The translations under genes and the position numbers were made by a program. Positions 1 to 64,000 of a stretch of 64,000 bases of DNA are shown here, piece after piece. The stretch lies in IMG/VR virus record IMGVR_UViG_3300044632_001319; one strand, given 5' to 3'. The DNA comes from a virus. The notes under the pieces are model-generated. The model saw only the letters and a list, made by a program, of their open reading frames with translations. It was not told where the DNA came from and did no database searches. Every line of letters begins with the position of its first letter. Within the stretch, counting starts at the first letter, position 1.

Positions 1-129
1 ATTTTAGGACTGCCAGGTCTTTTAGATCCAGGCGCGAATCCAGAAGATGAATTCGTTGCTGAACCACCTCAGTCAATACCTCCACTTTTAGTAAGACCAG
101 AAGAAAATTGGTCACCTCCTATGAGATAA
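1..129 (+). CDS. 3' end of a Pro-rich protein (partial), paralogue of 182..925
   Basis: Frame 1 reads ILGLPGLLDPGANPEDEFVAEPPQSIPPLLVRPEENWSPPMR*, matching the C-terminus IIAEPPPAPVEQTPEFLTRPGREWHPPMK of the convergent gene. Confidence 0.75.
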   Translation: MLGLPGLLDPGANPEDEFVAEPPQSIPPLLVRPEENWSPPMR

Positions 130-130
130 C

Positions 131-161
131 AACAAACCCCCTTACGGGGGTTTGTTTTTTT
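131..161. terminator. Intrinsic terminator between convergent genes, likely bidirectional
   Basis: AACAAACCCCC-TTAC-GGGGGTTTGTT hairpin followed by a T run. Confidence 0.85.
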
Positions 162-181
162 ATAAATGTGTATTTTTCAAC

Positions 182-925
182 TCATTTCATTGGCGGATGC
201 CATTCTCTTCCAGGCCTTGTTAAAAATTCTGGTGTTTGTTCTACAGGTGCTGGTGGTGGTTCAGCAATTATATCATCCGATTCATCATCTGCTGTTGCAT
301 CATATGCAAATGCACCGCCCAGAACAATTCCAATTGTTCCGAACAATTGTTTATATTTTTCCATGTCCGTGGGTGGAAATTGACCATCTAAGTCTCTTAT
401 GAAATTGTCATTGTTTTGAAAGAAACCATCTGGGAAAATATAACTACCATCTGGTTCAGGTCGAGGTATTTTTGTGCCGTCTAATATTCGCATTCCATTC
501 CCATCAATATATTGATAAATATAACCACCATCTCTAGTTTTTATAATTATTATATTTGAATTACCAGGCGTAACTAAAGTATCAATTATTTCGTGTTCTG
601 GCAAAACCCTATAAAATTTCGGAAATTGTTCGCGTAAACTATCATAAAGCGATCTTGACATATTCCTAGGGATCATAGTATTTAGGCTTCTTGCAGTATT
701 CCTCCAAATTCGAAGAAGGCGGCCGCCTTCCTCTGTATTCGCCATCCAATCACTTTGTGGTCTGCCTGGGAAATAACGATCCAAGCTTGGATACCTTCTA
801 CCATATGCTTGGCGTAAAAGTCTACCAATCAAACCGCCAGTGCCTTCATTCAATAACTGTGAATTTTCATTAATTATCTTACTTTTTAATACTCTTTTAT
901 ACGCTTCTTTTAAATTTCTGTTCAT
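182..925 (-). CDS. Hypothetical protein, candidate internal head protein
   Basis: ORF 182..940, probable start MNRNLKEAYKRVLKSKIINE; I/L-x-E motifs; hydrophobic helix and Pro-rich tail. Confidence 0.7.
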   Translation of the reverse strand: MNRNLKEAYKRVLKSKIINENSQLLNEGTGGLIGRLLRQAYGRRYPSLDRYFPGRPQSDWMANTEEGGRLLRIWRNTARSLNTMIPRNMSRSLYDSLREQFPKFYRVLPEHEIIDTLVTPGNSNIIIIKTRDGGYIYQYIDGNGMRILDGTKIPRPEPDGSYIFPDGFFQNNDNFIRDLDGQFPPTDMEKYKQLFGTIGIVLGGAFAYDATADDESDDIIAEPPPAPVEQTPEFLTRPGREWHPPMK

Positions 926-936
926 ATTATTTCCTT

Positions 937-1503
937 TCATTGTTGATTTAAAAATCTTGCGTGTGCTTCGGGATTATATCCACCCTGACTCCAATTATTT
1001 AGTTGTCGAGCAAGGTTGTCTCCATACTGACTGTTGTTATTGGTTCCACTTCTGAAGTTTCTTCCAAATGGAACACCAGTTAGATTTGAACTGTAATCAA
1101 AATCTTGTCTTCTGTTGTTTCCACTAAGATTCGAACTGTAATCAGAATCATCTCTTCTTCTAGTAGTCGATCTAAGATTGTTGTTCTGATCGTTGCTACG
1201 AATGAAACTGTCGTATGAATAGGGTGATCTTCTTACTCGTCCACCGTATGATGCGTTTCTTGTATCTCCAGCAACATTCATACCACGATACTGTTGCTGA
1301 TTGTATCTATCACCCATTGCTGGTGGTTTATACATTGGTCTTCTTGGTTGTAGTCTACCGTATGATTGTTGTTGTGGATTATACCCCATAGATGTGCTTT
1401 GTTGACCTCTTGGGTTATAATCTGCTGTCCCCGCTTTTGACAGCCAGAGACTGTCGGTTTCATTCAAAAGTATTCTTTTGATTGATTCGTTTAAACTTTC
1501 CAT
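937..1503 (-). CDS. Q/N/Y/R/G/S low-complexity protein, candidate internal head protein
   Basis: MESLNESIKRILLNE N-terminus; GGAGA SD; internal DYSSNL(S/T)G duplication. Confidence 0.75.
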   Translation of the reverse strand: MESLNESIKRILLNETDSLWLSKAGTADYNPRGQQSTSMGYNPQQQSYGRLQPRRPMYKPPAMGDRYNQQQYRGMNVAGDTRNASYGGRVRRSPYSYDSFIRSNDQNNNLRSTTRRRDDSDYSSNLSGNNRRQDFDYSSNLTGVPFGRNFRSGTNNNSQYGDNLARQLNNWSQGGYNPEAHARFLNQQ

Positions 1504-1556
1504 ATTATCTCCTATTATATTATATAGTTATATTTGTATATACGCCACAAGGTGGG

Positions 1557-1694
1557 TACTATCAACATCGGGGTACTATCAACAAATCGTTACTATCAAC
1601 CGTCCTGTGATATTATCAGACCATGCAACTTTCCATGGTCCGATAAATACTATCAACGCGACGCCCAGGGTCCGATAACGAAAGGACCGATAAC
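1557..1694. repeat. Repeat cluster 1 (TACTATCAAC x4; CCGATAA-type x4)
   Basis: TACTATCAAC at 1557, 1574, 1591, 1648; inverted repeat TTATCAGACCATG...CATGGTCCGATAA at 1613-1646; further CCGATAAC copies near 1672 and 1687. Confidence 0.9.
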
Positions 1695-1726
1695 AAAGTA
1701 TTTGTACAAATATCTTTCCCGAAGGC

Positions 1727-1755
1727 TTGCAATGTTTCAGATTTGTGATATCTTA
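1727..1755 (+). promoter_or_regulatory. sigma70-type promoter, leaderless
   Basis: TTGCAA...TATCTT with ATG at 1762 and no SD. Confidence 0.55.
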
Positions 1756-1761
1756 TACGCT

Positions 1762-2478
1762 ATGGCTACCTTCGCTCTTGCACAAGCTCCCGCGCGCACG
1801 ATTCCGATTCACTCTCCCGAAACTAGTTTCGTTCATTCCGAAGCCGAGGATATCGTCGGTGGTCTTTCGAAGCCGTCGAAGATGCCAGGCTGGAGTACGA
1901 GCATTTCCGCGAAGCGTTGCCATGTCGGTTCCGCTCTCCGCAAGGTGAAGGGTTCTACTTGCGAGAAGTGTTACGCTTGCAAGGGAATGTACAACTTCCC
2001 GAATGTGGTCGATGCAATGGAGCGCCGTTACAATGCGCTGTTCGATTCGCGCTGGGTGGCAGCAATGGCATTCGTGATCGGAAAGAAGTGCAAGAAGGTT
2101 GCGTACTTCCGTTGGCACGATTCGGGTGATTTGCAGTCGCTCTCGCATCTCATCAACATCGTGCAAGTGTGTACGATGACTCCGAATGTGCAGCACTGGT
2201 TGCCCACTCGCGAATACGCAATCGTTCGCAAGTACCGCGAAATGTTCGGTGAGTTTCCCGCGAATCTCACCGTGCGCGTTTCCGCTGCCATGCTCGACTC
2301 TGCTGCTCCGTCTGATTTCGAGATTACTTCGGAAGTCGCAACCGATGATTCGGCAATGAATCGCTCTCGAGCTCGTGGTGGTGTTGCGTGTGTTGCTCCT
2401 ACTCAGGACAACGAATGCCGCGATTGCCGTGCGTGTTGGGATCGCAATGTCGCAACCGTGACATACCACAAGCACTAA
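1762..2478 (+). CDS. Gp88-like phage protein (radical-SAM-like Cys motifs)
   Basis: LSKPSKMPG...C...CEKCYA, YFRWHDSGD, WLPTRE and C-terminal CxxCxxCW; start moved to MATF at 1762. Confidence 0.8.
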   Translation: MATFALAQAPARTIPIHSPETSFVHSEAEDIVGGLSKPSKMPGWSTSISAKRCHVGSALRKVKGSTCEKCYACKGMYNFPNVVDAMERRYNALFDSRWVAAMAFVIGKKCKKVAYFRWHDSGDLQSLSHLINIVQVCTMTPNVQHWLPTREYAIVRKYREMFGEFPANLTVRVSAAMLDSAAPSDFEITSEVATDDSAMNRSRARGGVACVAPTQDNECRDCRACWDRNVATVTYHKH

Positions 2479-2515
2479 TCACTTGACAGAAATACCCATT
2501 TGTGGTATAATACAC
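2479..2515 (+). promoter_or_regulatory. Early sigma70 promoter cassette, copy 1
   Basis: TTGACA-17-TATAAT with TG extension; 37 bp identical to 3417..3453. Confidence 0.9.
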
Positions 2516-2518
2516 ACC

Positions 2519-2806
2519 ATGACGAATCCACACATACTGAAACTGATGAACTTTCTCCGTGACTTCGCAGATGCGAACGCGGATTCGTTCGCTCCCGAGC
2601 AGATTGATTACTTGAATCAGGCAGCGGTTGCGATTGTCGTTCTCGACGAGGCGGTTGATAAACTTGTCAAGGAGCGCGACGATGCCTACGCGCAGATTGA
2701 CCGCTACAAGAATGGATACGAAGGCGGTTGCCATGTGTGTGAGGTTGTCGCGCTTCGCAATCAGGAACTTCTCAAGGAGCGCGACAATGCCCAAACGAAT
2801 CCTTGA
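2519..2806 (+). CDS. Hypothetical coiled-coil protein (leaderless)
   Basis: ATG 7 nt after the -10 box; KERDxA repeats; CxxC. Confidence 0.75.
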   Translation: MTNPHILKLMNFLRDFADANADSFAPEQIDYLNQAAVAIVVLDEAVDKLVKERDDAYAQIDRYKNGYEGGCHVCEVVALRNQELLKERDNAQTNP

Positions 2807-2987
2807 TCGTTTCGATTTGGAAGCAGAACGCGAAGGTGCAGCAGTAGTGAAGCACAATCGCACGATCTGCAAACCATTCGGAATCGGAAAGAAGATCACG
2901 AAGGAACGAAATGCTCGCGCAGACGGCGAAGCATTCATTGAACGACGAACCATCAAGCAATCATTCGCACAGACGAGGTACGCATGA
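2787..2987 (+). CDS. Small basic hypothetical protein
   Basis: MPKRILDRF start with AAGGAG SD; overlaps both neighbours. Confidence 0.6.
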   Translation: MPKRILDRFDLEAEREGAAVVKHNRTICKPFGIGKKITKERNARADGEAFIERRTIKQSFAQTRYA

Positions 2988-3400
2988 CCAACAACAACAT
3001 CAATCATCTTGACTACGAACTCCGCGCTGCTACCAAGCGCACCGATCTTCCCGATGACATCATCCGGCTGCTTGCGCGCGCTTACGGTGAGATCATTGCG
3101 AACGAAAGCACGATCTACCGCCTTGAGTCGCAGTACGGCGTTCAGTACGATAGGGCTGAGAAGATGATGAAGGAACGCGACGAAGCAAACGCAAACGCGA
3201 AACTGTACCGTGATGATCGGGACGAAGCACGGAAAGAGGTTTGCTTTCTCTCCGTGTTCGATCCCGAAGTTCCAAACGCGGACTACGAATACCACCAGCG
3301 CGAAGCTGCGATCAAGCGCGGATGGGAGTATCTCTTCTCATCGGAAGAGATGATGGACGCGGATGCGAACAACGAATACTTCAAGAAGAATCACCGCTAA
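2984..3400 (+). CDS. Hypothetical coiled-coil protein
   Basis: ATGA-coupled ORF with GAGG SD; ERDEA/DRDEAR repeats. Confidence 0.75.
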   Translation: MTNNNINHLDYELRAATKRTDLPDDIIRLLARAYGEIIANESTIYRLESQYGVQYDRAEKMMKERDEANANAKLYRDDRDEARKEVCFLSVFDPEVPNADYEYHQREAAIKRGWEYLFSSEEMMDADANNEYFKKNHR

Positions 3401-3416
3401 CGCGGTGGTTCTTTAT

Positions 3417-3453
3417 TCACTTGACAGAAATACCCATTTGTGGTATAATACAC
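3417..3453 (+). promoter_or_regulatory. Early sigma70 promoter cassette, copy 2
   Basis: Identical to 2479..2515. Confidence 0.9.
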
Positions 3454-3477
3454 GCACCCAAAGGAGGATTGCGTCCG

Positions 3478-3690
3478 ATGTGTAAGTGTTTCGACTGTGG
3501 CAATGAGATTCCCGCTGCGCGCCTCGAGTTTATTCCCGATACGGAATACTGCGTCGATTGCGCGGACAAGCACACTTTCAAGTCTGTTGCGCGAATCATC
3601 TACTCTCACAAGGCTGACTGTGAACTGTTCATTGCGCGTAGTCCCGAGGATGCGCGCCGTCTCAACCGCGAATACGCAAGGGCAAGGTAA
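3478..3690 (+). CDS. DksA/TraR-family C4 zinc-finger protein
   Basis: CFDCGNEIPAARLEFIPDTEYCVDC motif; AAGGAGG SD. Confidence 0.8.
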   Translation: MCKCFDCGNEIPAARLEFIPDTEYCVDCADKHTFKSVARIIYSHKADCELFIARSPEDARRLNREYARAR

Positions 3691-3693
3691 ACC

Positions 3694-3960
3694 ATGACAA
3701 AGAATCTCACACTTCATTCTCGCTACGGCGACAAGCGTACCGTGACTGCAAATGGTCACGGCATCTACACGATTGAGGGCAAGACGCACTACTACCGCGT
3801 TGGAATGGACGACGACAACACCAAGATCGGGTATTTCGATCCCGAAGGTGGACCGTTCATCAGCGTGGGTAGCGATTACGGATTCGGTACGATCACCGAA
3901 ATCTTCGTTGAGAAGTCAGAGGAAGGCAACTTCAAGATTCGCGTGGAGGTTGAGCAGTAA
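3694..3960 (+). CDS. Hypothetical protein
   Basis: ORF in tightly packed operon with matching codon usage. Confidence 0.7.
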   Translation: MTKNLTLHSRYGDKRTVTANGHGIYTIEGKTHYYRVGMDDDNTKIGYFDPEGGPFISVGSDYGFGTITEIFVEKSEEGNFKIRVEVEQ

Positions 3961-4202
3961 TGACACACAAGGAACACATGATTCGCTTTATTCAGGCTTT
4001 CCCCGAGAATGAGGATCTCTGCATTCTCGTCTTTAGTCGCGGTGATGCGGAGGGATTCCTTCCCGCGCTCCGAGAAGAGTCTGTTACCGATGCGGAGTGG
4101 GAACGCATTTGCGCGGACTTCAACAAGAACAAGCCCAGCGATGGCGACTGGGCAGACTTCGGGGATATCGTTTCCCGCAATCTCAAGGAGAGTGACGAAT
4201 GA
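3960..4202 (+). CDS. Hypothetical protein
   Basis: TAATG-coupled ORF. Confidence 0.7.
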   Translation: MTHKEHMIRFIQAFPENEDLCILVFSRGDAEGFLPALREESVTDAEWERICADFNKNKPSDGDWADFGDIVSRNLKESDE

Positions 4203-4393
4203 GCAGCAAGACACACACAATCATCGTGCTTTCGGACGGAGAAACTTGGAATACCATTTCGGGTTGCAGCATCATGGTCATCAGCGACGATCAGTTTCGT
4301 GATCTCTGCGACGACCGCATCTCTGCGAACGACCTGATTCCGATTACCGAAATCGGACTCCATGAGTTCGATGTGAAGGAGACTGACGAGTGA
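4199..4393 (+). CDS. Hypothetical protein
   Basis: ATGA-coupled, AAGGAG SD. Confidence 0.7.
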   Translation: MSSKTHTIIVLSDGETWNTISGCSIMVISDDQFRDLCDDRISANDLIPITEIGLHEFDVKETDE

Positions 4394-4848
4394 ACCAGGA
4401 TCTTGAAACCAAGCTCAGGAAGCGTTGGCCGAATCTGCTCAAGGATCAGACTTCGATTGAGTGCGGAGATGGTTGGTACGATCTCATCGACCTTGCGTGT
4501 CGTGCGATCAACTCCGAAATCACTTCCCGCGAGAACTACGAGCAGGTGAAGTACAACATCGTCGTCGCGCAGATCAAGGAGAAGTTCGGCGGACTGCGTT
4601 TCTACTACGATTCGTTCGCGGAGAGTGCTACCGTGGACAATCCCTACGATCTTCCCTCGACTGCGCGTGGACTTGGCATCGTTGACGGTGTGATTCGCAT
4701 GGCGGAACTCTACTCGTACCATGTGTGCGAGAACTGCGGCAACCGTGGCGACTGCGATGCATCTTCTAGACACCATCGCACCGAATGCATGGCGTGCAAT
4801 ACGATTCGTCGTGATGCGGAAGATGACCAGTACGGGCAAACGGCTTGA
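4390..4848 (+). CDS. Conserved phage hypothetical protein with Zn ribbon
   Basis: CGDGWYDLI...QIKEKFGGLRFY...CENCG...CMAC pattern, common in phages. Confidence 0.8.
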   Translation: MNQDLETKLRKRWPNLLKDQTSIECGDGWYDLIDLACRAINSEITSRENYEQVKYNIVVAQIKEKFGGLRFYYDSFAESATVDNPYDLPSTARGLGIVDGVIRMAELYSYHVCENCGNRGDCDASSRHHRTECMACNTIRRDAEDDQYGQTA

Positions 4849-4877
4849 CAAGAAATACCATTTGTGGTACAATACAC
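4845..4877 (+). promoter_or_regulatory. Early sigma70 promoter cassette, copy 3 (variant)
   Basis: TTGACAAGAAATACCATTTGTGGTACAATACAC, near-identical to copies 1 and 2. Confidence 0.85.
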
Positions 4878-4900
4878 AACTCACACAAGGAGATCGCGTA

Positions 4901-5233
4901 ATGAGCAAGCGTAAGAACAAGAAGAACAAGACTGAAACTGTGACGTATACTGCGCCTGATCGTGCTACACTGGAGTCTGCGTTGGATTCGATGTCCGAGG
5001 AGTGCGAGAGTTATCGCATTCATGTCGAGAATCTGCGCGAGGACATTCGCGCTGCATACGAGGAGATGGATACGCTCAAGGAGCGCAAGCGTGAGCTCGA
5101 GCGTGCGGTTATCTCGCAGTCCATTGAGCTTGCTCAGCTGCGTGGAATGCTGCAATGGGAGGATGACAAGAAGCGCGTGAATGCTGCGCGCAAGGCGGAG
5201 TGGATTCGTGCGGAGGATCACAATGACTTCTGA
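4901..5233 (+). CDS. Coiled-coil hypothetical protein
   Basis: AAGGAG SD, start MSKRKNKK. Confidence 0.7.
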   Translation: MSKRKNKKNKTETVTYTAPDRATLESALDSMSEECESYRIHVENLREDIRAAYEEMDTLKERKRELERAVISQSIELAQLRGMLQWEDDKKRVNAARKAEWIRAEDHNDF

Positions 5234-5432
5234 ATCCATCCCGAAGGCAAATCGTGATGCGATCAAGCAGTCGATTCTCGAAATGCTTGACGAACTCACG
5301 GATTGTGAATCAGTCGAGCTCGAGGACTTCATCGTGAACCATTGCGACAATGCGAGTTTCATTGACGACAATGGCGACTACCCGAATCTGTTTCGGATCT
5401 TCGTGACTGGTCGCCAGTCAGACTGTGAATGA
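5223..5432 (+). CDS. Acidic hypothetical protein
   Basis: GGAGG SD before ATG at 5223. Confidence 0.65.
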   Translation: MTSESIPKANRDAIKQSILEMLDELTDCESVELEDFIVNHCDNASFIDDNGDYPNLFRIFVTGRQSDCE

Positions 5433-5788
5433 TCGACCACTACCCCGAAGATGAGAAACGAATATCATTCGATGAACTCTCCGCTCGAGCGCGTGAAATC
5501 GACAAGCAAGTCAAGAAACAGCGAAAGCAAGACGAACGCGCTGTACTAGAACTCGAACGCATCCGCGAACAAGATCGCAAGCAATGGGAATACACAAACG
5601 GTGGACGAAACCCCGTTGGTGATGACCCAATCGCACTTGACGGTGATGAGCACAAGATGTACGAGAATCTTGGAATCAAAGACATGGAAACTGAGAACAA
5701 CGAATCCTCCAACAGCATCATTCCATTGATGCTCTCCGTGATCGCCATTGCGTGTTTCGTGTACCTTGTCAGCAAGTACGGATCCTGA
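5429..5788 (+). CDS. Hypothetical protein with C-terminal transmembrane anchor
   Basis: IIPLMLSVIAIACFVYLV tail. Confidence 0.7.
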   Translation: MIDHYPEDEKRISFDELSARAREIDKQVKKQRKQDERAVLELERIREQDRKQWEYTNGGRNPVGDDPIALDGDEHKMYENLGIKDMETENNESSNSIIPLMLSVIAIACFVYLVSKYGS

Positions 5789-5790
5789 AC

Positions 5791-6639
5791 ATGAGCAAGA
5801 GCAAGAAGTACCCTCGTTTCTCCCCCACTCGCACCGACAATCATCCGATTCTTGGAAAGGTCAAGGTTTACGATATCGGGAAGTATCCCACTCCCGATGA
5901 TGATGGATGCCAAACTTCGTTCTTTCACAACAATGCGGAAGTGGACAATGCGCGCCAGTTCGGGTTCAAGATGTTCAATACCAGCGTCGAAGCATTCGCT
6001 GCGTATCAGCGTCAGACACTCGCAGCAAAGGCAGGAATCGCACCGCCTACGGGTAAGATGATTCGTTGGATCGTCAAGTCCACCAATGGTCGCACAGTCA
6101 ATCGTTGGGGATACGAAACTGGGATTGCAGACTGCTCTCCGATTGCTCGAATCAAGGCAACGATTCTGTCGTGTCCTCAAGTCACGCGCTGGTATGTGGA
6201 TTATGTCCACAGCAACAATCTCAAGATGTTCTCCGCGAACAGCATGGAGATGTTTCTCGACCACGCGGAGGGCGAAGAGTACGAGAATGTGAACGGCAAG
6301 TATTTCGATTCGTTCTCTTGTGCAAGCAATACCACCGTGGATGGTTCGCTTCGCGTTCGACTCATGCAAATCGACCTCACGGGTACGCAGTACGACAATC
6401 TCGCTTCGGTGATTGATGACGGTTGCGTGTGGGCAGACAACATCAAACTTCGCCTGGGGCAGAAGGTGACTGCCAACGATGACATGATGATGGCGAATGA
6501 TCTGCACCGTGGCAATATTGCTCTGTGGAAGGGCAATCTCGTTGTGATCGACTTCGGATACCATATCGCGGTTCCCGAATACCGCGACTACGACAGACTG
6601 GAAATCATCACCAACCATTGGGGAAAGGTGGCAGTGTAA
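5791..6639 (+). CDS. Protein kinase-like (APH/RIO-type fold) protein
   Basis: FGFKMF (candidate catalytic Lys), DLHRGN catalytic loop, IDFG metal-binding motif. Confidence 0.7.
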   Translation: MSKSKKYPRFSPTRTDNHPILGKVKVYDIGKYPTPDDDGCQTSFFHNNAEVDNARQFGFKMFNTSVEAFAAYQRQTLAAKAGIAPPTGKMIRWIVKSTNGRTVNRWGYETGIADCSPIARIKATILSCPQVTRWYVDYVHSNNLKMFSANSMEMFLDHAEGEEYENVNGKYFDSFSCASNTTVDGSLRVRLMQIDLTGTQYDNLASVIDDGCVWADNIKLRLGQKVTANDDMMMANDLHRGNIALWKGNLVVIDFGYHIAVPEYRDYDRLEIITNHWGKVAV

Positions 6640-6917
6640 TGGACGGAAGCAGGACTCTCATCGTTCGCATTGATCTTCCCGACGATCAGCGAGACAACTT
6701 CCTCGAGCTGATGGAAGAGGGATTCAATCGTGGAAGCATCGACGGGTACTACATTCTCACGGACAATACCATTCCCGTCACACACAACGAACCGCATCTC
6801 CAGTACGAAACTCGTCTTGGTCGCGCAATCTCCGCGATTCAGCGTGATGAAGTCCTCATCGCAGGACTCGCAGACGCAGACCCCGAAACGGGTATCGAAT
6901 ACGGGGATCTCACTTGA
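6639..6917 (+). CDS. Hypothetical protein
   Basis: TAATG-coupled start MDGSRTL. Confidence 0.65.
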   Translation: MDGSRTLIVRIDLPDDQRDNFLELMEEGFNRGSIDGYYILTDNTIPVTHNEPHLQYETRLGRAISAIQRDEVLIAGLADADPETGIEYGDLT

Positions 6918-7107
6918 ACGCGCATACCGTAATCGACATCATCGGTGGTCTGTTCGTGGGATTGGTTGTGTTTCTGATGATCTACACCTTCGATAATGAA
7001 ATGGGAAAGAAGAAATGATTCTCTTTCTCGTCGCATCAGCATCGTTCATCGGATGCACAATCGCAATCCTTGTGATGGTATCACAAGAGAACAAAGACAG
7101 GGAATGA
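6914..7107 (+). CDS. Two coupled tiny single-TM proteins (6914..7018 and 7015..7107)
   Basis: Hand translation: (L)NAHTVIDIIGGLFVGLVVFLMIYTF... and MILFLVASASFIGCTIAILVMV...; fill the operon gap with TTGA/ATGA overlaps. Confidence 0.5.
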
Positions 7108-7114
7108 ATACCAC

Positions 7115-7477
7115 ATGAAAGAGCACTTTCTTTCCGCTAGCATCACGGCACACAGTCATTTCAATACCGCACCCGATTCGTTTCAGGGATTCGTGTTTCG
7201 CGCAGACGGAGATTGTGTCAGGATTCGTGAGGTGTTTTGGGACGGCAAGAACAAGAGGATGATGAGTTCGTGTCAGCGTGTGGTGTATTGTCCGCCAAGT
7301 GGTGTTGTCGATACCAACTTACGATCCGAATGGTACTTCACCGCAGATGGCGTAATGGGGTACTCGTTGGAATACGGACGCAGAATCTACCTTTCTCTCA
7401 AGAATCACTACAAATACCGTCCCGATGACATTCAGAAGGTCTACGATAAGGAAGCGATTCTTGAATACGCTAGCTGA
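7115..7477 (+). CDS. Hypothetical protein
   Basis: 120-aa ORF in operon. Confidence 0.7.
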   Translation: MKEHFLSASITAHSHFNTAPDSFQGFVFRADGDCVRIREVFWDGKNKRMMSSCQRVVYCPPSGVVDTNLRSEWYFTADGVMGYSLEYGRRIYLSLKNHYKYRPDDIQKVYDKEAILEYAS

Positions 7478-7808
7478 CGAAATACAAGCACTTTCCGACG
7501 ATACTGTGGCATACACCGTGCCACCGTATACGCCATTCGCAAATGGATTTCCTGCTGTTCTTGAGAACAGTCCAAATCGGTTTGCTCTTACGAATGGTGA
7601 CGGATGGGAAGTCTCTTTCTTCTACTACCCATTCGCAGCAGAGGCATTCATCGTCGGATTCCGTGACGGCAAACATCGTAGGCACACTAGTGATGCCATT
7701 CGCAATACCAACATGATCGTGGAATACGATCAATGGATTCCCGTCGAACTCGCGCGTGACTACTGGCGTTTCCTTGTCAAAGACTGCGGATGCAAGAGGA
7801 TCAAATGA
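7461..7808 (+). CDS. Hypothetical protein
   Basis: ORF 7425..7808; probable TTG start at 7461 behind AAGGAAG. Confidence 0.6.
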   Translation: MNTLADEIQALSDDTVAYTVPPYTPFANGFPAVLENSPNRFALTNGDGWEVSFFYYPFAAEAFIVGFRDGKHRRHTSDAIRNTNMIVEYDQWIPVELARDYWRFLVKDCGCKRIK

Positions 7809-8095
7809 CCAACGCATTTCTTCCATCTTCTACTCACTACTACAATGAGACAGAGTACAAGATCACTCTGTCATATGCGAACGATCACAAGTACGACTTC
7901 ATTCTCTTTCACCCACAGAAGGATAAGAAGGTTCATGCGCTGATCGAAACGACCAAAGATGCGCGCATTCTCTCCATCGAATACGACCTGATTCAAGATC
8001 GGTTTCTTCCATGTGAGAACGATACGGTTCATGTATTTCCGAATCGGACAATCGCAATGCGGTATTTAGAGAAGTTTCGAAAAGCTTTCAAATAA
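7805..8095 (+). CDS. Hypothetical protein, last gene of the operon
   Basis: GAGG SD, ATGA overlap. Confidence 0.65.
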   Translation: MTNAFLPSSTHYYNETEYKITLSYANDHKYDFILFHPQKDKKVHALIETTKDARILSIEYDLIQDRFLPCENDTVHVFPNRTIAMRYLEKFRKAFK

Positions 8096-8176
8096 CAAAT
8101 AAAGAGGAAAGAAGAGAGAAGAGAAGAGTACATCAAAGACTGTATGTATGTGAGTGGAAATACAGTCTCAATAGCA

Positions 8177-8222
8177 TGGGAATAGGTGAGGAATGGGTGA
8201 GGAATGGGTGAGGAATGGGTGA
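8177..8222 (+). repeat. 11-bp tandem repeat (GGGTGAGGAAT), about 3.5 copies
   Basis: ...GGGAATAGGTGAGGAATGGGTGAGGAATGGGTGAGGAATGGGTGA. Confidence 0.85.
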
Positions 8223-8375
8223 CTAGGAAGGTGCGGAATAAGGTATCAGGGAATGTGAGGCTAAGCCCATTCCCCACCAACCACAATGATTCACAATCGC
8301 TCACAATAAACCACAACCCGCACAACAAACCGTAAATAACAATAAATCATTCAGAGATTGACAATTACACAGGGA

Positions 8376-8549
8376 TACTATCAACAATCAATACTATCAA
8401 CGGGGTATGGTCAGCCTAGTAGAGTTAGACAGCCTTTGTGGTCTAGCGCAATAATAGTCCGATAACATGGTCCGATAATAACTATCAACAGACCGGCTAT
8501 GCTGGATATTATCAGACCATGTGAGAGTGATAACCATGGGTCGATAACG
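8376..8549. repeat. Repeat cluster 2 (TACTATCAAC / GTCYGATAA)
   Basis: TACTATCAAC at 8376 and 8392, AACTATCAAC at 8480; GTCCGATAA twice at ~8457-8478; GATATTATCAGACCATG identical to the copy at 1609; GGTCGATAAC at ~8539. Confidence 0.9.
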
Positions 8550-8579
8550 TGATATTCGCGGGAATATCGTTCAAGGGGC

Positions 8580-8608
8580 TTGCAATGCGGATCGACCTAT
8601 GATATACT
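8580..8608 (+). promoter_or_regulatory. sigma70 promoter, leaderless
   Basis: TTGCAA-17-TATACT, ATG 6 nt downstream. Confidence 0.8.
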
Positions 8609-8614
8609 ATATGC

Positions 8615-8899
8615 ATGAGCAACAAGACTCTCAACGGCATGAACAAGTCCGCCTCCAACAACCGCAAGGGTTCGCGTGGTCCGCGTCCGATTCAGACGGT
8701 CGCACAGCTTCGTGAGAACCTGCTCCGTGATGCGCTCGCGCGTGAGATCAAGAAGATCGACCGCAAGATCGCGGTGAATACGCGCAAGCGTTCCGCTGCT
8801 CAGGTTCGCGTCAACGATGCGAATGCTGCGCTCGAGAACCTGAACCGCATTCGTGCGGAGTTCCTTGCGGAGTCGAATCTCGCCCCTAAGAAGGCCTGA
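8615..8899 (+). CDS. Basic coiled-coil protein, paralogue of 10157..10417
   Basis: NKSASN...GPRPIxTVAQLRExLLR...KKIDRK shared between the two. Confidence 0.8.
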   Translation: MSNKTLNGMNKSASNNRKGSRGPRPIQTVAQLRENLLRDALAREIKKIDRKIAVNTRKRSAAQVRVNDANAALENLNRIRAEFLAESNLAPKKA

Positions 8900-8915
8900 T
8901 TCGGTTCGCGTGCGA

Positions 8916-8985
8916 GATTCGATCATCCAAATGGAAGGAGCACCCATATCGGGTAGCAATGCGGGTTCGAATCCCGCTCGAATCT
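8916..8985 (+). ncRNA. tRNA-like element with aberrant anticodon arm
   Basis: Acceptor GATTCGA/TCGAATC, D-like TCC-AAATGGAA-GGA, canonical T arm GCGGG-TTCGAAT-CCCGC, anticodon arm only ACCC-ATATC-GGGT. Confidence 0.65.
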
Positions 8986-9059
8986 TTCGGAGTCTTTCAA
9001 AGGTAAGAGGAGAATCCCCTCCCGCTCCATTTCAGTCAAGTCAAACGAAAGAGATCAAC

Positions 9060-9506
9060 ATGAGCAACAACAACAACACTCTCGTCCGTCCCGATGGTTC
9101 CGTGAACTGTGACAATCCGCGCGTGGTCGCTGCGCTGGTGGATAGCATCGGCATGATCCTCACTCGCACCTTTCAGGATCTCAAGGCGAACCCTGAGCTC
9201 CTCGACGCGATTCCCGATGACTCGAAGGCGGATCTCGACTGCGTTCTCCAGACGCTTCGCATGATTCGCAACAACATCGGAGTCGATACCGATTGGTTCA
9301 ACGAGAACCAGGCCAACATGGTTCCCACGATCATGCGGGAGTCGCGTGAGACTTCGGAGCGTCGTGCTGAAACCATCGTCAAGGCGATGCTGGCTGCGGG
9401 ATTCCCGATGGACATGGTTCCGCCTGAGTTCCGCCCCAAGCCGGATGCTGCCACTACTGCGGATGCGCTGCTCGACTCGCTCCGCGCCGATGGAATCATC
9501 GGCTAA
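9060..9506 (+). CDS. Hypothetical protein
   Basis: Start MSNNNNTLVRP within ORF 8853..9506; strongly biased codon usage. Confidence 0.75.
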   Translation: MSNNNNTLVRPDGSVNCDNPRVVAALVDSIGMILTRTFQDLKANPELLDAIPDDSKADLDCVLQTLRMIRNNIGVDTDWFNENQANMVPTIMRESRETSERRAETIVKAMLAAGFPMDMVPPEFRPKPDAATTADALLDSLRADGIIG

Positions 9507-9526
9507 ACAATCGTTGCTCTCTCTTG

Positions 9527-9560
9527 GCCCCCCGTAAGTAATACGCTTACGGGGGGCTTT
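9527..9560 (+). terminator. Intrinsic terminator
   Basis: GCCCCCCGTAAG-TAATACG-CTTACGGGGGGC then TTT. Confidence 0.8.
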
Positions 9561-9603
9561 ACATTTGATGTTTATGTAAATATCAATTGTCAATATTGAC
9601 ATT

Positions 9604-9646
9604 TACTATCAACAAATGATACTATCAACGCGGGGGGGTTATCGGA
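9604..9646. repeat. Repeat cluster 3, at the convergence point of early transcription
   Basis: TACTATCAAC at 9604 and 9620; GTTATCGGA (reverse of TCCGATAAC) at ~9638. Confidence 0.85.
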
Positions 9647-9657
9647 TCAGAGTGCGA

Positions 9658-9903
9658 CTAGCGAATCGGGTGCGGAGTCTTCAATCGGGTGAGCTCCTCG
9701 AGCCGATTCGCTGCAATGCGCTTGACGCGCTCGAGCTCGATCGCCTTGAGCTGATGGCGCTCGCGTCGATCCATGATCTCTTGCCGCAACCGCTCGAGCT
9801 CGAGCTTCATTGCGGTGATCTCATTCGCGAGATCCTGCGCGATGTCTTCGTTGTTGGATGCCATGAGGAACGCGATGGTATTGTTCGTTGCGGGAGTGTT
9901 CAT
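9658..9903 (-). CDS. Coiled-coil hypothetical protein
   Basis: 81-aa ORF with heptad pattern. Confidence 0.7.
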   Translation of the reverse strand: MNTPATNNTIAFLMASNNEDIAQDLANEITAMKLELERLRQEIMDRRERHQLKAIELERVKRIAANRLEELTRLKTPHPIR

Positions 9904-9972
9904 GTTCAGATGCTCGTTTGGTCGTTGATGTTGAGAAAGTCGATGTCGGTTGCGGGATTCGGTTCGTATCGG

Positions 9973-10155
9973 TCACCCATCGTCATCCTCGTCTTCCGTT
10001 TCGCCCTCTGGCGCTTCGATGTCGTTGAAGTCTCCGAAATCGCCGTCGATGTCGGAGAGATCGAAATCGTCATCGTCGTGAGGATTGTAGCGCGAGTCAC
10101 GATCCCCATTCCCGTAGTACCAGCCGTCGTCGTCGTTGTTGTGTGGGTATGCCAT
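9973..10155 (-). CDS. Small very acidic protein
   Basis: GGAGG SD before MAYPHNNDDDG; Asp/Glu-rich. Confidence 0.65.
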   Translation of the reverse strand: MAYPHNNDDDGWYYGNGDRDSRYNPHDDDDFDLSDIDGDFGDFNDIEAPEGETEDEDDDG

Positions 10156-10156
10156 G

Positions 10157-10417
10157 TTAGTTCGCCTCCGCAGCGTATTCCGCGCGGACCTCGCGCAGAC
10201 CGTCCAGCTGCGTCTGCGTGCTGAGGAGCTTGTCACGCAGCAGCGCCTCGCGGCGGATGAGCTTCGTCATCTTGCGGTCGATCTTCTTCATCTCCTTGAT
10301 CATCATCTCGCGCAGCAGCTTCTCACGCAGCTGGGCGACGGTCACGATCGGACGCGGACCCTTGCGACCCTTGTTGGAGGCGGACTTGTTTGCACCGTTG
10401 TTGCTCTTGTTGCTCAT
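10157..10417 (-). CDS. Basic coiled-coil protein, paralogue of 8615..8899 (leaderless)
   Basis: MSNKSNNGANKSASNK...; preceded on the - strand by TTGACA-17-TAGAAT. Confidence 0.8.
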   Translation of the reverse strand: MSNKSNNGANKSASNKGRKGPRPIVTVAQLREKLLREMMIKEMKKIDRKMTKLIRREALLRDKLLSTQTQLDGLREVRAEYAAEAN

Positions 10418-10490
10418 GTGTGTCATTCTACCTTAGATCGTTGTTGTTGTCAAGCCGGCCGTTTACGATTGTGGACTGATTGTGGATAAG

Positions 10491-10889
10491 TCAGGCCTTG
10501 GGATTCGCGAGGAGCGTATCGTAGATCCCCTGCGCAGTCATGGTATCCCATCCCTTCTCTTCAACGAACTCGATGCAGCGCGTAAGGTACGCGGTGATTT
10601 CGTTCGGCGTAACCTTGCCCATCGACGGATTCCATCCGTTGCCCTTGCCCAGGCGACCGATGCGCTCCTGCTTGCCGAAGAACTTGTCATAGCCGGCAAC
10701 GCGCGTGAGGAACCCGAGCTCGGAAGTCACGACCGTTTCCATGCGGGAAAGGGCCATGTCTCCACTCTGCCAGTCAGCGCGCACTTCCGCGATGAAGTCG
10801 ATGAGCGGGAGCGCGCGGTACAGACGGGCGTGCTTCTGAGCCATGGTTTCGGGGCGGGTCGCGTTGGCGTTGTTGGTCTTGCTGTTCAT
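10491..10889 (-). CDS. Hypothetical protein (leaderless)
   Basis: Preceded on the - strand by TTGCAT-17-TATACT with ATG 6 nt downstream. Confidence 0.75.
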   Translation of the reverse strand: MNSKTNNANATRPETMAQKHARLYRALPLIDFIAEVRADWQSGDMALSRMETVVTSELGFLTRVAGYDKFFGKQERIGRLGKGNGWNPSMGKVTPNEITAYLTRCIEFVEEKGWDTMTAQGIYDTLLANPKA

Positions 10890-11120
10890 GCTATAAGTAT
10901 ATGGTATGACGCGCCAAATGCAAGCCCCTTGACGAGATTTCTTGGTAGATTTGTGCGGCCTATATCGGTCATCACACAGTGAAATCAGGTTAGGAGGATG
11001 TTAGGGGTGTCAGGGGCTAGCAATTTTCCCCACCATACTCAAAAAGTCCCCAAAGTTCATCCCCCCCCCCCATTCTCTATAATAAATCGAATCCCTCGAA
11101 TATCTAAAATTTTCGCGGTA

Positions 11121-11128
11121 TATAAATA
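11121..11128 (+). promoter_or_regulatory. T4-type late promoter
   Basis: TATAAATA 18 nt upstream of ATG 11147. Confidence 0.75.
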
Positions 11129-11146
11129 CTTTCTATAAAGTCGCAT

Positions 11147-12142
11147 ATGAAACCCTTTAAACAATTCATCATCGAATCGGCAAAGAATAAATTTGACTTC
11201 AAGGATAATTCACTCTTTGTTGTTAATTCAAATAAGAAATTACACATTGTGCACACACCAGAAGAAGATAAAGGATTTGATGTCTTCATAGAACATGATG
11301 ATGTATTACCACAGTTCAACTACGCAATGAACGATAATGATACTACTGAAGAAAATAAACATAAACCACGACCTTTATCTTTCGGAAGAATCGATCATAA
11401 GAATAAGATGTTCTATATTATTAGTCAAGCAAAGGGTCAACCAGAAGGTAAAGAACAATATGGTCGTCCAGACTATACTCTTATGCGTAAAAAAGATGTA
11501 GAAAATGATGTCTATAATCGGTTGCATACTGCAAGAGCAGTTCATGAAAAACATCCTGGATATAGAATCGAAGTTTCTGGTCATCCTAATCATATGGTAT
11601 TGTCATTACCCGAGTATGAAAAATTTTTGATGTCGCAGATGGATACCGAATTAAAAGAGTCTGCAATTGAACCAAAAGTAGATCCACCCGATCAATGGCC
11701 TACAGCATTTGATCCGAATTCTGGTCAATGGAGTGATCCTATGCAGTCTCCAAATGATTCATATGATCAAACACAACCATATATACCCCCGAGTATTGTC
11801 GATATATGGTATGCGATTCCTGAGTGGATGAGAGATAATATTCCTCCAAATCATATACCGTGGGTCACCAAAGAATTATGGAAAATACTTGAATTCTATT
11901 ACGGCCCACCACAAAACTGGGATCCCATTCTTGGATGGAACCCATGGCAAAATGTGCCATCGGGAATGAATCCATGGCATACTCCTTTTTGGATGACTCC
12001 TGCCTTTAGGGGAGCAGTGAAGGAATTGTGGGGAAGATATCAACGTTGGAGGCAAGGACCAAAACCACAACCATTCTCTCCTCTTCAATATCCAGAATCA
12101 ATTGATCCAGAGTATCAAGTAACACCAGGTTGGTGGGCATAA
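11147..12142 (+). CDS. Candidate internal head protein with Pro/Trp-rich C-terminal half
   Basis: MKPFKQFIIES resembles T4 IP capsid-targeting sequences; internal LKE junction. Confidence 0.75.
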   Translation: MKPFKQFIIESAKNKFDFKDNSLFVVNSNKKLHIVHTPEEDKGFDVFIEHDDVLPQFNYAMNDNDTTEENKHKPRPLSFGRIDHKNKMFYIISQAKGQPEGKEQYGRPDYTLMRKKDVENDVYNRLHTARAVHEKHPGYRIEVSGHPNHMVLSLPEYEKFLMSQMDTELKESAIEPKVDPPDQWPTAFDPNSGQWSDPMQSPNDSYDQTQPYIPPSIVDIWYAIPEWMRDNIPPNHIPWVTKELWKILEFYYGPPQNWDPILGWNPWQNVPSGMNPWHTPFWMTPAFRGAVKELWGRYQRWRQGPKPQPFSPLQYPESIDPEYQVTPGWWA

Positions 12143-12144
12143 CA

Positions 12145-13449
12145 ATGAATTTCACAAGTCGTCATTTTTTTGGACCACAGGGTGAATTTCATCCAATCCA
12201 TAAGACGGACTTGCATCTAGATTATATCGTGGACAATCCAAATTTGTTTGGATATAAAGATAGAAATCATGCCGAATCATTTAGTGACAGAGAATTATAT
12301 CAAAGAGCAATGGGAAAGGGATTCATTCGAGGTGAATATGATCTCGAATCGGGTGATGAGGGGAATGTACATCATCATACTCTGACACACGAAGCACAAA
12401 AGACCAAACCCTGGAATTTCACACGCGCTCTTAGAACATTACTTAATCACTACAGCAAAAATCCAAATAGCAAGTTTCAAATAACTGTTCTCTCGGATGA
12501 CCTTGATGCCGATGACGAATTGACCAAATATACCAAAGATGTAACTGGTGGTGGTTCTTATTTGACTTCCCTGAGTGACATAGAAAAATTTGCTGGTATT
12601 AAAACAAAAGCAGAGACAAGACCCGTTAAAAAAATTTCGCGGAGAGAGATCGAACAAAAGATGTCTTCTCAAATTGGTAAGGAACCAAGAATGGGTCAGG
12701 GTGACATGACAAAAGCAGAATGGAATTTCTGGAGAAGAAAAGGACTTGGAGACTCATATATGCCAGGAGCATTTGATAAACTACTCGTAGAAAATTATAG
12801 AAAATCATTAAACGAAGCTCGACCACAAGACGGTTTCGGTGACATATGGCAGAATCCACTTGATCCTCGTTATCATCCCAATCGATATAATCCTACATCT
12901 ACTCCAATTGATCGTCTTCGTCCAAAACCAATTGGTCACAATATAGTCGATGTTGGTCCATACAATGATCCTGATCCCGACCTTAGAAGACCAACAGTCT
13001 ATGGTCCAAATGACACATACGATAGATATAGAAATCCAATCAATCCACCAAGAACACCAAGACCCATTATACAAAATCCACCATCTTGGTGGACTGGTGG
13101 TCTTGCTGGATGGTTACAACTTCTTGGTGCTGTTGCTCCATGGATATTTACTCAACAAGCAGGTGGTGGATCACCCAGACCTGGTTTCGTAGGAAATGAC
13201 GATCAGGGTTGGTATCCAATGCCACCCGATGGAACTTGGTGGAGAGGAAGCGATATGGAATGGTACAGAGATGTTCTCGGAATCAAACCAAGTGAATTCC
13301 CAGGTCTTGGATTGCAATTCGATCAGGACGGAAATGAACTAGTTCCTGCTGTAGATGGTCCAGTTGCAAACCAACCAATTCAACTCCCAACAAGAAGACC
13401 AAGATATCCTCTATACACAAATGATACCTATCCATACGTTGATCAATAA
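12145..13449 (+). CDS. Two-unit protein with Pro/Trp-rich C-terminal unit
   Basis: Start MNFTSRH; internal MPGAFDKLLVENYRKSLNE; module shared with 18622..19380. Confidence 0.75.
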   Translation: MNFTSRHFFGPQGEFHPIHKTDLHLDYIVDNPNLFGYKDRNHAESFSDRELYQRAMGKGFIRGEYDLESGDEGNVHHHTLTHEAQKTKPWNFTRALRTLLNHYSKNPNSKFQITVLSDDLDADDELTKYTKDVTGGGSYLTSLSDIEKFAGIKTKAETRPVKKISRREIEQKMSSQIGKEPRMGQGDMTKAEWNFWRRKGLGDSYMPGAFDKLLVENYRKSLNEARPQDGFGDIWQNPLDPRYHPNRYNPTSTPIDRLRPKPIGHNIVDVGPYNDPDPDLRRPTVYGPNDTYDRYRNPINPPRTPRPIIQNPPSWWTGGLAGWLQLLGAVAPWIFTQQAGGGSPRPGFVGNDDQGWYPMPPDGTWWRGSDMEWYRDVLGIKPSEFPGLGLQFDQDGNELVPAVDGPVANQPIQLPTRRPRYPLYTNDTYPYVDQ

Positions 13450-13453
13450 AAAA

Positions 13454-13461
13454 TATAAATA
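13454..13461 (+). promoter_or_regulatory. T4-type late promoter
   Basis: TATAAATA 5 nt before ATG 13467. Confidence 0.7.
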
Positions 13462-13466
13462 TTATC

Positions 13467-14276
13467 ATGATAAATATAAAAGAACATATTAAAAATCGTC
13501 TTCGTACCAAATTGAATGAAATGGTAACAGGAAGCATCGACACTACAACACCAAAAGAAACTATTGGTGCTGAAAAATTTGATGTTCGTAATCAAAGACA
13601 AAATTATCAATCATCATACAATCAACCATATCAGCAACAAACACCAACCTATAGATCATCATATGATGTTCCACCTTATGGAACTCCAGGGGTATTAATA
13701 CCACCATTTGATAATTGGAATGCTTCTCCAATTCAGTTTTATGACGATAATGGCGTTTTGCAAATAATTACTAATCCTTATTTAAGAAATACACCATCTG
13801 CGAGTGAACCAACTGAGGATGATTATGAAAACCTTGATATAAATGACACAGAATCAACCGAAGAAGATGCAGAGGATTTACCAATTCCTTATGAAGATTT
13901 ACCAATCAATCCTAAAGTATTTGAATTCCCACCAGACTATACTGATTCGGAAGGTCGTCAGATAAGAGTAATAACAAATGAAGATGGAACCATTACAGTA
14001 GTAGTAGGGCCCCCACATAACTTTACAGTATATCCAAATTTACCACCAAACTTCAATAGAGAAGGATTACAACAGATTCCCAGTCAGCAATTTAGAATGG
14101 ATCAGAATGGTAATGTTTATCCTGGGTATGGATGGAATACTCCTCTTGATTACCTATATCCTGGTTGGAATCCTTTTACTGGAGAACCACCAACTGGATT
14201 TGATCGTCCTGCCTACTACAACACACCAGCTGGTGACTTTTACTACAGAGATATTCTTCCATTAATACGACAATAA
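13467..14276 (+). CDS. Pro-rich candidate internal head protein
   Basis: Basic leader ending KLNE, then acidic Pro-rich body. Confidence 0.75.
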   Translation: MINIKEHIKNRLRTKLNEMVTGSIDTTTPKETIGAEKFDVRNQRQNYQSSYNQPYQQQTPTYRSSYDVPPYGTPGVLIPPFDNWNASPIQFYDDNGVLQIITNPYLRNTPSASEPTEDDYENLDINDTESTEEDAEDLPIPYEDLPINPKVFEFPPDYTDSEGRQIRVITNEDGTITVVVGPPHNFTVYPNLPPNFNREGLQQIPSQQFRMDQNGNVYPGYGWNTPLDYLYPGWNPFTGEPPTGFDRPAYYNTPAGDFYYRDILPLIRQ

Positions 14277-14284
14277 ATAATATC

Positions 14285-14932
14285 ATGAGCTCATTCAATA
14301 AACTACTACTAGAAAACTATTATAACTCAATTTCTGAGGCGAGTTATAGTCCAACTGCAACTTACGGATCATATACTCCACCCCCACCAAATCCAGGAAA
14401 CATTCCACCTGGATTTGAATGGAACTGGGAAACAGGTGAAATAGATCGAATTATACCACCAGATCTACCAGATGAAATCACAATCGATGATGTGATGGAT
14501 CCAAGACAGGTAGAACCTGGTGACATAACAATGCACGGTAGAGAAACAACGATTCCACCTAGACCAGAAGAAAGACCAGGTAGAATTCTGATACTAGTAG
14601 AACGCAGAGATGCTAACGGTATGCCAATTTATTCTTGGGAGTATATCGACGCACAACAAGACGAATCTATTGTCACCAGAATTTTAAATGGTCTTAGATC
14701 TATATGGCGTTGGTTCCCCTCAGTCGGATGGGTTCTGTTTAGTCCATTCGAAAGACAAGCAGGAGCACCAACTGGACCTTTGGAACTTAATCCAGAAATG
14801 TACCACCCATGGAATTTTGGTTGGTGGTGGGATCCAGTAGCAAAGAAATGGACACAAGGCGATTGGAGAGGATATCCCATGGGTAACTGGCCTAATCTTT
14901 CAAGAACAAGAGATACCATGCCTATGGCATAG
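14285..14932 (+). CDS. Pro/Trp-rich candidate internal head protein
   Basis: MSSFNKLLLENYYNSISE leader; AATAAATA upstream. Confidence 0.75.
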   Translation: MSSFNKLLLENYYNSISEASYSPTATYGSYTPPPPNPGNIPPGFEWNWETGEIDRIIPPDLPDEITIDDVMDPRQVEPGDITMHGRETTIPPRPEERPGRILILVERRDANGMPIYSWEYIDAQQDESIVTRILNGLRSIWRWFPSVGWVLFSPFERQAGAPTGPLELNPEMYHPWNFGWWWDPVAKKWTQGDWRGYPMGNWPNLSRTRDTMPMA

Positions 14933-14940
14933 GATATTAT

Positions 14941-15549
14941 ATGAGAAAATATTTAAAAGAACAACTGTATAAAAAATTAGAACAGAACATTAATAAAAGA
15001 GTTATTAATGAAGCATCTCCACCATATAGACCTCCATCTTTATGGGATTTAAGAAGTCCATGGGATCCACCAGAACCCCCACAGGGTCCAAGACCAACTG
15101 GTCAGGATCTACCACCTCCTAGTGGTCCAATATCAAATCAACCAATTCCATCACTCCCCGATTCTCAGTTTCCACCAAATACACCAATCGAACTAGAACC
15201 AGATCCAGAACGAGAACCAGAAACAACACCAACAGAACCACTCGATGAACCAGCATGGGATCCTCCACCATTTGAGAATTTCCCAGATGGAACTAGAATT
15301 TGGTGGTGGGACCACGAAAATAATCAATGGAGACTTTTAGAAAAACGACCAGGACTTGTTGGTTGGGGATTTGTTCGACATAATGATGGGTGGATGACAT
15401 GGCCAGTAAGACCTGGGCAGTTTTTCTGGGATCCGAGAACTGGTCAACTCAGATTGCAACCACCAGCTGATGGTGATGATCCAAATAGTCGTGATAACCC
15501 ACAGATACCATTTTGGTGGAGATGGAGACACGGAATGCCTGTTTGGTAA
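14941..15549 (+). CDS. Pro/Trp-rich candidate internal head protein
   Basis: MRKYLKE...RVINE leader. Confidence 0.75.
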   Translation: MRKYLKEQLYKKLEQNINKRVINEASPPYRPPSLWDLRSPWDPPEPPQGPRPTGQDLPPPSGPISNQPIPSLPDSQFPPNTPIELEPDPEREPETTPTEPLDEPAWDPPPFENFPDGTRIWWWDHENNQWRLLEKRPGLVGWGFVRHNDGWMTWPVRPGQFFWDPRTGQLRLQPPADGDDPNSRDNPQIPFWWRWRHGMPVW

Positions 15550-15554
15550 AAAAG

Positions 15555-15580
15555 AAAAACCCCCGAAAGGGGGTTTTTTT
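15555..15580. terminator. Bidirectional intrinsic terminator
   Basis: AAAAACCCCC-GAAA-GGGGGTTTTTTT between convergent genes. Confidence 0.9.
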
Positions 15581-16457
15581 ATTCCATAGTTCCGTAATCT
15601 AAATTTGTATATGAATCATCAGGATATCCATAATTCTGATCTTGATTCATTGATTGTTGATTTTGTTCTTGATCATGTGTCATAGGATGATTTGATGGAT
15701 CAAGATAATTCTTAATATGTGGAAGGTCATCAGATGCCAATCCCATATGATTCAATCTATTGTGTACACCTGTGGAAAATTCTTTAAATCTCAGTTGTGT
15801 TGCCATTCTACCCAGATTGACTTTGTGTTGATCTTCTTCTTTCTTCTTCTTTTCTTTCCAAAGAGTGTACCAATCTTTTCCTTCGTCTGGATTTTTAGTT
15901 GTTGTTTTCCAATCCAACATCGATTTGAATGCTTTGTCGAATTCTTTTTGTAGACCTTGATCTTGATTAAGTAAATACATTGCTGGGTGTTTCTTGACTT
16001 GATTGTAAAGATAATGGTCCATGCCTTGTTGTTGTTGACCACCCATTCCACCCATAGGCATTTGTTGTTGCTGACCACCCATTTGTTGTTGCTGCTTTTT
16101 CTGCATCGATTCTGGTGTTTCGATGTCTATACCATATCTTTTTGCAAGAGCAATCAAATAATCCCGAGATTGTTTTTCGATTTCAAATCCACCACCACCG
16201 CTTACTCTTCCATTATTTCTGTCTTGACCAGGATCCAATCCACCAGACACATAAGGACTGTATACTGATCTATACATGTATGGTGTAAATGTAACTGGTT
16301 CCAATGCAGCAACATAACCCTTTGCAGTTGACATGGGAGTTGCAGAAAGATATGCTGCGCTTGTATAATCTAATCCAGGTGGAAGATCATTAACACCAGG
16401 TTCTCCTTTATTTCCTCCACCCGCTGATTCGATAATGTATTCTTTAAATTTTTTCAT
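15579..16457 (-). CDS. Gln-rich candidate internal head protein
   Basis: MKKFKEYIIES leader; TATAAATA upstream on the - strand; polyQ/MGG tract. Confidence 0.75.
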   Translation of the reverse strand: MKKFKEYIIESAGGGNKGEPGVNDLPPGLDYTSAAYLSATPMSTAKGYVAALEPVTFTPYMYRSVYSPYVSGGLDPGQDRNNGRVSGGGGFEIEKQSRDYLIALAKRYGIDIETPESMQKKQQQQMGGQQQQMPMGGMGGQQQQGMDHYLYNQVKKHPAMYLLNQDQGLQKEFDKAFKSMLDWKTTTKNPDEGKDWYTLWKEKKKKEEDQHKVNLGRMATQLRFKEFSTGVHNRLNHMGLASDDLPHIKNYLDPSNHPMTHDQEQNQQSMNQDQNYGYPDDSYTNLDYGTME

Positions 16458-16494
16458 ATGCTTAAATTATTTATATAATACCGAAAACTGGGAC

Positions 16495-16522
16495 TTGACA
16501 TACATAGGGTGTGTGGTATAAT
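16495..16522 (+). promoter_or_regulatory. sigma70 promoter
   Basis: TTGACA-16-TATAAT with TG extension. Confidence 0.8.
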
Positions 16523-16540
16523 AGATGAAACGGAGTCAAA

Positions 16541-16873
16541 ATGTTAAGCGAAGAAAAAATGATTTATTTTCCTGTAAACTTTAGCAATACAGAAATTGTT
16601 CTTTTCGATGATAAAGATTTTGAAGAGGAAGACTTCGAAGATATCGAAGAAGATGACTTTGATGACGAAGATGATCTAAATGAAGACATCGATGACGACG
16701 ATGATCTGGATGATGATCTAGACGATGACGACTGGGACGATGAGGATGATTGGGAAGACGATGAAGACATCGATGACGACGACATCGAAGATGATGACGA
16801 TGGCGTATACGATGACGATGAACAGCAAGATTACGAGATTGAAACCGACGACGAAGACGAGTTGGATGACTGA
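16541..16873 (+). CDS. Extremely acidic protein
   Basis: GGAG SD; C-terminal ~85 aa mostly Asp/Glu. Confidence 0.8.
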   Translation: MLSEEKMIYFPVNFSNTEIVLFDDKDFEEEDFEDIEEDDFDDEDDLNEDIDDDDDLDDDLDDDDWDDEDDWEDDEDIDDDDIEDDDDGVYDDDEQQDYEIETDDEDELDD

Positions 16874-17099
16874 GAAAATGCTGATTACTAAAAAGATAGA
16901 AGATTGCCGCGAATATGTTTCGCTGGCAGAGAAGTCAGCGTCAGTTGGTGCTTATGGTGACAGTTCTTTCTATTGGAAGAGAGCAGCATCTCTTGCTATA
17001 GGTTTGTTAGATGATAATTCTCATGCTTCTTTTTTAGAAGAAGAATACAAATTTCTTAAGTACATTACAGAACACTTTAACGAGAAAGATGAAAATTAA
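16866..17099 (+). CDS. Hypothetical protein
   Basis: Start MTEKMLIT overlaps the previous stop. Confidence 0.6.
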   Translation: MTEKMLITKKIEDCREYVSLAEKSASVGAYGDSSFYWKRAASLAIGLLDDNSHASFLEEEYKFLKYITEHFNEKDEN

Positions 17100-17476
17100 T
17101 GCGTGAAAATACTATTGAGATTTTTCTGAATGAAGAATATGGATATCGTAAATGGATCTGGCGACCAAACATGACACAAGACGAATTTGTGTCGTGGTGG
17201 GAAAATCTGGCAGAATCAGATGTCATTAAGTTTTACTTTAACATTCATGCTCTTCCAGGAACATTGAAGGAGTATGTGGATAGGGGTACTGGATCTGCTC
17301 AAACTAGAGAGCATGGAGATCCAACATCACATCGTCCATATTATTACTGCCACTTTCACGATGTAGACGATTCATATATTTCTATCGGTTCTGATAATTA
17401 TCGATTCCGAAATAGATCTCGTTACGATTGGAAAGAGCATTGGTTAGATTACCAACTCTCAAAGAGTAAGTCTTAA
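17099..17476 (+). CDS. Hypothetical protein
   Basis: TAATG-coupled ORF. Confidence 0.7.
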   Translation: MRENTIEIFLNEEYGYRKWIWRPNMTQDEFVSWWENLAESDVIKFYFNIHALPGTLKEYVDRGTGSAQTREHGDPTSHRPYYYCHFHDVDDSYISIGSDNYRFRNRSRYDWKEHWLDYQLSKSKS

Positions 17477-17712
17477 TATGGAAATGCTAAAACTGGATGC
17501 GATGCTGGTACAATTTTATTGCATGTGACTTTGACTTCTTGACCAGCTGCCACTGAAATTGTAACATCAGTAATGACTTTACTTGAGTTGTAAATTCTTG
17601 GACTAGCAATTGCAACATTCTGTGCAGTTGCTCCATTTAAAAACCCAAGAAAAAATCCAGTTAATCCTGTACCTGCTGGTACAGCAATTGCTTTTTGATA
17701 TGAATCAGCCAT
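17473..17712 (-). CDS. Small hypothetical protein, possibly virion-associated
   Basis: GGAGA SD; Ala/Gly/Thr-rich with late-type codon usage. Confidence 0.65.
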   Translation of the reverse strand: MADSYQKAIAVPAGTGLTGFFLGFLNGATAQNVAIASPRIYNSSKVITDVTISVAAGQEVKVTCNKIVPASHPVLAFPY

Positions 17713-17869
17713 TATTATTCTCCATAATATATATTATATATGCAAGAATCTAATTGGCAAGAACTTGATTACAAGGTAGCAAGCGATTATACTCATGGTA
17801 GTCCAGAATACTACAGAACTTTGCTTCGTCAAATGATTGGTATTCCTAATTTACTTCCAGGAGAAAAAA

Positions 17870-18346
17870 ATGATACTTCAACAAAACAATATAGACCGCC
17901 AAATTCTCCTAAAATTTCTAGGAGAGGGAATATGCCAGGTTTCTTTCACAAAGGTCAAGGATAACACAAATCGTGTTATGCTTTGTACACTCAAGGCAGA
18001 TCAACTTCCTGCAAAATTTGAAAAGGCAATAGAAGGTATCTATAGACCAGCAGTAGACGAAGATCTACTTCCTGTCTGGGATGTCACAGAAGGCAAATGG
18101 AAAAGTTTTAGAATCTCTAAGATTGTTTCATTTAGAACACCCGACGAATTGGTGAACAATGACAAAGAAGGGCAGGATGTAGAATCCAGTCAGAAAGAAA
18201 TTCTTGAGAAAAGAAAACAAACAGCAAAACAAAGTTTCGAAAAGCGTGTTCAAAAACAAAAAGAACAAGCACAAAAGTCTAAAGAGAATCTAGATAAAGC
18301 ACGATCAATAGTCAACAAACTTAGAGGTATTCAAAATGAAAATTAA
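17870..18346 (+). CDS. DUF2693/WYL-like SH3-fold protein of T4-like phages
   Basis: FTKVKD..RVMLCTL and VWDV..GKWKSFR motifs; AGGAG SD. Confidence 0.7.
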   Translation: MILQQNNIDRQILLKFLGEGICQVSFTKVKDNTNRVMLCTLKADQLPAKFEKAIEGIYRPAVDEDLLPVWDVTEGKWKSFRISKIVSFRTPDELVNNDKEGQDVESSQKEILEKRKQTAKQSFEKRVQKQKEQAQKSKENLDKARSIVNKLRGIQNEN

Positions 18347-18625
18347 ACGCAACTTTAGTCACAGTGGAAATCGTAAAACAAAAGAGTCTATGTTCATGAA
18401 GAATGTTCATAGAAGTCAAAATCTTAAGGGAACTTCAAGTAAGAAAAAGGGTTAATTATGGCAAATACAACTGATCGTGAAGTAGCACACAAGCATCGTG
18501 TAAAGAAGAAGAAGTGGACTGCCAAGCAACAAGCAATGTTGGCAAATGCCAAAAAGAAAACTTTGGAAGAACTCCATAAGTTGGGTCGTCTTCCAAAGTC
18601 TCTTTATCATCGACTAGGTATTTAA
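18336..18625 (+). CDS. Two small Lys/Arg-rich proteins (18336..18455 and 18458..18625)
   Basis: Hand translation: MKIKRNFSHSGNRK... and MANTTDREVAHKHRVKKKKW... Confidence 0.55.
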
Positions 18626-19380
18626 TAATACCTAGTTGGGGTTGCTGGTAACTGTACTGGTACTGGTTTTGGTTGATCCACTGTTGGTGGATTTTGAGAT
18701 ACTGGTTCGGGTACATACACTACCCATCTTCCTGTATTTACATCATAATAATACGATGGAAGATTTATAATATTTGGTGGTCTTGGAACAATTTCATATC
18801 TTTGTCTCTGTTTATTCCACTTATAGGCATAATCTGGAAGCAAATATCCATTTTCATCTACTATATTAGGATCTGATGGTGGTGGTGGAGGATCTGGTCT
18901 AGTTGGAGTAACAGGAGCGTCTGAAATATCATCTCTTATTTCATTTCCTTCTCTATCAAATTGAAGTCCAAGTCCTGGGAATTCGCTTGGTTTTATTCCT
19001 AATATGTCTCTATACCATTCAATATCTGGTCCTTGCCAATTCGTTGGTGGAGGCATAGGAATCCATCCTTGATCATCATTTCCATACCAACCATATCCAC
19101 CATTTCCAAGTCCTCCACCTGCTTGTTGTGTAAAAAATAACCAAGGTGCAAGAATTGTTAGATATCGAATCCATTGTGTTATTGTTCCACCAAACCATGC
19201 TGGTATTGGTGGTACTCTTGGATTTGTTATAGGATCATATGGAAGAGGCCCTGGTCTAATTCTTGGATCTATAGGTTCAGGCTCAAAATAATCACCAATA
19301 TCTGGTAAATCATCTACTATTTCTTCGGGTGGTTTTTCTTCTTCCAATATTAAACGATATATATCTGATAATTTTTTCAT
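18622..19380 (-). CDS. Pro/Trp-rich candidate internal head protein
   Basis: Probable start MKKLSDIYRLILEE behind CTAAATA; ~90-aa module shared with 12145..13449. Confidence 0.75.
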   Translation of the reverse strand: MKKLSDIYRLILEEEKPPEEIVDDLPDIGDYFEPEPIDPRIRPGPLPYDPITNPRVPPIPAWFGGTITQWIRYLTILAPWLFFTQQAGGGLGNGGYGWYGNDDQGWIPMPPPTNWQGPDIEWYRDILGIKPSEFPGLGLQFDREGNEIRDDISDAPVTPTRPDPPPPPSDPNIVDENGYLLPDYAYKWNKQRQRYEIVPRPPNIINLPSYYYDVNTGRWVVYVPEPVSQNPPTVDQPKPVPVQLPATPTRYY

Positions 19381-19404
19381 AAAACTATTTAGGAAACATT
19401 TAAA

Positions 19405-19911
19405 TTGAATATTTTTGTAGTGCATGAGAATCCTGTTGTTGCAGCACAAGATCTCTGTGATAAACATGTAGTAAAGATGATCGTGGAGGGATGCCAAATG
19501 CTTTCCACGAATCATCGTCTGGCAGGATCGCATATTGTATATGCTCCTGTGCATCTTTACAAACAATCATTTATGAACCACCCATGCACAATATGGGCAA
19601 GGCAGTCGTATGAGAATTACATGTGGTTGGCAAATCACACACACGAATTGTGCAATGAATATAAGCATAGGTACAATAAAGTTCATTCGTGTAAACAAAT
19701 GGCAGAGTGGTTTCTTTTTCATCCGCTAGGTAGTGGAAAACTTACACCATTTGCTCAGGCAATGCCAGAGGAATTTAAAGTTCCTGGTGATGGTGTCGCT
19801 GCCTACCGTAAATATTATATTGGGGCAAAGTCTAAAATTGCCAAATGGAAATATACAGACCCACCAAAGTGGTACTCTGACGCACTGGCAAATAATATGG
19901 TGGTTATCTAA
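19405..19911 (+). CDS. Pyrimidine-dimer DNA glycosylase / endonuclease V family protein
   Basis: MNIF...CDKHVVKMIVExxQMLST...NHPCTIWAR...QAMP...AYRKYY family signature. Confidence 0.85.
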   Translation: MNIFVVHENPVVAAQDLCDKHVVKMIVEGCQMLSTNHRLAGSHIVYAPVHLYKQSFMNHPCTIWARQSYENYMWLANHTHELCNEYKHRYNKVHSCKQMAEWFLFHPLGSGKLTPFAQAMPEEFKVPGDGVAAYRKYYIGAKSKIAKWKYTDPPKWYSDALANNMVVI

Positions 19912-19989
19912 TGACTAGGGAAGAACTAATACTATCAATATTGTGCTACATCTCACTATTATAAAAATTAGAATTCTTGACCAAGACCC

Positions 19990-20018
19990 TTGACAAAGCA
20001 CACCCCTTATGGTATACT
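19990..20018 (+). promoter_or_regulatory. sigma70 promoter for the leader RNA/tRNA unit
   Basis: TTGACA-17-TATACT. Confidence 0.8.
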
Positions 20019-20290
20019 ATACGCATACAAGTGAATTCCCCCACATCGCAGGCGGGGGTTCCTGACAGGTCTACTGGAAATGGTATAAACTTGTATTGTA
20101 ATAATACATACGGAGATACAAATGATTAGTTAAAAATGTCAGATGTATATTGGAAGAATATTATTATATTATGAGAGTTTGATGATTTAGAAAAAATTAT
20201 CATTGCGTATCCTTATAGTTTCTAATACGCTCTTACCTACGAAACTAGGCGTTAAACAATCGGGGGGACTCGCCATCCCCCCGTTTCGTC

Positions 20291-20363
20291 GCCCTCGTAG
20301 CTCAGATGGTAGAGCAGCAGCCTTTTAAGCCGACGGTCACAGGTTCGATCCCTGTCGGGGGCA
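20291..20363 (+). tRNA. tRNA-Lys(UUU)
   Basis: Cloverleaf; loop CT-TTT-AA; anticodon stem has two mismatches; no encoded CCA. Confidence 0.85.
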
Positions 20364-20379
20364 TTATAGATAAGAGTGT

Positions 20380-20450
20380 GCGGGATTAGCATATTGGTGA
20401 TGCCCTGGATTTCCAATCCAGTAAAACGGGTTCGATTCCCGTATTCCGCT
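20380..20450 (+). tRNA. tRNA-Gly(UCC)
   Basis: CTGGA-TT-TCC-AA-TCCAG, GTTCGATTC T loop, U73. Confidence 0.9.
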
Positions 20451-20451
20451 T

Positions 20452-20586
20452 ATGAGTGATAACAGACAACATTCTGCTGGCAAAGGTGATAAACCCAGAC
20501 CTGTTGACTACAAAAAGTGGTCAGACAACTGGGATCGTATCTTTGGTAAGAAGAAGAAAAAGAAAGTAAAGAAAAATGCCAATTGA
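20452..20586 (+). CDS. Small basic phage protein
   Basis: Hand translation MSDNRQHSAGKGDKPRPVDYKKWSDNWDRIFGKKKK; the GKGxxPRP...NWDRIF pattern is common in phages. Confidence 0.65.
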   Translation: MSDNRQHSAGKGDKPRPVDYKKWSDNWDRIFGKKKKKKVKKNAN

Positions 20587-20884
20587 ATATGAGATGAAAT
20601 GTCTCTATGAAATCACTACAGACGCGATCTCCAAGTATTCGGAAGATCATATGTCTGCATATTGGTTTATTAACATAGAGTATCATGTTCTTCGTGGCAT
20701 TCTTGAAAATGATCGATATATTATAGATTATTTTCGAGGGTATCAATTGAACGCGATGCAAGATTTGATTCGTCGCGGTCTTTGGGTAAAGTGGAGTGAA
20801 TGTAAACCCGTTCTTTCACCAGACCCGATCTACAAAATAACGGTATGGGATGATACCCGTCCTATTCCATGTGGTGCTGATTGA
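20576..20884 (+). CDS. Hypothetical protein
   Basis: 102-aa ORF in operon. Confidence 0.6.
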   Translation: MPIEYEMKCLYEITTDAISKYSEDHMSAYWFINIEYHVLRGILENDRYIIDYFRGYQLNAMQDLIRRGLWVKWSECKPVLSPDPIYKITVWDDTRPIPCGAD

Positions 20885-20904
20885 TACATAACATGGAGGA
20901 TTCT

Positions 20905-21207
20905 ATGGTTCCTGAAGAGGAAATTACATTAAAAATCAACAATAAAATTTGGAAGATTCGAATTGTAAAATCTACTGAAATGTCGCCTTATTCTCTTGGG
21001 GAATGTGATGATCCAAAATATGCCAAACCCGAAATTTGGGTGAAACGAAGTCAAAAACCAATTGACCTCATGGATACAATTATCCATGAGGTTTTACATG
21101 CTATTCGACCAGAATTATCTGAGGAGGCAGTTTTAGAAACTGCTACGACAGTTGCTAAGGCATTATGGAAATTAAATTATCGTAAGATGTCTGGGAATTC
21201 TAAATGA
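20905..21207 (+). CDS. Small zincin-like metallopeptidase-domain protein
   Basis: TIIHEVLHAI HExxH motif, later E; GGAGG SD. Confidence 0.7.
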   Translation: MVPEEEITLKINNKIWKIRIVKSTEMSPYSLGECDDPKYAKPEIWVKRSQKPIDLMDTIIHEVLHAIRPELSEEAVLETATTVAKALWKLNYRKMSGNSK

Positions 21208-21741
21208 AAACATTGGCATGTTTTCTGGTTTCCCTGCCATCATTTTAAATACATTTCCTGCTTGCTGCGAATCGGGTGTATTGTCTTGTTCAAAATTACT
21301 GAACATAGACTGGTACACCCGTTGTTTTCGTTGAACCATATCAGGTCTAACATCCTCAGCACCCATAGTAAAGGTCGTAATATTTTTTCCTTGCTCTCTG
21401 AACGTTTTCTTATGGTGGGCAAGGATCTTGGGGAGTGCGTGTCGTAAAAAGTTTGCACCGCTTGCTGCAAAATCTGTAGAGGTTCCAGTATAGTCACCAT
21501 TTCTTCCAAACCCAAGCAAAGTTATATGTTCATTTGGTCTATGTTGCATCGTTGCAAGAGAAACTTCCCATCTATCGGGTTTACCTTCCATTCCTGGAAT
21601 TTGTACCTTGTAATGATTCAGATCAATTCCGCCCATGCTACCGATTCTTACAGGTTGGATATTACCATGTTCGGATGTTGAGGCTAATAGCGCATCTTTA
21701 TTATTTGATTTTAAATGTTCGGAAAATGGTTCTAATATCAT
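21172..21741 (-). CDS. Hypothetical protein, candidate internal head protein
   Basis: ATAAATA upstream; C-terminal RKQRVYQSM resembles KKHKLYQSF of 23017..23442. Confidence 0.65.
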   Translation of the reverse strand: MILEPFSEHLKSNNKDALLASTSEHGNIQPVRIGSMGGIDLNHYKVQIPGMEGKPDRWEVSLATMQHRPNEHITLLGFGRNGDYTGTSTDFAASGANFLRHALPKILAHHKKTFREQGKNITTFTMGAEDVRPDMVQRKQRVYQSMFSNFEQDNTPDSQQAGNVFKMMAGKPENMPMFSFRIPRHLTII

Positions 21742-21789
21742 ATATTTTTATTTATCAAAAGATTCTTCCAAGAATGTCGTCAAGGGGGC

Positions 21790-21817
21790 TTGACAACCAT
21801 CCATTTTCTGATATACT
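21790..21817 (+). promoter_or_regulatory. sigma70 promoter
   Basis: TTGACA-16-TATACT. Confidence 0.8.
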
Positions 21818-21824
21818 ATATGCA

Positions 21825-21875
21825 GTTAACCGACAGCACCCGCAACCTGTGCGAGTCGGATGGTTAAAAGGTTGC
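21825..21875 (+). promoter_or_regulatory. Structured 5' leader with predicted pseudoknot
   Basis: Nested stems CCGAC/GTCGG and GCAC/GTGC; loop GCAACCT complementary to downstream AGGTTGC. Confidence 0.5.
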
Positions 21876-21905
21876 AAAAGTTTAGAAAGGTTTCAGAAAA
21901 TCGTT

Positions 21906-22187
21906 ATGGCAAACACCAACACTCTCAGCAAGAAGCGTCAGGTCATCAATCATCTCTCTCGCGGTTGGGGCATCGATGCCCGTGAAGCACTCAACAAGTA
22001 CGGCGTTCAGAACCTCCGTGCAACCATGAGCGACATCCGTGAGCAGGTCGAGGCATACGGCAACTGGGAGATTGAGACTGTCGAGAACGGAAGCAACACC
22101 CGTTACTTCATGCGCGACACTCACCCAGGTCGTCGCACCTATGCCTTCCGTAAGGATGGCACTCGTTACATGATCACCAACGGTTGA
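21906..22187 (+). CDS. Winged helix-turn-helix protein
   Basis: VINHLSRG..IDAREA...YGVQNLRATMSDIRE pattern; GC-rich early-type codons. Confidence 0.7.
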   Translation: MANTNTLSKKRQVINHLSRGWGIDAREALNKYGVQNLRATMSDIREQVEAYGNWEIETVENGSNTRYFMRDTHPGRRTYAFRKDGTRYMITNG

Positions 22188-22208
22188 TCTGACAATTCAA
22201 TACCCGCG

Positions 22209-22242
22209 AAGATGTGGTGGAAACATCACATCTTTGTTTTTT
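22209..22242 (+). terminator. Intrinsic terminator
   Basis: AAGATGTGGTG-GAAA-CATCACATCTT then T run. Confidence 0.85.
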
Positions 22243-22611
22243 ATGACAGACTTTGATAATCTTTTGAATTTTACGTTTCCATTGTGTATGGAAATTCCTC
22301 GTCAAAAGAAGCACATTTCTTTGATATTTCATAAGAATAGACTTCTTTCAATTGGCAGAAACTGTTTCAAGACACATCCAAAGGCAAAGGAAATTGGATA
22401 CCCATACGAAGAGATGCATTCTGAATTGGATGCATACCGCAAACTTCCACACAAGTATCGTGGGTTGAAACTTTGTTTGGTGAACGTAAGATTCAATAGA
22501 TTTCGACAACTAAGAATGTCGAAACCGTGTGAACTGTGTACCCCTTGGTGTCTTGAAGTATTTGACGATATATACTATACAGACAACGAAGGAATTCGGA
22601 GAATGGAGTGA
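22243..22611 (+). CDS. Cytidine/dCMP deaminase-superfamily protein
   Basis: HSE and SKPCELC zinc-binding motifs. Confidence 0.75.
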   Translation: MTDFDNLLNFTFPLCMEIPRQKKHISLIFHKNRLLSIGRNCFKTHPKAKEIGYPYEEMHSELDAYRKLPHKYRGLKLCLVNVRFNRFRQLRMSKPCELCTPWCLEVFDDIYYTDNEGIRRME

Positions 22612-22614
22612 ATT

Positions 22615-22767
22615 ATGAAATATGTTCTAAAAGAAACAAAAGAAACATGCCAAATTGTAGATCGTTATGTTGATCTGTTCGGTAACAAAATGTGCAAGAT
22701 CAAAACCGAATCGGGAAACATCATGGAAGTGGAAGAGTCTGATCTTGCTCACTTTTTACAGGATTAA
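22615..22767 (+). CDS. Small hypothetical protein
   Basis: GGAG SD; hand translation MKYVLKETKETCQIVD... Confidence 0.55.
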   Translation: MKYVLKETKETCQIVDRYVDLFGNKMCKIKTESGNIMEVEESDLAHFLQD

Positions 22768-22769
22768 TC

Positions 22770-23030
22770 ATGCCATATCGTCTTCATATTGATATTCCAC
22801 TCAACATGAGTGAAGATGAAGCATTGATTGCTTCTCGTCAAATCCTAGGCATTCTTGCTGATGAAGAAACTGATGCATTGATTCTCAATGCAATTGGTAT
22901 CGAAGAAATCAATTATCGTCTTGGTCATGATGACGACCGACAAAAGAGCAATTACTTCATCAAAGACGCAAATGGTCATGTAAACAACAAGAAGTCAAAA
23001 ATTGTTGTTCCAAAGACTACGCAACTCTAG
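22770..23030 (+). CDS. Hypothetical protein
   Basis: 86-aa ORF with AGGA SD. Confidence 0.7.
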   Translation: MPYRLHIDIPLNMSEDEALIASRQILGILADEETDALILNAIGIEEINYRLGHDDDRQKSNYFIKDANGHVNNKKSKIVVPKTTQL

Positions 23031-23442
23031 GTTCTAATGGAATATTGAACTTCCTACCAAACGATTGGTAAAGTTTATGTTTCTTTTTTCCACCTTCATC
23101 GTCTTTGTATGAATACTTGATTGCTTTAATTTCACTTGGAGAATTTTCAACGTGATGTTTGATGTGAGATAAGACGGTATTGTAAACTTGTAGTGCTTCA
23201 CTTGTAGATCTTGGTTTTTCAAGTCTTTCAAGCGAACCATTTACGAAAAATTTAATATCTGATTTGTCTGAAAAGAAACTGTGATCAATCTTAGTTAAGA
23301 TTTCATTATCTCCAACTTTAGATCTATAAGTTCTAGACAAAGATACCCCAGGTATTATTTTTTCATCAGAGGGTGATATGTTTTCTGTTGATTGTTGATC
23401 TATGTCAACAATTTCGGAAATAAGAGTTTTAAAAGTCTTCAT
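23017..23442 (-). CDS. Candidate internal head protein
   Basis: Probable start MKTFKTLISE, close to T4 IP targeting sequences; CATACATA late-promoter variant upstream. Confidence 0.7.
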   Translation of the reverse strand: MKTFKTLISEIVDIDQQSTENISPSDEKIIPGVSLSRTYRSKVGDNEILTKIDHSFFSDKSDIKFFVNGSLERLEKPRSTSEALQVYNTVLSHIKHHVENSPSEIKAIKYSYKDDEGGKKKHKLYQSFGRKFNIPLEPRVA

Positions 23443-23460
23443 AAAAATATGTATGAAGGC

Positions 23461-23488
23461 TTGACATCTGAAGTGCATCTGATATAAT
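23461..23488 (+). promoter_or_regulatory. sigma70 promoter for the tRNA/tmRNA operon
   Basis: TTGACA-16-TATAAT. Confidence 0.85.
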
Positions 23489-23500
23489 AGATGCATCAAC

Positions 23501-23575
23501 GCGCTGCGGGAGGTCTTGGTTATCTCAGCTCGACTTATAATCGAGTAAGACTTGGTTCGAATCCAAGGCAGCGTA
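23501..23575 (+). tRNA. tRNA-Ile(UAU)
   Basis: GCGCTGC/GCAGCGT acceptor, CTCGA-CT-TAT-AA-TCGAG, T arm CTTGG-TTCGAAT-CCAAG, A73. Confidence 0.85.
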
Positions 23576-23579
23576 TTAC

Positions 23580-23653
23580 GCCCTAATAGATTAACCGGCT
23601 AAATCCCTGCCCTTTCAAGGCAGTGAGTCGGGGTTCGAGTCCCCGTTAGGGTA
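23580..23653 (+). tRNA. tRNA-Glu(UUC)
   Basis: CTGCC-CT-TTC-AA-GGCAG, canonical T arm. Confidence 0.9.
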
Positions 23654-23656
23654 TTT

Positions 23657-23749
23657 GCGTAGGATCAGTCGAGAGCGCACTCGGAGGCACACTAGAGTTA
23701 TTGACTTATAAGCAATAACTGAGAAGGGGTTCAAGTCCCCCACTACGCT
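23657..23749 (+). ncRNA. Aberrant tRNA-like RNA with UAU loop
   Basis: GCGTAG/CTACGC acceptor, GGGG-TTCAAGT-CCCC T arm, 8-bp stem AGTTATTG/CAATAACT enclosing ACTTATAAG, enlarged D region. Confidence 0.65.
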
Positions 23750-23762
23750 TTTGGAGTATAAC

Positions 23763-24077
23763 ATGACATTACCAAATGAATGGTTCATCTCAATGAAAAA
23801 GAATCGTCAGTTCTTGTTTGATCTTCTTGATCCAACAAAGACACCGAAGGTTCCCAAGGAAATTCGTAAGCGAGCATCTGAATGCTTGAAGCATTTTCCG
23901 ATGGACTTTGAAATTCAAGAACTAGAAACAATGTTTGAGAATTCCCACAAGGATAAGGGAATTCTCATTGGTGAAACAAATAAGGAACTTCAAAGAATCG
24001 CTGGTCAAGCAATTCTAGTGAATTCAAGTCTCAGCAAACTTAGTTCTGCAATTCAAAATACACTAAATAATCCTTGA
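23763..24077 (+). CDS. Conserved phage hypothetical protein
   Basis: MTLPxE...FLxDLLDPxKTPKVPKEIRxRAxxCLKHFP pattern; GGAG SD. Confidence 0.75.
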   Translation: MTLPNEWFISMKKNRQFLFDLLDPTKTPKVPKEIRKRASECLKHFPMDFEIQELETMFENSHKDKGILIGETNKELQRIAGQAILVNSSLSKLSSAIQNTLNNP

Positions 24078-24327
24078 TATCGTTGATCTTTGTGAACTAA
24101 CCTAATGCACGGGGGTGCGAATCCCCCCATCTCCATTCGACGGGGATGAACAGAATCGACATGGGTGTGTAAGCAATAGGGAGATATTCGAGAGGTCGTC
24201 AACAACCCTCGTTAAATGCCAAAGTTGGCAACATAAATGCCGCACCAATGCGGATGGCTGCTTGAAGCAGTGGGGAATGGTTCTCCCGCATCTGAATGAA
24301 CTACCCACCAGTGATGGTGGGTTTTTT
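24076..24327 (+). ncRNA. ssrA: Circularly permuted (two-piece) tmRNA
   Basis: T arm and 3' acceptor strand CATCTCC-A (24111-24135) lie upstream of the 5' strand GGGGATG (24142); G3.U70 pair and A73; pk1-like pseudoknot; tag ORF AAPMRMAA* at 24239-24265; 5' end approximate. Confidence 0.88.
24299..24327 (+). terminator. Intrinsic terminator ending the tmRNA unit
   Basis: ACCCACCA-GTGA-TGGTGGGT then T run. Confidence 0.85.
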
Positions 24328-24427
24328 ATATACATAGTAGTAGGATGGCGTTCGTGATATCTATAGTTTGCTTATATTATCTCTTATTCATAATTTTTCA
24401 TAAGAGCATGTTATATAAGGAATCTGT

Positions 24428-24757
24428 ATGAACAACCCACAAGACGACTTCCACACACAATTGTTAAGATATGGTTTAGATTTAGGATTTTTGGTATCTG
24501 GTTTTTTCGGGGCATTATTGCTCTCGTTTAAAAACAAAAAACAAAAAATAAGCAAATCGATTTCTTGTATTATCGCAGGAACCCTTTCAGCAAATTATTT
24601 AACACCCCTCATATTGAATTTTGCTCCAATATCGATACAGGAAAAAGGAAAATATGCAGTTGCCTTTATGATGGGTTATATGGGATTAAAGGGTCTTGAA
24701 TTTATAATTGATATGATAACTGATTATCTCAAAGCAAAGATTGCGACGAAAAAATAA
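24428..24757 (+). CDS. Putative holin-like three-TM membrane protein
   Basis: Three hydrophobic segments, basic C-terminus, TATACATA late-type box upstream. Confidence 0.55.
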   Translation: MNNPQDDFHTQLLRYGLDLGFLVSGFFGALLLSFKNKKQKISKSISCIIAGTLSANYLTPLILNFAPISIQEKGKYAVAFMMGYMGLKGLEFIIDMITDYLKAKIATKK

Positions 24758-24805
24758 AAGTAGTCATTGACAAATCATAAATACAAGATATAATGGAGAT
24801 CACCC

Positions 24806-25036
24806 ATGACAAAGGAAGTAAATAGAAGCGAACTTATTCATGTTCAAACGACAAAAGATGGTCGTTGCATAGATATGCTTTTAACGCTAAAGGAAATAGA
24901 ACGCGGAGTTGATCGTGCAGTTGATCCAAAGAATGCTAACATGATTTCTGCAAATTGCTCCACTTGCTGGCCCGTGGAAAAACCACCAAAATGTACATTT
25001 TGGGATCGTATTTTATATCGTTGTTCAGAGAAATAA
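24806..25036 (+). CDS. Hypothetical protein
   Basis: Behind TTGACA...TATAAT and GGAG SD. Confidence 0.7.
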   Translation: MTKEVNRSELIHVQTTKDGRCIDMLLTLKEIERGVDRAVDPKNANMISANCSTCWPVEKPPKCTFWDRILYRCSEK

Positions 25037-25049
25037 AGGAGTTAATATA

Positions 25050-25367
25050 ATGTCTGTGAAAATTATTCGTCTATTGAGTGGTGAAGAAATTATTTGTAAC
25101 CTAACTGTAAATAATAATGACACCGTGACTGTAAAGGATCCATCGATTCTTATTCCATCCCCAGAGGGCAAACTTCTACTTGCTAAGTGGATTCCATATG
25201 GCAATGTACAGGATGGTATTACCATTAATACCAGGAATATTATATTCACTGTTGATCCTCAGAAGGAACTTTCAGACCATTTCACAAATGTGGTCGTCAA
25301 TAATCTAGTGGTTCCTGGTAAGAAGTTAATTGATCCATCAACTAGTGGTCTAAAACTGTCAGTTTGA
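25050..25367 (+). CDS. Conserved T4-like small beta-barrel (Sm-like) protein
   Basis: VKIIRLxSGEEII...W.PY pattern; AAGGAG SD. Confidence 0.7.
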   Translation: MSVKIIRLLSGEEIICNLTVNNNDTVTVKDPSILIPSPEGKLLLAKWIPYGNVQDGITINTRNIIFTVDPQKELSDHFTNVVVNNLVVPGKKLIDPSTSGLKLSV

Positions 25368-25405
25368 GCTTGACAACCCACAATTATGTGATATAATTGT
25401 GGTAT

Positions 25406-25479
25406 ATTCCCGTAGCTCAGTTGGATAGAGCAACGGTTTTCTAAACCGTTGGTCAGTGGTTCGAGTCCACTCGGGAATG
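25406..25479 (+). tRNA. tRNA-Arg(UCU)
   Basis: ACGGT-TT-TCT-AA-ACCGT; own promoter TTGACA(25370)-TATAAT(25392). Confidence 0.92.
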
Positions 25480-25550
25480 CTTATATGAATAAAAGCAGAA
25501 TTCGTGTTTATAGTCTAAACGGTCTACCTTATTATAATTGGAGAAAAAAA

Positions 25551-25886
25551 ATGACAAACAATTCAAATCGTAATCTTGTAATCGCCCTTGCTTCTGTTGG
25601 TTTTGCTACTCAAACATTTGTACTAATTTGTGGTGATGCTCTTGCTGCAAATTATGCAAATGTCTTCAATGCATTTGGTTCTCTTGCACTCTTTGTATCT
25701 TTTGTTTGGTATGTTCTAGATCAACCATCGGCAGATGCCAACGAGAAGAATCGTTCAGAGATCTACCGCGACATGGAATCAGTATATCGTTACATCGATG
25801 ATGTTGCTCGCGATCTTCGCGATGAGATTCGTGATTCTGATCGCAATGCCTCTGACTCTCACTGTTCGAAAAATTCACGAAAGTGA
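25551..25886 (+). CDS. Two-TM membrane protein
   Basis: GGAGA SD before MTNNSNRN; two hydrophobic helices. Confidence 0.7.
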   Translation: MTNNSNRNLVIALASVGFATQTFVLICGDALAANYANVFNAFGSLALFVSFVWYVLDQPSADANEKNRSEIYRDMESVYRYIDDVARDLRDEIRDSDRNASDSHCSKNSRK

Positions 25887-25898
25887 TTGTTTGAGTAG

Positions 25899-26117
25899 AT
25901 GATAAAAGTTACATACACTTATTCATTTGATGAATTAAGTGGAAAACCTAAAAGATTCTTAGAATCTAAGACAGATTGCAAAATTTTGGGTTACGGTGTT
26001 TCAATGGACACCGTAACCCTTTCTGTTTTATACGAGACAAACGAGTCGTTTGTACGATTGAATAACGAATTAAAAACTAAATTTAAATTAAAACCAAAAC
26101 AGATCAAAACTGTTTAG
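25899..26117 (+). CDS. Hypothetical protein
   Basis: 72-aa ORF; contains a perfect 12-bp hairpin at 25988-26019. Confidence 0.55.
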   Translation: MIKVTYTYSFDELSGKPKRFLESKTDCKILGYGVSMDTVTLSVLYETNESFVRLNNELKTKFKLKPKQIKTV

Positions 26118-27157
26118 AATGGTCTTCCATAAAAACTATTTTTGCTGTTGTTGTTTTTAAGGACTGGACCAGAAATGGTATTGATACTGGATATGGCATT
26201 TGCTAGGTTATTTGTTATTTGAATAATGCCAGTGGTTGTATCTGTTTGAACTGCTGCATCAGTTTCTGGAGTCGAACAAAATGTTCCAACTGTTATTTCA
26301 GTCGTGATTCCTTTAGAATTACTTGATCTCATTCTGCACTGAGATATCGTGTTGTTATCCGTACAGGAAACAACAACACCATTTGCATATTCGATGCAAG
26401 ATCCAACATCAGTTTCACTTACATTGGGTTCGGTTGAATATGCATCTACTACTGAAACATAAACCAATACTGTGGTCTTAATGTTTGTCAAATCTATTGC
26501 ACTGATGTCACGATCAATGACAATATATTCGTTGCCGTCCGTATCTACATCAATTTCCAGTATTTTGGCAGATTTATCCATGTCTGTTATCTTGATGTAG
26601 TCTCCAACCTTGACACCAAGATAATTAAATGAATTTTTTGTGTTCTTACCAAATCTGTTTTTGATGACAGTTTTATCAGTTGTTGATTTGAAGGTGGTTG
26701 CTACGATATATGGAATTTGTTCAAATCTAGTTTTATCATATCGGTTTATTTTGTTTGATAAAATTGTACCAGATATCACATCTGCTTCAACGATGCCATT
26801 GAAATAACCTCGGAATCTATAAACACCACTCACATTTGCAGTCACATTCAAATTAGGATCATTATAAATTCCGTTGGTTATCGTAATGTTTGTTCCAGAT
26901 TGTATCTGATTGAAAAAATCAAATATTGGTTTTTCTAGATCAGAATTTGTTTGATTTGTGAAGTCAATTAGAACTTTAGTATTACTACTATAGAATACAA
27001 AACTTGGAGTTGAAGTAATTCCTCTATTCAGAGAACTTGTTTCTGATTTGTATTTTTCAACCTTCAGACCATATAAAAACCCCTCACGAACAAGAATTAA
27101 TTTTTCTTGTTTGACTTGAGATTTTTTATTGGATATGTTTAGTTTTCTGTGTATCAC
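26114..27157 (-). CDS. Putative virion structural protein
   Basis: Thr/Asn/Ile-rich beta-type sequence, coupled to 27154..28398. Confidence 0.6.
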   Translation of the reverse strand: MIHRKLNISNKKSQVKQEKLILVREGFLYGLKVEKYKSETSSLNRGITSTPSFVFYSSNTKVLIDFTNQTNSDLEKPIFDFFNQIQSGTNITITNGIYNDPNLNVTANVSGVYRFRGYFNGIVEADVISGTILSNKINRYDKTRFEQIPYIVATTFKSTTDKTVIKNRFGKNTKNSFNYLGVKVGDYIKITDMDKSAKILEIDVDTDGNEYIVIDRDISAIDLTNIKTTVLVYVSVVDAYSTEPNVSETDVGSCIEYANGVVVSCTDNNTISQCRMRSSNSKGITTEITVGTFCSTPETDAAVQTDTTTGIIQITNNLANAISSINTISGPVLKNNNSKNSFYGRPF

Positions 27158-28398
27158 GATCCAATGAATGTTATTGTTGCTGTGCTTGATGCACTTCTAG
27201 CAACGATTGTTGCTATTGAGGAGACTTCTAGGAAGATGACCTCTCCTGGACTTAGAATGTATCCAGTGGTCGGAGAGACTGCTAAAGAATTTCCAATGTA
27301 AATGTCTACTGTGTTTGTAGATGGCGATTTTAGAGTTATTCCAACTCTTAATTGGTCGTTTCCTAGTAGGACTGGTGTGGTGGTAAGAGTTCTTTGACCG
27401 TGTTGGAATCTAGTTGGTCTGGTAGTTGATGCTACGTTTACTTTTGCACCAGCACCAGAGGCATTTACTAGATTTAGAATATCTAAACCGTATCCTGCAT
27501 TTGTTCCAACGGCATCTATATTTGTCTTGAGGTCTTCAATTGCAGAAATTAGATCTGTATCATCAATTGTAACTGATCCAGATACACCAACTGGAACTGC
27601 ACTGTATGCTCCGATTTCAACAGCACCACCAGCAAGACTTCCTTGTATTGTTAATGGAATACCACCAGATAGACCTTGAACCTTAAGTGCGTTATTTACG
27701 TTATCGTTTGTTACACCAATTGTCGATGATAAACTTACACTGAATGTCATTCCTGCGTTGGTGAGTGCTACCTTCAAAGCATCACCAGAAATACCAAGTC
27801 GTGTACCATTTACGTTTAAGTTTGTTTCGACGTATGTTGATCCACCTGGACCATAAACAGATATCGAATCATCGACTGCGAGTAATTGGAATCCACCGCT
27901 GATTCCTACGTTTCCATATACTGTAACACTGTCAGTAGAAGAACTTAATCTTCTTCCACCAGTAATACCTATCGCAGTAGCACCACTTATGCCAAATACA
28001 CCAATGGTATTTAAAACTGCAACAGTACCAGTTATACCAATTGTTGTTCCATCTGTTATTCCCTGGACTCTACCAGATATACTAACTGGAGAATCGGTAG
28101 TAAAGGTTGATCCCTTCACAATCAGTGGTACTGTTGGATTGGTTCGAACATAGAAATCGCCAGTTCCAGATATTGTACCAGATACACCAACTGCTGATCC
28201 AGTAGAACCATAAATCTTTACTGGCGTTGGATATGATTCGGTGACTCTATAAGTGCTATTTTCGTCACCCCATGCAAGCTTTGCAATCTGAGCGTGTGCT
28301 GCACTAAAACCAATTGCTCCACTTGTTCCGTAATCGGTAGCGATAACGGCAGTACCAGAAGCAATCGTAATCTCAATGTTGTCAGCAGTATATGGCAT
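27154..28398 (-). CDS. Putative virion fibre/structural protein
   Basis: Repeated V-x-V-S/T-G beta units; G/S/T/A-rich. Confidence 0.65.
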   Translation of the reverse strand: MPYTADNIEITIASGTAVIATDYGTSGAIGFSAAHAQIAKLAWGDENSTYRVTESYPTPVKIYGSTGSAVGVSGTISGTGDFYVRTNPTVPLIVKGSTFTTDSPVSISGRVQGITDGTTIGITGTVAVLNTIGVFGISGATAIGITGGRRLSSSTDSVTVYGNVGISGGFQLLAVDDSISVYGPGGSTYVETNLNVNGTRLGISGDALKVALTNAGMTFSVSLSSTIGVTNDNVNNALKVQGLSGGIPLTIQGSLAGGAVEIGAYSAVPVGVSGSVTIDDTDLISAIEDLKTNIDAVGTNAGYGLDILNLVNASGAGAKVNVASTTRPTRFQHGQRTLTTTPVLLGNDQLRVGITLKSPSTNTVDIYIGNSLAVSPTTGYILSPGEVIFLEVSSIATIVARSASSTATITFIGS

Positions 28399-28466
28399 AA
28401 ATTATTTCCTTTCAAATATATATACTATTATATTGACATGTATCTAAAGGTCGATATACTGTTATT

Positions 28467-28694
28467 ATGATATTCCACATAACCAAAGAAGAATTTTCCA
28501 GACGAGTTGAAAATTATGTTAAAGAGAATAATTGTTCTTATTTAGATTCAGTTATTCATTTTTTCGAAGAATACTCTTTTGATTTTTCACTTGCTCCAAA
28601 ATTATTGACAAAACCACTTGTTGAAAAAATAGAGCAAGAGGCAAGAGATTTAAACTTTTTACCAAAAATTAAAAATAAATTGCCATTTGGTTGA
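28467..28694 (+). CDS. gp33: Late transcription co-activator, gp33-like
   Basis: FS..VE.YV.E...SYLD...L...L.EKI..EA.DLNFL pattern; next to gp32; leaderless sigma70 promoter at 28433-28460. Confidence 0.85.
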   Translation: MIFHITKEEFSRRVENYVKENNCSYLDSVIHFFEEYSFDFSLAPKLLTKPLVEKIEQEARDLNFLPKIKNKLPFG

Positions 28695-28784
28695 CAAGTG
28701 GCATAACTAGTGTATAATAGAGAAGTGGGGAGTACCCACTACACAAACAAGTCCGAAGGAGATCTTCGGGGAAAGTAAAAGGAT

Positions 28785-29657
28785 ATGAAGAATAATACGA
28801 AAAGCAATATTGATAAGTTGATTGGTCTTCTAGAAGAAAAGTCAGACACCAAGAATTACAAGGATGATCGCTTCTGGCGTCCAGAACAAGATAAGTCAGG
28901 AAACGGATTCGCAATCGTTCGTTTCCTTCCAGGTGTTGAAAACGACATCCCTCTTATTCCACTAAATTCACACGCATTCCAAGGTCCAGGTGGTTGGTAT
29001 ATCGAAAACTGCCTAACAACAATTGGTCAAAAGGATCCAGTTGTTGAACTCAATACCATGCTTTGGAATTCTGGTCTTGATTCTGACAAGGATATCGCTC
29101 GTCAGCGAAAGATCAAGAAGCACTGGATTGCCAACATCTATGTGGTTTCAGATCCAACAAATCCACAAAACGAAGGAAAGGTATTCCTTTTCAAGTTTGG
29201 AGCACAAATCAAGGACATGCTTCTCAATGCAATGAAACCCGAATTTGAGCAAGATGATGCAATCAATCCTTTCAGCATTGATGCTGATGGTGCAAACTTC
29301 CGAATCAAGATCAAGCGAGAGAACGGATACATCACTTACAAGTACAGTAAGTTTGATTCACAGAACGCTCTTTCACAAGATGAATCTGCAAAGAGTCGTA
29401 TTCTGAAGTCTCAATATGCATTGAAACCATTCAATGACGCATCAAACTTCAAGTCTTACGATGAACTCAAGGCACGAATGAACGAAGTTCTTGGTGGTGA
29501 CGTTCGTGGTGTTGCTTCACCTCAGAAAACCGCTGAAGATGTTGCAGACGAACTGGTAGAGAAGAAACCATCTCTCAAGTCGAAAAAACCAGTAGAGCAA
29601 GACGTTGATGATGAATCAGATGCTCTCTCGTACTTTCAGAGACTAGCACAAGAGTAA
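28785..29657 (+). CDS. gp32: Single-stranded DNA-binding protein, gp32-like
   Basis: DDRFWRP..DKSGNG.A..RFLP, HAFQGPGGWYIENCLTT, NEGKVFLFKFG, acidic tail ending YFQRLA. Confidence 0.95.
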   Translation: MKNNTKSNIDKLIGLLEEKSDTKNYKDDRFWRPEQDKSGNGFAIVRFLPGVENDIPLIPLNSHAFQGPGGWYIENCLTTIGQKDPVVELNTMLWNSGLDSDKDIARQRKIKKHWIANIYVVSDPTNPQNEGKVFLFKFGAQIKDMLLNAMKPEFEQDDAINPFSIDADGANFRIKIKRENGYITYKYSKFDSQNALSQDESAKSRILKSQYALKPFNDASNFKSYDELKARMNEVLGGDVRGVASPQKTAEDVADELVEKKPSLKSKKPVEQDVDDESDALSYFQRLAQE

Positions 29658-29670
29658 ATTTAGACAACCT

Positions 29671-30639
29671 TTAACCTAAAACAGTCCTCCAGTTTGGAGG
29701 ACTGTTCATTTTATCAACAAATGATTCTATGGTTGTTGATCTGGTGGTGATATTATTGAAATCCCTTGCACCACTGGTATTTAATGTGGTTGCTGCTGGA
29801 ATCGAATTTCCTGCTATGATTTGACCATCACGCATTTCAACAAATTCTTGTTGACCATCGGTTGGTTTTCCAGTTTGATTTTTTGCCATGACCATCAGTG
29901 CTTCATCTCTTTCTCTCTCACGGGTTTGAACTAATCTTTCATTGTTCTCTGATATTTCTGCTGCACTATCGTAAAGAGTTTGATTCTGTTCTATTTTAAT
30001 ATTTTCAGACTCATAGAAATTGATGGTGTTTTCTTTGAGTCGTGCATCAAATTCCGTATTCAGTACAGTCTTTGGGAGATATGACATTTCAGCGTAATTC
30101 GACAACGCACCCTGTGTTAGATCGTGTAACACATCATATGATCTCTTAAGATCTATATTTTTAGATTTGACTTGAGATTCCGAATACGAATAATCAGAAG
30201 GAACAGACGGCAAGAAGGTGTCGATTCGTCTTATATCCAATACTGGTTGTATTGGACCAGAATTTACTGCTTGCTCCATCAACTTAATTTTATCGTTTCC
30301 ACTTTCCAAGAAAATTAATTCAGACTCTCCACTTGGTTTGGAATCCGTGGATGAGTTTTTTTTTAATTCTTCTGGATTCGTTGTACCAGATGCTAGAGCA
30401 TTGTTTACTATTTGGTTTGTAGTATTTTCTTGCATTCTGGTTGATGACGAAGATCCTCTTGGGTTTACAGTCACATTAACATTAAAATTATTATTCACGA
30501 CACCAGATGCATTTTCTGATTGCTCTTCCTGTTGTGGTAAATTTTCATTTATTTGAGAACCACCAGAATTGATTGCAACCATGTTGCCATCAAAGGCATC
30601 ACCCAATTCTTTATTTGCAATTGATCTGTTATCGTCCAT
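29671..30639 (-). CDS. Hypothetical protein, possibly hub or tail-length related
   Basis: 322-aa ORF directly downstream of gp26/gp51; function inferred from position only. Confidence 0.55.
   Translation of the reverse strand: MDDNRSIANKELGDAFDGNMVAINSGGSQINENLPQQEEQSENASGVVNNNFNVNVTVNPRGSSSSTRMQENTTNQIVNNALASGTTNPEELKKNSSTDSKPSGESELIFLESGNDKIKLMEQAVNSGPIQPVLDIRRIDTFLPSVPSDYSYSESQVKSKNIDLKRSYDVLHDLTQGALSNYAEMSYLPKTVLNTEFDARLKENTINFYESENIKIEQNQTLYDSAAEISENNERLVQTRERERDEALMVMAKNQTGKPTDGQQEFVEMRDGQIIAGNSIPAATTLNTSGARDFNNITTRSTTIESFVDKMNSPPNWRTVLG
29679..29707. terminator. Hairpin at the convergence of gp32 and the - strand operon
   Basis: AACAGTCCTCCA-GTT-TGGAGGACTGTT. Confidence 0.7.
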
Positions 30640-30835
30640 GTCTGTTTGCCTTTTCTTGTAGTTTCTTTAGATTCTGATCCTCAATATGCTGCCTCAGTTG
30701 TTCTACAAAAATGTCCCTTTCCCATGGGATCATATTTTCTATGTCTGTTAAACTTTGTTTTTGTATATACATCAAATTAAAGTTTAACTTAAATATGCTG
30801 TTTAGACTTGTGTAGCTGAGGCAGATTGAAAAAAA
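30629..30835 (-). CDS. gp51: Baseplate hub assembly protein gp51-like (not in the ORF track)
   Basis: Hand translation ...SLNSIFKLNFNLMYIQKQSLTDIENMIPWERDIFVEQL...; frame opens at a T7 run in gp26. Confidence 0.8.
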   Translation of the reverse strand, partial: FFSICLSYTSLNSIFKLNFNLMYIQKQSLTDIENMIPWERDIFVEQLRQHIEDQNLKKLQEKANRHGR

Positions 30836-31518
30836 TCACGAATCCCCTTTAGCATTAATGTTCTTTCAACCTGATCTGATGTTTTATATTTTATTTCATG
30901 TTGAATCTTTGGCATGGTCTTGAAGAAGTCAATCAGTTTATTAAATTGAATCTTTGTTAGTAATTCTACAAATTCTTGAATTTCTTCTTTAGATGCATTT
31001 TTTGTTTCTATTAGTTCCTTTTGAGTCTGGATTGATTCTATGCATTTGAGCATCATGTCATAATAATCATCAGTTTCTTCTTTGTCGATAAAGTCTCTTA
31101 AATTTGGATATCTTAATTTAACTATAAAATTATCTAAATTTATTTCGTTTGTGTGGTTTTTATTTAAAACTGGTTTTATGTCTTCCAGATTCAAATATAA
31201 AGTAATCTTTTCCTTTGTGTGTGGACACACAATAGTTGGTTCTATTATTTCTCCTATCGATTTGCATCTTAGTTTGACAAAGAAATATTCGATATCAAAT
31301 ATTGGTAACTTTTCCACATCCTTCATCTCAAAGCAAGACTCTATCACCGATCCCAAAGTAGTCAGGAAATCTTGAGTGTTTCCTGTGCTGTTTGCCATCA
31401 GTAGTGCTTTTTCTTCCTTAACTGTAAAGGGTCTGAATTTTATTTTCTTTCCAGTAGAAGGTTGAATTGTGTTGTACTTAGGCAGCGAATTCCTCAAATT
31501 ATCTAAAAATTCTCTCAT
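30802..31518 (-). CDS. gp26: Baseplate hub assembly protein gp26-like
   Basis: PSTGKKIKFRPFTVKEEKALL, FDIEY.F..LR.KSIGE, FFKTMPK, G..DFF. Confidence 0.92.
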   Translation of the reverse strand: MREFLDNLRNSLPKYNTIQPSTGKKIKFRPFTVKEEKALLMANSTGNTQDFLTTLGSVIESCFEMKDVEKLPIFDIEYFFVKLRCKSIGEIIEPTIVCPHTKEKITLYLNLEDIKPVLNKNHTNEINLDNFIVKLRYPNLRDFIDKEETDDYYDMMLKCIESIQTQKELIETKNASKEEIQEFVELLTKIQFNKLIDFFKTMPKIQHEIKYKTSDQVERTLMLKGIRDFFQSASATQV

Positions 31519-31525
31519 GATTACC

Positions 31526-32203
31526 TCATATGTAAATATACTCTTTATACTGAAATGATACGGTAAAAGTTGGATATCCAGATCCGTCTGATGCTAATGT
31601 CAGTGGACTAATTGTTGCTGGATATGCTTCCTTTAATACTACTGTTCTGTTTGGTTGCTTGGTTTGACTGTTCAAGCAATTTATGACAACAGTCCCAACT
31701 CCACCATAATAGTCAACATAGTCATTAAATTTAGAATTTCCAAAGTTGGCATTCTTATCTTGTACACCACCACTGGAAAGACTTTGTGTTATTGTATTAA
31801 ATTGTTGACCAGTTAGTTGTGGTACAGTTGGTTCACTTGTTGAATTTTGTTGTGTATCCAGTGCAATTTGTTGCTCAACCGTTCTTGAATCATTGCGAAT
31901 TATGGTATTCATCCAAGACTCGATATATGTTCTTTCTGCCCAATCCTGATATACTATAAAAGACATACTGCATTGGGTATAACCTCTTTTATATGGCACT
32001 TTACGAATGGCTCCCCATATATCATGGTCGTATGTAATGAATAATCTTCCAGGAAGAACAACATTCATGGGATAGCAGATTATTGGTGTTCCATTACCTT
32101 GAGCAAGAACCACCTCATACATACCAGATATCTGTGGACCGCCCCTAGACAGAACGTCTTCTCTGAATTGAGTTATGGTTTCGCTTACTTTACTTGTTGC
32201 CAT
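31526..32203 (-). CDS. gp54: Baseplate tail-tube initiator gp54 / tube-like protein
   Basis: VLPGR...G..RKVPY...F...D..ER...E.W...L.EAYP...VSF.Y tube fold pattern. Confidence 0.7.
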   Translation of the reverse strand: MATSKVSETITQFREDVLSRGGPQISGMYEVVLAQGNGTPIICYPMNVVLPGRLFITYDHDIWGAIRKVPYKRGYTQCSMSFIVYQDWAERTYIESWMNTIIRNDSRTVEQQIALDTQQNSTSEPTVPQLTGQQFNTITQSLSSGGVQDKNANFGNSKFNDYVDYYGGVGTVVINCLNSQTKQPNRTVVLKEAYPATISPLTLASDGSGYPTFTVSFQYKEYIYI

Positions 32204-32639
32204 CGAATAGCTCTTTTTCTGTAAGTATTATAAACTTCCATGAATTAGATTCGCAAAACTGTTTTGCTGCTTCCCACTTACTGGTATTTATAGCATAAGT
32301 AATATTTTCATTAATAAAAGATCTTTTTGATTTTCTTTTGCCCATTTCTGGTTTTTTTGTTTGTTTTGCTGGTTTGATCTCGACAATCATTGTTTCTACT
32401 TCACCGCCTTTACTTCTTTTCTCGACAATAAAGTCTGGAATGTATTGGTGTACTAGATTGTCTACGGGTGATTTATAGGGTATACGAAGAGTCTCAAATG
32501 ACCATCTTAGGATATTTACATTCTCGTCTAAGAATTTGCAAAATTTTCTTTCCCACAACGACCTACAGATAATATTATTTGGATCACCTATATATTTTGT
32601 AGTATTCTTTGGTGTAAATCTAGTTTTGTAGGGCATCAA
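32190..32639 (-). CDS. gp4: Head completion nuclease gp4-like (TnsA-like)
   Basis: F.PKN..KY.GDP..I..RSLWERKF, IPY, Y.PDF, EIKP, KWEAA, ILTE. Confidence 0.92.
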   Translation of the reverse strand: MMPYKTRFTPKNTTKYIGDPNNIICRSLWERKFCKFLDENVNILRWSFETLRIPYKSPVDNLVHQYIPDFIVEKRSKGGEVETMIVEIKPAKQTKKPEMGKRKSKRSFINENITYAINTSKWEAAKQFCESNSWKFIILTEKELFDGNK

Positions 32640-32657
32640 AATATTTAGGAGAAAATA

Positions 32658-33620
32658 ATGCCAGGTTATGTATCAAACGTAGCATCGCTTCAAGAATCAA
32701 CTGGAACATTTGTTTTTCCTAATGATGGAGAATTGGTCAGTAGCATACCATTATGGATGAAATTCTATTGTTTTGAGTATTCAAACACCGCACTCAATAG
32801 GGTTGCTTCGTATTTAAGATCCCAGAATCTTGCAAATGTTCCTGGACTTTCAAATCTGAAAGCACAGATTTATGTTCCAGCACCAACAGCATACGAATCG
32901 CTCACTTCTCTGCAATACAATCGGTCAGTAACTACTGCTGGTAATGCACTTCCTGGTCTATTAAACAAATTAGCAGACATGGCAAAGACATCCACGAATC
33001 CTTTTATAAAAGCAGTAGTAGATGGTGTGTCTCAGATTGCAGATGACGCAGAACAAACTGCAAAATTATTAGGAACAATTGCTGGTGGTGGATTTGGATA
33101 TGGTCAAGACATACCATTAGACTTAAACGATCTACAATTCGTCGGTGCTGGATCATATAGATCGTATGATATTAGATTATATTTGCCATGCTTATCCGTA
33201 GAGGATTCTATGAAAGCAGGAAAGATAATTAGATCATTTGAAGCACTGGCATTGCCTACAGCATTATCGGTGGGCGGTATTTTTGCAACTAGATATTTCC
33301 ACCCACCACTCTGGGTATTTGGAATTGGACCAGTTGATAGTATGAAGTTCGATCCTGACTGGACTGGATATCCACAATTGTGTGTGTTGCAATCCATTAA
33401 GGTAAGAAAGACCGCTGTAGATGCTAATTCAGTTTCTGCCTTCTATGATAATGCATCATTCAAACCCGTTGCATATTCAATAAGTTTACTATTCAGAGAA
33501 CTAGAACCAGCAATAAGAGTAGTCGGTCTTGGTGATCAGGTTGGAACCACCATAACAAATAGATCTGGTGCTATAATCGGAACTGGTACTAACATTGCAG
33601 CAAAGGTAACTGGACAGTAA
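32658..33620 (+). CDS. gp48: Baseplate tail-tube cap gp48-like
   Basis: Divergent from gp4 and upstream of gp53; F.G..R.Y...P.S..D...I..F, HPP, CVL, L.FRELE. Confidence 0.7.
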   Translation: MPGYVSNVASLQESTGTFVFPNDGELVSSIPLWMKFYCFEYSNTALNRVASYLRSQNLANVPGLSNLKAQIYVPAPTAYESLTSLQYNRSVTTAGNALPGLLNKLADMAKTSTNPFIKAVVDGVSQIADDAEQTAKLLGTIAGGGFGYGQDIPLDLNDLQFVGAGSYRSYDIRLYLPCLSVEDSMKAGKIIRSFEALALPTALSVGGIFATRYFHPPLWVFGIGPVDSMKFDPDWTGYPQLCVLQSIKVRKTAVDANSVSAFYDNASFKPVAYSISLLFRELEPAIRVVGLGDQVGTTITNRSGAIIGTGTNIAAKVTGQ

Positions 33621-33621
33621 T

Positions 33622-34569
33622 ATGCTTTTTAAGAATTATCCACAAATAACTTATCGTATAGGATCCAAAGATATAACATTAGTTGATATTTTTAAAAATA
33701 TAGCATTCACTAATGTAGAAAATAACAACGCATTTGATGATTACTACATTCAGGACGGAGAAAGTCCCGAAAATATATCTGCAAAGATTTATGGATCTAC
33801 ATCTTATGCTTGGATAATTTTACTAGTTAATAATATAGTGCATATCAAAAATGATTGGTTTATTAGTGCTTCAGAATTTGATCAGAGAACACAATCACAG
33901 TTGGGTGGAGATGCAATTTACATAGCAGCATTACCAGATATTCAACCTGGTGATATTATGGTTAAAGTTTTAACCGAAACTGATGGGTTTGCACAAACCG
34001 TGGATATTCAAAATTACAGACACGTTGCGGAATTTGATCGCAATCTTAGAAAAGTAAGAGGAATATCTGGTGCTGGTAATATAACACTAGGCAACTTAGT
34101 TGTTTTTGCAAGACTTAATGCAGATGGTTCTGTTGTTCCATTACAATTTAATAATCAAGCACAAACACCAACACCCACAGACTTCACAAATGTAATACAC
34201 ACAGAAAAGTACATAAACAGTGTTGATTATTTCATAACAGGAAACAACGTAGTTCTAAATCCATATTTGAATATTGGGTATCCTGGTCCTAGTGGAATTT
34301 CACCATCTACCACATTTGTTGATGCATCGGCAGGCATCTATATCAAAGACAATTTTGCGGATACCTTATTGTTCTACTATATGGATAACGAAGGTGTATT
34401 GCCATCAGGGGTATCGAAAGTATCCGTGGGTACAGAAAATTACAATAAATACATTGAGAACCAAAAAATTCGAATATTAAAACCAGAATTACTTTCTACT
34501 GTAATTTCTGCGATAGAGAATGCACTAAATGGTGACAACGTAGGAAAGATCTTTAAAGTTGAATTATAA
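33622..34569 (+). CDS. gp53: Baseplate wedge gp53-like
   Basis: F..YP.I.Y, YYIQDGESPE.IS.KIYG....WIILL.NNI, IRILKPE. Confidence 0.88.
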   Translation: MLFKNYPQITYRIGSKDITLVDIFKNIAFTNVENNNAFDDYYIQDGESPENISAKIYGSTSYAWIILLVNNIVHIKNDWFISASEFDQRTQSQLGGDAIYIAALPDIQPGDIMVKVLTETDGFAQTVDIQNYRHVAEFDRNLRKVRGISGAGNITLGNLVVFARLNADGSVVPLQFNNQAQTPTPTDFTNVIHTEKYINSVDYFITGNNVVLNPYLNIGYPGPSGISPSTTFVDASAGIYIKDNFADTLLFYYMDNEGVLPSGVSKVSVGTENYNKYIENQKIRILKPELLSTVISAIENALNGDNVGKIFKVEL

Positions 34570-37500
34570 TGGCTGACGATTTTAAAACATTAACAACAGT
34601 AAAAAACTCTCAACCAGCAACAGCATCACCTGGTGATGATTCTGTATCTTTTAATGGCAATCTAATTAAAACAACAGAATCAAGAATTCAAGAATTAACA
34701 ATAATCAAGGAAACCGATTCTGGATCTATAGATTTTAAGATTCTCCCATGGGACACAACGGTATCGGCAAGTTCGCCTTTATCATCGATTGGGTTTAAGG
34801 AATCATTATACAATGGTTGCATTTTCGGAAGCATAATTGTATTTGATATTAGAAATTGGATCGATGAATTGCTTTTCAATGGACAAGAGAAACTAAATAT
34901 CAAATTTAAAATAGGTAAGTCTGATAAGTTAATAGACATGACCTTTTTCATCTATGATGCGAAAAATATAACAGACTCTGCCAATCATCTGGAAACAATG
35001 CCAGGTAATGAGAAAGTCAGTCTTTGGGAACTTCAATTTGTGAGTTCCGAAATATTCTTACCAAACTACAACGAAACCCTAATACAAGACGACGAAGATT
35101 TCGTTGGTTACATTTCATCAAAAACTGATGAAAACAAATCACTAGTAAATGAAATATTTACAAAGTTCAATTTAAAGAAATACAAAGTCGATGATTCAAA
35201 GACTGGAGTTTGGTTAAAATTTGATCACGTTTCATATCCGTGGATGAAGCGAAAAGGTCAAATGAGAGTTCCACAGTTATTGAAATACCTTACAAACTAT
35301 GCATGGGACGGTGGTTCTGGTAAACTATACGCAGACTATTTCTGGTGGGAAGATAGAAATGGTTGGAGTTTTAGATCTGTCGGTAAGATGATTTCAGAAA
35401 ACTCAGAACCAGTAGATGGTTTTGCTGTTACCATTGACGAAACAAATCCAAATAGAATTTTTTCACTTCAAGTATTGAAAGAATATAATATTCAAAATTT
35501 ACTTGACAATGGTGCATTGTTCTCAAACTATACAAGAATAGACCCAAATTATAATAATCCATATTTGGATTTTATTGATACAAACGAATCATTGGTAACT
35601 GAAATAAATTATTACGATTACCATAAAGACTTTGAATTAACAACACTCATCGACAAATACAAACTAATACCTGATTCGTTTTCGACTGATCCGAAAACGA
35701 AAAATAGCAAGGCAAAACCATCTGCAAGGATGGACGATGACATCTATGGTTATTTTAATGAAAATTATCTGAATACACCAACACCCCAAGAATGGGATGT
35801 CTATGGTAAAACGCTCAGTGGTCCTTGGTCTACGAAAGCATGGCAACCTCAGTTTGATTCTACTGATTTAGAGTTTGATCAATTCAAGATAATACATGAA
35901 TCTATTCGCAAACCTCTAAAGATCAAAAGAGAGGAATATGCTAGAAAAAAGAATATAAAAAGAAAATGGGAAGTATATCGCTGCACGGTTTGCTGCCACG
36001 AACACGGTGCTTTAGGATCTACCGCAGATATTGCTCTATGGCAAAATCCTGGTCCACTAAACGGATCAACATATAATGCTTTGTTTGGTCCCACTGGAAT
36101 CTTTGCAGATATGGATCAATCATACAAGATTGCAGCAGCAGGATCTTTCACCGATCTAATCAACTACCAAGCAGGAAATACATTCTATGAAAGAGGACTC
36201 ACCTATTCATATGATTTGTCCAAGAGTCCATACAATCAATCTCTTGGACAATTTTTCAATCTTACAGGTCCAGAAGCACCATCTGCTTATGTCAAATATG
36301 TAATAAATCGTGCAACTAAACAATATGATATAATGATAACAAAGATAAACGAGAGAATTGCTGATCTGCAAGATTTCGTTTCAAATAGAGCACCACTTCA
36401 TAAAGAAATAGCAGACATAGTTTTTGAAAGTGTCTTGATTGATAAGAATTCTAATCTAACAAGACCTATAGATCTTTCGCAGGGATTCAAATATGTTGGC
36501 GATTCTATAGTTGGTGAAGTAGTTCCAGATTGGCCAATTAAACAACAAGAGTTTGGAATGGTTCCAGATACATCAATACCCACAGGCAAGGGTGTTGCTC
36601 AAGTTGTATTTGGTCAGCAAAATGCACAGAGAACAATTACATTTAAAGGACTTGAGGATTCTCAAGAAGATTATTGCGTTAGATGTAATGATCAAGGAAC
36701 TGGAATAGTCTGTGAACCAGTTACATATACACCACAAGGAAGACCAATTTGTTCTGGAGTTGTTTTGGGTGGTGGTTTAAACTGTGCAGATGTTAATATA
36801 ACAGTTGACGATTTAAATTGTAGACCACCAGCAGGAGAACCACGATACTGCTGCTTACGTCGCGATGCATCGCTTGCAGATCCTTTCAATCCTCAACCAT
36901 CTGTAAATTTTTGTACCGATCTTTTTGGATTACCACTGCCTGGAGAAGATCTTGATAATGAGTTTGCCTGTTACTCTTTTTTTGACCCCAGGTTCCGAGG
37001 ATCATTAGTTTCAGAATGCAGTATGTGTGCTCCATATAATCCAGATTTTGGTGGTGGTGGTTCGGGTGTTCGTGGACCCACTGGTCCACGTGGACCCACT
37101 GGACCAACTGGACCATCAGGATTGCCAACTGAGCAAGATGTACGATACATCTCACCACAATCATTCACAAATTGTTCGAACGATCCTGTTATAAGAGGTT
37201 ATATAAAATATACATCCTCAGCAAGTCAGCAATATAGTCCAATATATCTTTATGCAGCACCATATCTCTGGGATACAAATATAAAAGATTGGTCCTATAT
37301 TGATTATGGAACAGAAAGTGGTCTGATTCCATCCATAGTTGATTTTGAAATAAGACAAGAAACAATTAATTGTCTGCAATCTGGAAATTGCTACAACACA
37401 ACATGTTTAAGTTCGACAGCGATTGAAGTTCTTCGAAGAACTTGTGTTGCTGAAATACAAATACTTAAGGTAGAACTTAAACTATACGAGTATCTAAAAA

Positions 37501-39902
37501 ATAAGATTGTTGAAGAATATACATCAAAGTGGAACATAGCATATACCGAATGGTATAACAGAAATGCTTTCTTCTTCTCCAAACTACCAGGAAAATCAAT
37601 ATTCAAGTCTGAAGAAAAAGATACTGTTGGCACACCATTATCTCTCGACAATATCAAATCAATAACACGAAAAGAGATAAGAGGAAGCAGATACGAATTG
37701 TTATCTCGCTATGTTGGTATCACTGGTGCTTCTGCTGGAGAATGGTTACATTCAATATTCTTTGGTGGTAATAGTGGTTCAACATATCACCCATATTATG
37801 ATCAGGGTTATACTCGGGATGCTTATATAACATCTAGAGAACCACACGCATGGTTTAGTTTTGCGGATTCTGATGCCACGGACGATCCAACATTCTTTGT
37901 AGACAATAAACAATTTACAAATTATGGTCCAGTATATAAAGGCGAAGAATATGATGAATCTTCCGTTCTACACATAGGAACCAATGATTTATCAGATATT
38001 ACAAATATCGATAATAGAAGAATTAAAACCTATGGTAACGCACAATCCGATTTGAATACCGAAACCAATCTTTCAGATTTCAAAGATACATTTAATTTCT
38101 ACAATACGAATGGTAAAAAACCACCAAACCTAAAGAAAGAAGAAATATCTTCATATGTTCGCATAGAATTCCAAACCCCAATTGGTTTGGATAGAATTCG
38201 TGATTTTCCAAATGGGTTTATCAGAGATGCTGGTTCAGAGTATTTCTTACCATACATTGTAAATCTAACATCTGGTCCATTTGGAAGACAAGGTGTCAAA
38301 TATAATGTTGCGGTAATAGGAATGGATCCTTATGGGTTTGATGTTGCAGTCAAGAAGATAAAAGATGAACTGCCAACCAATCAAAAACTTTTAGGAATCG
38401 ATAAGGGTAATTATTATAATTGGTGGAACCACGATACAGGTTCTGTGTTGTCGAAGACCGATTATCTAACTTCAGATTACAATGGAATGGATCTCTGGCC
38501 AGAGGCAGGATTTGAAACAGATTATCCCTACTATGCATATGATGCATCACAAGAAGATCTACACGGTGGTGCATATGATTTAGATTATCATATGGGTGGT
38601 GGGTATTATTTCGAAAACGATTCACAAGATTGGATGGAATCGCTTCATCACTATGGTATGAGTTCGGGTAAGCAATTTGATCCACTTTACAGAACATCTG
38701 TTGTGGGATCATATATTCTACCAAACAGTTATAGAAAATTAAAACCACACAGATCTTGGTGGTCCTTGTTTGTTCCAAGAAATCTATTCATACCAATAAG
38801 ATTTGCAAATATGTTCAAAACTCCAAACACAAAGGCAAGAGATTTGTTTGGTGGAAAGGGAATATTTACAATTTCTCCAAACTATTGGAGAACCTGGTAT
38901 GGTAGCGAATTTGAAACTTGGTTAGAACTAGGAAAAGGAAATGCGATTAAAGATCTACTGGAAACCGAAGCACCAGATCTATCTTTCTTTGTAGATACCC
39001 CAGAAGACAAAACATCTATTTCTCCATACAACACAAATCTGAATGGATATTTTAGAGAATCGCTGATGCACTACCTTGCAGGAAATTATATTCTGTATAG
39101 ACCATCACTGGTATCCACTGAGTTGTGGAAATATGATTTAAGTGGTGAATCAGATTATGGTCTAATAACACCACCAGTTGATACTGAGTATGAAATGTTT
39201 GATCGCAATTTTGCACTACAGTTCACCGTATTTGCCAGAAACACTCGCAAATGTGAGGATATTGGTCTTAAGTGTGCAAACCCACAGGCACTACTCAAAG
39301 GACTGGTACAATCTGCGGGTGGTTGCACAGCAGACCCATATTGCAATTGTCCAGCAAAAGAGTTGATGCCAACTGAACAAGAACCCACATATCTTGAACT
39401 TCACAGATTATATCAAGAAATAAACGAATGTTCTCTTATAGAAGAAAATCTTGATTCTTCTTGGTTAGGTTGTGAATGGGCAGATCCAAATTCATCTTGC
39501 AGTTGCAACTGCCCAGAACAAGGAATTAATTTTAAGAAATACCTAGAATATAACAGAACATATTCTACTTTCTGGAATGTCCCAAATAAATTCCCACTGG
39601 TGAGAATTGCTCAACTTAGACAATTGGATTCTCAGAAAATTAAAATAAGAATAGCACCAAATGATAAGATTCAAATTGGTTCTATAGTCGAAATAATCAA
39701 CGAAAACGAATTGCCAGAAGAAACAGTGAACAAATATAAGAAGATATCAGGAAGATGGTTAGTCTCAGAGATAGATCATTTAATGCCAGGTACTATTGGT
39801 TACATAATGACCGTAACACTTGTAAGAAACAGTCTACATTATAATCCAAACGAATCTCAAGCACCAAAAGCAGTATTTGGTAAACAAGATAGAGAAGAAT
39901 AA
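34569..39902 (+). CDS. Very large baseplate hub protein, gp27-like ends with large insertions
   Basis: N-terminal ESLY...G.I...D...L..NGQE.L.I.F and FWWEDRNGWSFRSV; C-terminal G..V......SGRWLV..I.H; Cys-rich and collagen-like inserts. Confidence 0.65.
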   Translation: MADDFKTLTTVKNSQPATASPGDDSVSFNGNLIKTTESRIQELTIIKETDSGSIDFKILPWDTTVSASSPLSSIGFKESLYNGCIFGSIIVFDIRNWIDELLFNGQEKLNIKFKIGKSDKLIDMTFFIYDAKNITDSANHLETMPGNEKVSLWELQFVSSEIFLPNYNETLIQDDEDFVGYISSKTDENKSLVNEIFTKFNLKKYKVDDSKTGVWLKFDHVSYPWMKRKGQMRVPQLLKYLTNYAWDGGSGKLYADYFWWEDRNGWSFRSVGKMISENSEPVDGFAVTIDETNPNRIFSLQVLKEYNIQNLLDNGALFSNYTRIDPNYNNPYLDFIDTNESLVTEINYYDYHKDFELTTLIDKYKLIPDSFSTDPKTKNSKAKPSARMDDDIYGYFNENYLNTPTPQEWDVYGKTLSGPWSTKAWQPQFDSTDLEFDQFKIIHESIRKPLKIKREEYARKKNIKRKWEVYRCTVCCHEHGALGSTADIALWQNPGPLNGSTYNALFGPTGIFADMDQSYKIAAAGSFTDLINYQAGNTFYERGLTYSYDLSKSPYNQSLGQFFNLTGPEAPSAYVKYVINRATKQYDIMITKINERIADLQDFVSNRAPLHKEIADIVFESVLIDKNSNLTRPIDLSQGFKYVGDSIVGEVVPDWPIKQQEFGMVPDTSIPTGKGVAQVVFGQQNAQRTITFKGLEDSQEDYCVRCNDQGTGIVCEPVTYTPQGRPICSGVVLGGGLNCADVNITVDDLNCRPPAGEPRYCCLRRDASLADPFNPQPSVNFCTDLFGLPLPGEDLDNEFACYSFFDPRFRGSLVSECSMCAPYNPDFGGGGSGVRGPTGPRGPTGPTGPSGLPTEQDVRYISPQSFTNCSNDPVIRGYIKYTSSASQQYSPIYLYAAPYLWDTNIKDWSYIDYGTESGLIPSIVDFEIRQETINCLQSGNCYNTTCLSSTAIEVLRRTCVAEIQILKVELKLYEYLKNKIVEEYTSKWNIAYTEWYNRNAFFFSKLPGKSIFKSEEKDTVGTPLSLDNIKSITRKEIRGSRYELLSRYVGITGASAGEWLHSIFFGGNSGSTYHPYYDQGYTRDAYITSREPHAWFSFADSDATDDPTFFVDNKQFTNYGPVYKGEEYDESSVLHIGTNDLSDITNIDNRRIKTYGNAQSDLNTETNLSDFKDTFNFYNTNGKKPPNLKKEEISSYVRIEFQTPIGLDRIRDFPNGFIRDAGSEYFLPYIVNLTSGPFGRQGVKYNVAVIGMDPYGFDVAVKKIKDELPTNQKLLGIDKGNYYNWWNHDTGSVLSKTDYLTSDYNGMDLWPEAGFETDYPYYAYDASQEDLHGGAYDLDYHMGGGYYFENDSQDWMESLHHYGMSSGKQFDPLYRTSVVGSYILPNSYRKLKPHRSWWSLFVPRNLFIPIRFANMFKTPNTKARDLFGGKGIFTISPNYWRTWYGSEFETWLELGKGNAIKDLLETEAPDLSFFVDTPEDKTSISPYNTNLNGYFRESLMHYLAGNYILYRPSLVSTELWKYDLSGESDYGLITPPVDTEYEMFDRNFALQFTVFARNTRKCEDIGLKCANPQALLKGLVQSAGGCTADPYCNCPAKELMPTEQEPTYLELHRLYQEINECSLIEENLDSSWLGCEWADPNSSCSCNCPEQGINFKKYLEYNRTYSTFWNVPNKFPLVRIAQLRQLDSQKIKIRIAPNDKIQIGSIVEIINENELPEETVNKYKKISGRWLVSEIDHLMPGTIGYIMTVTLVRNSLHYNPNESQAPKAVFGKQDREE

Positions 39903-39910
39903 ATAATAAT

Positions 39911-40306
39911 ATGCTAAAACGAAATATAAGTTACGCAGACATACCATTCTTCATCAGTAAAAATCCATTTACTGGGGATTTGAATTTGACCCGCGACTTG
40001 AACGCAATTCGTCAATCGATAAAGAATATCATCATGACGAATGTCGGAGAACGAGGGTTTGATTATAAATTTGGATGCAATATCTATGATTATTTGTTTG
40101 AAAATTTTACCATCGATATGGTTGTCAGGGTACAAGCAATAATTGCTGGTAATATTCAAAGATACGAAGGTAACAGAGTTGGGATAAATGATATCAAAAT
40201 TATTGATAATTCTCCTGCAAATGAAATAAATATAGTTGTGGATTATAATATTCCTGATGCTGGTATTTCTGACATAATCAACGTAAGCATAGCAAGGACC
40301 AGGTAA
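39911..40306 (+). CDS. gp25: Baseplate wedge gp25-like
   Basis: NPFTGDL...D.NAIRQSIKNII.T..GER.F...FG..I...LFE. Confidence 0.92.
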   Translation: MLKRNISYADIPFFISKNPFTGDLNLTRDLNAIRQSIKNIIMTNVGERGFDYKFGCNIYDYLFENFTIDMVVRVQAIIAGNIQRYEGNRVGINDIKIIDNSPANEINIVVDYNIPDAGISDIINVSIARTR

Positions 40307-42081
40307 TGGCAAACACACCAACAACATTAGGAAATCTAGAATTCTCACAAATAAAAAATAGTCTAACTGACTATTTGAGAAATCAATCTACCTTTAGTGG
40401 ATATAATTTCGAAGGAAGTGCTATTCAAACCATAATAGATCTTCTTGCATATAACACATTCTACTATGCGTACTATGCAAACATGATCAATGCTGAGGCA
40501 TTTCTTGACAGTGCACAAAAAGAAGATTCCATAATTTCTCTATGCAAACCACTGGGGTATACTGTTCCTGCAAGAACCGCAGCAAGAGCAACAGTCACTG
40601 TAAATCAAGCAGCTGCATTTTCAGGCATAACTGCTGGAACATTGTTTGCATCCAAAGATGAAAATGGTGTTGCTTTTAACTTTTATAACTTAGACTATGT
40701 ACCACTAACCGATGGAACGAGTCAAGAAATTTCAATATACGAAGCATCAGCATATGTTAATTTTGATGCAATTCCCACCTTTGACTATGCAAATCAAAAA
40801 ATAACAATTGTCAGTGATGATTTCGATTTAAATTCCATTAAGGTCACTGTTACTGAGCAGATTGACGAATTAACACAACTTACCACGGATTGGGTCAGAC
40901 AACAAAATGTCGGATATGTTTCACAGATAAACGATAACATTTATTTTGTCGAGAGAACATCCACTGGATTTTCTATATTGTTTGGAACACCAAATTCTCT
41001 AGGAAGATCAATCGACACAACAATGAGTAGTGTTATTGTTCGGTATCTCAAGACGAACGGATCTTTAGGAAATGGTCTTTCATCATTTTCTTGCCCAGCA
41101 CTTTCTGGTTCTACAGTATTAACCGTATCTGCTTCACAAGGTGGTAGAAACAAACCAGATCTAGATTCAATTAGATTTGTTGCTCCAAAGTATTTTGCAT
41201 CACAAGAAAGAGCAGTCACCGTTAATGATTACAAGGCATTGCTTATCGAAGCAGGATATTTTGCAAATGATACAGAATTCAATGTGTTTGGTGGTCAAGA
41301 TTTAACTCCTGCAAGATTTGGAAGAGTTTTCATTACTACGAACAATCCACTAAGTGATTCTGTAATCGATGAATTGATTAATTTCCTAAAAGAAAGAAGT
41401 ATAGTTACGGTATTACCAGAATATGTTACTTCTAATACATTAAGAGTCGGTGTTGATTTGTTCTACAGTCTTGGTGCATCTACGCAAAACATTGCATCAA
41501 ATAGATTGCTAAGTACACAATATGTAACTGCACTGTTCAATCAATATTATGCTGCAAATAGAAAATATAATGTAAATTTCAGTGCTTCAGACTTCATAAC
41601 ATCTTTGCAGACAAATACAAATACAATTGTCAAGACTTTAAGAATATCCCCAGACAACTTTACCATATATGCAAACGAACCACTTGCTCCAGGTAAAGAT
41701 TACACATTTAATTTAAACAATGAACTACATCTTCCACTATCTTCGCCAACACCAGTAACTGATCAATTCAGTTCTGAATTGCCTGGAATATCAACTTCAA
41801 CTACTGGAAAGAAAGCAGTTCTGAAAATGTTTGCAACTACACTTGCAAATAAAAATAGTCAATTGAATCTACAGTTGTGGGCAGTAGATACGGATGGAAC
41901 AGAAACACAGGTATCTGGAACAACCTATGGAACTTTCATTGCCAACAAAGGTGTGATTATAATTCCATCTGGAGTTATAAATTCTCAAACAAATCTCAAG
42001 GCAGAATTCAAAAACAAAAGCGTTATTATAGGACTGAATAATCTAGTCACACTAACGGTAAACAACGTAACGGTAGTATAA
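40306..42081 (+). CDS. gp6: Baseplate wedge gp6-like
   Basis: L.F..IK..L..YL..Q..F..YNFEGS....IDLLAYNT.Y, SIRF.AP..FASQ.RAVT..DY. Confidence 0.93.
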   Translation: MANTPTTLGNLEFSQIKNSLTDYLRNQSTFSGYNFEGSAIQTIIDLLAYNTFYYAYYANMINAEAFLDSAQKEDSIISLCKPLGYTVPARTAARATVTVNQAAAFSGITAGTLFASKDENGVAFNFYNLDYVPLTDGTSQEISIYEASAYVNFDAIPTFDYANQKITIVSDDFDLNSIKVTVTEQIDELTQLTTDWVRQQNVGYVSQINDNIYFVERTSTGFSILFGTPNSLGRSIDTTMSSVIVRYLKTNGSLGNGLSSFSCPALSGSTVLTVSASQGGRNKPDLDSIRFVAPKYFASQERAVTVNDYKALLIEAGYFANDTEFNVFGGQDLTPARFGRVFITTNNPLSDSVIDELINFLKERSIVTVLPEYVTSNTLRVGVDLFYSLGASTQNIASNRLLSTQYVTALFNQYYAANRKYNVNFSASDFITSLQTNTNTIVKTLRISPDNFTIYANEPLAPGKDYTFNLNNELHLPLSSPTPVTDQFSSELPGISTSTTGKKAVLKMFATTLANKNSQLNLQLWAVDTDGTETQVSGTTYGTFIANKGVIIIPSGVINSQTNLKAEFKNKSVIIGLNNLVTLTVNNVTVV

Positions 42082-43214
42082 TGTTATCGATAATTCTAAA
42101 CAGTCAAGAAGAAACCGCAAGATCATCGCTTGCCGAACTAAGCACTGCAATAAGTGATCTGAATTCTACATTGTTTAACACTTCTGATTGTGGTGTAAAT
42201 TATGACATTGCGAATCAAATACCGCTATGGATCATCTACGAAAAGCAAGACCGAATCGACGCGGGAAACAGTGGTCTTTCTATATTTGATTTCATTCAAA
42301 AATATTATAATTGGTTATACTGCGATAATATCGATGGTGCAGGATATGAACTGAATACCAATCTAATTGATTTGATTGATGTCGAAAAAACCAGAACCGC
42401 ATTCCTCGAAAGATTGTCACAGATTTATGTTGATGGGTTTGACCTTGCAGGATTGCAACACAATGGTGGGTTGATTACTAGTGAAAATTTAGTGAAGTTC
42501 ATCAAAAACATTCGTAGAACCTTTTACCATAAAAAAACAACCGAAGATGGTATTCGTTACTTCTTCAAAACACTGTTTGGTGTTGAAAACGAAGATGTAA
42601 AAATAGAAACGCCAAAGAAAAATATATTAAGACTCAACGGTGGTAGATTTTATAATGAAGACTTTTCTTTCCCAGGCAGAACTGGTGCATATGACTTACT
42701 TGGAGCACTGAGTGGAAGTTATCTTAATGGATCCAGGATGCAAGATGGAAATTGGATCCAAGATTGGTCATATTTACTTAGTGTCGGTGTAATAGCAACA
42801 GAATATAAACAATCATATCTGAATATAGCACACCCTGCTGGAATAAAAATTGTATTTGAAAAGACCCTTGCAGATTATCAGGGTCCAACATTTGATGAAA
42901 CAAATCCATTTGTATGTGAACTTCCTATTTTATCAAACTACGCACCATATGGTATTTCGTTTGATTACCGTGGATCGACTGCGGGAATCTATGTTACATG
43001 GACGGGTGTAAGTGGAATTACATTTGTGGGATTAACTGCAAATACTGGTTGCGGTCCTGGGTATACTGGATTTACTGGACCAACATACCTGTTCCCAAAC
43101 TGGACATCTCAAACCAATGTATTTAATTTTAAGGATCTATATATTGGTACGATGTTGGAATTATGCTACCCAGCAGATCTAGGTTCTCCAAACGCAGGTT
43201 CACAATGCTCTTAA
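42081..43214 (+). CDS. gp7: Baseplate wedge gp7-like (short)
   Basis: F.QKYY.WL, IKNIR.FY..K.T......FFK.LFG, QD...QDWSY, HPAG. Confidence 0.75.
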   Translation: MLSIILNSQEETARSSLAELSTAISDLNSTLFNTSDCGVNYDIANQIPLWIIYEKQDRIDAGNSGLSIFDFIQKYYNWLYCDNIDGAGYELNTNLIDLIDVEKTRTAFLERLSQIYVDGFDLAGLQHNGGLITSENLVKFIKNIRRTFYHKKTTEDGIRYFFKTLFGVENEDVKIETPKKNILRLNGGRFYNEDFSFPGRTGAYDLLGALSGSYLNGSRMQDGNWIQDWSYLLSVGVIATEYKQSYLNIAHPAGIKIVFEKTLADYQGPTFDETNPFVCELPILSNYAPYGISFDYRGSTAGIYVTWTGVSGITFVGLTANTGCGPGYTGFTGPTYLFPNWTSQTNVFNFKDLYIGTMLELCYPADLGSPNAGSQCS

Positions 43215-43230
43215 CTAAACTGGAACAAAA

Positions 43231-44985
43231 ATGAGTATCAAAAGTCAAAATGTTAAAAAGTTTATAACAGACACTGGAACGAGCAAACAATTGTTTGTAT
43301 TCGTCGGTGCTGACACCAAAAATACCACATCGGATTCATCACAAACAGAAATTGACATATGGAATGATTCTGATTTTTCACTCAGGGTTGGTCAGAATAG
43401 TTTAAGTGCTGTTGTACAAAATATAAAATGGGTACAGAAAAATGCATATGTTCCATGGTCTGCAACAACACAAAACGTTGGTAACTTTTACGCATACAAT
43501 GAACAAAACGGATATGTGTATCTTTGCGTCTCAGATAATGCAAAAAATACAATAAACCAAAATAAAAACATTTCAAACATAAGACCATCACACATAACTG
43601 GTATACAGTCATATTCTGATGGTTATTCTTGGTTAACCCTTTACAGAATCACAGCATCGCACGAAAGATTCATATCATCCCAATGGATTCCTGTTTTTTC
43701 TTTTGATACCTTTGATGCATCAGATCAACAAACACAACTGCAAAAAACACAATCCTTTTGTAATAGCAATACTGGAGAAACTGGTCAATGTGGAATATAT
43801 GCCAAGATTCCACTTAGCACAGACGACGATGACGGAACAATAGAATACCAAAAGGGTAATTTATTTACCGTGGCACAAAATATCACATGCAGTGATTGTC
43901 ATTATTTGATGTATAATGATGAAAAGTTTGTTTCAAAATTCTATTCTAACTCAACTACTGTACCAAGTACAATAACAATTAATGGTACATACGAAGAGGT
44001 TGGAAATTTAATACAATTAAATCAAATTTCAACTGCATCTCCATATTATTACCTATACAATATAAACGAAACAAATAATCTGGACGAAGGGTGTATTATA
44101 TCAGCATTTGTTGACCTAACAGGGTTATCGAACACTCAACTAATTACAAATACACTCAATCCATCTATTACAATTGTAAGCAATACTGGTTCTGGTGCTT
44201 CATTAAGATTCACAACTTCAATATACAACGATTCGTATGTAGTAGATGGCATAGAAGTTATCTCTAGAGGATCGAACTATAAAGATTATAGATTGTCAGT
44301 CAATAATAATAACTTTTTAGGAATATCTGGTGATACACTATTAAATAAGATAAGATTAAATCTAGATAAAATCGACCACATCGGAGTTGATCCTATAAGT
44401 GTTCTGGGATCCCAACATGTGATGATCGATGCTAGAATTGAAAAACAAAATATAGTTAATTCTGGAATAGGATTACCAACAAATGTGAATTTCTTCGGAC
44501 TTGTGGAAAACCCACTTGGAATATCTGGATCGACACAAGTAATTTCTGGTTCGAATATTAACAAGAAACTAGATTCAATTTTTAGAACCACGATAAAGGC
44601 AGAGGCATCTGTTGTAGGATCTCCGTCGTTGCTTCCAGAAACAGATGAAAAATATGATACCTCACCATCGGTAGGCGATGAAGATCCATTGACCGATGTG
44701 ATAATTGGTGGAGTATCTGACGTTGTAGGTGGATCACCATCTACATCCACAATCGAAATCAAAAATGTTCCATATTCAAAATCTACATCTTTAGTTGGAT
44801 CAGAACTTATAGGACCAATCGGAGAGAGTCCAAAAGTAGGAACAGTAATAAACACAATAGTAGAAGTTCCATCATTCGTACAATATACTGGAAATATTCT
44901 TTCAACAACTAAACTGAGTTCTAACTTGCCAGTATCGGATGTAGATTCAGTTATTATCCGTATAAATATGGTCAGAGGAATGTAA
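43231..44985 (+). CDS. gp8: Baseplate wedge gp8-like
   Basis: VYLCVSDN, PSH.TG....DGY.W..LY.I, F....WIPV; follows gp7. Confidence 0.8.
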   Translation: MSIKSQNVKKFITDTGTSKQLFVFVGADTKNTTSDSSQTEIDIWNDSDFSLRVGQNSLSAVVQNIKWVQKNAYVPWSATTQNVGNFYAYNEQNGYVYLCVSDNAKNTINQNKNISNIRPSHITGIQSYSDGYSWLTLYRITASHERFISSQWIPVFSFDTFDASDQQTQLQKTQSFCNSNTGETGQCGIYAKIPLSTDDDDGTIEYQKGNLFTVAQNITCSDCHYLMYNDEKFVSKFYSNSTTVPSTITINGTYEEVGNLIQLNQISTASPYYYLYNINETNNLDEGCIISAFVDLTGLSNTQLITNTLNPSITIVSNTGSGASLRFTTSIYNDSYVVDGIEVISRGSNYKDYRLSVNNNNFLGISGDTLLNKIRLNLDKIDHIGVDPISVLGSQHVMIDARIEKQNIVNSGIGLPTNVNFFGLVENPLGISGSTQVISGSNINKKLDSIFRTTIKAEASVVGSPSLLPETDEKYDTSPSVGDEDPLTDVIIGGVSDVVGGSPSTSTIEIKNVPYSKSTSLVGSELIGPIGESPKVGTVINTIVEVPSFVQYTGNILSTTKLSSNLPVSDVDSVIIRINMVRGM

Positions 44986-45695
44986 TGAAAACACCATTTG
45001 GAACAAATTTACCATTATCTGAAGCACCATATTACAGTAGGATATCCAATCAGACTGATAATGGTAAGAATTATTACTTGACAGCATTCAATCCTGGTTA
45101 TGCACTACAAGCATCAGAACTAAACGAATTACAAGAAATATTTTTTGTAAATCAAAATCTTTCTCAGAGAACGAATGCAAACTGGTCTAATGCTGGATAC
45201 AAAATTCCATTTTGGGAAGGTTGCATTCCATTAAATCCAAGTTCTGTATCAATATCACAGGTAGCAACTGCAAATAGTTCATCTACATTTACAGTCACCT
45301 TAGCAAATGATTGGTATCTTTGGACAGAAAAAACATCAAAGATGAGTTTCTGGATTTACAATAATTTATCAACAACATCATTCTCCTTTACGACAACCAG
45401 CGGTGTTGGTCCTACTGAATATGTTGGATTTACTGTAACGAACGAATTAATTGATTGTTGTCAGGCAGCAAATTGTGACGTTAATCAAGATTCTACACTA
45501 CGAGACAATTCAAACGGATTATCTGACACATATTATACATGTGGTGCTTCTAGAAAGAAAGCATCAATCACCAATGCTATAATCTTGTCAGCAACAACAT
45601 CCTCAACATTCTTCCCATTATTTAATGTAACGCTTACTAATAGCACAACAGCATCATTTAAATTCATGGATAACCAAGAAATAATTATAAACTGA
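44985..45695 (+). CDS. Virion protein with DUF4815/VrlC-like N-terminus
   Basis: APYY...FNPGYALQASELNELQ motif. Confidence 0.7.
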   Translation: MKTPFGTNLPLSEAPYYSRISNQTDNGKNYYLTAFNPGYALQASELNELQEIFFVNQNLSQRTNANWSNAGYKIPFWEGCIPLNPSSVSISQVATANSSSTFTVTLANDWYLWTEKTSKMSFWIYNNLSTTSFSFTTTSGVGPTEYVGFTVTNELIDCCQAANCDVNQDSTLRDNSNGLSDTYYTCGASRKKASITNAIILSATTSSTFFPLFNVTLTNSTTASFKFMDNQEIIIN

Positions 45696-45709
45696 TTTAG
45701 GATAATTAA

Positions 45710-48037
45710 ATGGCATTCAATACCACTATAAATCAACTCACAGGAACCTCTACCTTTTTCGATTGGTTCAACAAAGAAAATAATGAAATTATTTCTAAAC
45801 TAAATCAATGCACAGTTTCTGGTGTAACAAGTGGTGATGGTGTTCTTGCATCATTGAATGCTTCCTCTGGATTAGTCACATTAAGCATTGGTGGAACCTC
45901 TGGAACAATAACAACTGGACTTAGTTTTGCGGGAGATGTTTCATTCTTAGGTGAAGCAGTCCTGCCAAACACCTCGTTTAAGATTACAGGAATAACATCA
46001 GGTTCTCCAGGATATAGTTTTGGATCTGTAGTCAAGATATCCTCATCTGGATACACACTTGCTAGAGCAAACGATCCAGATTCGGCAGAAGTTGTTGGTG
46101 TTTTATCTTCATTCGACACAACATATTCTGTTGTTACACTCACGGGAAGAATAGATGGCAATTTTACAAATGTTGCTGGTGGAACTCTTTCTCCTGGTTG
46201 CATTTACTTCTTAAGTCCCACCGCAAGAGGAAATATAACAACCACAGAACCAACTACGATTGGTTATGTTTCTAAACCAGTAATTCTTGGTCTAGGAGAA
46301 ACCGCTGGATTGGTCTTACAATATAGAGGCAACTATTTAAATGGTTCTATAAGCGGTGCTGGTGGTTCTGGTGGCAATAGAATATATTTCACATTACCAG
46401 CATCATCAAATCCTGGAACTTATGGATTCTCTGCTGGATACTTCTTATCATATGCGAAAGAACAATTAGACGGCAACACATTCATGCACAAATTTTTGGT
46501 TGACACTGGAAGAACTTCAATCAATGGTTGGTTCTTGAGTGCTGCAAACGATGTTGCATTTCCATTAGGTGCTGGAAATTATGGTCCAATGCCAGGTGAG
46601 GAAGAATTTATAGTAGGTATGGTTGAATCTATCACGACAAGTGGATCAGATTTGATATATCAACTTATCACTAATGGTCAAACTACAGTAATACCATATA
46701 GCATATCATCATACGCTTCATCTAAAGTAGGAACATGGTTTGTCTCTGGAACAACTTATGCAATTGCTCCTGCTGGAATAACACAAATAGTACCAACACA
46801 AATTGGAGCATATAACCCAGGAACTAAAGTTGGTATGGTATTTGATTCAAGTGTGCCAAACTGGTATGTTGATATAAAGAAAGTAGAAATTAGAACAGCA
46901 GGATCTCCTGTAAATATCAACAACACAACAAATGTTTACGATGTGTTAACTGATTCCACAAACTATGCATATAATGGAGATTTTTCAATATGGCAAAGAA
47001 ATGTGGGAAGAGATTCGGTATACAATAATAAAAATAGCACATACTTTGCTGATGGTTGGATTTTTAGACAAAATAATATCGATGCAGGAAGTGTTCAAAC
47101 ACTACAAAGACAAACACTTTCATCTGTAAGTACAGAAGTTGAAACTAATCCAGATTATTATATTGACATTAAATGTGTTGCTGCTCCAGCTGGTGCTAAT
47201 CCCGAAAACGGAGAGCATTCAATAGGTCATGTCATTGAAAATATTAAAACATTCAACGGCACTACAATTACAGTAAGTTTCTATGCAAAATGTGCTTTAT
47301 CTGGATATAGTCTAGATGTTTATCTTGCAAGGTATTCTGCTGGGTCTAGAATAAGAAAATACACAATCGACACAGTTGATGTCACCACTTCTTGGAAGAA
47401 ATATACACTTCAATACGAAGTGCCCGAACTAAATGCAAGTCCACCATTCACAGACGATTATCTTGAAATTGGTGTAGACCTTATTCCTTCGGTGAAGAAA
47501 GCATATGATCTTTCTTTATCTACTGGAACAAATATTACATTCAGTATAGCATCATTCAATGTGTTTGAGGGTGCATATAAGAATCCATTCCACAAATTTG
47601 AAAAATATGAAGAGAAGTTGAAGAAGGCACAACGATTCTACTACACAACATATACATCGGGTCAAACTATTGCAACACCCACTATGTCTGAGCAAGATGA
47701 ACCAGCACTAAACTGCCATAACTTCACATATCTCCCCAATGCTCCTTTCTCAATATTGAAACTTCCTGTTGAGCAAAAGAAAACTCCAACTGTAAGTGTA
47801 TATTCTCCAAAGACAGGACTTGCTCCAGAATTATACAATTATACAGCAAAAAGAGATCTAAGAAATGCTGGAAGAACCATTGGATTTAATGGTCAAATAA
47901 GAACACCAGTATTGAATTCTTTATCTGTCGCGACCAAAGAAGACACAACTTCAATTAGATTGAATATTGGTCCAGGCGCTGTACATTATGATGTTTTATT
48001 CTGCCAGTTAGTATCAGATGCAAGTTATCCAATTTAA
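45710..48037 (+). CDS. Tail fibre/baseplate-associated protein with carbohydrate-binding-like C-terminal domain
   Basis: TF.DW..K.NE N-terminus; NGDFSIWQR...ADGW...TVSFYAK...QRFY fibre pattern. Confidence 0.7.
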   Translation: MAFNTTINQLTGTSTFFDWFNKENNEIISKLNQCTVSGVTSGDGVLASLNASSGLVTLSIGGTSGTITTGLSFAGDVSFLGEAVLPNTSFKITGITSGSPGYSFGSVVKISSSGYTLARANDPDSAEVVGVLSSFDTTYSVVTLTGRIDGNFTNVAGGTLSPGCIYFLSPTARGNITTTEPTTIGYVSKPVILGLGETAGLVLQYRGNYLNGSISGAGGSGGNRIYFTLPASSNPGTYGFSAGYFLSYAKEQLDGNTFMHKFLVDTGRTSINGWFLSAANDVAFPLGAGNYGPMPGEEEFIVGMVESITTSGSDLIYQLITNGQTTVIPYSISSYASSKVGTWFVSGTTYAIAPAGITQIVPTQIGAYNPGTKVGMVFDSSVPNWYVDIKKVEIRTAGSPVNINNTTNVYDVLTDSTNYAYNGDFSIWQRNVGRDSVYNNKNSTYFADGWIFRQNNIDAGSVQTLQRQTLSSVSTEVETNPDYYIDIKCVAAPAGANPENGEHSIGHVIENIKTFNGTTITVSFYAKCALSGYSLDVYLARYSAGSRIRKYTIDTVDVTTSWKKYTLQYEVPELNASPPFTDDYLEIGVDLIPSVKKAYDLSLSTGTNITFSIASFNVFEGAYKNPFHKFEKYEEKLKKAQRFYYTTYTSGQTIATPTMSEQDEPALNCHNFTYLPNAPFSILKLPVEQKKTPTVSVYSPKTGLAPELYNYTAKRDLRNAGRTIGFNGQIRTPVLNSLSVATKEDTTSIRLNIGPGAVHYDVLFCQLVSDASYPI

Positions 48038-48048
48038 CGGAGTAATAC

Positions 48049-49179
48049 ATGCCAAGTTGCAGCAATAGTTCCAATATTAGTTCATCGATAAACACATTAA
48101 GTGTTGCCCAGGGTGGTTCACGTTTATTGGTTTCAGTACCATTAGTCGCTGGATTGACATTAGGAAATGTAATTAGATATGATATTTCTACTTCAGGATA
48201 CACTGCATCTAGAGCAAACCTTGCTGAAAATTCAGAGGTATTTGGAGTTATTGAAAGTTATGATTCAGTTTCTTCTAGATTCGGTGTTGTTTTATATGGT
48301 TCTATAACTTTAGATTCTTCTAAATTTGCTGACATGGGTAGTGGTGGTGGTTCTGGCGGAAATGATATTTACTTTTTAAGTGGTCAAACTGCTGGCATTT
48401 TGCAAAATTTAGCACCAACAAATTTAAACCATATCGTAAAACCAGTATATCAAGTTTCTCCACATGGATCGTACACGGGTGTAGTTGTCAACTACCTAGG
48501 ATATAAAATAGGTGGAGATATTCAAGCAGCATTTACCGACAATGAGTCTTTGGGAAATATTCAAATTGTTGTTGGAGATACAACATTCGATGAGGGATAT
48601 GTTGATGCATCAATCTCACACGAATTGCCAGTTGCAGATTACCCAGAATACTACTCAAAGTTTGGAACTGCTTATGGATACGTTGAAAGATTAACTGTAA
48701 GCGAGAGTGTTCCAGGATCGATAGTATCTACTCTAACTGCAACACAAAGCACTTCATCATATACAGGAAAAGTTGTTTCTGTCGATTATGCAAATAAATA
48801 CATTTATGTGTTTAAGAATCCAGCAACATCTTTATCATCAACAAACAAACAAATTTCAATTGCAACTAGTGGAACGACCTCAACTAAACTGACAGTCACA
48901 TCTAGTTCAATATATTCAGTTTACACTCCAGTTGTTACAATCAATCAACCATTAACGGTTTCTGGTAAAAATGGAGAAAATCTGACAGTATCACAAAAAA
49001 TTAAAATTGGTCTGAAAGTAAAACCACTCGGTGTACAAGTGACCGTCCCAACAAATGTTACCGCTTCATCTCTAACAGCAACAGTGTTGAAAGTTGGTAC
49101 GAGTGAAGATAATGTTGAAACAATATTAGATGATTTCGAGTCAAGAATTTCTGCGATTGAAACGCGATTGAGAATGTAA
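48049..49179 (+). CDS. Virion fibre-associated protein
   Basis: Shares YT.ARAN....EV.GV / IYFLS / KPV / YxG module with 45710; C-terminal coiled coil. Confidence 0.65.
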   Translation: MPSCSNSSNISSSINTLSVAQGGSRLLVSVPLVAGLTLGNVIRYDISTSGYTASRANLAENSEVFGVIESYDSVSSRFGVVLYGSITLDSSKFADMGSGGGSGGNDIYFLSGQTAGILQNLAPTNLNHIVKPVYQVSPHGSYTGVVVNYLGYKIGGDIQAAFTDNESLGNIQIVVGDTTFDEGYVDASISHELPVADYPEYYSKFGTAYGYVERLTVSESVPGSIVSTLTATQSTSSYTGKVVSVDYANKYIYVFKNPATSLSSTNKQISIATSGTTSTKLTVTSSSIYSVYTPVVTINQPLTVSGKNGENLTVSQKIKIGLKVKPLGVQVTVPTNVTASSLTATVLKVGTSEDNVETILDDFESRISAIETRLRM

Positions 49180-49180
49180 A

Positions 49181-52100
49181 ATGATATACGGAAGTAGTCC
49201 ATACACACAAAGAAATATAGTAGGCACAACAGGACCAACAGGAAACACTGGACCAACTGGTTCAACTGGAAATGATGGCAATCCTGGCGCAACTGGTAGA
49301 ACAGGAAATACTGGTGGTGATGTAATTGGTATCACACTAGCAAATAATACTGTAATTACTACATTTTCTGACAATACTAGTTTTGTAGGATCAAATATAA
49401 TTGGAGAAACTGGATCCTATTATATCTTCGTCGGTGCTGAAAACGTTTCGGGTGATGGCATTCCTCTTGTATCGGGTGTTTCATATGAATACAGCAACAC
49501 ATCAGCAGTAGGATCTGTTCGTGTAAGAGGATTTACGACTTCATCTTCTAGAGAAGGTGCTGCTGTAGTCAAAATTAATTCAGATGTAGATTCTAATTTA
49601 TTAGATATAACTTATAATCTTAATAATATCAAGTATCTTGGTATTTCTGGTGGAATAGATGGTCAACTAGTAGTATACAGAACAGGAACAGAATTTTATG
49701 GTCTGTCTGGAACAAACTACGATCCAGATACGCAGACAGTTGATTTGCAATTCATGAACTATGGTGAGCGTGTACACTACGTTCAACCAACAAAGAAAAC
49801 AATATATGATTCTAATGGTGCTGCTACCATCGGCAGATATTTTTACTGGAGTATAGATTGGGAAAAGGCAAATATTTTTGTTCTAAACAAATATACACCC
49901 ACTGGCGGAGAACGTGTAGATGCTCAAATTTTACTGTTCAGAAATCCACCATCTGGAGATGTTGCTAAAGGCATAACAGTTATTATTCCTTCTGGAATAA
50001 CTTCTTCATCTGAAGTTTTAACACAATATGCCGTTACGGATAATCTTAATGATGGTGTAACTTTAGACACTGGAAATTATGATATATCATGGCCATTGTC
50101 GTATCCACCCTGTCTAACTACTGGCACTGACGTAATCAATATGATATCTTTGGATAACATTTGGTATGCAAACTTTGGTGTTTATAGTGGAAGCAGTGAG
50201 CAAGTAGAATGGAATGCAAACTATGCAAATTGTTTAGAATCCATTAATCTTTCAGATTATCAATACGTTCCACCAGAAGACGGTGGCAATGGTGGTGGTG
50301 GAGGAGGCGGTGGTGGAGGTGGTGGTGGAGGTGGTAGTAGTTTCTGCAAAACACCCACCACAATAGGATTATGTTGTATTGCTTGTGATGCTGGCGATTC
50401 ATTTGTTACCACTTGTTCAAATTGTGAACCATATGTTGCACAGGGAGTAGCTCAGTTTTTCCCAGAACAAAGTGATGGATATGCTGGATGTACGGCAGAA
50501 GATGCAACTAGAGGCGTTTGCTGCTATCGAAATGCTGCTGGTACTATAGTTAAAAATAATGATCCTGCTGGTGTTAGACTATGCGATTGTACAAGATTGG
50601 CATCAGATTACGCTGGAAGTCAATGGTTTAGATGGACAGAATTCAGTACATGTGTACCAAACATAAATGCAATAAACTGTCAGGATACTTTTGATGGGTT
50701 TGGAGCATGTTGTGATGGTTTAGGAAATTGCGCAAGAGATAGACAAACAACATGTGAGTCCAGTGGAAGATATTGGCAAGGTATTGGTAGACCCTGCACA
50801 TACAATGATGGATTTACAGATGTGCAAACTTGTAGAAGTGGATCTGGTGCTTGTTGCGTTTCAGGCACATGTACTGGTAACGTCAATGGTGAAACTTGTA
50901 TAAGTTCTGGTGGTAAATACTTTGGATGTCAAATTCCTTGTGCCAATTACGAATGTATTTCAGCATATCGTGGTTGCTGTGCTAGTGAATCAGATCCATT
51001 TATAGTTGAGCAACACTGGCAAGGAACGACACCACTTCCAAACAACTGGGCATTTGAACAGAGTGGTGCAAATCTTGCAGGAACTGGAACAATAGCACAC
51101 GAATTGAAAGTTGGAGATGAATTTGCTGGAGGAATTGTTGCTGGAATATTTAAACCAAAAGGAACAAGATGTTTTGGAAACACTGCATTTGGTGGATATC
51201 CTCCTCAGTTTATTCCACCAGCAAACAATAACACAGCTCAATCACAACAACTCTTTAATTTTTTAAATAATGGTGCAGAAAAGTCGTGTGACTACTATTT
51301 TAGTCAATATGATCCCTCTGGATATGGGTTTACACTAGAAAATGGTCATAACGGTGACGATGATGCTTGGTTGCTGATTGTTAGTAAGTTTCCAGTCATA
51401 ATCGAACAAAGATATTGTGCTACCTCGAATAATTTTCAAACAGCTCAACATATAGCATATATTGCGCCAAGTTTATTTAATTCTACACCAGCAATACCAA
51501 CTGCGGCAAATATTGAAAATGCAACTCCTACAGTTATCAATGAAGATAATAACAGTTTTAGAACAATATATTCTAAAAACTTTAGATTAACACATGGTGG
51601 AACTGCATTCTCTTCAATCGCTTTGGATAACTTTGCAAGCACAGCACCAGCATTATCTGAATCCACAAGATCTAATTTTACAATATGCGATACAAATCAT
51701 CAAGGATCGAATCTTACACATGATGGTGTGTATGGTACAACTCCAGGTGCAACATATTGGGCAAACACCATAGCATTTAATGGATGCTCTGATACACCAT
51801 ATACATGCAACGAATGTGCTGATTATCCATTCGTTAGATCCAGAAGAGGTTGGACTTCAACAAAGGGTGGGATGAATGGAAACTTCAGTAGAAACTGGGG
51901 TCTATTTAACACAATAAGAATTATAAATTCTGATCTTGCCGAATATTATCTTGCATCTGGAAATGGATTATTCCCAAATGGAAATAAATCTTTATATGGT
52001 GGAAGAGCATATATTAGTGAGGCAGATCCTGGATTTACTGGAATATTTCAAGCACTTCAATCACCACCAACAACAAGTTTAAATTATCAACAAACAACTG

Positions 52101-53044
52101 CTGGTGAAGGTTGTTCGATATGGAATCGTTATTATTATCCATCAGATCTTCCTCCAACAGTTTCTGAAATTGGTGCACCAATAAATCCATTAAATCTCGC
52201 GAAACAATATGTTCCATTTACTGGACCAGAAACGAAATATAATTTAGGGTTTGGTAATAATGGTTGGTTAGGAATTCTCTATCCTCAACTCTCTCGTTGG
52301 TATATTCCCAGCATAGATGAATTGTCATTTATCGCAAGTAGATGTTTAGATCCAAACGTTAACTTGCAGCAGAAAATACAAGATGCATCTGGTATTCGCA
52401 TTGGAAATATTTTCTTGAATTCGAATACAGGAGCAAATGCTGCTGGTGCTGGACTGACTGGTTGGGTTTGGTCATCAACAATAACGTTTAATGAAACAGT
52501 ACCTGGTCAGTATCTACAAGGATCTGGTTCTGTAAATGGTATCACCGCATCATCACCTCAACCACTGAGTGGAACAAACGTAACAGTAGATGGGTTCCAA
52601 CAAAATTATTCTGCTGGTCAAATCACTGCATCACAATTCAGTAAAGCATGGGCATTAAAATTTGATACTGGAACAACCACCACACTACCAAATCCAAACG
52701 GATTTAAAGTAATGAAAAGAAATGACAGTAAACAAGGAAATGACAATGTCAATAATCGATTTGAACTTCGACTTGTTCGTCAAATTCGTTGCGATAGAAA
52801 ATTTTATTGGAACGGTGATAATCCAAGATACAGAAACACATTCTGGGCAGTTCCTAGATTGACTCCATCAGATGTAACTACTGGTAATTTTTATTCTCAT
52901 AGTGGAAATGCTTTATCAGTAACTGCACCCCCATGGCCTGGCAATGGTATTATTGCTCCACCAAATACATTACTGAATGGATTGTTCAATAATTTAAATT
53001 CATTCGTTGGCACTATACATAAAAATAGTATGAGAACTAATTAA
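49181..53044 (+). CDS. Collagen-like / Cys-rich / DUF1566-like tail fibre protein 1
   Basis: MIYGSS, GxT triplets, poly-Gly, GACC repeats, GDEFAGG...WYIPSIDEL...WSST. Confidence 0.75.
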   Translation: MIYGSSPYTQRNIVGTTGPTGNTGPTGSTGNDGNPGATGRTGNTGGDVIGITLANNTVITTFSDNTSFVGSNIIGETGSYYIFVGAENVSGDGIPLVSGVSYEYSNTSAVGSVRVRGFTTSSSREGAAVVKINSDVDSNLLDITYNLNNIKYLGISGGIDGQLVVYRTGTEFYGLSGTNYDPDTQTVDLQFMNYGERVHYVQPTKKTIYDSNGAATIGRYFYWSIDWEKANIFVLNKYTPTGGERVDAQILLFRNPPSGDVAKGITVIIPSGITSSSEVLTQYAVTDNLNDGVTLDTGNYDISWPLSYPPCLTTGTDVINMISLDNIWYANFGVYSGSSEQVEWNANYANCLESINLSDYQYVPPEDGGNGGGGGGGGGGGGGGGSSFCKTPTTIGLCCIACDAGDSFVTTCSNCEPYVAQGVAQFFPEQSDGYAGCTAEDATRGVCCYRNAAGTIVKNNDPAGVRLCDCTRLASDYAGSQWFRWTEFSTCVPNINAINCQDTFDGFGACCDGLGNCARDRQTTCESSGRYWQGIGRPCTYNDGFTDVQTCRSGSGACCVSGTCTGNVNGETCISSGGKYFGCQIPCANYECISAYRGCCASESDPFIVEQHWQGTTPLPNNWAFEQSGANLAGTGTIAHELKVGDEFAGGIVAGIFKPKGTRCFGNTAFGGYPPQFIPPANNNTAQSQQLFNFLNNGAEKSCDYYFSQYDPSGYGFTLENGHNGDDDAWLLIVSKFPVIIEQRYCATSNNFQTAQHIAYIAPSLFNSTPAIPTAANIENATPTVINEDNNSFRTIYSKNFRLTHGGTAFSSIALDNFASTAPALSESTRSNFTICDTNHQGSNLTHDGVYGTTPGATYWANTIAFNGCSDTPYTCNECADYPFVRSRRGWTSTKGGMNGNFSRNWGLFNTIRIINSDLAEYYLASGNGLFPNGNKSLYGGRAYISEADPGFTGIFQALQSPPTTSLNYQQTTAGEGCSIWNRYYYPSDLPPTVSEIGAPINPLNLAKQYVPFTGPETKYNLGFGNNGWLGILYPQLSRWYIPSIDELSFIASRCLDPNVNLQQKIQDASGIRIGNIFLNSNTGANAAGAGLTGWVWSSTITFNETVPGQYLQGSGSVNGITASSPQPLSGTNVTVDGFQQNYSAGQITASQFSKAWALKFDTGTTTTLPNPNGFKVMKRNDSKQGNDNVNNRFELRLVRQIRCDRKFYWNGDNPRYRNTFWAVPRLTPSDVTTGNFYSHSGNALSVTAPPWPGNGIIAPPNTLLNGLFNNLNSFVGTIHKNSMRTN

Positions 53045-56000
53045 TGATATACGGTTCATCTAGAATAACTCAAATTGTAACTGGAAATATTCCAAATGCA
53101 GTTCCAGGAAACACTGGACCTACTGGTCCTACTGGTCCTACTGGATCAACTGGTGCTACGGGTTTGGATGGTTCAATTGGTCCCACGGGTGCAGGAATTA
53201 CTGGTGCTACTGGTTCTGGAATAGGCATAACTTTAATTGCAAATAATGTTGCATATGGATTTACTGGTCTAAAAGGATCTGCTGGTGTTTCCAGTGGAGA
53301 TGAAACCTATAGAATTATTGGACTTGGTATTGTAAACCAAGATGTTTCTGCAAATATCGTATATGGCGAAACTGTTTCTTTGGGTGCTGGTCAAACTGCC
53401 TTATTCAAAGGCATAACGATATCAGGGCAAATACCAATACCAATTGCTAATTTTGTTGGTGTGAGCTCAAATAATGTTTCTACATTTTATATTTACGGTG
53501 CAACAGTACCAAATGCGAATTTTCCAATTGGTAATACTGGGGAATTATTGTATGTAAATAGCGAAGCAGGATTTGGAATTTCTCCACTTAAAGCATCAAG
53601 TGCTCCAAACACAAAGTGGGTTCCAGATGAAAGACAACTGATCATAGATCAAAACTTTACAAGAGAACCAATATATCAAAATAAAAATTGGACTACAGTT
53701 GGTGCTCCAGAATTTCAATTTACAAACACACCAGGTGCATTCTCTTATTACGCAACACTCGGGTCTGCTACATTTGGTACAGCACTGATACAAAATACAA
53801 TATATCCAAATTTTATTTTCTATTCGGGTGCTGGAATATATGGATTGGAAAATGATCCAAATACAGATACAATAAGTTTAGGTCAATCAATTATAATTGG
53901 ACTTACTAGTGGTAAAACATTTGAAAAAATTAATTTCATAGGAACCACTGGTATTTCATATTCAAACACATACAAACCACAATCAGTTTCTCGCGATAAT
54001 ATAGGATCTTGCTGTTTCTGTTCTGTAGAAGCAACAAATAAAATATGTGTTGATTATGTTACCTCAGAATTTTGCACTGCGGTATCTGGTGTATTCAATT
54101 CTGAATCATGTAATGATAGAACAAGTGGATCTGATTGTTTTGTGGAAGGTGCTTGCTGTATATACGATATAGAATTAGGTACAGTAAGATGCATAAACAC
54201 TACAAAGGAAAAATGCACACTCTTCAATGGTTCATTCAACGAAACTAAATCTTGCAACAATGTATGGGTAAACGGTCAACTGTTCACATGTCCCACCAAC
54301 TTCTGCAACGCTGGAACTAGACAACTAGGAAAATGTTGTGTTCAGGGCAGATGTTTTAGTCTAACACAAGCAGATTGCTCGTCAATATTTGGAGCATCAT
54401 TCACACCAGGACCAACATGCATTTCAGAACTAAACGATCCAACGTGCTGTGGTAAACTTGAACTAAATGGTGCTTGCTGTGTGCAAGGCAATTGTGTCAA
54501 CAATGTATCACCAGCACAATGTGCAAACGCATATAATGGAATATTTCAAGGTTCTGGATCAAAATGCAGTGAAGTTTCTTGCTGTGGTTATTCGTTCTCA
54601 GATGATTATTTTAGAGGTGTGTGTGCTGAATCTTGCAAAGCACTCGGTTCGCAACAAATATACTCTTGCCTAAATGTTGGAGATAAAATAGGTGGTGGTT
54701 ATTTTGTTGGATTTGTTGGTATGCCAAATCCATGTGATGAATATAATCAACCACTATTAGCATACGGTGAACCACTGGAATGTATGATATTCCCACGCGG
54801 AAATCTTACAAATGTTCCAAGTTGGTATTTAAAGACATGCAAAGGAACAAATCCAAATACAAATTCTGGATGTATAGAATATTTTGCTAGAACATATCCA
54901 GAGATATTACCAAAGAGTTCATTGACATCTAGATGTCTACTAAAAGCAGGAGTTCCATTTGTGCAGCAAGCGTATGCATTAAATGGAATTACATGGCCTA
55001 GTGAAACACTTTTCGAAGGTGGATTTGCATATAATCCAAATCGTGGTACACACTCTTATTCGCTGATTGGTTCTGGTCTTGCCGTAGAATACTTGGATGG
55101 AACAGAAGATAATCTGTACAGATATCTTGCGAGCAGGGTGTATGGAAATTCTAGCATTCATGTGCTGTGGGCATTGATTGTTGCACCAGAAGACGTTGAA
55201 ATATCTGGTGGAAGAGCACTTTCATGGGGCATGATGCAGGGATGTGTAAATGCAAACTCAAGTGGTGAACCAGTTCAAATTGTGAACGAAGAAATACCAA
55301 CATATCCAGTCGATGGTTTGCTGACAACAAGAATACACGATGCAACATCCAAAGAAAATCCACAGTATTGGTACAGAGGCACAACAGATACAAATGCATA
55401 CAATAGATTCAACTTTGGCAACGGTCCTGCTTGGGAATTTAATGTAAGTGCAGAATCAATAAACAACAATATCAATGAATTTAAATCAGCATATTCTGAT
55501 ATGTGGGATAGAAAAAATCCACTAGATTCTGCTATAAGACAAATATCAATCATCAATCAGAATAATCTCTATGGTCATAATGATTGGTATATTCCAAGCA
55601 TCACGGAACTAAATTATATTTACAGTAACGTTGCAAAACTAAATGCAGCACTTGCAGTAAATGGAGAACAGATACTTGGAGGAGACGAGTATTGGAGTTC
55701 TACAAGCGTAAGTAGATTACAATATTGGGATCCTGCTGAACCATTAAATAAAGATTTATATTCTCTAGAACCAATTAACTCACAGTTAGAACCATACCTA
55801 AGTTCAACAAGATTAACATCTACTAATAATAATTTCAATCTAAATGAAGATTCTGCTTATAAGTTCACACTGGCAGTATCAAACGGTCAGAAGATGTTAA
55901 CACAGACCTTTAATAATTTAAACCAGAATGCTTCGGGTAGAATGAATTCAAGAAGCAGATCAAGCAAGATTGCTAATCTCAGAGCAGTAAGAAGAATACC

Positions 56001-56118
56001 ATTGGTTGTAACATGTGGTGGTTTTTATTATAGCGACAACATTCTAAATACTTATTGGAAATCTGGAACAACTGGTTGTTCATCTTGCTTAGATCATGTT
56101 GAAGGAATTTGTCCATGA
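53044..56118 (+). CDS. Collagen-like / Cys-rich / DUF1566-like tail fibre protein 2
   Basis: MIYGSS, GPTGPT, GACC repeats, LIVAP...WYIPSITEL...YWSST...RAVRR. Confidence 0.75.
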   Translation: MIYGSSRITQIVTGNIPNAVPGNTGPTGPTGPTGSTGATGLDGSIGPTGAGITGATGSGIGITLIANNVAYGFTGLKGSAGVSSGDETYRIIGLGIVNQDVSANIVYGETVSLGAGQTALFKGITISGQIPIPIANFVGVSSNNVSTFYIYGATVPNANFPIGNTGELLYVNSEAGFGISPLKASSAPNTKWVPDERQLIIDQNFTREPIYQNKNWTTVGAPEFQFTNTPGAFSYYATLGSATFGTALIQNTIYPNFIFYSGAGIYGLENDPNTDTISLGQSIIIGLTSGKTFEKINFIGTTGISYSNTYKPQSVSRDNIGSCCFCSVEATNKICVDYVTSEFCTAVSGVFNSESCNDRTSGSDCFVEGACCIYDIELGTVRCINTTKEKCTLFNGSFNETKSCNNVWVNGQLFTCPTNFCNAGTRQLGKCCVQGRCFSLTQADCSSIFGASFTPGPTCISELNDPTCCGKLELNGACCVQGNCVNNVSPAQCANAYNGIFQGSGSKCSEVSCCGYSFSDDYFRGVCAESCKALGSQQIYSCLNVGDKIGGGYFVGFVGMPNPCDEYNQPLLAYGEPLECMIFPRGNLTNVPSWYLKTCKGTNPNTNSGCIEYFARTYPEILPKSSLTSRCLLKAGVPFVQQAYALNGITWPSETLFEGGFAYNPNRGTHSYSLIGSGLAVEYLDGTEDNLYRYLASRVYGNSSIHVLWALIVAPEDVEISGGRALSWGMMQGCVNANSSGEPVQIVNEEIPTYPVDGLLTTRIHDATSKENPQYWYRGTTDTNAYNRFNFGNGPAWEFNVSAESINNNINEFKSAYSDMWDRKNPLDSAIRQISIINQNNLYGHNDWYIPSITELNYIYSNVAKLNAALAVNGEQILGGDEYWSSTSVSRLQYWDPAEPLNKDLYSLEPINSQLEPYLSSTRLTSTNNNFNLNEDSAYKFTLAVSNGQKMLTQTFNNLNQNASGRMNSRSRSSKIANLRAVRRIPLVVTCGGFYYSDNILNTYWKSGTTGCSSCLDHVEGICP

Positions 56119-59060
56119 GTAGTAGTTCAATAATTAATTTTGTCATATATGGACAATCTGGTAATGATGGTCCAATTGGAGCAACTGGTCCCACTGGACC
56201 CACTGGTGCTACTGGTGCTACTGGAAATACAGGTCCATATGGTTTATATTTTGTTTCTGCACAGGGTGTATCAAATTCTATTGTTTTAACATTTTCTGAT
56301 GGATCCACAGCACAAATTAACGGATCGTTCAGAGGTGCTACAACCGCAGACAAGACAGCAGGAATTGTTTTAGGTGGAAACACTGGCAATTCCATTGGAG
56401 TTCTCTATAATGTCTCTGGTGGAACTTTTAACTTCTATGGAATATCTGCATACGGTTCTTTAGTAGCATCGCTTACTGGAGATAATTTAGAATATATCTC
56501 AATTGATAGTATCTATTATGGTTCTGATATTATTGGAAATTATGATCCAACATCTTTATCTGCACCAAGAAAATTATTATATGTTGGAAACACTACAACT
56601 GCTTTTGGTGCAGATCTCAAATACAGATCTGACATTGGAACTGTTGGTCTGTGCGGTGCATTTGAATTTGCCTATACAGCAGTATCGTCTGGAGCAGCAG
56701 ATGATACAAGTATTCATTTAAATTCTGGATCAAAAATATATTCATACGGTCCACTAAAAAAGGGATTTGAGTTTGAGGGAAGTACGTTTGGCGTGCTTCT
56801 AAATGCCAACAATGGTGGCGTGTTTCACCTCCGAACTCCAATTGGTATAAGAGGAATTACTGGTTCGTTTAGAACAAACGAAATAGCATCAATTACATTG
56901 ATCATAGATTCAGATAATGTTTGGAACTTTCCAGTAAATGTATACTTCGCACCAGACGAAAATTATCTATCTTGCGGCAAAAATATATTGGGACTGATGT
57001 CACATGATGGTGGTGCTACATGGTTGGCAACTGCATCTCATAGAGGTCATGGTGTAGAAAATGTTGGAAGACAATGCGTTCCTGGATCCTTATATGGTTC
57101 TTGTTGCTACAGTAAAGCAGACGGAACAAAAAACTGTAAGGATTATGTAACTGTTGAAGAATGCGATAAACTATTTGGTAATTTTTATCCAGCACAATCT
57201 TGTAATGATTCTTGTGTATCCCCAAATAGTTTGTGTTGCGCGAATGGTACATGTATAGAAAATATTTCTGCTGCTGAATGTGAAAAGTTTGGTGGAGACT
57301 ATTGGCAAGGATATACTTGTGGATTTGCATCTGGCACATTAAATTATCCAGATCCTGCAATTTATACAACACCAGAAAGTATAAGAGCAAATGGTCGTTT
57401 CTGTTACGACCCATGTGGAGATGTGAAGACTGTTTGCTGTAAAGATGGTAGATGTTTAGGAAATTATACAAGAGTTCAATGCGAATTGGTTCTTGGTGGT
57501 AAATCTCTAATTGGTGCTGAGTGTGCAGATGTCGATTGCTGCACATATGATTCAATACCTGGAGCATGTTGCATATGTACGACAGATCAAAACGGAAACA
57601 CAACATCAACATGCACACCCAATCTAACATATTCTGAGTGCAAAGCACTTAATGGATATTATATGGGACCAGGAAGACAGTGTAATGATGTAAGTTGCGG
57701 ATGCGTTTGCGGAAATACAACCACGACAATTGGTGCTTGCTGCGAAAATGGAATCTGTAGAAACACAACATTTGAAAATTGTGCTGGTACATTTATAGCA
57801 ACACAAACATGCAACACATATGAATGCAATCCTGGAATATGCTGCATCAATGGAAGATGTAGTGATATGTCTCAGTTAAATTGCAACGAAGCAGGAGGAG
57901 TATTTACTCCAAATACAAACTGTGCATCGACTGTTTGCACAGATACTAATCCTCCAGATCCAGATCCACCAGAACCACCAGTTGGTACTGGATCATGTTG
58001 TAGGAACGGACAGTGCTCACAAACCACACAGCAAAATTGTGGTGGTTCTTGGTCTGCTGGTCCATGTAGTTCTGCAAACTGCTCAGATCAAGATACAGAT
58101 AATGGTGGTGAGGGACATCCACCAGATAGAGATGGTCAAGGTGGCGGATTTGACAATGACGATGACGGTCCAGGCGGTGGTGGTTCTGGAAACAGCAATC
58201 CTCCTTCTACGCCAGGATCTTGTGATGGTCTAACACAAAATTGTTGCTGTATAAGTTTCGATTACTGCTATAGAAATGGATCATCATTCACTAAAAGAAC
58301 AGTCACTAGAAAAATATGTACACCTCTCGGCAACCCACCAGTTCCATGTGATAATTTTGCATTTGATAATTGTGCAAATACACATCTTCGGTTTGTTAAC
58401 ATTGCAAAATGCTGCGCTGCACGCAAAGGTTACTGCACAGTAACTGGAATCGATATAGATTGTGGTCTGATTCCCAGTTCAGTGCTTGATGAGTATTGTC
58501 CACAAATTACAGATCAGGATCTCTATAATTTCTTAAGAGATGAAGCATGTTATTCTGTGGATTATGCTGATGTTACACCAGGCATTTTTAACGAAATTGT
58601 ATGTGGAACACATCCTGTTATATGTCAAATAGATCCAACAAATCCTTGTACAAATGTAACAACTGCTAGTTCAGTTGCTTATAATGCACAAACATGCGGC
58701 GAGTCTCAATTGCCACCACTCCCAGGAAAATATCAAGGTGAGGGATTTGATATTTCGTATAGATCTTGTATAGACATCAACGGTGTCAGCACATGCTCAC
58801 ACGGTCAGTATGCTGCATGTGATCCACAATGTTCGAGAATGACAGATCCATGCTGTAGACTTGAATGTAATCGATTGGGTCTTAAGAGTTGTCCAGAATG
58901 TTTAGTAGAAAGTGGATGTGGTGGTGGAACATCTCCGCTTAAGTATACTACTGTTCCTGTAATAAAAAATGTAAAAATTATTATAAATAACGAAGAACAC
59001 TGTTTACCATTGTTGTGTGAAGGCGATGATTGCGATGGTTATACTTTCTGCGACGAGTAA
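56115..59060 (+). CDS. Collagen-like / extremely Cys-rich fibre protein 3
   Basis: GxT triplets and about eight G(A/S/I)CC-type repeats; Cys-rich C-terminus. Confidence 0.75.
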   Translation: MSSSSIINFVIYGQSGNDGPIGATGPTGPTGATGATGNTGPYGLYFVSAQGVSNSIVLTFSDGSTAQINGSFRGATTADKTAGIVLGGNTGNSIGVLYNVSGGTFNFYGISAYGSLVASLTGDNLEYISIDSIYYGSDIIGNYDPTSLSAPRKLLYVGNTTTAFGADLKYRSDIGTVGLCGAFEFAYTAVSSGAADDTSIHLNSGSKIYSYGPLKKGFEFEGSTFGVLLNANNGGVFHLRTPIGIRGITGSFRTNEIASITLIIDSDNVWNFPVNVYFAPDENYLSCGKNILGLMSHDGGATWLATASHRGHGVENVGRQCVPGSLYGSCCYSKADGTKNCKDYVTVEECDKLFGNFYPAQSCNDSCVSPNSLCCANGTCIENISAAECEKFGGDYWQGYTCGFASGTLNYPDPAIYTTPESIRANGRFCYDPCGDVKTVCCKDGRCLGNYTRVQCELVLGGKSLIGAECADVDCCTYDSIPGACCICTTDQNGNTTSTCTPNLTYSECKALNGYYMGPGRQCNDVSCGCVCGNTTTTIGACCENGICRNTTFENCAGTFIATQTCNTYECNPGICCINGRCSDMSQLNCNEAGGVFTPNTNCASTVCTDTNPPDPDPPEPPVGTGSCCRNGQCSQTTQQNCGGSWSAGPCSSANCSDQDTDNGGEGHPPDRDGQGGGFDNDDDGPGGGGSGNSNPPSTPGSCDGLTQNCCCISFDYCYRNGSSFTKRTVTRKICTPLGNPPVPCDNFAFDNCANTHLRFVNIAKCCAARKGYCTVTGIDIDCGLIPSSVLDEYCPQITDQDLYNFLRDEACYSVDYADVTPGIFNEIVCGTHPVICQIDPTNPCTNVTTASSVAYNAQTCGESQLPPLPGKYQGEGFDISYRSCIDINGVSTCSHGQYAACDPQCSRMTDPCCRLECNRLGLKSCPECLVESGCGGGTSPLKYTTVPVIKNVKIIINNEEHCLPLLCEGDDCDGYTFCDE

Positions 59061-59063
59061 AAT

Positions 59064-60584
59064 ATGTCAATACAGTTTAGATCAAGAATAATCCCAGCAA
59101 TCGATTACTCAACCATATTAACAAATTATGGTTTTTGTTGTGGTCTTTCTGGATCTAATGGACTTCCAATATCAAAGACATATATTGAATGTGTGACCGA
59201 AGGTGGATTTTATGTCAAGGGTGCATCAGGGCAAGAAGTATCTTGTCCACAATACGATGATCGCTATGGATGCTGTTGTTCTTGCTCTTATGTCGATCCA
59301 GATGATTATAATCAAATAGAAGCATACCCACCATCTATACCATATCTTACATCTGGAACACGAAGCAGAATGACCAAATGTGAGTGTGAAAGAATTGGTG
59401 GAAAGTTTACACCAACCGCAGATGGCAATTGCCCTGCACTCACCAATGAAAATTGGGAATCATATTGTGCTGGACAACACCCAGATAATCCAACACTATT
59501 AATAGATGTAAGAGCACCAAGATCTTGCTGTCATCTGGAATATGATCCAAATACTGGTTGGCCAACAACAGTGGTGTGCAAGGATGTATGCACATCAGCA
59601 GACTGTGCTGAACTTTCAACTGAAACTTATCCATCTACATTCACTCTAAATGCTAGATGTAATATTCCACTCAGAGCAAACGGCAATCTAACAAATTGTT
59701 CAAATGCTCAAAATCTAGCATTTGTTGCAAATCAACCAATATATCAAGGGTTTGATATGGGTTCTTGTTACTCTTTAGTAAATGTCAATGGAACATATGA
59801 ATACGAATGTTCAATTACTCCACAAGAAAAGTGTGATGGGTATTGGATAATTCAACAAGATCAAAATAATGCATTCTGTAAAAACACACTTCAACCAACA
59901 AATCCACAAAAATCTGGAAGTGTTTATCTACCAGAATCGATGACTCTTTCAGCATTTAATGCATTGGGTCTGACTAATGGGGATGCATATCTTGGTGGTA
60001 CATTCATTGGAATATACAAAACAGGATCAAGCAGCGGCAAAAGCAGTGAAATATATGGAAATATAAATTTTGGAGATGCTTCTTTTGGAAGATTTATTCC
60101 AGATTCTATCGGTGGAACACATTCTCAGTGGGCAATTATTGTAGATGAAATACCAGTATCTTTACCATTCCTAGGAGAATCTGAAAAAGACATAGATGTC
60201 TCTACTTCGCTATGGGATGGGTATTATAACACCTACGGAAACGGCAGCACATTTCAGGGTGTTAAAACTGCTTTAACTAATCAAATAAGATATCAACCAA
60301 GAAAAGGATTTCTTGATTACTACATACCATCGATATACGAATTGAATTTCTATGCCGCATATCTTTATAATAACGATATCAAAGATAAAGGAAACCTGAT
60401 TTCATCATCATTCTTCAACACGAAATATATTTCGTCTGGACCATCGAAATCCAAGATAAATAATTCTAGTTTCGTCTATGGTCAAGCAATAAAGTTTTAC
60501 TATACATCAAACTATAAAAACATCTTAATAGATAAGAGAAATACTGAAACTGTTTTATTCTTTAGGCGAATTTTATTAACATGA
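59064..60584 (+). CDS. Cys-rich / DUF1566-like fibre protein 4
   Basis: CC repeats then GD.YLGG.F.G...WDGYYNT...YYIPSIYEL. Confidence 0.7.
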   Translation: MSIQFRSRIIPAIDYSTILTNYGFCCGLSGSNGLPISKTYIECVTEGGFYVKGASGQEVSCPQYDDRYGCCCSCSYVDPDDYNQIEAYPPSIPYLTSGTRSRMTKCECERIGGKFTPTADGNCPALTNENWESYCAGQHPDNPTLLIDVRAPRSCCHLEYDPNTGWPTTVVCKDVCTSADCAELSTETYPSTFTLNARCNIPLRANGNLTNCSNAQNLAFVANQPIYQGFDMGSCYSLVNVNGTYEYECSITPQEKCDGYWIIQQDQNNAFCKNTLQPTNPQKSGSVYLPESMTLSAFNALGLTNGDAYLGGTFIGIYKTGSSSGKSSEIYGNINFGDASFGRFIPDSIGGTHSQWAIIVDEIPVSLPFLGESEKDIDVSTSLWDGYYNTYGNGSTFQGVKTALTNQIRYQPRKGFLDYYIPSIYELNFYAAYLYNNDIKDKGNLISSSFFNTKYISSGPSKSKINNSSFVYGQAIKFYYTSNYKNILIDKRNTETVLFFRRILLT

Positions 60585-60594
60585 AAGGTATATT

Positions 60595-61149
60595 ATGGGT
60601 TGCAATTGTAATAAAAACAAAACACAACAAACTCCTCAAGTAGAACCAGTAACATTTCGTAAAGAAGAAATAAAAAAACCAGAAACCCTGACGGAAGGCA
60701 TCAAGCAAAAAATGACCATGATGCAGAGTTTTGCATCAGCAATTTCTTCTAGAGGATTCAATAACGAAAAAGTTACAATACCCATGAAACAACTGAGAGT
60801 CGTCAGTTGTTTCGGAAACAAAAATCAGGGTGGTGCTCTTCCTCCCTGCGAACACCTAAAGGAAAGTACAACCCCTGGTAAATTCTATTGTGGTGGTTGT
60901 GGATGCGGAGATAGAAAAGGAACATGGTTGGTTGCTGATGGTGACGAATACAGTAAATTGGATTATCCTCGTTTAAATTGCCCATTGCAAATGCCAGGAT
61001 TTTCAAATTACGAAAAATCAAAACCAGATGAGGCAAATGTTCCAGTAACTCGTAGATATTATATCGAACAGTTACCATATGCGGAAATAGAGAAAATTCC
61101 AGTGAAAACTCACAATCCACCAGTAAAACAAGAAGAACCCAAAAATTAA
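60595..61149 (+). CDS. Small Cys-rich protein
   Basis: MGCNCNK start; CEHL, CGGCGC, CP motifs. Confidence 0.7.
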   Translation: MGCNCNKNKTQQTPQVEPVTFRKEEIKKPETLTEGIKQKMTMMQSFASAISSRGFNNEKVTIPMKQLRVVSCFGNKNQGGALPPCEHLKESTTPGKFYCGGCGCGDRKGTWLVADGDEYSKLDYPRLNCPLQMPGFSNYEKSKPDEANVPVTRRYYIEQLPYAEIEKIPVKTHNPPVKQEEPKN

Positions 61150-61154
61150 TACCA

Positions 61155-61190
61155 AAAGACTCTCCTTATAAATAATTTAAGGAGAGTTTT
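61155..61190 (+). promoter_or_regulatory. Late promoter embedded in an RBS-sequestering hairpin
   Basis: ACTCTCCTTA / TAAGGAGAGT stem; TATAAATA at 61167-61174; SD AAGGAG in the 3' arm; ATG 61194. Confidence 0.8.
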
Positions 61191-61193
61191 CAT

Positions 61194-62003
61194 ATGGCAG
61201 GACCATCAGGACCAAATTCAAGAAGAACATTAATAGAGCACTGTCTGCGTACACTCGGTGCTCCAGTGATTCAAATTAACGTCGATTACCAACAATGTGA
61301 AGATCGTCTTGATGAAGCATTGCAGTATTTCATCACTCGTCATTATGATGGTGTACAAAGAGTCTATTTTAAATATGAGTTGACACAAACCGATTTAGAT
61401 AGAGGGTTTATACAGGTAGAAGACATTGATACACCATCTGGTGATCCAACTGGACCCAGAGGAGAGGATATCGTATCGGTTATTAAACTTTTTAGATTCG
61501 GTACTCTATCTGGTGTGGATATGTTTGATGTTAGATATCAATTAGCATTGACTGATTACTTTGGAATAAATCGTGGATTAAATGGAAGTCAATCAACACC
61601 ACTGGCAGGATATCAGGTAACTATGCAATATATTAGTTTACTTGAACAATTTTTTAGTCCTGAGAAGTCTATAAGATTTAGCAAAGTAACAAATAAAATA
61701 TATGCAGATGCATTCAGTCAAGACATAACTGCTGGACAACATGTTGTTATTGAAGCATATGCAGTTCTAGACCCAGAAACCCACACTTCGATATACAATG
61801 ATCGTATGTTGAAAAAATATGTTACAGCACTGATCAAGAGACAGTGGGGTTCGAATATGTTAAAATATGATGGTGTTCAACTTCCAGGTGGTATCGTGTT
61901 CAAGGGTCAACAAATATACGATCAAGCAACACAAGAAATAATGATGATCGAACAAGAGTTTGAAAGAGCATATGAACTTCCAATTGATTTCATGATCGGA
62001 TAA
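61194..62003 (+). CDS. gp13: Neck protein gp13-like
   Basis: CLR.LGAPVIQINVD..Q.EDR.DEALQ.F...HYDG, LKKY.TALIKRQWG.N..K..GVQLPGG. Confidence 0.95.
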   Translation: MAGPSGPNSRRTLIEHCLRTLGAPVIQINVDYQQCEDRLDEALQYFITRHYDGVQRVYFKYELTQTDLDRGFIQVEDIDTPSGDPTGPRGEDIVSVIKLFRFGTLSGVDMFDVRYQLALTDYFGINRGLNGSQSTPLAGYQVTMQYISLLEQFFSPEKSIRFSKVTNKIYADAFSQDITAGQHVVIEAYAVLDPETHTSIYNDRMLKKYVTALIKRQWGSNMLKYDGVQLPGGIVFKGQQIYDQATQEIMMIEQEFERAYELPIDFMIG

Positions 62004-62006
62004 CAA

Positions 62007-62930
62007 ATGGCAACAAATCCTTATTTCAAAGAATATTTTGGAGAACAAGACTTATTGGATGACTTGATTGTAGAAACAATCAAGGCAATGGGTCGTGATA
62101 TGATTTATATTCCCAGAGAATATTTGAAGAAGGATCTTGTATTTGGAGAAGATCCAATATCACAATTTAAAGATGCATATACAATAGAAATGTATATTCA
62201 AAATGTGACTTCATTCGGTGGGCAACTGAACGTCATAAACAAATTTGGAATCAATATTACCGATAGAGTTACGCTTCAGGTTTCTAAAACTAGATTTGAA
62301 CAGGAAATCACTACTAAGGATGTAATAATTAAAACTCCAAGAGAAGGAGATCTAATATACTTTCCCTTCAACAAAAGTCTTTTTGAAATCAATTATGTTG
62401 AAGACAAGATTCCATTCTTCCAGTTTGGTGTATTGAACACCTATACATTGACATGCGAACTCTTCACATATTCTTACGAAACAATCGATACAGGATTCAC
62501 CGACATCGATGTTGTTGAAGAAGATAGAAAACACAACATGTATGCTTTCACACTGTCGGGAGCACCAGTTAGTGGACTTTCTGTTCTTAAGCGTGGAGAA
62601 AAAGTATTCCAAGTTGCTGGTATTACGGGTGCTTCGGCAGCATATGCAAACGCAACAGCAGAAGCATTTATCGTTGAATATACTGGAAACGTAACTTATG
62701 TAAAGGGTGTCAGTGGAAACTTTGTGTCTGGTTCAAGTGGAACACAATCGATTAAAGGTGTCACAAGCGGTGTTGAATATTATATACTTGGTGTGACATC
62801 GACAAACATCAATCTGGGTGTAGATCCAATATCTGGTTATGCTGAAATTGAAAACGATATTTATGCAGATCAAGCAGATACGGAAATTAATTTTAGCAGA
62901 GATAATCCATTCTCAGAGGAGTGTAATTAA
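62007..62930 (+). CDS. gp14: Neck protein gp14-like
   Basis: EQ.L..DL..E.IK..G....YIPR, FGED..S.F..AY.IEMY, PREGDLIYFP. Confidence 0.95.
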   Translation: MATNPYFKEYFGEQDLLDDLIVETIKAMGRDMIYIPREYLKKDLVFGEDPISQFKDAYTIEMYIQNVTSFGGQLNVINKFGINITDRVTLQVSKTRFEQEITTKDVIIKTPREGDLIYFPFNKSLFEINYVEDKIPFFQFGVLNTYTLTCELFTYSYETIDTGFTDIDVVEEDRKHNMYAFTLSGAPVSGLSVLKRGEKVFQVAGITGASAAYANATAEAFIVEYTGNVTYVKGVSGNFVSGSSGTQSIKGVTSGVEYYILGVTSTNINLGVDPISGYAEIENDIYADQADTEINFSRDNPFSEECN

Positions 62931-63682
62931 TGTTCACAGTTAATCAATCATTTTATAACGAATCCATAAGAAAAACTGTAGTGGCATTTGGATCCTTATT
63001 CGAATCCGTCTATGTTACTCGTTATGAAGTGAATGGTACTGAAAAAGAAAAAATAAGAGTTCCCCTTTCGTATGGAAGCAAAGAAAAGTTTATATGGAGA
63101 CTTTCACAGGAAAGTAGTTTATCAAAAAATAGTAGAGTTCAAATTGTTCTACCAAAAATGGGATTTGAAATAACTACACTTCTTTATGATCCAACAAGAA
63201 AAATTAACAGAACAATACAAAGAAGTAATGTTGTAAGCGGTACATTCAAGCAAATGTATACTGAAGTCCCATATAACATTAATTTTGCACTTTATGCATT
63301 TACTCGTAATATGGATGACATGTTACAGATAATTGAACAAATAGTTCCATATTTTTCTCCAGAATTTACAATCACAATGAAGATGAATGATCTGCATCAG
63401 ACAGTAGATGTTCCTTTTGTGCTGAACAACATCACCCTCAATGAAGATTATGAGGGAACATTTGATACGAGAAGAGCACTCATAAGCAGTTTTGATTTCA
63501 CTGCAAAAACTTACATATACCCACAAATTTGTGGTTCTACTGGAGGTGTAATCGAAAGAACAGACTTGAATTTCTTCGAGGATGTCGGATCTACAGCAGC
63601 AGATAATGCCGTTGGAGATATTGGTTATACAGGAGATGTGATTACAGGATCTATAACAGAAGTGATTGGAGATTGGCCATGA
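62930..63682 (+). CDS. gp15: Tail sheath stabiliser/terminator gp15-like
   Basis: FY.E.IRK.V.AFG.LF, VPL.YG.K.KF, LP.M.FE, QI.EQI.PYF.P, DYEG.F..RR. Confidence 0.95.
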   Translation: MFTVNQSFYNESIRKTVVAFGSLFESVYVTRYEVNGTEKEKIRVPLSYGSKEKFIWRLSQESSLSKNSRVQIVLPKMGFEITTLLYDPTRKINRTIQRSNVVSGTFKQMYTEVPYNINFALYAFTRNMDDMLQIIEQIVPYFSPEFTITMKMNDLHQTVDVPFVLNNITLNEDYEGTFDTRRALISSFDFTAKTYIYPQICGSTGGVIERTDLNFFEDVGSTAADNAVGDIGYTGDVITGSITEVIGDWP

Positions 63683-64000
63683 ATGAAGATTCCGCAGAGG
63701 AAAAACTTTCTAAGATACTTGATATTGAAATACTAGACCAACCTAAAAAAGAAATAACTAAAGCAGAAGATCTAATAACAAAAGTTAAAATAAAAAGAAA
63801 AGATCAAATAAGACAGGATTTTGATTCTGCTAGAAAGAATATGAAAGAACTCATAAGTTCTGGATTTGAAGCATTAGATGGAATCATGAAAGTTGCCGAA
63901 GCAGGGGATTCTCCAAGAGCATATGAAGTTGCTTCGATACTCTTGAAGACTATAAGCGAAATCAATACTGATTTGATGGATATGCACAAAACCACTGCTG
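63679..64000 (+). CDS. gp16: Terminase small subunit gp16-like (runs off the window)
   Basis: Hand translation ...DFDSARKNMKELISSG.EALDGI..VA...DSPRAYEVA; follows gp15. Confidence 0.88.
   Translation, partial: MNEDSAEEKLSKILDIEILDQPKKEITKAEDLITKVKIKRKDQIRQDFDSARKNMKELISSGFEALDGIMKVAEAGDSPRAYEVASILLKTISEINTDLMDMHKTTA

What the first reader, a model, noticed from the sequence alone, without database searches (positions are those of the whole stretch)
1557..9646. Three non-coding clusters of two GATA-core motifs punctuate the early island
Seen in sequence: motif A (TACTATCAAC) is always on the + strand and phased, at 1557/1574/1591 (17-bp period), 1648, 8376/8392 and 9604/9620 (16 bp), with variants at 8480 and 19930. 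Motif B ((CATG)GTCYGATAA) occurs in both orientations and forms inverted pairs; the 17-mer GATATTATCAGACCATG is identical in clusters 1 and 2. The clusters lie at the left GC boundary, in the long gap before 8615 and at the transcription convergence point. Inference: arrays of protein-binding sites. Candidates are replication-origin iterons, partition/anchoring sites, recombination sites, or injection/packaging signals analogous to the T5 injection-stop region. They do not look like promoters or CRISPR repeats.
Basis: partly seen in the sequence, partly recalled or inferred. Interest (0 to 1): 0.7.

Follow-up and report, generated by a model that had tools for sequence, protein, structure and literature searches.

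The report
Control-site arrays at phage early promoters
The three repeat clusters are real: they are arrays of two short protein-binding DNA words that a family of uncultured T4-like phages places upstream of its early promoters, so they most likely control early transcription rather than replication or packaging.

Summary
Observation confirmed. TACTATCAAC (A) occurs 9 times exactly against 0.17 expected; 8 copies lie on the + strand in three short non-coding clusters. GTCCGATAA-type words (B) occur 10 times in the same clusters.

The interpretation as protein-binding arrays holds, but the listed functions are not the best fit. Clusters 1 and 2 lie directly upstream of two near-identical, weak-(-35), leaderless sigma70-type promoters (ATG 1762 and 8615). 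The nearest B ends 32-33 bp before the -35 hexamer in both.

Relatives from IMG/VR and metagenomes use the same words only in their GC-rich early islands. One is a collinear 108-kb contig. Across 53 predicted leaderless promoters:
- B sits 28-35 bp, and consensus DnaA boxes exactly 16 or 27 bp, upstream of -35.
- Proximal A sites show 10.5-11 bp phasing.
- Sites favour non-consensus promoters (27/32 against 9/21).
- Word arrangement is reshuffled even between close strains, while the words stay fixed.

Best reading (0.55): upstream control sites for an unidentified DNA-binding protein or proteins. Cluster 3, at an operon convergence, is unexplained by this.

Main rival (0.15): an iteron/DnaA-box origin.

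The scan noted the same words in another window of this genome (e1-5883642). New variant of a known kind; interest moderate.

The parts
1557..1600 (+). Cluster 1, distal array: three A words (TACTATCAAC) at a 17-bp period, co-oriented with the downstream gene
   Evidence: Equivalent A-A(-A) arrays lie upstream of the GP88 gene in L194, L199, L207, L109 and L198.
1609..1694 (.). Cluster 1, proximal part: B(-) 1609-1625, B 1633-1646, A 1648-1657, B 1665-1679, B-like 1684-1694. The B-A composite GTCCGATAA-n-TACTATCAAC is at 1638-1657.
   Evidence: The same composite occurs in G002, G005, G006 and G007.
1727..1764 (+). Promoter P1727: TTGCAA, 16 nt, TATCTT, 7 nt, then ATG 1762. The predicted mRNA is leaderless and encodes the GP88-family (PF17338) protein at 1762-2478.
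8376..8401 (+). Cluster 2, distal pair of A words (16-bp period), preceded by TTGACAAT at 8358
   Evidence: repeat D2 against 9604-9658
8456..8548 (.). Cluster 2, proximal part: B 8456-8466, B 8469-8479 abutting the A variant at 8480-8489, B(-) within the 17-mer at 8505-8521, B-like 8538-8548
8561..8617 (+). Promoter P8580: an upstream GAATATCGTTCAAGGGGC element, then TTGCAA, 17 nt, TATACT, 6 nt and ATG 8615. The leaderless gene (8615-8899) encodes a 94-aa protein with a basic arm and one long helix.
9526..9558 (+). Intrinsic terminator ending the 8615-9506 operon, 45 bp before cluster 3
9587..9648 (.). Cluster 3, at the convergence of two operons: palindrome TTGTCAATATTGACA 9587-9601, A 9604-9613, A 9620-9629, B(-) 9638-9648
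   Evidence: The same palindrome lies next to A words in L105 and L198. Cluster-3 equivalents exist in L169, L142, L173, L181 and L198.
10425..10489 (-). Promoter P10453 (TTGACA, 17 nt, TAGAAT, 7 nt, ATG 10417) of the paralogous basic-protein gene. A consensus DnaA box TTATCCACA (10489-10481) lies 27 bp upstream of the -35 hexamer.
19930..20018 (+). A variant TACTATCAAT, 50 bp upstream of the promoter TTGACA-17-TATACT (19990-20018) that precedes tRNA-Lys and tRNA-Gly

Best explanation
The clusters are cis-regulatory DNA. They are arrays of binding sites for one or more sequence-specific DNA-binding proteins that control the host-RNA-polymerase-dependent early promoters of the GC-rich island.

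Shown:
1. Words A (TACTATCAAC) and B (GTCCGATAA) belong to a vocabulary shared by a family of uncultured T4-like phages.
2. In that family the words are confined to non-coding DNA of the early island.
3. They sit at fixed, helically phased distances upstream of sigma70-type, mostly leaderless promoters.
4. They are preferentially at promoters that deviate from consensus.
5. In this window, clusters 1 and 2 are the upstream regions of two near-identical promoters: GGCTTGCAATG, then TATCTT or TATACT, then 6-7 nt and ATG. The nearest B is centred at about -72, further B-A composites lie behind it, and a co-oriented A array lies 125-195 bp upstream of the -35 hexamer.

Inferred:
1. The bound protein or proteins act mainly as activators of these weak promoters, in the manner of a class I activator contacting polymerase from about -72. 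This would create a delayed-early class beside the perfect-consensus promoters at 2483, 3421, 4845 and 10453, which have no A or B sites. Repression or shut-off by the same sites is the less likely alternative.
2. The binder is unidentified. It could be an early phage protein, for example the conserved HTH_39 winged-helix protein at 21906-22187, which is expressed from a strong promoter of the same type. It could also be a host factor.
3. Cluster 3 (A-A-B between two converging operons, each led by a paralogous basic-protein gene) has no promoter to serve. It is provisionally read as the same protein acting as a boundary, roadblock or loop anchor.
For: Non-randomness.

Promoter adjacency in the window: the B end lies 33 bp (P1727) and 32 bp (P8580) before the -35 hexamer, and the two promoters are near-identical.

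Relatives:
- G005 is collinear with the window (60-85% amino-acid identity over window 15.5-64 kb). All 11 of its ACTATCAAC copies lie in its GC-rich first 5.3 kb.
- Most G005 early promoters (TTGCAT or TTGCTT, 16 nt, CATACT, 6 nt, ATG) carry a B 30-35 bp before the -35 hexamer, with an A next to it.
- G006 and G007 (35-60% amino-acid identity) carry the exact composite GTCCGATAAnnnTACTATCAAC 28-35 bp from the -35 hexamer at five promoters.
- DnaA-box words lie exactly 16 or 27 bp upstream of -35 in relatives, and at 27 bp at P10453 in the window.

Statistics:
- Proximal A distances show a 10.5-11 bp period (Rayleigh R about 0.5, p about 5e-4).
- Sites occur at 27/32 non-consensus against 9/21 perfect-consensus promoters (Fisher p = 0.0025).

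Turnover: in an alignment of six GP88 upstream regions only the A words, a DnaA box and the promoter are conserved, while the arrangement between them is reshuffled, even in a strain whose GP88 is 96% identical.

Specificity to phage: the composite is not used in bacterial genomes (3 hits in 596 Gb). By my estimate that is at or below what chance would give.

Another window of the same genome is reported to carry the same words around a VWA gene, partly between divergent -35 boxes (note e1-5883642; not checked here).
Against: 1. No binding protein has been identified.
   - The 8615 family is a disordered basic arm plus one long helix, and it is absent from G006, which has composites.
   - Identity of the winged-helix protein does not track the A variant. 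G005 is 58% identical and uses the same A word; G009 is 70% identical and uses ACTATCATC.
2. Cluster 3, and similar A sites between converging terminators in G005, G002 and L212, have no promoter to regulate.
3. Site orientation relative to the promoter is not constant between lineages.
4. The promoters are predictions from consensus, and their leaderless starts are inferred.
5. The promoters pooled in the statistics are partly homologous, so the p-values are optimistic.
6. Activation cannot be told from repression by sequence.
Confidence: 0.55

Rival explanations
1. Replication origin or origins. The A arrays are iterons for a phage initiator. Together with AT-rich DNA and host DnaA boxes they form an origin, possibly coupled to the adjacent early promoter, as T4 origins are coupled to promoters (from memory: oriF and oriG are promoter plus unwinding element; oriE has iterons and RepEB).
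For: - Phased direct repeats.
- In relatives the GP88-upstream region reads: A array, 70-100 bp of AT-rich DNA, an A word plus palindrome, a DnaA box, then the promoter.
- L137 and L212 carry 5-12 consensus DnaA boxes next to A pairs, in L212 at a convergence point with no promoter.
- A long non-coding, strand-asymmetric purine/G-rich tract lies ahead of cluster 2 and is conserved in relatives.
- The cumulative GC-skew minimum lies at about 2 kb, next to cluster 1.
Against: - There are too many loci: three clusters here plus more about 82 kb beyond the window's end, and nine intergenic regions within 5.3 kb in G005.
- B and DnaA-box words sit at fixed distances from -35 hexamers, with helical phasing, which is the signature of promoter control.
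- No initiator gene is evident. GP88 models as an alpha/beta enzyme-like fold with two CxxCxxC motifs, not a DNA-binding protein.
- The window has only one DnaA box.
- GC skew in such phages also follows transcription direction.
Confidence: 0.15
2. Purely architectural sites. A-binding protein arrays mark the borders of early transcription units. They would act as roadblocks or insulators behind terminators, or as loop anchors, without direct activation of promoters.
For: - A words lie just behind terminators or between converging terminators in the window (cluster 3), G001, G002, G005 (1524, 2394) and L210.
- Clusters flank whole units: 8376 and 9604 flank the 8615-9506 operon (repeat D2), and the VWA gene is flanked on both sides.
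- A arrays of two or more are co-oriented with the downstream gene in every case examined.
Against: - It does not explain the fixed B and DnaA-box distances to -35 hexamers or the bias towards weak promoters.
- In compact intergenic regions, nearness to terminators is unavoidable.
Confidence: 0.12
3. Recombination sites or cassette borders. The conserved words mediate shuffling of early-gene cassettes, either through a site-specific recombinase or passively by homologous exchange. The passive route would resemble the promoter-early stem-loop (PeSL) elements of T4-type phages (from memory).
For: - Island gene content differs strongly between otherwise collinear relatives: only about 3 island ORFs are shared with G005, against 60-85% identity elsewhere.
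- Regulatory regions are mosaics of the same words.
- Direct repeats flank the 8615-9506 unit.
Against: - No recombinase was seen among the island ORFs scanned.
- The words are too short and too variably arranged for a defined crossover site.
- Passive exchange would be a consequence of conserved regulatory DNA, not its function.
Confidence: 0.07
4. Injection-stop, packaging (pac) or partition signals.
For: - Cluster 1 lies at the island boundary.
- The T5 injection-stop region is said to combine repeats, palindromes and DnaA boxes (from memory).
- Several IMG/VR contigs end in A arrays.
Against: - Contig ends at arrays are what repeated sequence does to assemblies.
- The sites are multi-copy and promoter-linked.
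- The phage has T4-type late promoters and T4-like morphogenesis genes, which suggests headful packaging.
- No par genes were seen.
Confidence: 0.04

Closest known systems
Upstream activator or operator arrays of phage early and middle promoters: phi29 p4 sites at A2b/A2c/A3, and T4 MotA boxes at middle promoters (from memory)
   Same: Short specific DNA words are placed at fixed distance from sigma70-type core promoters of a phage early region. They probably define a temporal class, and they are associated with promoters whose -35 deviates from consensus.
   Different: The words lie at about -72 and further upstream, not at -30 like MotA boxes. There are two or three different non-palindromic words in variable number and orientation. 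No MotA, AsiA or p4 homologue was found (no positive control). The binder is unknown.
Global operator networks of plasmids: RK2 KorA and KorB operators, some next to promoters and some far from any promoter (from memory)
   Same: Two kinds of operator words are scattered over one control region. Most are promoter-proximal and a few are remote from any promoter, as cluster 3 is.
   Different: The Kor operators are palindromes bound by known dimers, and KorB is a ParB-type partition protein. Here the words are non-palindromic and no ParB-like gene was seen.
Iteron-type origins: T4 oriE with RepEB; plasmid origins with iterons, an AT-rich region and DnaA boxes next to an autoregulated rep gene (from memory)
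   Same: Phased direct repeats; AT-rich DNA and DnaA boxes in relatives; a promoter immediately downstream.
   Different: There are many loci per genome. No Rep-like gene is present: the downstream GP88 models as an enzyme-like fold. The 16-17 bp period is 1.5 helical turns rather than the 2 turns usual for iterons.
PeSL (promoter-early stem-loop) cassettes of T4-type phages (from memory)
   Same: Conserved intergenic modules of terminator plus early promoter separate small variable early genes in a hyperplastic region.
   Different: PeSLs are not described as carrying extra specific binding words. Here the conserved element is the A/B word set.
DnaA as a transcription factor at phage promoters, for example lambda pR (from memory)
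   Same: Consensus DnaA boxes lie at fixed positions upstream of early promoters: 16 or 27 bp before -35 in relatives, and 27 bp at P10453 in the window.
   Different: This applies to one promoter in this window. A and B are not DnaA boxes, and no phage DnaA-domain-IV protein was found in five relatives.

Membership tests
Promoter-upstream activator/operator sites | Fixed distance between the site and the core promoter | tested here: met
   The B end lies 32-33 bp before the -35 hexamer at both window promoters, and 28-35 bp (or 22-24 bp) at 14 further promoters in relatives. DnaA boxes lie at exactly 16 or 27 bp.
Promoter-upstream activator/operator sites | Helical-face dependence | tested here: met
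   Proximal A distances are periodic at 10.5-11 bp (R about 0.5, p about 5e-4) but not at 8, 10 or 13 bp. The promoters are not phylogenetically independent.
Promoter-upstream activator/operator sites | Words conserved while their arrangement turns over between relatives | tested here: met
   Alignment A2 of six GP88 upstream regions.
Promoter-upstream activator/operator sites | A cognate DNA-binding protein | tested here: inconclusive
   An HTH_39 winged-helix gene is conserved in G005, G006, G007 and G009, but its identity does not track the A variant. The 8615 family is a basic arm plus a single helix and is absent from G006.
Promoter-upstream activator/operator sites | Every site serves a promoter | tested here: not met
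   Cluster 3 and the A sites between converging terminators in G005, G002 and L212 have no convincing promoter.
Iteron-type replication origin | Tandem direct repeats at one locus or a few loci | tested here: not met
   Direct repeats are present, but at three clusters here plus more elsewhere in the genome, and at nine intergenic regions in G005.
Iteron-type replication origin | Adjacent AT-rich unwinding region and DnaA boxes | tested here: inconclusive
   Present in relatives (L109, L137, L207, L212, L194). In the window there is one DnaA box, at P10453, and none in the clusters.
Iteron-type replication origin | An initiator (Rep) gene next to the iterons | tested here: not met
   GP88 models as an alpha/beta partial-barrel fold with two CxxCxxC motifs and no DNA-binding fold. 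No Rep family was found among the island ORFs scanned.
Iteron-type replication origin | Replication starts there | not testable with these tools
   This needs marker-frequency analysis or nascent-strand mapping.
T5-type injection-stop signal / pac site | A single locus at the border of first-entering DNA or at the packaging start | tested here: not met
   The sites are multi-copy and promoter-linked. Genome ends are not available for this window.
ParB/parS-type centromere | Palindromic parS sites with parA/parB genes | tested here: inconclusive
   A and B are non-palindromic. No par gene was found among the ORFs scanned, but the whole genome is not held.
CRISPR array | Identical repeats of 24-48 bp with unique spacers of similar length | tested here: not met
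   The words are 10 bp long with 6-7 bp gaps, at most 3 in a row.

The most novel reading that the evidence does not exclude
The A/B word modules, together with precisely placed host DnaA boxes, are the cis half of an undescribed activator-dependent 'delayed-early/middle' transcription system in a T4-like lineage in whose partial relatives no MotA or AsiA was detected. The larger arrays may double as promoter-coupled replication origins of the T4 oriE type.
Probability: 0.25. Interest if true: 0.7.

Novelty: new variant of a known kind. Interest (0 to 1): 0.5.

Why it matters
T4-like phages are the reference system for timed phage transcription. Outside the T-even group, how the step between immediate-early and late genes is controlled is largely unknown.

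Here a widespread uncultured aquatic lineage shows a defined, conserved and easily testable control vocabulary. It has two 9-10 bp words plus DnaA boxes, attached to leaderless early promoters in a compositionally distinct island. That gives concrete targets: which protein reads the words, whether host DnaA is co-opted, and whether transcription and replication initiation are coupled.

It also has two practical uses. The words mark early islands in metagenomic contigs. They also explain why assemblies of these phages break there.

Tried and rejected
1. Close relatives among deposited phages: megablast of 1-12000 and 30000-50000 found nothing.
2. Whole genome of the window: not held.
3. Literature search for the words: only primer coincidences. 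Search for PF17338/GP88: nothing useful.
4. A as a promoter:
   - TACTAT resembles a -10 hexamer, and cluster 3 can be read as TTGACA-18-TACTAT. That arrangement is not conserved in relatives.
   - T4-type late promoters here are TATAAATA.
   - A single-subunit-polymerase promoter reading fails because, in G006 and G007, the composite would point antisense into converging genes.
5. IHF, NtcA, CtrA, LexA and Fis consensus sequences, compared by eye from memory: no fit.
6. GP88 as a Rep-like binder of A: rejected on the predicted fold.
7. The 8615/10417 paralogues as the universal binder: weakened. No hit to solved structures or families.
8. Host chromosomal use of the B-A composite: 3 hits in 596 Gb, which by my estimate is no more than chance.
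9. Phage-encoded DnaA domain IV: none in five relatives.
10. MotA and AsiA: none found, but the control genomes did not ring, so this is inconclusive.
11. Known RNA families in 1-12000: none credible.
12. Many of the 120 metagenome hits for A-A pairs are unrelated tandem repeats and were set aside.

Full report
OBSERVATION

The 10-mer TACTATCAAC (word A) occurs 9 times exactly in the 64-kb window, against a mean of 0.17 in shuffles.
- Eight copies are on the + strand, at 1557/1574/1591 (17-bp period), 1648, 8376/8392 and 9604/9620 (16-bp period).
- The ninth (33333, - strand) lies inside a long ORF and is probably chance.
- One-mismatch variants lie at 8480 and 19930.

GTCYGATAA (word B) occurs 7 times against 1.23 expected. 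Allowing two mismatches to GGTCCGATAAC, ten copies lie in the three clusters, including one on the - strand in cluster 3 (9638-9648). The 17-mer GATATTATCAGACCATG is identical at 1609 and 8505. The clusters lie where the finding says: at the GC step, in the 520-bp gap before 8615, and between the terminator at 9526-9558 and the converging - strand genes.

WHAT SURROUNDS THE CLUSTERS

The 1.7-11 kb stretch is a 52% GC island in a 36% GC genome. The genome has T4-like features: gp32, a gp6-type baseplate wedge, TATAAATA late promoters, tRNAs and a tmRNA.

The island has two kinds of sigma70-type promoter.
- Perfect or near-perfect TTGACA-17-TATAAT promoters lie at 2483, 3421, 4845 and 10453(-). 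None has an A or B site.
- A second type reads GGCTTGCA(A/T), 16-17 nt, TATCTT or TATACT, then 6-7 nt and ATG. It occurs at 1727, 8580 and 10923(-). These would give leaderless mRNAs.

Clusters 1 and 2 are the upstream regions of the first two promoters of the second type. The nearest B ends 33 and 32 bp before the -35 hexamer (centre about -72). Further B words and a B-A composite (GTCCGATAA-n-TACTATCAAC) follow, and the co-oriented A array lies 125-195 bp upstream.

P1727 drives a PF17338 (GP88) gene. P8580 drives a 94-aa protein whose model is a disordered basic arm (KGPRPI) plus one 59-residue helix. Its paralogue at 10417(-) is driven by P10453, which has a consensus DnaA box 27 bp upstream of its -35 hexamer. 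Cluster 3 lies exactly between these two converging paralogue-led operons. It consists of the palindrome TTGTCAATATTGACA, two A words and one B word.

RELATIVES

Deposited phages gave nothing. Pattern scans did.

- G005, an IMG/VR contig of 108 kb, is collinear with the window at 60-85% amino-acid identity over 48 kb. It starts inside a GC-rich island. All 11 of its ACTATCAAC copies lie in its first 5.3 kb, at nine intergenic regions.
- G006, G007 and G009 are more distant (35-60% identity for G006 and G007). They also have GC-rich islands (0.50-0.62) with GP88 and a kinase-like gene. G006 and G007 carry the exact composite between a terminator and a leaderless promoter. G009 has B plus the A variant ACTATCATC.
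- About twenty metagenome contigs are close relatives of the island itself (GP88 80-96% identical; the 8615 protein up to 100% identical).

In the relatives the same words recur. Some add consensus DnaA boxes (TTATCCACA) and the palindrome seen in cluster 3. The first 40 kb of a 68.9-kb contig (G004) show A kept while its partner word is replaced by a different inverted repeat.

An alignment of six GP88 upstream regions shows conservation only of two tandem A words, the DnaA box (replaced in the window) and the promoter. Everything between is reshuffled, even in a strain with 96% identical GP88.

A note from another window of this genome reports the same words on both sides of a VWA gene about 82 kb beyond this window's end (e1-5883642). 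I could not check that.

TESTS OF FUNCTION

I predicted leaderless promoters in the window and 21 related island sequences and measured distances to the words.
- B ends 28-35 bp (a few at 22-24 bp) before the -35 hexamer.
- In the composite, A lies 12 bp further out. That puts the two words about one helical turn apart.
- DnaA boxes lie at exactly 16 or 27 bp, again one turn apart.
- The nearest A site of 28 promoters is periodic at 10.5-11 bp (R about 0.5, p about 5e-4) and not at 8, 10 or 13 bp.
- Words are present at 27 of 32 non-consensus promoters but only 9 of 21 perfect-consensus ones (p = 0.0025).

These promoters are partly homologous, so the p-values are optimistic, but the pattern is consistent.

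Fixed distance, helical phasing, preference for weak promoters and conservation of words with turnover of arrangement are the signature of transcription-factor sites, most simply of an activator contacting polymerase from about -72. That is my best reading (0.55). Whether the sites activate or repress cannot be decided from sequence.

WHO BINDS

This is not resolved.
- GP88 models as an alpha/beta, partial-barrel, enzyme-like fold with two CxxCxxC motifs. It is unlikely to be a DNA binder.
- The protein at 5752 has kinase motifs (DLHRGN...IDFG).
- The 8615 family always lies next to dense clusters, but it is absent from G006 and has no recognisable DNA-binding fold.
- An HTH_39 winged-helix protein (21906-22187) is conserved in G005, G006, G007 and G009. 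It is expressed from a strong promoter of the island type with no A or B sites, so it could be an immediate-early regulator. However, its sequence identity does not track the A variant.
- The letter-perfect conservation of the words across distant relatives would also fit a host factor.
- The composite itself is not used in bacterial genomes.
- No phage DnaA domain IV was found, so the DnaA boxes presumably bind host DnaA.

RIVALS

Origin (0.15). Relatives show an A array, AT-rich DNA and DnaA boxes ahead of the GP88 promoter. L137 and L212 hold 5-12 DnaA boxes beside A pairs, in L212 with no promoter. A conserved purine/G-rich tract precedes cluster-2-type arrays. T4 origins are promoter-linked (from memory). 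Against this stand the number of loci, the promoter-locked spacing and the lack of an initiator gene.

Boundary, roadblock or loop-anchor role (0.12). This would explain cluster 3 and the A sites behind terminators, but not the spacing rules. It may well coexist with the main reading.

Cassette recombination (0.07). The island is hyperplastic, but no recombinase was seen.

Injection-stop, pac or partition signals (0.04). These do not fit a multi-copy, promoter-linked element. Contigs that end in A arrays are what repeats do to assemblies.

COMPARISON AND VERDICT

The element works like the upstream operator or activator arrays of phage and plasmid control regions (phi29 p4 sites, T4 MotA boxes, RK2 Kor operators; all from memory). 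It shares no words, geometry or known protein with any of them. No MotA or AsiA was detected in five partial relatives (no positive control).

It is a new variant of a known kind: a family-specific control vocabulary for leaderless early promoters in the GC-rich island of an uncultured T4-like lineage. Interest is moderate (0.5). It would be higher if the modules prove to be a MotA-independent middle-mode system that uses host DnaA, or promoter-coupled origins.

Noticed in passing
window 1727-1764, 2483-2521, 8580-8617, 10453-10415 (-), 10923-10887 (-): Five island promoters are followed by ATG only 6-7 nt after the -10 hexamer, so their mRNAs would be leaderless. Two others (3421, 4845) have ordinary Shine-Dalgarno leaders. 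The same leaderless layout dominates the islands of G005, G006, G007 and the metagenome relatives.
   Followed up: partly
window 10481-10489 (-); L105, L123, L137, L181, L194, L198: Consensus DnaA boxes (TTATCCACA) lie exactly 16 or 27 bp upstream of the -35 hexamer of early promoters. L137 and L212 carry tandem arrays of 5-12 boxes. This suggests host DnaA is co-opted by this phage family, either as a transcription factor or for titration or an origin.
   Followed up: partly
window 8101-8345; L104, L105, L191, L198: A purine/G-rich, C-poor tract with short tandem repeats ends in GGCTAAGCC and is followed by GTAAATAA(A)C. It is conserved in composition and position ahead of cluster-2-type A arrays in relatives. 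A leftward transcript would be C-rich and G-poor there, like a Rho loading site.
   Followed up: partly
window 9587-9601; L105 about 2040-2060; L198 about 12540-12560: The perfect palindrome TGTCAATATTGACA lies next to A words in several relatives. Its half-site loosely resembles the reverse complement of A. It is a likely site for a dimeric binder.
   Followed up: no
window 5791-6639 (+): A conserved island protein, also present in G006, G007, L109, L181 and L198, carries protein-kinase-like motifs (DLHRGN...IDFG). This recalls early phage kinases such as T7 gp0.7 (from memory).
   Followed up: no
window 1762-2478 (+); L004-L083: The GP88 (PF17338) protein models as an alpha/beta partial barrel with two CxxCxxC motifs. 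Homologues at about 50% identity are common in IMG/VR contigs, and homologues at 31-44% identity occur in Pelagibacter, Roseobacter, Caulobacter and Acinetobacter phages. In many of the IMG/VR contigs the gene is preceded by lineage-specific short tandem repeats such as (CAAGCN)n abutting the -35 hexamer.
   Followed up: partly
window 8615-8899 (+) and 10157-10417 (-); L181, L198: Paralogous small proteins (basic arm KGPRPI plus one long helix) head two converging operons with an A cluster between them. This layout is conserved in at least three relatives.
   Followed up: partly
window 21785-21905: The winged-helix gene has a promoter (GGGGCTTGACA-17-TATACT-atatgc) almost identical in its -10 and start region to P8580, but with a consensus -35 hexamer, a 77-nt leader and no A or B words.
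   Followed up: no
G001 right end, G002 left end, L104, L119, L191 ends: Several public contigs of this phage family end inside A arrays, so the repeated clusters appear to break metagenome assemblies at the early island.
   Followed up: no
window 10960-10970 (-): A degenerate B-like word (GACCGATATAG) lies about 75 bp upstream of the ATG of the third GGCTTGCAT promoter (gene 10889-10491). It may be a decayed site.
   Followed up: no

What the first reader, a model, noticed from the sequence alone, without database searches (positions are those of the whole stretch)
24076..24327. Phage-encoded circularly permuted two-piece tmRNA with a very short degradation tag
Seen in sequence: the T arm (GGGGG-TGCGAAT-CCCCC) and 3' acceptor strand CATCTCC-A come before the 5' strand GGGGATG, separated by only 6 nt (TTCGAC). 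They pair as a 7-bp stem with G3.U70 and A73, the AlaRS identity elements. A pk1-like pseudoknot follows (CGAG/CTCG stem; loop GTCAAC pairing with GTTGGC), then a resume context ATAAAT-GCC, the tag AAPMRMAA-TGA and a terminator. Established knowledge: permuted tmRNAs are known from Alphaproteobacteria and some cyanobacteria and Betaproteobacteria, and C-terminal AA tags are ClpXP-type degrons. Inference: this is a minimal (~250 nt) viral version lacking pk2-4, possibly an independent permutation event. It could supplement or redirect host trans-translation during infection.
Basis: partly seen in the sequence, partly recalled or inferred. Interest (0 to 1): 0.8.

Follow-up and report, generated by a model that had tools for sequence, protein, structure and literature searches.

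The report
Two-piece tmRNA gene in T4-like phage
An uncultured T4-like phage carries a real, back-to-front (two-piece) gene for tmRNA, the RNA that frees stalled ribosomes, with an unusually short 8-residue tag; phage genes of this kind are already published, so this is a new and somewhat odd family of a known thing.

Summary
ARAGORN calls a permuted tmRNA with tag AAPMRMAA, and Rfam tmRNA_permuted (RF04321) scores 70.1 bits against a threshold of 47 at 24076-24265.

I collected 97 related viral or metagenome loci:
- All 93 with upstream sequence have a 7-bp acceptor stem (11 covarying versions), G3.U70 and A73. None encodes CCA.
- P2, the T arm and both pk1 stems covary.
- The tag is always 8 codons starting with an Ala codon 9-11 nt after pk1. 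The longer 15-codon frame implied by the Rfam alignment is broken in relatives.

- Phage two-piece tmRNAs are published (Melnitz, pelagimyophages, cyanomyoviruses S-CAM1/S-CRM01/S-SSM7; PMC9004378), and they are as compact as this one.
- The RNA does not lack all later pseudoknots. A second pseudoknot 3' of the tag is supported by covariation.
- Tags of 2 residues are known, so 8 is short but not extreme.
- An independent permutation event is neither supported nor excluded. The family fails all three lineage models (window: beta 38.8 bits, threshold 84).

Most likely it is cut by host RNase P, trimmed, given CCA, charged by host AlaRS and used with host SmpB to rescue ribosomes during infection. 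This scan found the same family earlier on other DNA (e1-5786890). Interest is modest.

The parts
23461..23488 (+). Perfect sigma-70-type promoter (TTGACA, 16 nt, TATAAT with TG) upstream of tRNA-Ile. It is the probable start of the transcription unit that ends at the tmRNA terminator.
   Evidence: 12 of 12 consensus matches. The only + strand terminator-like site between it and 24400 is 24303-24327. That these form one transcription unit is inferred, not shown.
23501..23653 (+). tRNA-Ile(UAU) and tRNA-Glu(UUC), upstream members of the same probable unit. Neither encodes CCA.
23751..24077 (+). 108-aa ORF of unknown function. Its stop codon TGA (24075-24077) overlaps the first two bases of the tmRNA gene.
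   Evidence: ORF; no Pfam family. The C-terminal coding sequence is conserved upstream of the tmRNA in L007, L017 and L019.
24076..24135 (+). Acceptor piece, 60 nt before CCA addition. It holds the P2 3'-side strands (P2a GATATC 24076-24081, P2b 24087-24093, P2d 24100-24107), the T arm 24111-24127, the 3' acceptor strand CATCTCC 24128-24134 and the discriminator A73 at 24135.
   Evidence: Rfam alignment; dissection; covariation (T arm 99% canonical with 3 of 5 pairs compensatory; P2a 98% with 3 of 6 compensatory); coordinates.
24136..24141 (+). Intervening spacer TTCGAC, to be removed. RNase P would cut 5' of G24142, and the trailer after A24135 would be trimmed before CCA is added.
   Evidence: Spacer length is 5 to 173 nt across 93 relatives while both flanks are conserved. 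The processing steps are inferred from established tmRNA and tRNA maturation.
24142..24188 (+). Start of the coding piece. It holds the 5' acceptor strand GGGGATG (24142-24148, G3 = 24144), the D-loop analogue AACAGAATCGA (24149-24159) and the P2 5'-side strands (P2d 24160-24166, P2b 24173-24180, P2a GATATT 24183-24188).
   Evidence: Acceptor stem is 99% canonical with 3 of 7 positions compensatory. G1-C72, G2-C71 and G3.U70 are invariant.
24189..24229 (+). Pseudoknot pk1. Stem 1 is CGAGAGG (24189-24195) with CCCTCG (24206-24211). Stem 2 is GTCAAC (24198-24203) with GTTGGC (24224-24229).
   Evidence: In subfamily B, stem 1 becomes CGACAC/GTGTCG and stem 2 becomes GTAAC/GTTGC, the coordinated loss of one base pair.
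24239..24265 (+). Tag reading frame GCC GCA CCA ATG CGG ATG GCT GCT TGA, giving AAPMRMAA then stop. The resume codon is GCC at 24239, 9 nt after pk1.
   Evidence: ARAGORN. In 96 loci the tag is always 8 codons, codon 1 is always GCN, and it lies 9-11 nt after pk1. The alternative start at GCC 24218 is broken by a 1-nt indel, is ACC or TTG in some relatives, and is absent in subfamily B.
24257..24271 (+). Hairpin GCTGC-TTGAA-GCAGT with the stop codon in its loop, the equivalent of helix 5.
   Evidence: It is invariant in relatives, so there is no covariation for or against it.
24270..24303 (+). Second pseudoknot, 3' of the tag. Stem 1 is GTGGG (24270-24274) with CCCGC (24285-24289). Stem 2 is the loop TGGTTC (24278-24283) with GAACTA (24298-24303).
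   Evidence: 15 different stem-2 versions at the same position in relatives (for example GGTCA/TGACC, GACCA/TGGTC, TGATCC/GGATCA, CCCGGTTTT/AAAACCGGG). Cognate score averages 6.2 against 2.3 for shuffled sequence. Stem 1 is invariant.
24303..24327 (+). Intrinsic terminator: stem ACCCACC...GGTGGGT followed by TTTTTT. This is the probable 3' end of the coding piece.
   Evidence: The stem sequence differs but still pairs in relatives.

Best explanation
Window 24076-24327 is a functional, circularly permuted (two-piece) tmRNA gene of an uncultured T4-like myovirus.

Shown by sequence and comparison:
- The gene order is [P2 3' strands, T arm, 3' acceptor strand, A73], then a 6-nt spacer, then [5' acceptor strand, P2 5' strands, pk1, 8-codon tag, stop-codon hairpin, second pseudoknot, terminator].
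- All helices of the tRNA-like domain, P2 and both pseudoknots are kept by compensatory changes in relatives.
- G3.U70 and A73 never change.
- The tag frame A-[N/A/E]-x-[M/L]-[A/R]-[M/I/V/R]-A-A-stop is conserved in length and position.

Inferred mechanism:
- The gene is probably transcribed together with tRNA-Ile, tRNA-Glu and a small ORF from the sigma-70-type promoter at 23461.
- Host RNase P cuts 5' of G24142.
- The 6-nt trailer after A24135 is trimmed by host 3' exonucleases.
- The host CCA-adding enzyme adds CCA, as it must for the phage's five tRNAs, none of which encodes CCA.
- The roughly 63-nt acceptor piece and roughly 186-nt coding piece stay joined through the 7-bp acceptor stem and P2.
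- Host AlaRS charges the RNA with alanine, and host SmpB and EF-Tu deliver it to ribosomes stalled on broken mRNAs.
- Translation resumes at GCC 24239 and stops at TGA 24263, adding AAPMRMAA. The C-terminal Ala-Ala probably marks the product for ClpXP-type proteolysis.

The likely benefit to the phage is to keep ribosome-rescue capacity up during infection, when host transcription (including host ssrA) is shut off and mRNA cleavage is heavy.
For: Detection:
- ARAGORN calls a permuted tmRNA at 24043-24356 with tag AAPMRMAA.
- Rfam RF04321 gives 70.1 bits against a threshold of 47.

Relatives:
- An identical gene occurs in a contig from another sample (L002).
- 97 related loci were found in IMG/VR and JGI metagenomes.
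- All 93 loci with upstream sequence have a T arm, a 7/7 acceptor stem (11 versions), G3.U70 and A73, and none encodes CCA.

Covariation:
- Acceptor stem 99% canonical with 3 of 7 positions compensatory; T arm 3 of 5; outer P2 3 of 6; the three TLD-proximal P2 pairs all compensatory. No partner shuffle out of 1000 reached the observed pairing.
- Cognate P2 strands pair better than swapped ones (-15.9 against -13.0 kcal/mol; 0 of 5000 permutations).
- pk1 stems 1 and 2 change together between subfamilies A and B.
- The second pseudoknot has 15 stem-2 versions at one site.

Tag:
- 25 unique nucleotide versions and 13 peptides, always 8 codons, always starting with Ala, 9-11 nt after pk1.

Host dependence:
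- No SmpB or CCA-adding enzyme gene in five partial related genomes.
- The phage's own tRNA genes also lack CCA.

Precedent:
- Published phage two-piece tmRNAs have the same layout and lie in the same tRNA-cluster setting.
- ssrA tags and C-terminal alanine tails are ClpXP substrates (review PMC8012679).
Against: - There is no expression, processing, charging or tagging data for this RNA or any member of its family.
- The host is unknown, so compatibility with host AlaRS, SmpB and proteases cannot be checked.
- The T loop reads UGCGAAU, with G at the position of the usual U55. The same loop occurs in bona fide bacterial tmRNAs.
- The 5' end of the acceptor piece abuts an ORF, and how it is released is unknown.
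- The related genomes searched for SmpB are only 27-76% complete, and the window's own genome is not held, so a phage SmpB is not excluded.
- Whether ...RMAA is a good ClpXP degron is untested.
- Part of the tag conservation is by construction, because one scan used the tag as its pattern. The pk1-based scans remove that bias.
Confidence: 0.82

Rival explanations
1. Tag redirection. The RNA works as a tmRNA, but its phage-specific 8-residue tag lacks the N-terminal adaptor-binding part of canonical tags, and in this subgroup it carries Pro and Arg. The tag would give rescued proteins a fate different from host-tagged ones: slower or faster turnover, a different protease, or none. The phage would then reprogram rather than merely supplement trans-translation.
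For: - The tag length is fixed at 8 in 96 loci. It differs from the 10-31-residue tags of lineage-typical phage and bacterial two-piece tmRNAs seen here, such as ANDERFALAA, ANFNEYALAA and ANTSDSAANNIVAFSRSTVAA.
- The window's subgroup replaced ANxLAMAA-type tags with AAPMRMAA or AAPMRRAA.
- Buchholz et al. raise selective tagging as a possible role for phage tmRNA.
Against: - The C-terminal [M/I/V]-A-A is kept in all but the three AAPMRRAA loci, as in ordinary degradation tags.
- Bacterial tmRNAs with tags of only Ala-Ala exist, so a short tag does not imply a new function.
- No data exist on the host's proteases or adaptors.
Confidence: 0.15
2. Decoy or inhibitor. The RNA is not used for tagging. 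Instead it titrates host SmpB, AlaRS or EF-Tu, or blocks host trans-translation, as reported for the tRNA-like-domain-only tmRNA of mycobacteriophage DS6A.
For: - A phage TLD-only tmRNA that inhibits endogenous tmRNA is on record (PMC4131195; PMC11915505).
- No phage SmpB was found in related partial genomes.
Against: A decoy needs neither pk1 nor a reading frame. Here pk1 covaries, the resume codon sits at a fixed distance from it, the 8-codon frame and in-frame stop are kept through 25 nucleotide versions, and an indel just upstream leaves the frame intact.
Confidence: 0.05
3. Independent origin. This phage family arose by its own permutation event, making it a fourth two-piece lineage, rather than by capture of an alpha-, beta- or cyanobacterial two-piece gene.
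For: - The family passes only the generic RF04321 model.
- Its lineage scores are far below threshold and inconsistent: beta 24-47 bits (threshold 84), cyano 31-42 (threshold 70), alpha 25-41 (threshold 50). Two nearly identical genes, L014 and L015, are assigned to different lineages.
- Published phage genes, by contrast, pass their host lineage's model.
- There is no blastn match to 50,697 GenBank phages.
Against: - Low scores are expected once most of the 3' domain modelled by the lineage CMs has been lost, so they do not show a separate origin.
- Related phage groups (Kyanoviridae-like) already carry captured two-piece genes in the same tRNA-cluster position. Capture followed by fast divergence is therefore the simpler account.
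- ANELAMAA and ANQLAMAA tags resemble shortened proteobacterial tags.
- No one-piece relative that could be an ancestor was found.
Confidence: 0.1
4. Relic. The gene is a decaying fragment of host ssrA picked up by recombination or by integration at a tmRNA gene, and has no function.
For: tmRNA genes are common integration sites, and ssrA fragments occur in prophages. Eleven of the 13 IMG/VR contigs sharing the 25-nt T-arm string carry host-type beta tmRNAs.
Against: - Both halves are complete and every helix is intact in the window.
- The gene lies in a T4-like lytic-type genome among tRNA genes.
- Dozens of diverged copies keep pairing through compensatory changes, and all keep the frame.
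Confidence: 0.02

Closest known systems
Two-piece tmRNAs of T4-like cyanomyoviruses (S-CAM1 NC_020837, S-CRM01 NC_015569, S-SSM7 NC_015287; listed in Table S1 of Buchholz et al. 2022, PMC9004378)
   Same: - Permuted gene order in a Kyanoviridae-type phage, next to tRNA genes.
- Similar overall size: ARAGORN spans of 310-352 nt against 314 nt here.
- Very short spacer (about 5 nt in S-CAM1).
- All pass RF04321.
- The window's gp32 is 47-49% identical to that of cyanomyoviruses.
   Different: - Those genes pass the cyanobacterial lineage model (74-128 bits, threshold 70) and encode 19-31-residue tags such as ANTSDSAANNIVAFSRSTVAA.
- This family passes no lineage model (window: beta 38.8 bits, threshold 84) and has a fixed 8-residue tag.
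- There is no blastn similarity.
Two-piece tmRNA of OM43 phage Melnitz and pelagimyophages (HTVC008M NC_020484, Mosig); Buchholz et al. 2022
   Same: A phage-encoded permuted ssrA in marine or aquatic T4-like myophages. The proposed roles are the same: maintaining the hijacked translation machinery or selective tagging.
   Different: - HTVC008M is a clear alpha-type gene (RF01849 83.8 bits, threshold 50) with a canonical 10-residue tag, ANFNEYALAA.
- Melnitz carries a glutamine riboswitch in the gene's 3' domain.
- No riboswitch or other Rfam family matches in or near the gene here.
Betaproteobacterial two-piece tmRNA (Rfam RF01850; Sharkady and Williams 2004, cited in PMC9004378)
   Same: - It is the best sub-threshold lineage hit for the window (38.8 bits).
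- The 25-nt T arm plus 3' acceptor string is identical to that of beta-type genes in 11 IMG/VR contigs.
- The pk1 placement is similar, as is the UAAAU-GCC resume context.
   Different: - The beta genes are 367-421 nt by ARAGORN, score 88-125 bits, and have 10-11-residue tags (ANDERFALAA, ANDSQFALAA).
- The shared 25-mer also occurs in a one-piece tmRNA of a Candidatus Uhrbacteria MAG, so it is not diagnostic of lineage.
Bacterial tmRNAs with extremely short tags (2-aa Ala-Ala, Fermentibacterota; PMC11915505)
   Same: A tag shorter than the modal 10 residues that ends in Ala-Ala.
   Different: Those are bacterial genes with a 2-residue tag. Here the tag is 8 residues, with variable internal positions, and the gene is phage-borne.
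Mycobacteriophage tmRNAs (Bxz1 group, one-piece) and the DS6A tRNA-like-domain-only RNA (PMC4131195)
   Same: Phage-encoded members of the tmRNA system. DS6A provides the decoy precedent.
   Different: Those are one-piece or lack a tag frame. This gene is permuted and has pk1 and a conserved frame.

Membership tests
tmRNA, permuted (two-piece) form (Rfam RF04321) | Scores at or above the curated gathering threshold of the family covariance model | tested here: met
   70.1 bits against a threshold of 47, covering model positions 1-213 of 213. Relatives score 48.7-77.4 bits.
tmRNA, permuted (two-piece) form (Rfam RF04321) | tRNA-like domain: a 7-bp acceptor stem and a T arm, with the 3' half encoded upstream of the 5' half | tested here: met
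   T arm 24111-24127 and acceptor strand 24128-24134 pairing with 24142-24148. The same layout is found in 93 of 93 relatives, with compensatory changes.
tmRNA, permuted (two-piece) form (Rfam RF04321) | AlaRS identity elements G3.U70 and discriminator A73 | tested here: met
   G24144 opposite T24132, and A24135. These are invariant in 93 loci while positions 4-7 of the stem vary.
tmRNA, permuted (two-piece) form (Rfam RF04321) | Long helix P2 joining the two pieces | tested here: met
   Outer P2 is 98% canonical with 3 of 6 pairs compensatory, and the TLD-proximal pairs are compensatory. Cognate strands beat swapped ones, with 0 of 5000 permutations reaching the cognate mean. The inner segments P2b and P2c could not be scored cleanly across subfamilies.
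tmRNA, permuted (two-piece) form (Rfam RF04321) | Pseudoknot pk1 just upstream of the resume codon | tested here: met
   Both stems change in a coordinated way between subfamilies A and B. The resume codon lies 9-11 nt after stem 2 in 96 loci.
tmRNA, permuted (two-piece) form (Rfam RF04321) | Short tag reading frame that starts with an Ala codon, ends in hydrophobic-Ala-Ala, and is followed by an in-frame stop | tested here: met
   AAPMRMAA followed by TGA. Relatives show 13 peptide and 25 nucleotide versions, all 8 codons, all starting with GCN and ending in Ala-Ala then a stop.
tmRNA, permuted (two-piece) form (Rfam RF04321) | Precursor cut into two RNAs, CCA added, alanine charged, SmpB bound, peptide tag added to stalled products | not testable with these tools
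   No transcript or biochemical data exist. Indirect support: the spacer varies from 5 to 173 nt with conserved flanks, and CCA is missing from the phage's tRNA genes too.
[quoted passage not shown] | Scores at or above the gathering threshold of one lineage model | tested here: not met
   The window's best score is beta at 38.8 bits (threshold 84). Relatives score beta 24-47, cyano 31-42 (threshold 70) and alpha 25-41 (threshold 50). Published phage genes do pass.

The most novel reading that the evidence does not exclude
This orphan family is a fourth, phage-born lineage of two-piece tmRNA. It would have arisen by its own permutation, or diverged beyond recognition inside phages. Its fixed 8-residue tag would have been tuned so that proteins rescued during infection meet a phage-specific fate, rather than the host's normal SspB/ClpXP route.
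Probability: 0.1. Interest if true: 0.55.

Novelty: new member of a known kind. Interest (0 to 1): 0.3.

Why it matters
Phage-encoded tmRNAs show that large lytic phages bring part of the ribosome-rescue system along with their tRNAs. No phage two-piece tmRNA has been tested experimentally in the papers I could read.

It is absent from GenBank isolates at blastn level, and ARAGORN misses some members (L007, L016, L017, L018).

It is a compact natural design of about 250 nt: a tRNA-like domain, P2, two small pseudoknots and an 8-codon tag. That makes it a convenient minimal model for asking what a tmRNA needs in order to work, and what a short tag does.

For annotation, it shows that the generic RF04321 model is needed to catch phage genes that the three lineage models miss.

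None of this changes the current understanding of trans-translation.

Tried and rejected
1. The longer tag AKVGNINAAPMRMAA starting at GCC 24218, as implied by the Rfam alignment. Rejected: a 1-nt indel in L007, L016 and L019 breaks that frame; the codon is ACC in L021 and L025 and TTG in L034; and it is absent in subfamily B.

2. A betaproteobacterial origin argued from the exact 25-nt T-arm plus acceptor match. Withdrawn: the same string occurs in a one-piece tmRNA of a Candidatus Uhrbacteria MAG.

3. blastn of subfamily A and B genes against 50,697 GenBank phages found no match. Megablast of 14 kb around the gene found only a tRNA match.

4. The MAFFT alignment A2 was meant for the count of structure pairs. 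The 5' acceptor strand was mis-registered next to the variable spacer, so I counted pairs in Python on anchor-based alignments instead. The count of structure pairs and my own covariance model were therefore not used.

5. Script slips, corrected and rerun:
   - a pk1 regex that matched too early (fixed);
   - a resume-context regex (fixed);
   - an unconstrained 'longest helix' test for the second pseudoknot that was too permissive, with shuffled sequence averaging 5.1 bp, replaced by a position-restricted test.

6. A T4 late promoter directly upstream. The window has only ACTAAATA (two mismatches to TATAAATA) at 24062-24069. Only 11 of 93 relatives have the perfect motif, so it is not a family feature.

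7. An Rfam search of the long spacer inserts of relatives at E up to 1 found no family.

8. SmpB (PF01668) and CCA-adding enzyme (PF01743) were not found in five partial related genomes. The window's own genome is not held.

9. Pfam and PHROGs gave nothing for the ORFs flanking the gene.

10. Flynn et al. 2001 on tag recognition is not held in the library, so statements on which tag residues ClpX and SspB read rest on general knowledge.

11. The host and environment of the phage could not be determined.
Full report

Yes.

- T arm: GGGGG-TGCGAAT-CCCCC, 24111-24127.
- 3' acceptor strand: CATCTCC, 24128-24134, followed by the discriminator A at 24135.
- Spacer: TTCGAC, 24136-24141.
- 5' acceptor strand: GGGGATG, 24142-24148. 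The stem has 7 base pairs, with G3 (24144) opposite U70 (24132).
- pk1 stem 1: CGAGAGG 24189-24195 with CCCTCG 24206-24211.
- pk1 stem 2: GTCAAC 24198-24203 with GTTGGC 24224-24229.
- Tag: GCC GCA CCA ATG CGG ATG GCT GCT TGA, 24239-24265.
- Intrinsic terminator: 24303-24327.

ARAGORN independently calls a permuted tmRNA at 24043-24356 with the tag AAPMRMAA. Rfam's tmRNA_permuted model RF04321 matches 24076-24265 end to end at 70.1 bits against a threshold of 47, with E = 1.9e-11 for the whole window.

**2. What carries it?**

The window comes from a T4-like myovirus.

- It encodes a gp32-type single-strand-binding protein (PHROG 224, E 4e-88) and baseplate wedge proteins.
- The gp32 is 47-49% identical to that of Synechococcus and Prochlorococcus myoviruses of the Kyanoviridae.
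- No GenBank phage is close at the DNA level, and no whole genome is held for the window.
- The tmRNA lies among tRNA genes: Lys, Gly, Ile and Glu upstream, and Arg downstream.
- A perfect sigma-70-type promoter sits at 23461-23488, just before tRNA-Ile. The only + strand terminator before 24400 is the one that ends the tmRNA.
- So tRNA-Ile, tRNA-Glu, a 108-codon ORF (23751-24077, no known family) and the tmRNA probably form one unit. That is an inference.
- The ORF's stop codon overlaps the first two bases of the tmRNA gene.

**3. Relatives and covariation**

Collecting relatives:
- Exact-pattern scans of IMG/VR and JGI metagenomes used the T-arm string, the pk1 string, the tag string and a second pk1 string.
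- Together they gave 97 loci of this family.
- One contig from another sample (L002) is identical to the window in this region.
- There are two subfamilies. Type A includes the window. Type B has a different pk1 sequence and a shorter 3' end.

tRNA-like domain:
- In all 93 loci with enough upstream sequence, I found a T arm directly followed by a 7-nt strand fully complementary to the 5' strand, and then an A.
- Eleven different stem versions occur. G1-C72, G2-C71, G3.U70 and A73 never change.
- CCA is never encoded.

Pair counts on 33 unique sequences:

| Helix | Canonical pairs | Pairs with two-sided changes |
|---|---|---|
| Acceptor stem | 99% | 3 of 7 |
| T arm | 99% | 3 of 5 |
| Outer P2 helix | 98% | 3 of 6 |
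| Three P2 pairs next to the tRNA-like domain | n/a | all three |

- No partner shuffle out of 1000 reached the observed pairing for any of these helices.
- An alignment-free test agrees. Cognate P2 strands form more stable duplexes than swapped ones (-15.9 against -13.0 kcal/mol; 0 of 5000 permutations).
- The relatedness of the sequences inflates such statistics. Even so, the number of independent compensatory versions is large.

pk1:
- Stem 1 is CGAGAGG/CCCTCG in type A and CGACAC/GTGTCG in type B.
- Stem 2 is GUCAAC/GUUGGC in type A and GUAAC/GUUGC in type B. That is a coordinated loss of one whole base pair.

**4. Which tag?**

The Rfam alignment placed the resume codon at an earlier UAAAU-GCC (GCC at 24218). 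That is in frame in the window and would give a 15-residue tag. Relatives reject this reading.
- L007, L016 and L019 have a 1-nt insertion between the two GCC codons. This breaks the long frame and leaves the short one intact.
- The first GCC is ACC in L021 and L025 and TTG in L034, and it does not exist in type B.
- The earlier GCC also lies inside a loop of pk1.

Most relatives had been found with the tag string itself. I therefore also used a pk1-based scan that does not depend on the tag. Results from 96 loci:
- The frame ending at the conserved stop is always 8 codons.
- Codon 1 is always GCN, in all 25 unique nucleotide versions.
- It begins 9-11 nt after pk1 stem 2.

| Peptide | Loci |
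|---|---|
| AAPMRMAA | 44 |
| ANQLAMAA | 11 |
| AAPMAMAA | 9 |
| ANELAMAA | 8 |
| ANYMAMAA | 6 |
| ANKLAMAA | 4 |
| AAPLRMAA | 4 |
| AAPMRRAA | 3 |

Five further peptides occur in one or two loci each. The ANxLAMAA forms look like shortened versions of ordinary proteobacterial tags.

**5. A second pseudoknot**

There is no room for three pseudoknots, but one compact pseudoknot does follow the tag.
- Stem 1 is GUGGG (24270-24274) with CCCGC (24285-24289). It is invariant in relatives.
- The 3' part of its loop, UGGUUC (24278-24283), pairs with GAACUA (24298-24303), just after a conserved CUGAA linker.
- Relatives show 15 different versions of this second stem at the same position. Examples are GGUCA/UGACC, GACCA/UGGUC, UGAUCC/GGAUCA, GCCCGGUUU/AAACCGGGC and CCCGGUUUU/AAAACCGGG.
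- The cognate score averages 6.2, against 3.8 for swapped partners and 2.3 for shuffled sequence.
- In type B this stem doubles as the terminator hairpin.
- A first, unconstrained version of this test was too permissive and was discarded.

**6. The spacer**

The window's 6-nt spacer belongs to the shortest class (5-6 nt, 21 loci). Other relatives have 11-13, 31, 71-73, 95-99 (39 loci), 122-136 or 165-173 nt. Variable length with conserved flanks is what an excised segment should show.

The long inserts are two different structured RNAs with covariation of their own and no Rfam match. They are not in the window, so maturation cannot depend on them.

**7. How it most likely works**

Shown: the anatomy described above and its conservation.

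Inferred from established tmRNA and tRNA biology:
- RNase P cuts 5' of G24142.
- The trailer after A24135 is trimmed.
- The host CCA-adding enzyme adds CCA. None of the phage's five tRNA genes encodes CCA either, and all are followed by T-rich trailers, so the phage already relies on this step.
- The two pieces stay paired through the acceptor stem and P2.
- Host AlaRS reads G3.U70 and A73.
- Host SmpB delivers the RNA to stalled ribosomes.
- The 8-residue tag is added, and its C-terminal Ala-Ala makes the product a protease substrate. ssrA tags are read by ClpXP, ClpAP and Lon, and alanine tails by ClpXP (PMC8012679).

No SmpB or CCA-adding enzyme gene was found in five related genomes. Those genomes are only 27-76% complete.

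The benefit to the phage is an inference: it would sustain ribosome rescue while host transcription is off and mRNA is being degraded. The alternative roles (tag redirection, decoy) are listed as rivals. The conserved frame argues strongly against a pure decoy.

**8. Comparison with what is known**

Phage two-piece tmRNAs are published.
- Buchholz et al. 2022 describe one in OM43 phage Melnitz. They count 53 unique two-piece calls among 133 phage tmRNAs, 50 of them from aquatic phages, including cyanomyoviruses, pelagimyophages and Caulobacter phages.
- The tmRNA database lists 79 unique phage sequences, and tags as short as 2 residues.

I retrieved four of the published genes.

| Phage | Lineage model score | Tag |
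|---|---|---|
| S-CAM1 | cyano_tmRNA 128 bits (threshold 70) | 21 residues |
| S-SSM7 | cyano_tmRNA 109 bits (threshold 70) | 31 residues |
| S-CRM01 | cyano_tmRNA 74 bits (threshold 70) | 19 residues |
| HTVC008M | alpha_tmRNA 84 bits (threshold 50) | ANFNEYALAA |

- They are as compact as the window's gene, and S-CAM1 has a spacer of about 5 nt.
- The window's family differs in passing no lineage model. The window scores beta 38.8 bits against a threshold of 84. Its relatives are split inconsistently among beta, cyano and alpha at 24-47 bits.
- It also differs in its fixed 8-residue tag, and in having no blastn match among 50,697 GenBank phages.
- The tag string AAPMRMAA occurs in no paper of the library.

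**9. Origin**

I first took the exact 25-nt identity of the T arm plus acceptor strand with beta-type tmRNAs as a sign of betaproteobacterial origin. The same string occurs in a one-piece tmRNA of a Candidatus Uhrbacteria MAG, so it is not diagnostic.

The lineage of origin is unresolved. An independent permutation is possible, but nothing positive supports it. Capture of a bacterial two-piece gene followed by fast divergence is the simpler account, because related phages demonstrably carry captured genes in the same setting.

**10. Verdict**

- The gene is a new, atypical family of an already described kind.
- This scan met the same family earlier on another genome and reached the same conclusion (e1-5786890).
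- Interest is modest. The most interesting loose ends are the origin of the family, the meaning of the fixed 8-residue tag, and the structured spacer RNAs of relatives, which lie outside this window.

Noticed in passing
Relatives only, e.g. L024:157-501(-), L031:6984-7302(-), L036:2652-2971(+), L066; not in the window: In 48 related loci the tmRNA spacer holds a conserved 71-99-nt structured RNA that begins UUAGCCUAAC. It has a closing GCC/GGC helix (GGC/GCC in L066) and two hairpins whose loops CUGCAA and UAGCAG are complementary (CUGUAA/UUACAG in L030); the 39 loci of the 95-99-nt class add a third hairpin. The stems covary, and there is no Rfam match at E up to 1. It sits exactly where the precursor must be cut, so it could be a processing element, a self-cleaving RNA or a passenger small RNA.
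   Followed up: partly
Relatives only, e.g. L017:7173-7548(+), L018:7351-7737(-), L049, L070, L105: A second, unrelated spacer insert of 122-173 nt. It has a long covarying closing stem (GACACUAU/AUAGUGUC) and three or four internal hairpins, with conserved GCGUAAAACGG...ACCGACAAAGC. There is no Rfam match. The same insert occurs in tmRNAs with different P2 and T-arm types (L017 against L018), so it seems to move by recombination.
   Followed up: partly
window 1-12000 against 12000-64000: G+C content is about 0.46-0.51 in the first 12 kb and 0.35-0.39 in the rest. None of the six large ORFs in 1-12 kb that I scanned (part) has a Pfam family.
   Followed up: no
window 23461-23488, 24767-24794, 25370-25397: Three perfect sigma-70 consensus promoters (TTGACA, 16 nt, TATAAT) lie within 2 kb on the + strand. 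Two of them sit directly before tRNA genes. This looks like a set of strong early promoters for the tRNA and small-gene region.
   Followed up: no
L007, L016, L017, L018 (relatives): ARAGORN does not call the tmRNA in these four loci, although RF04321 does (48.7-66.9 bits) and manual dissection finds all the parts. Two of them have long spacers or divergent T loops such as GGCAGUA. Routine annotation will therefore undercount this family.
   Followed up: partly
L058:331-734(-), JAHFIO010000004.1: A Candidatus Uhrbacteria MAG has a standard one-piece tmRNA (tag AKSIVNRVGTLIASAFNVSAPAMVLA). Its T arm and 3' acceptor strand are identical over 25 nt to the phage gene. A second contig of the same MAG (L059) holds a 3' fragment of the same gene.
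   Followed up: partly
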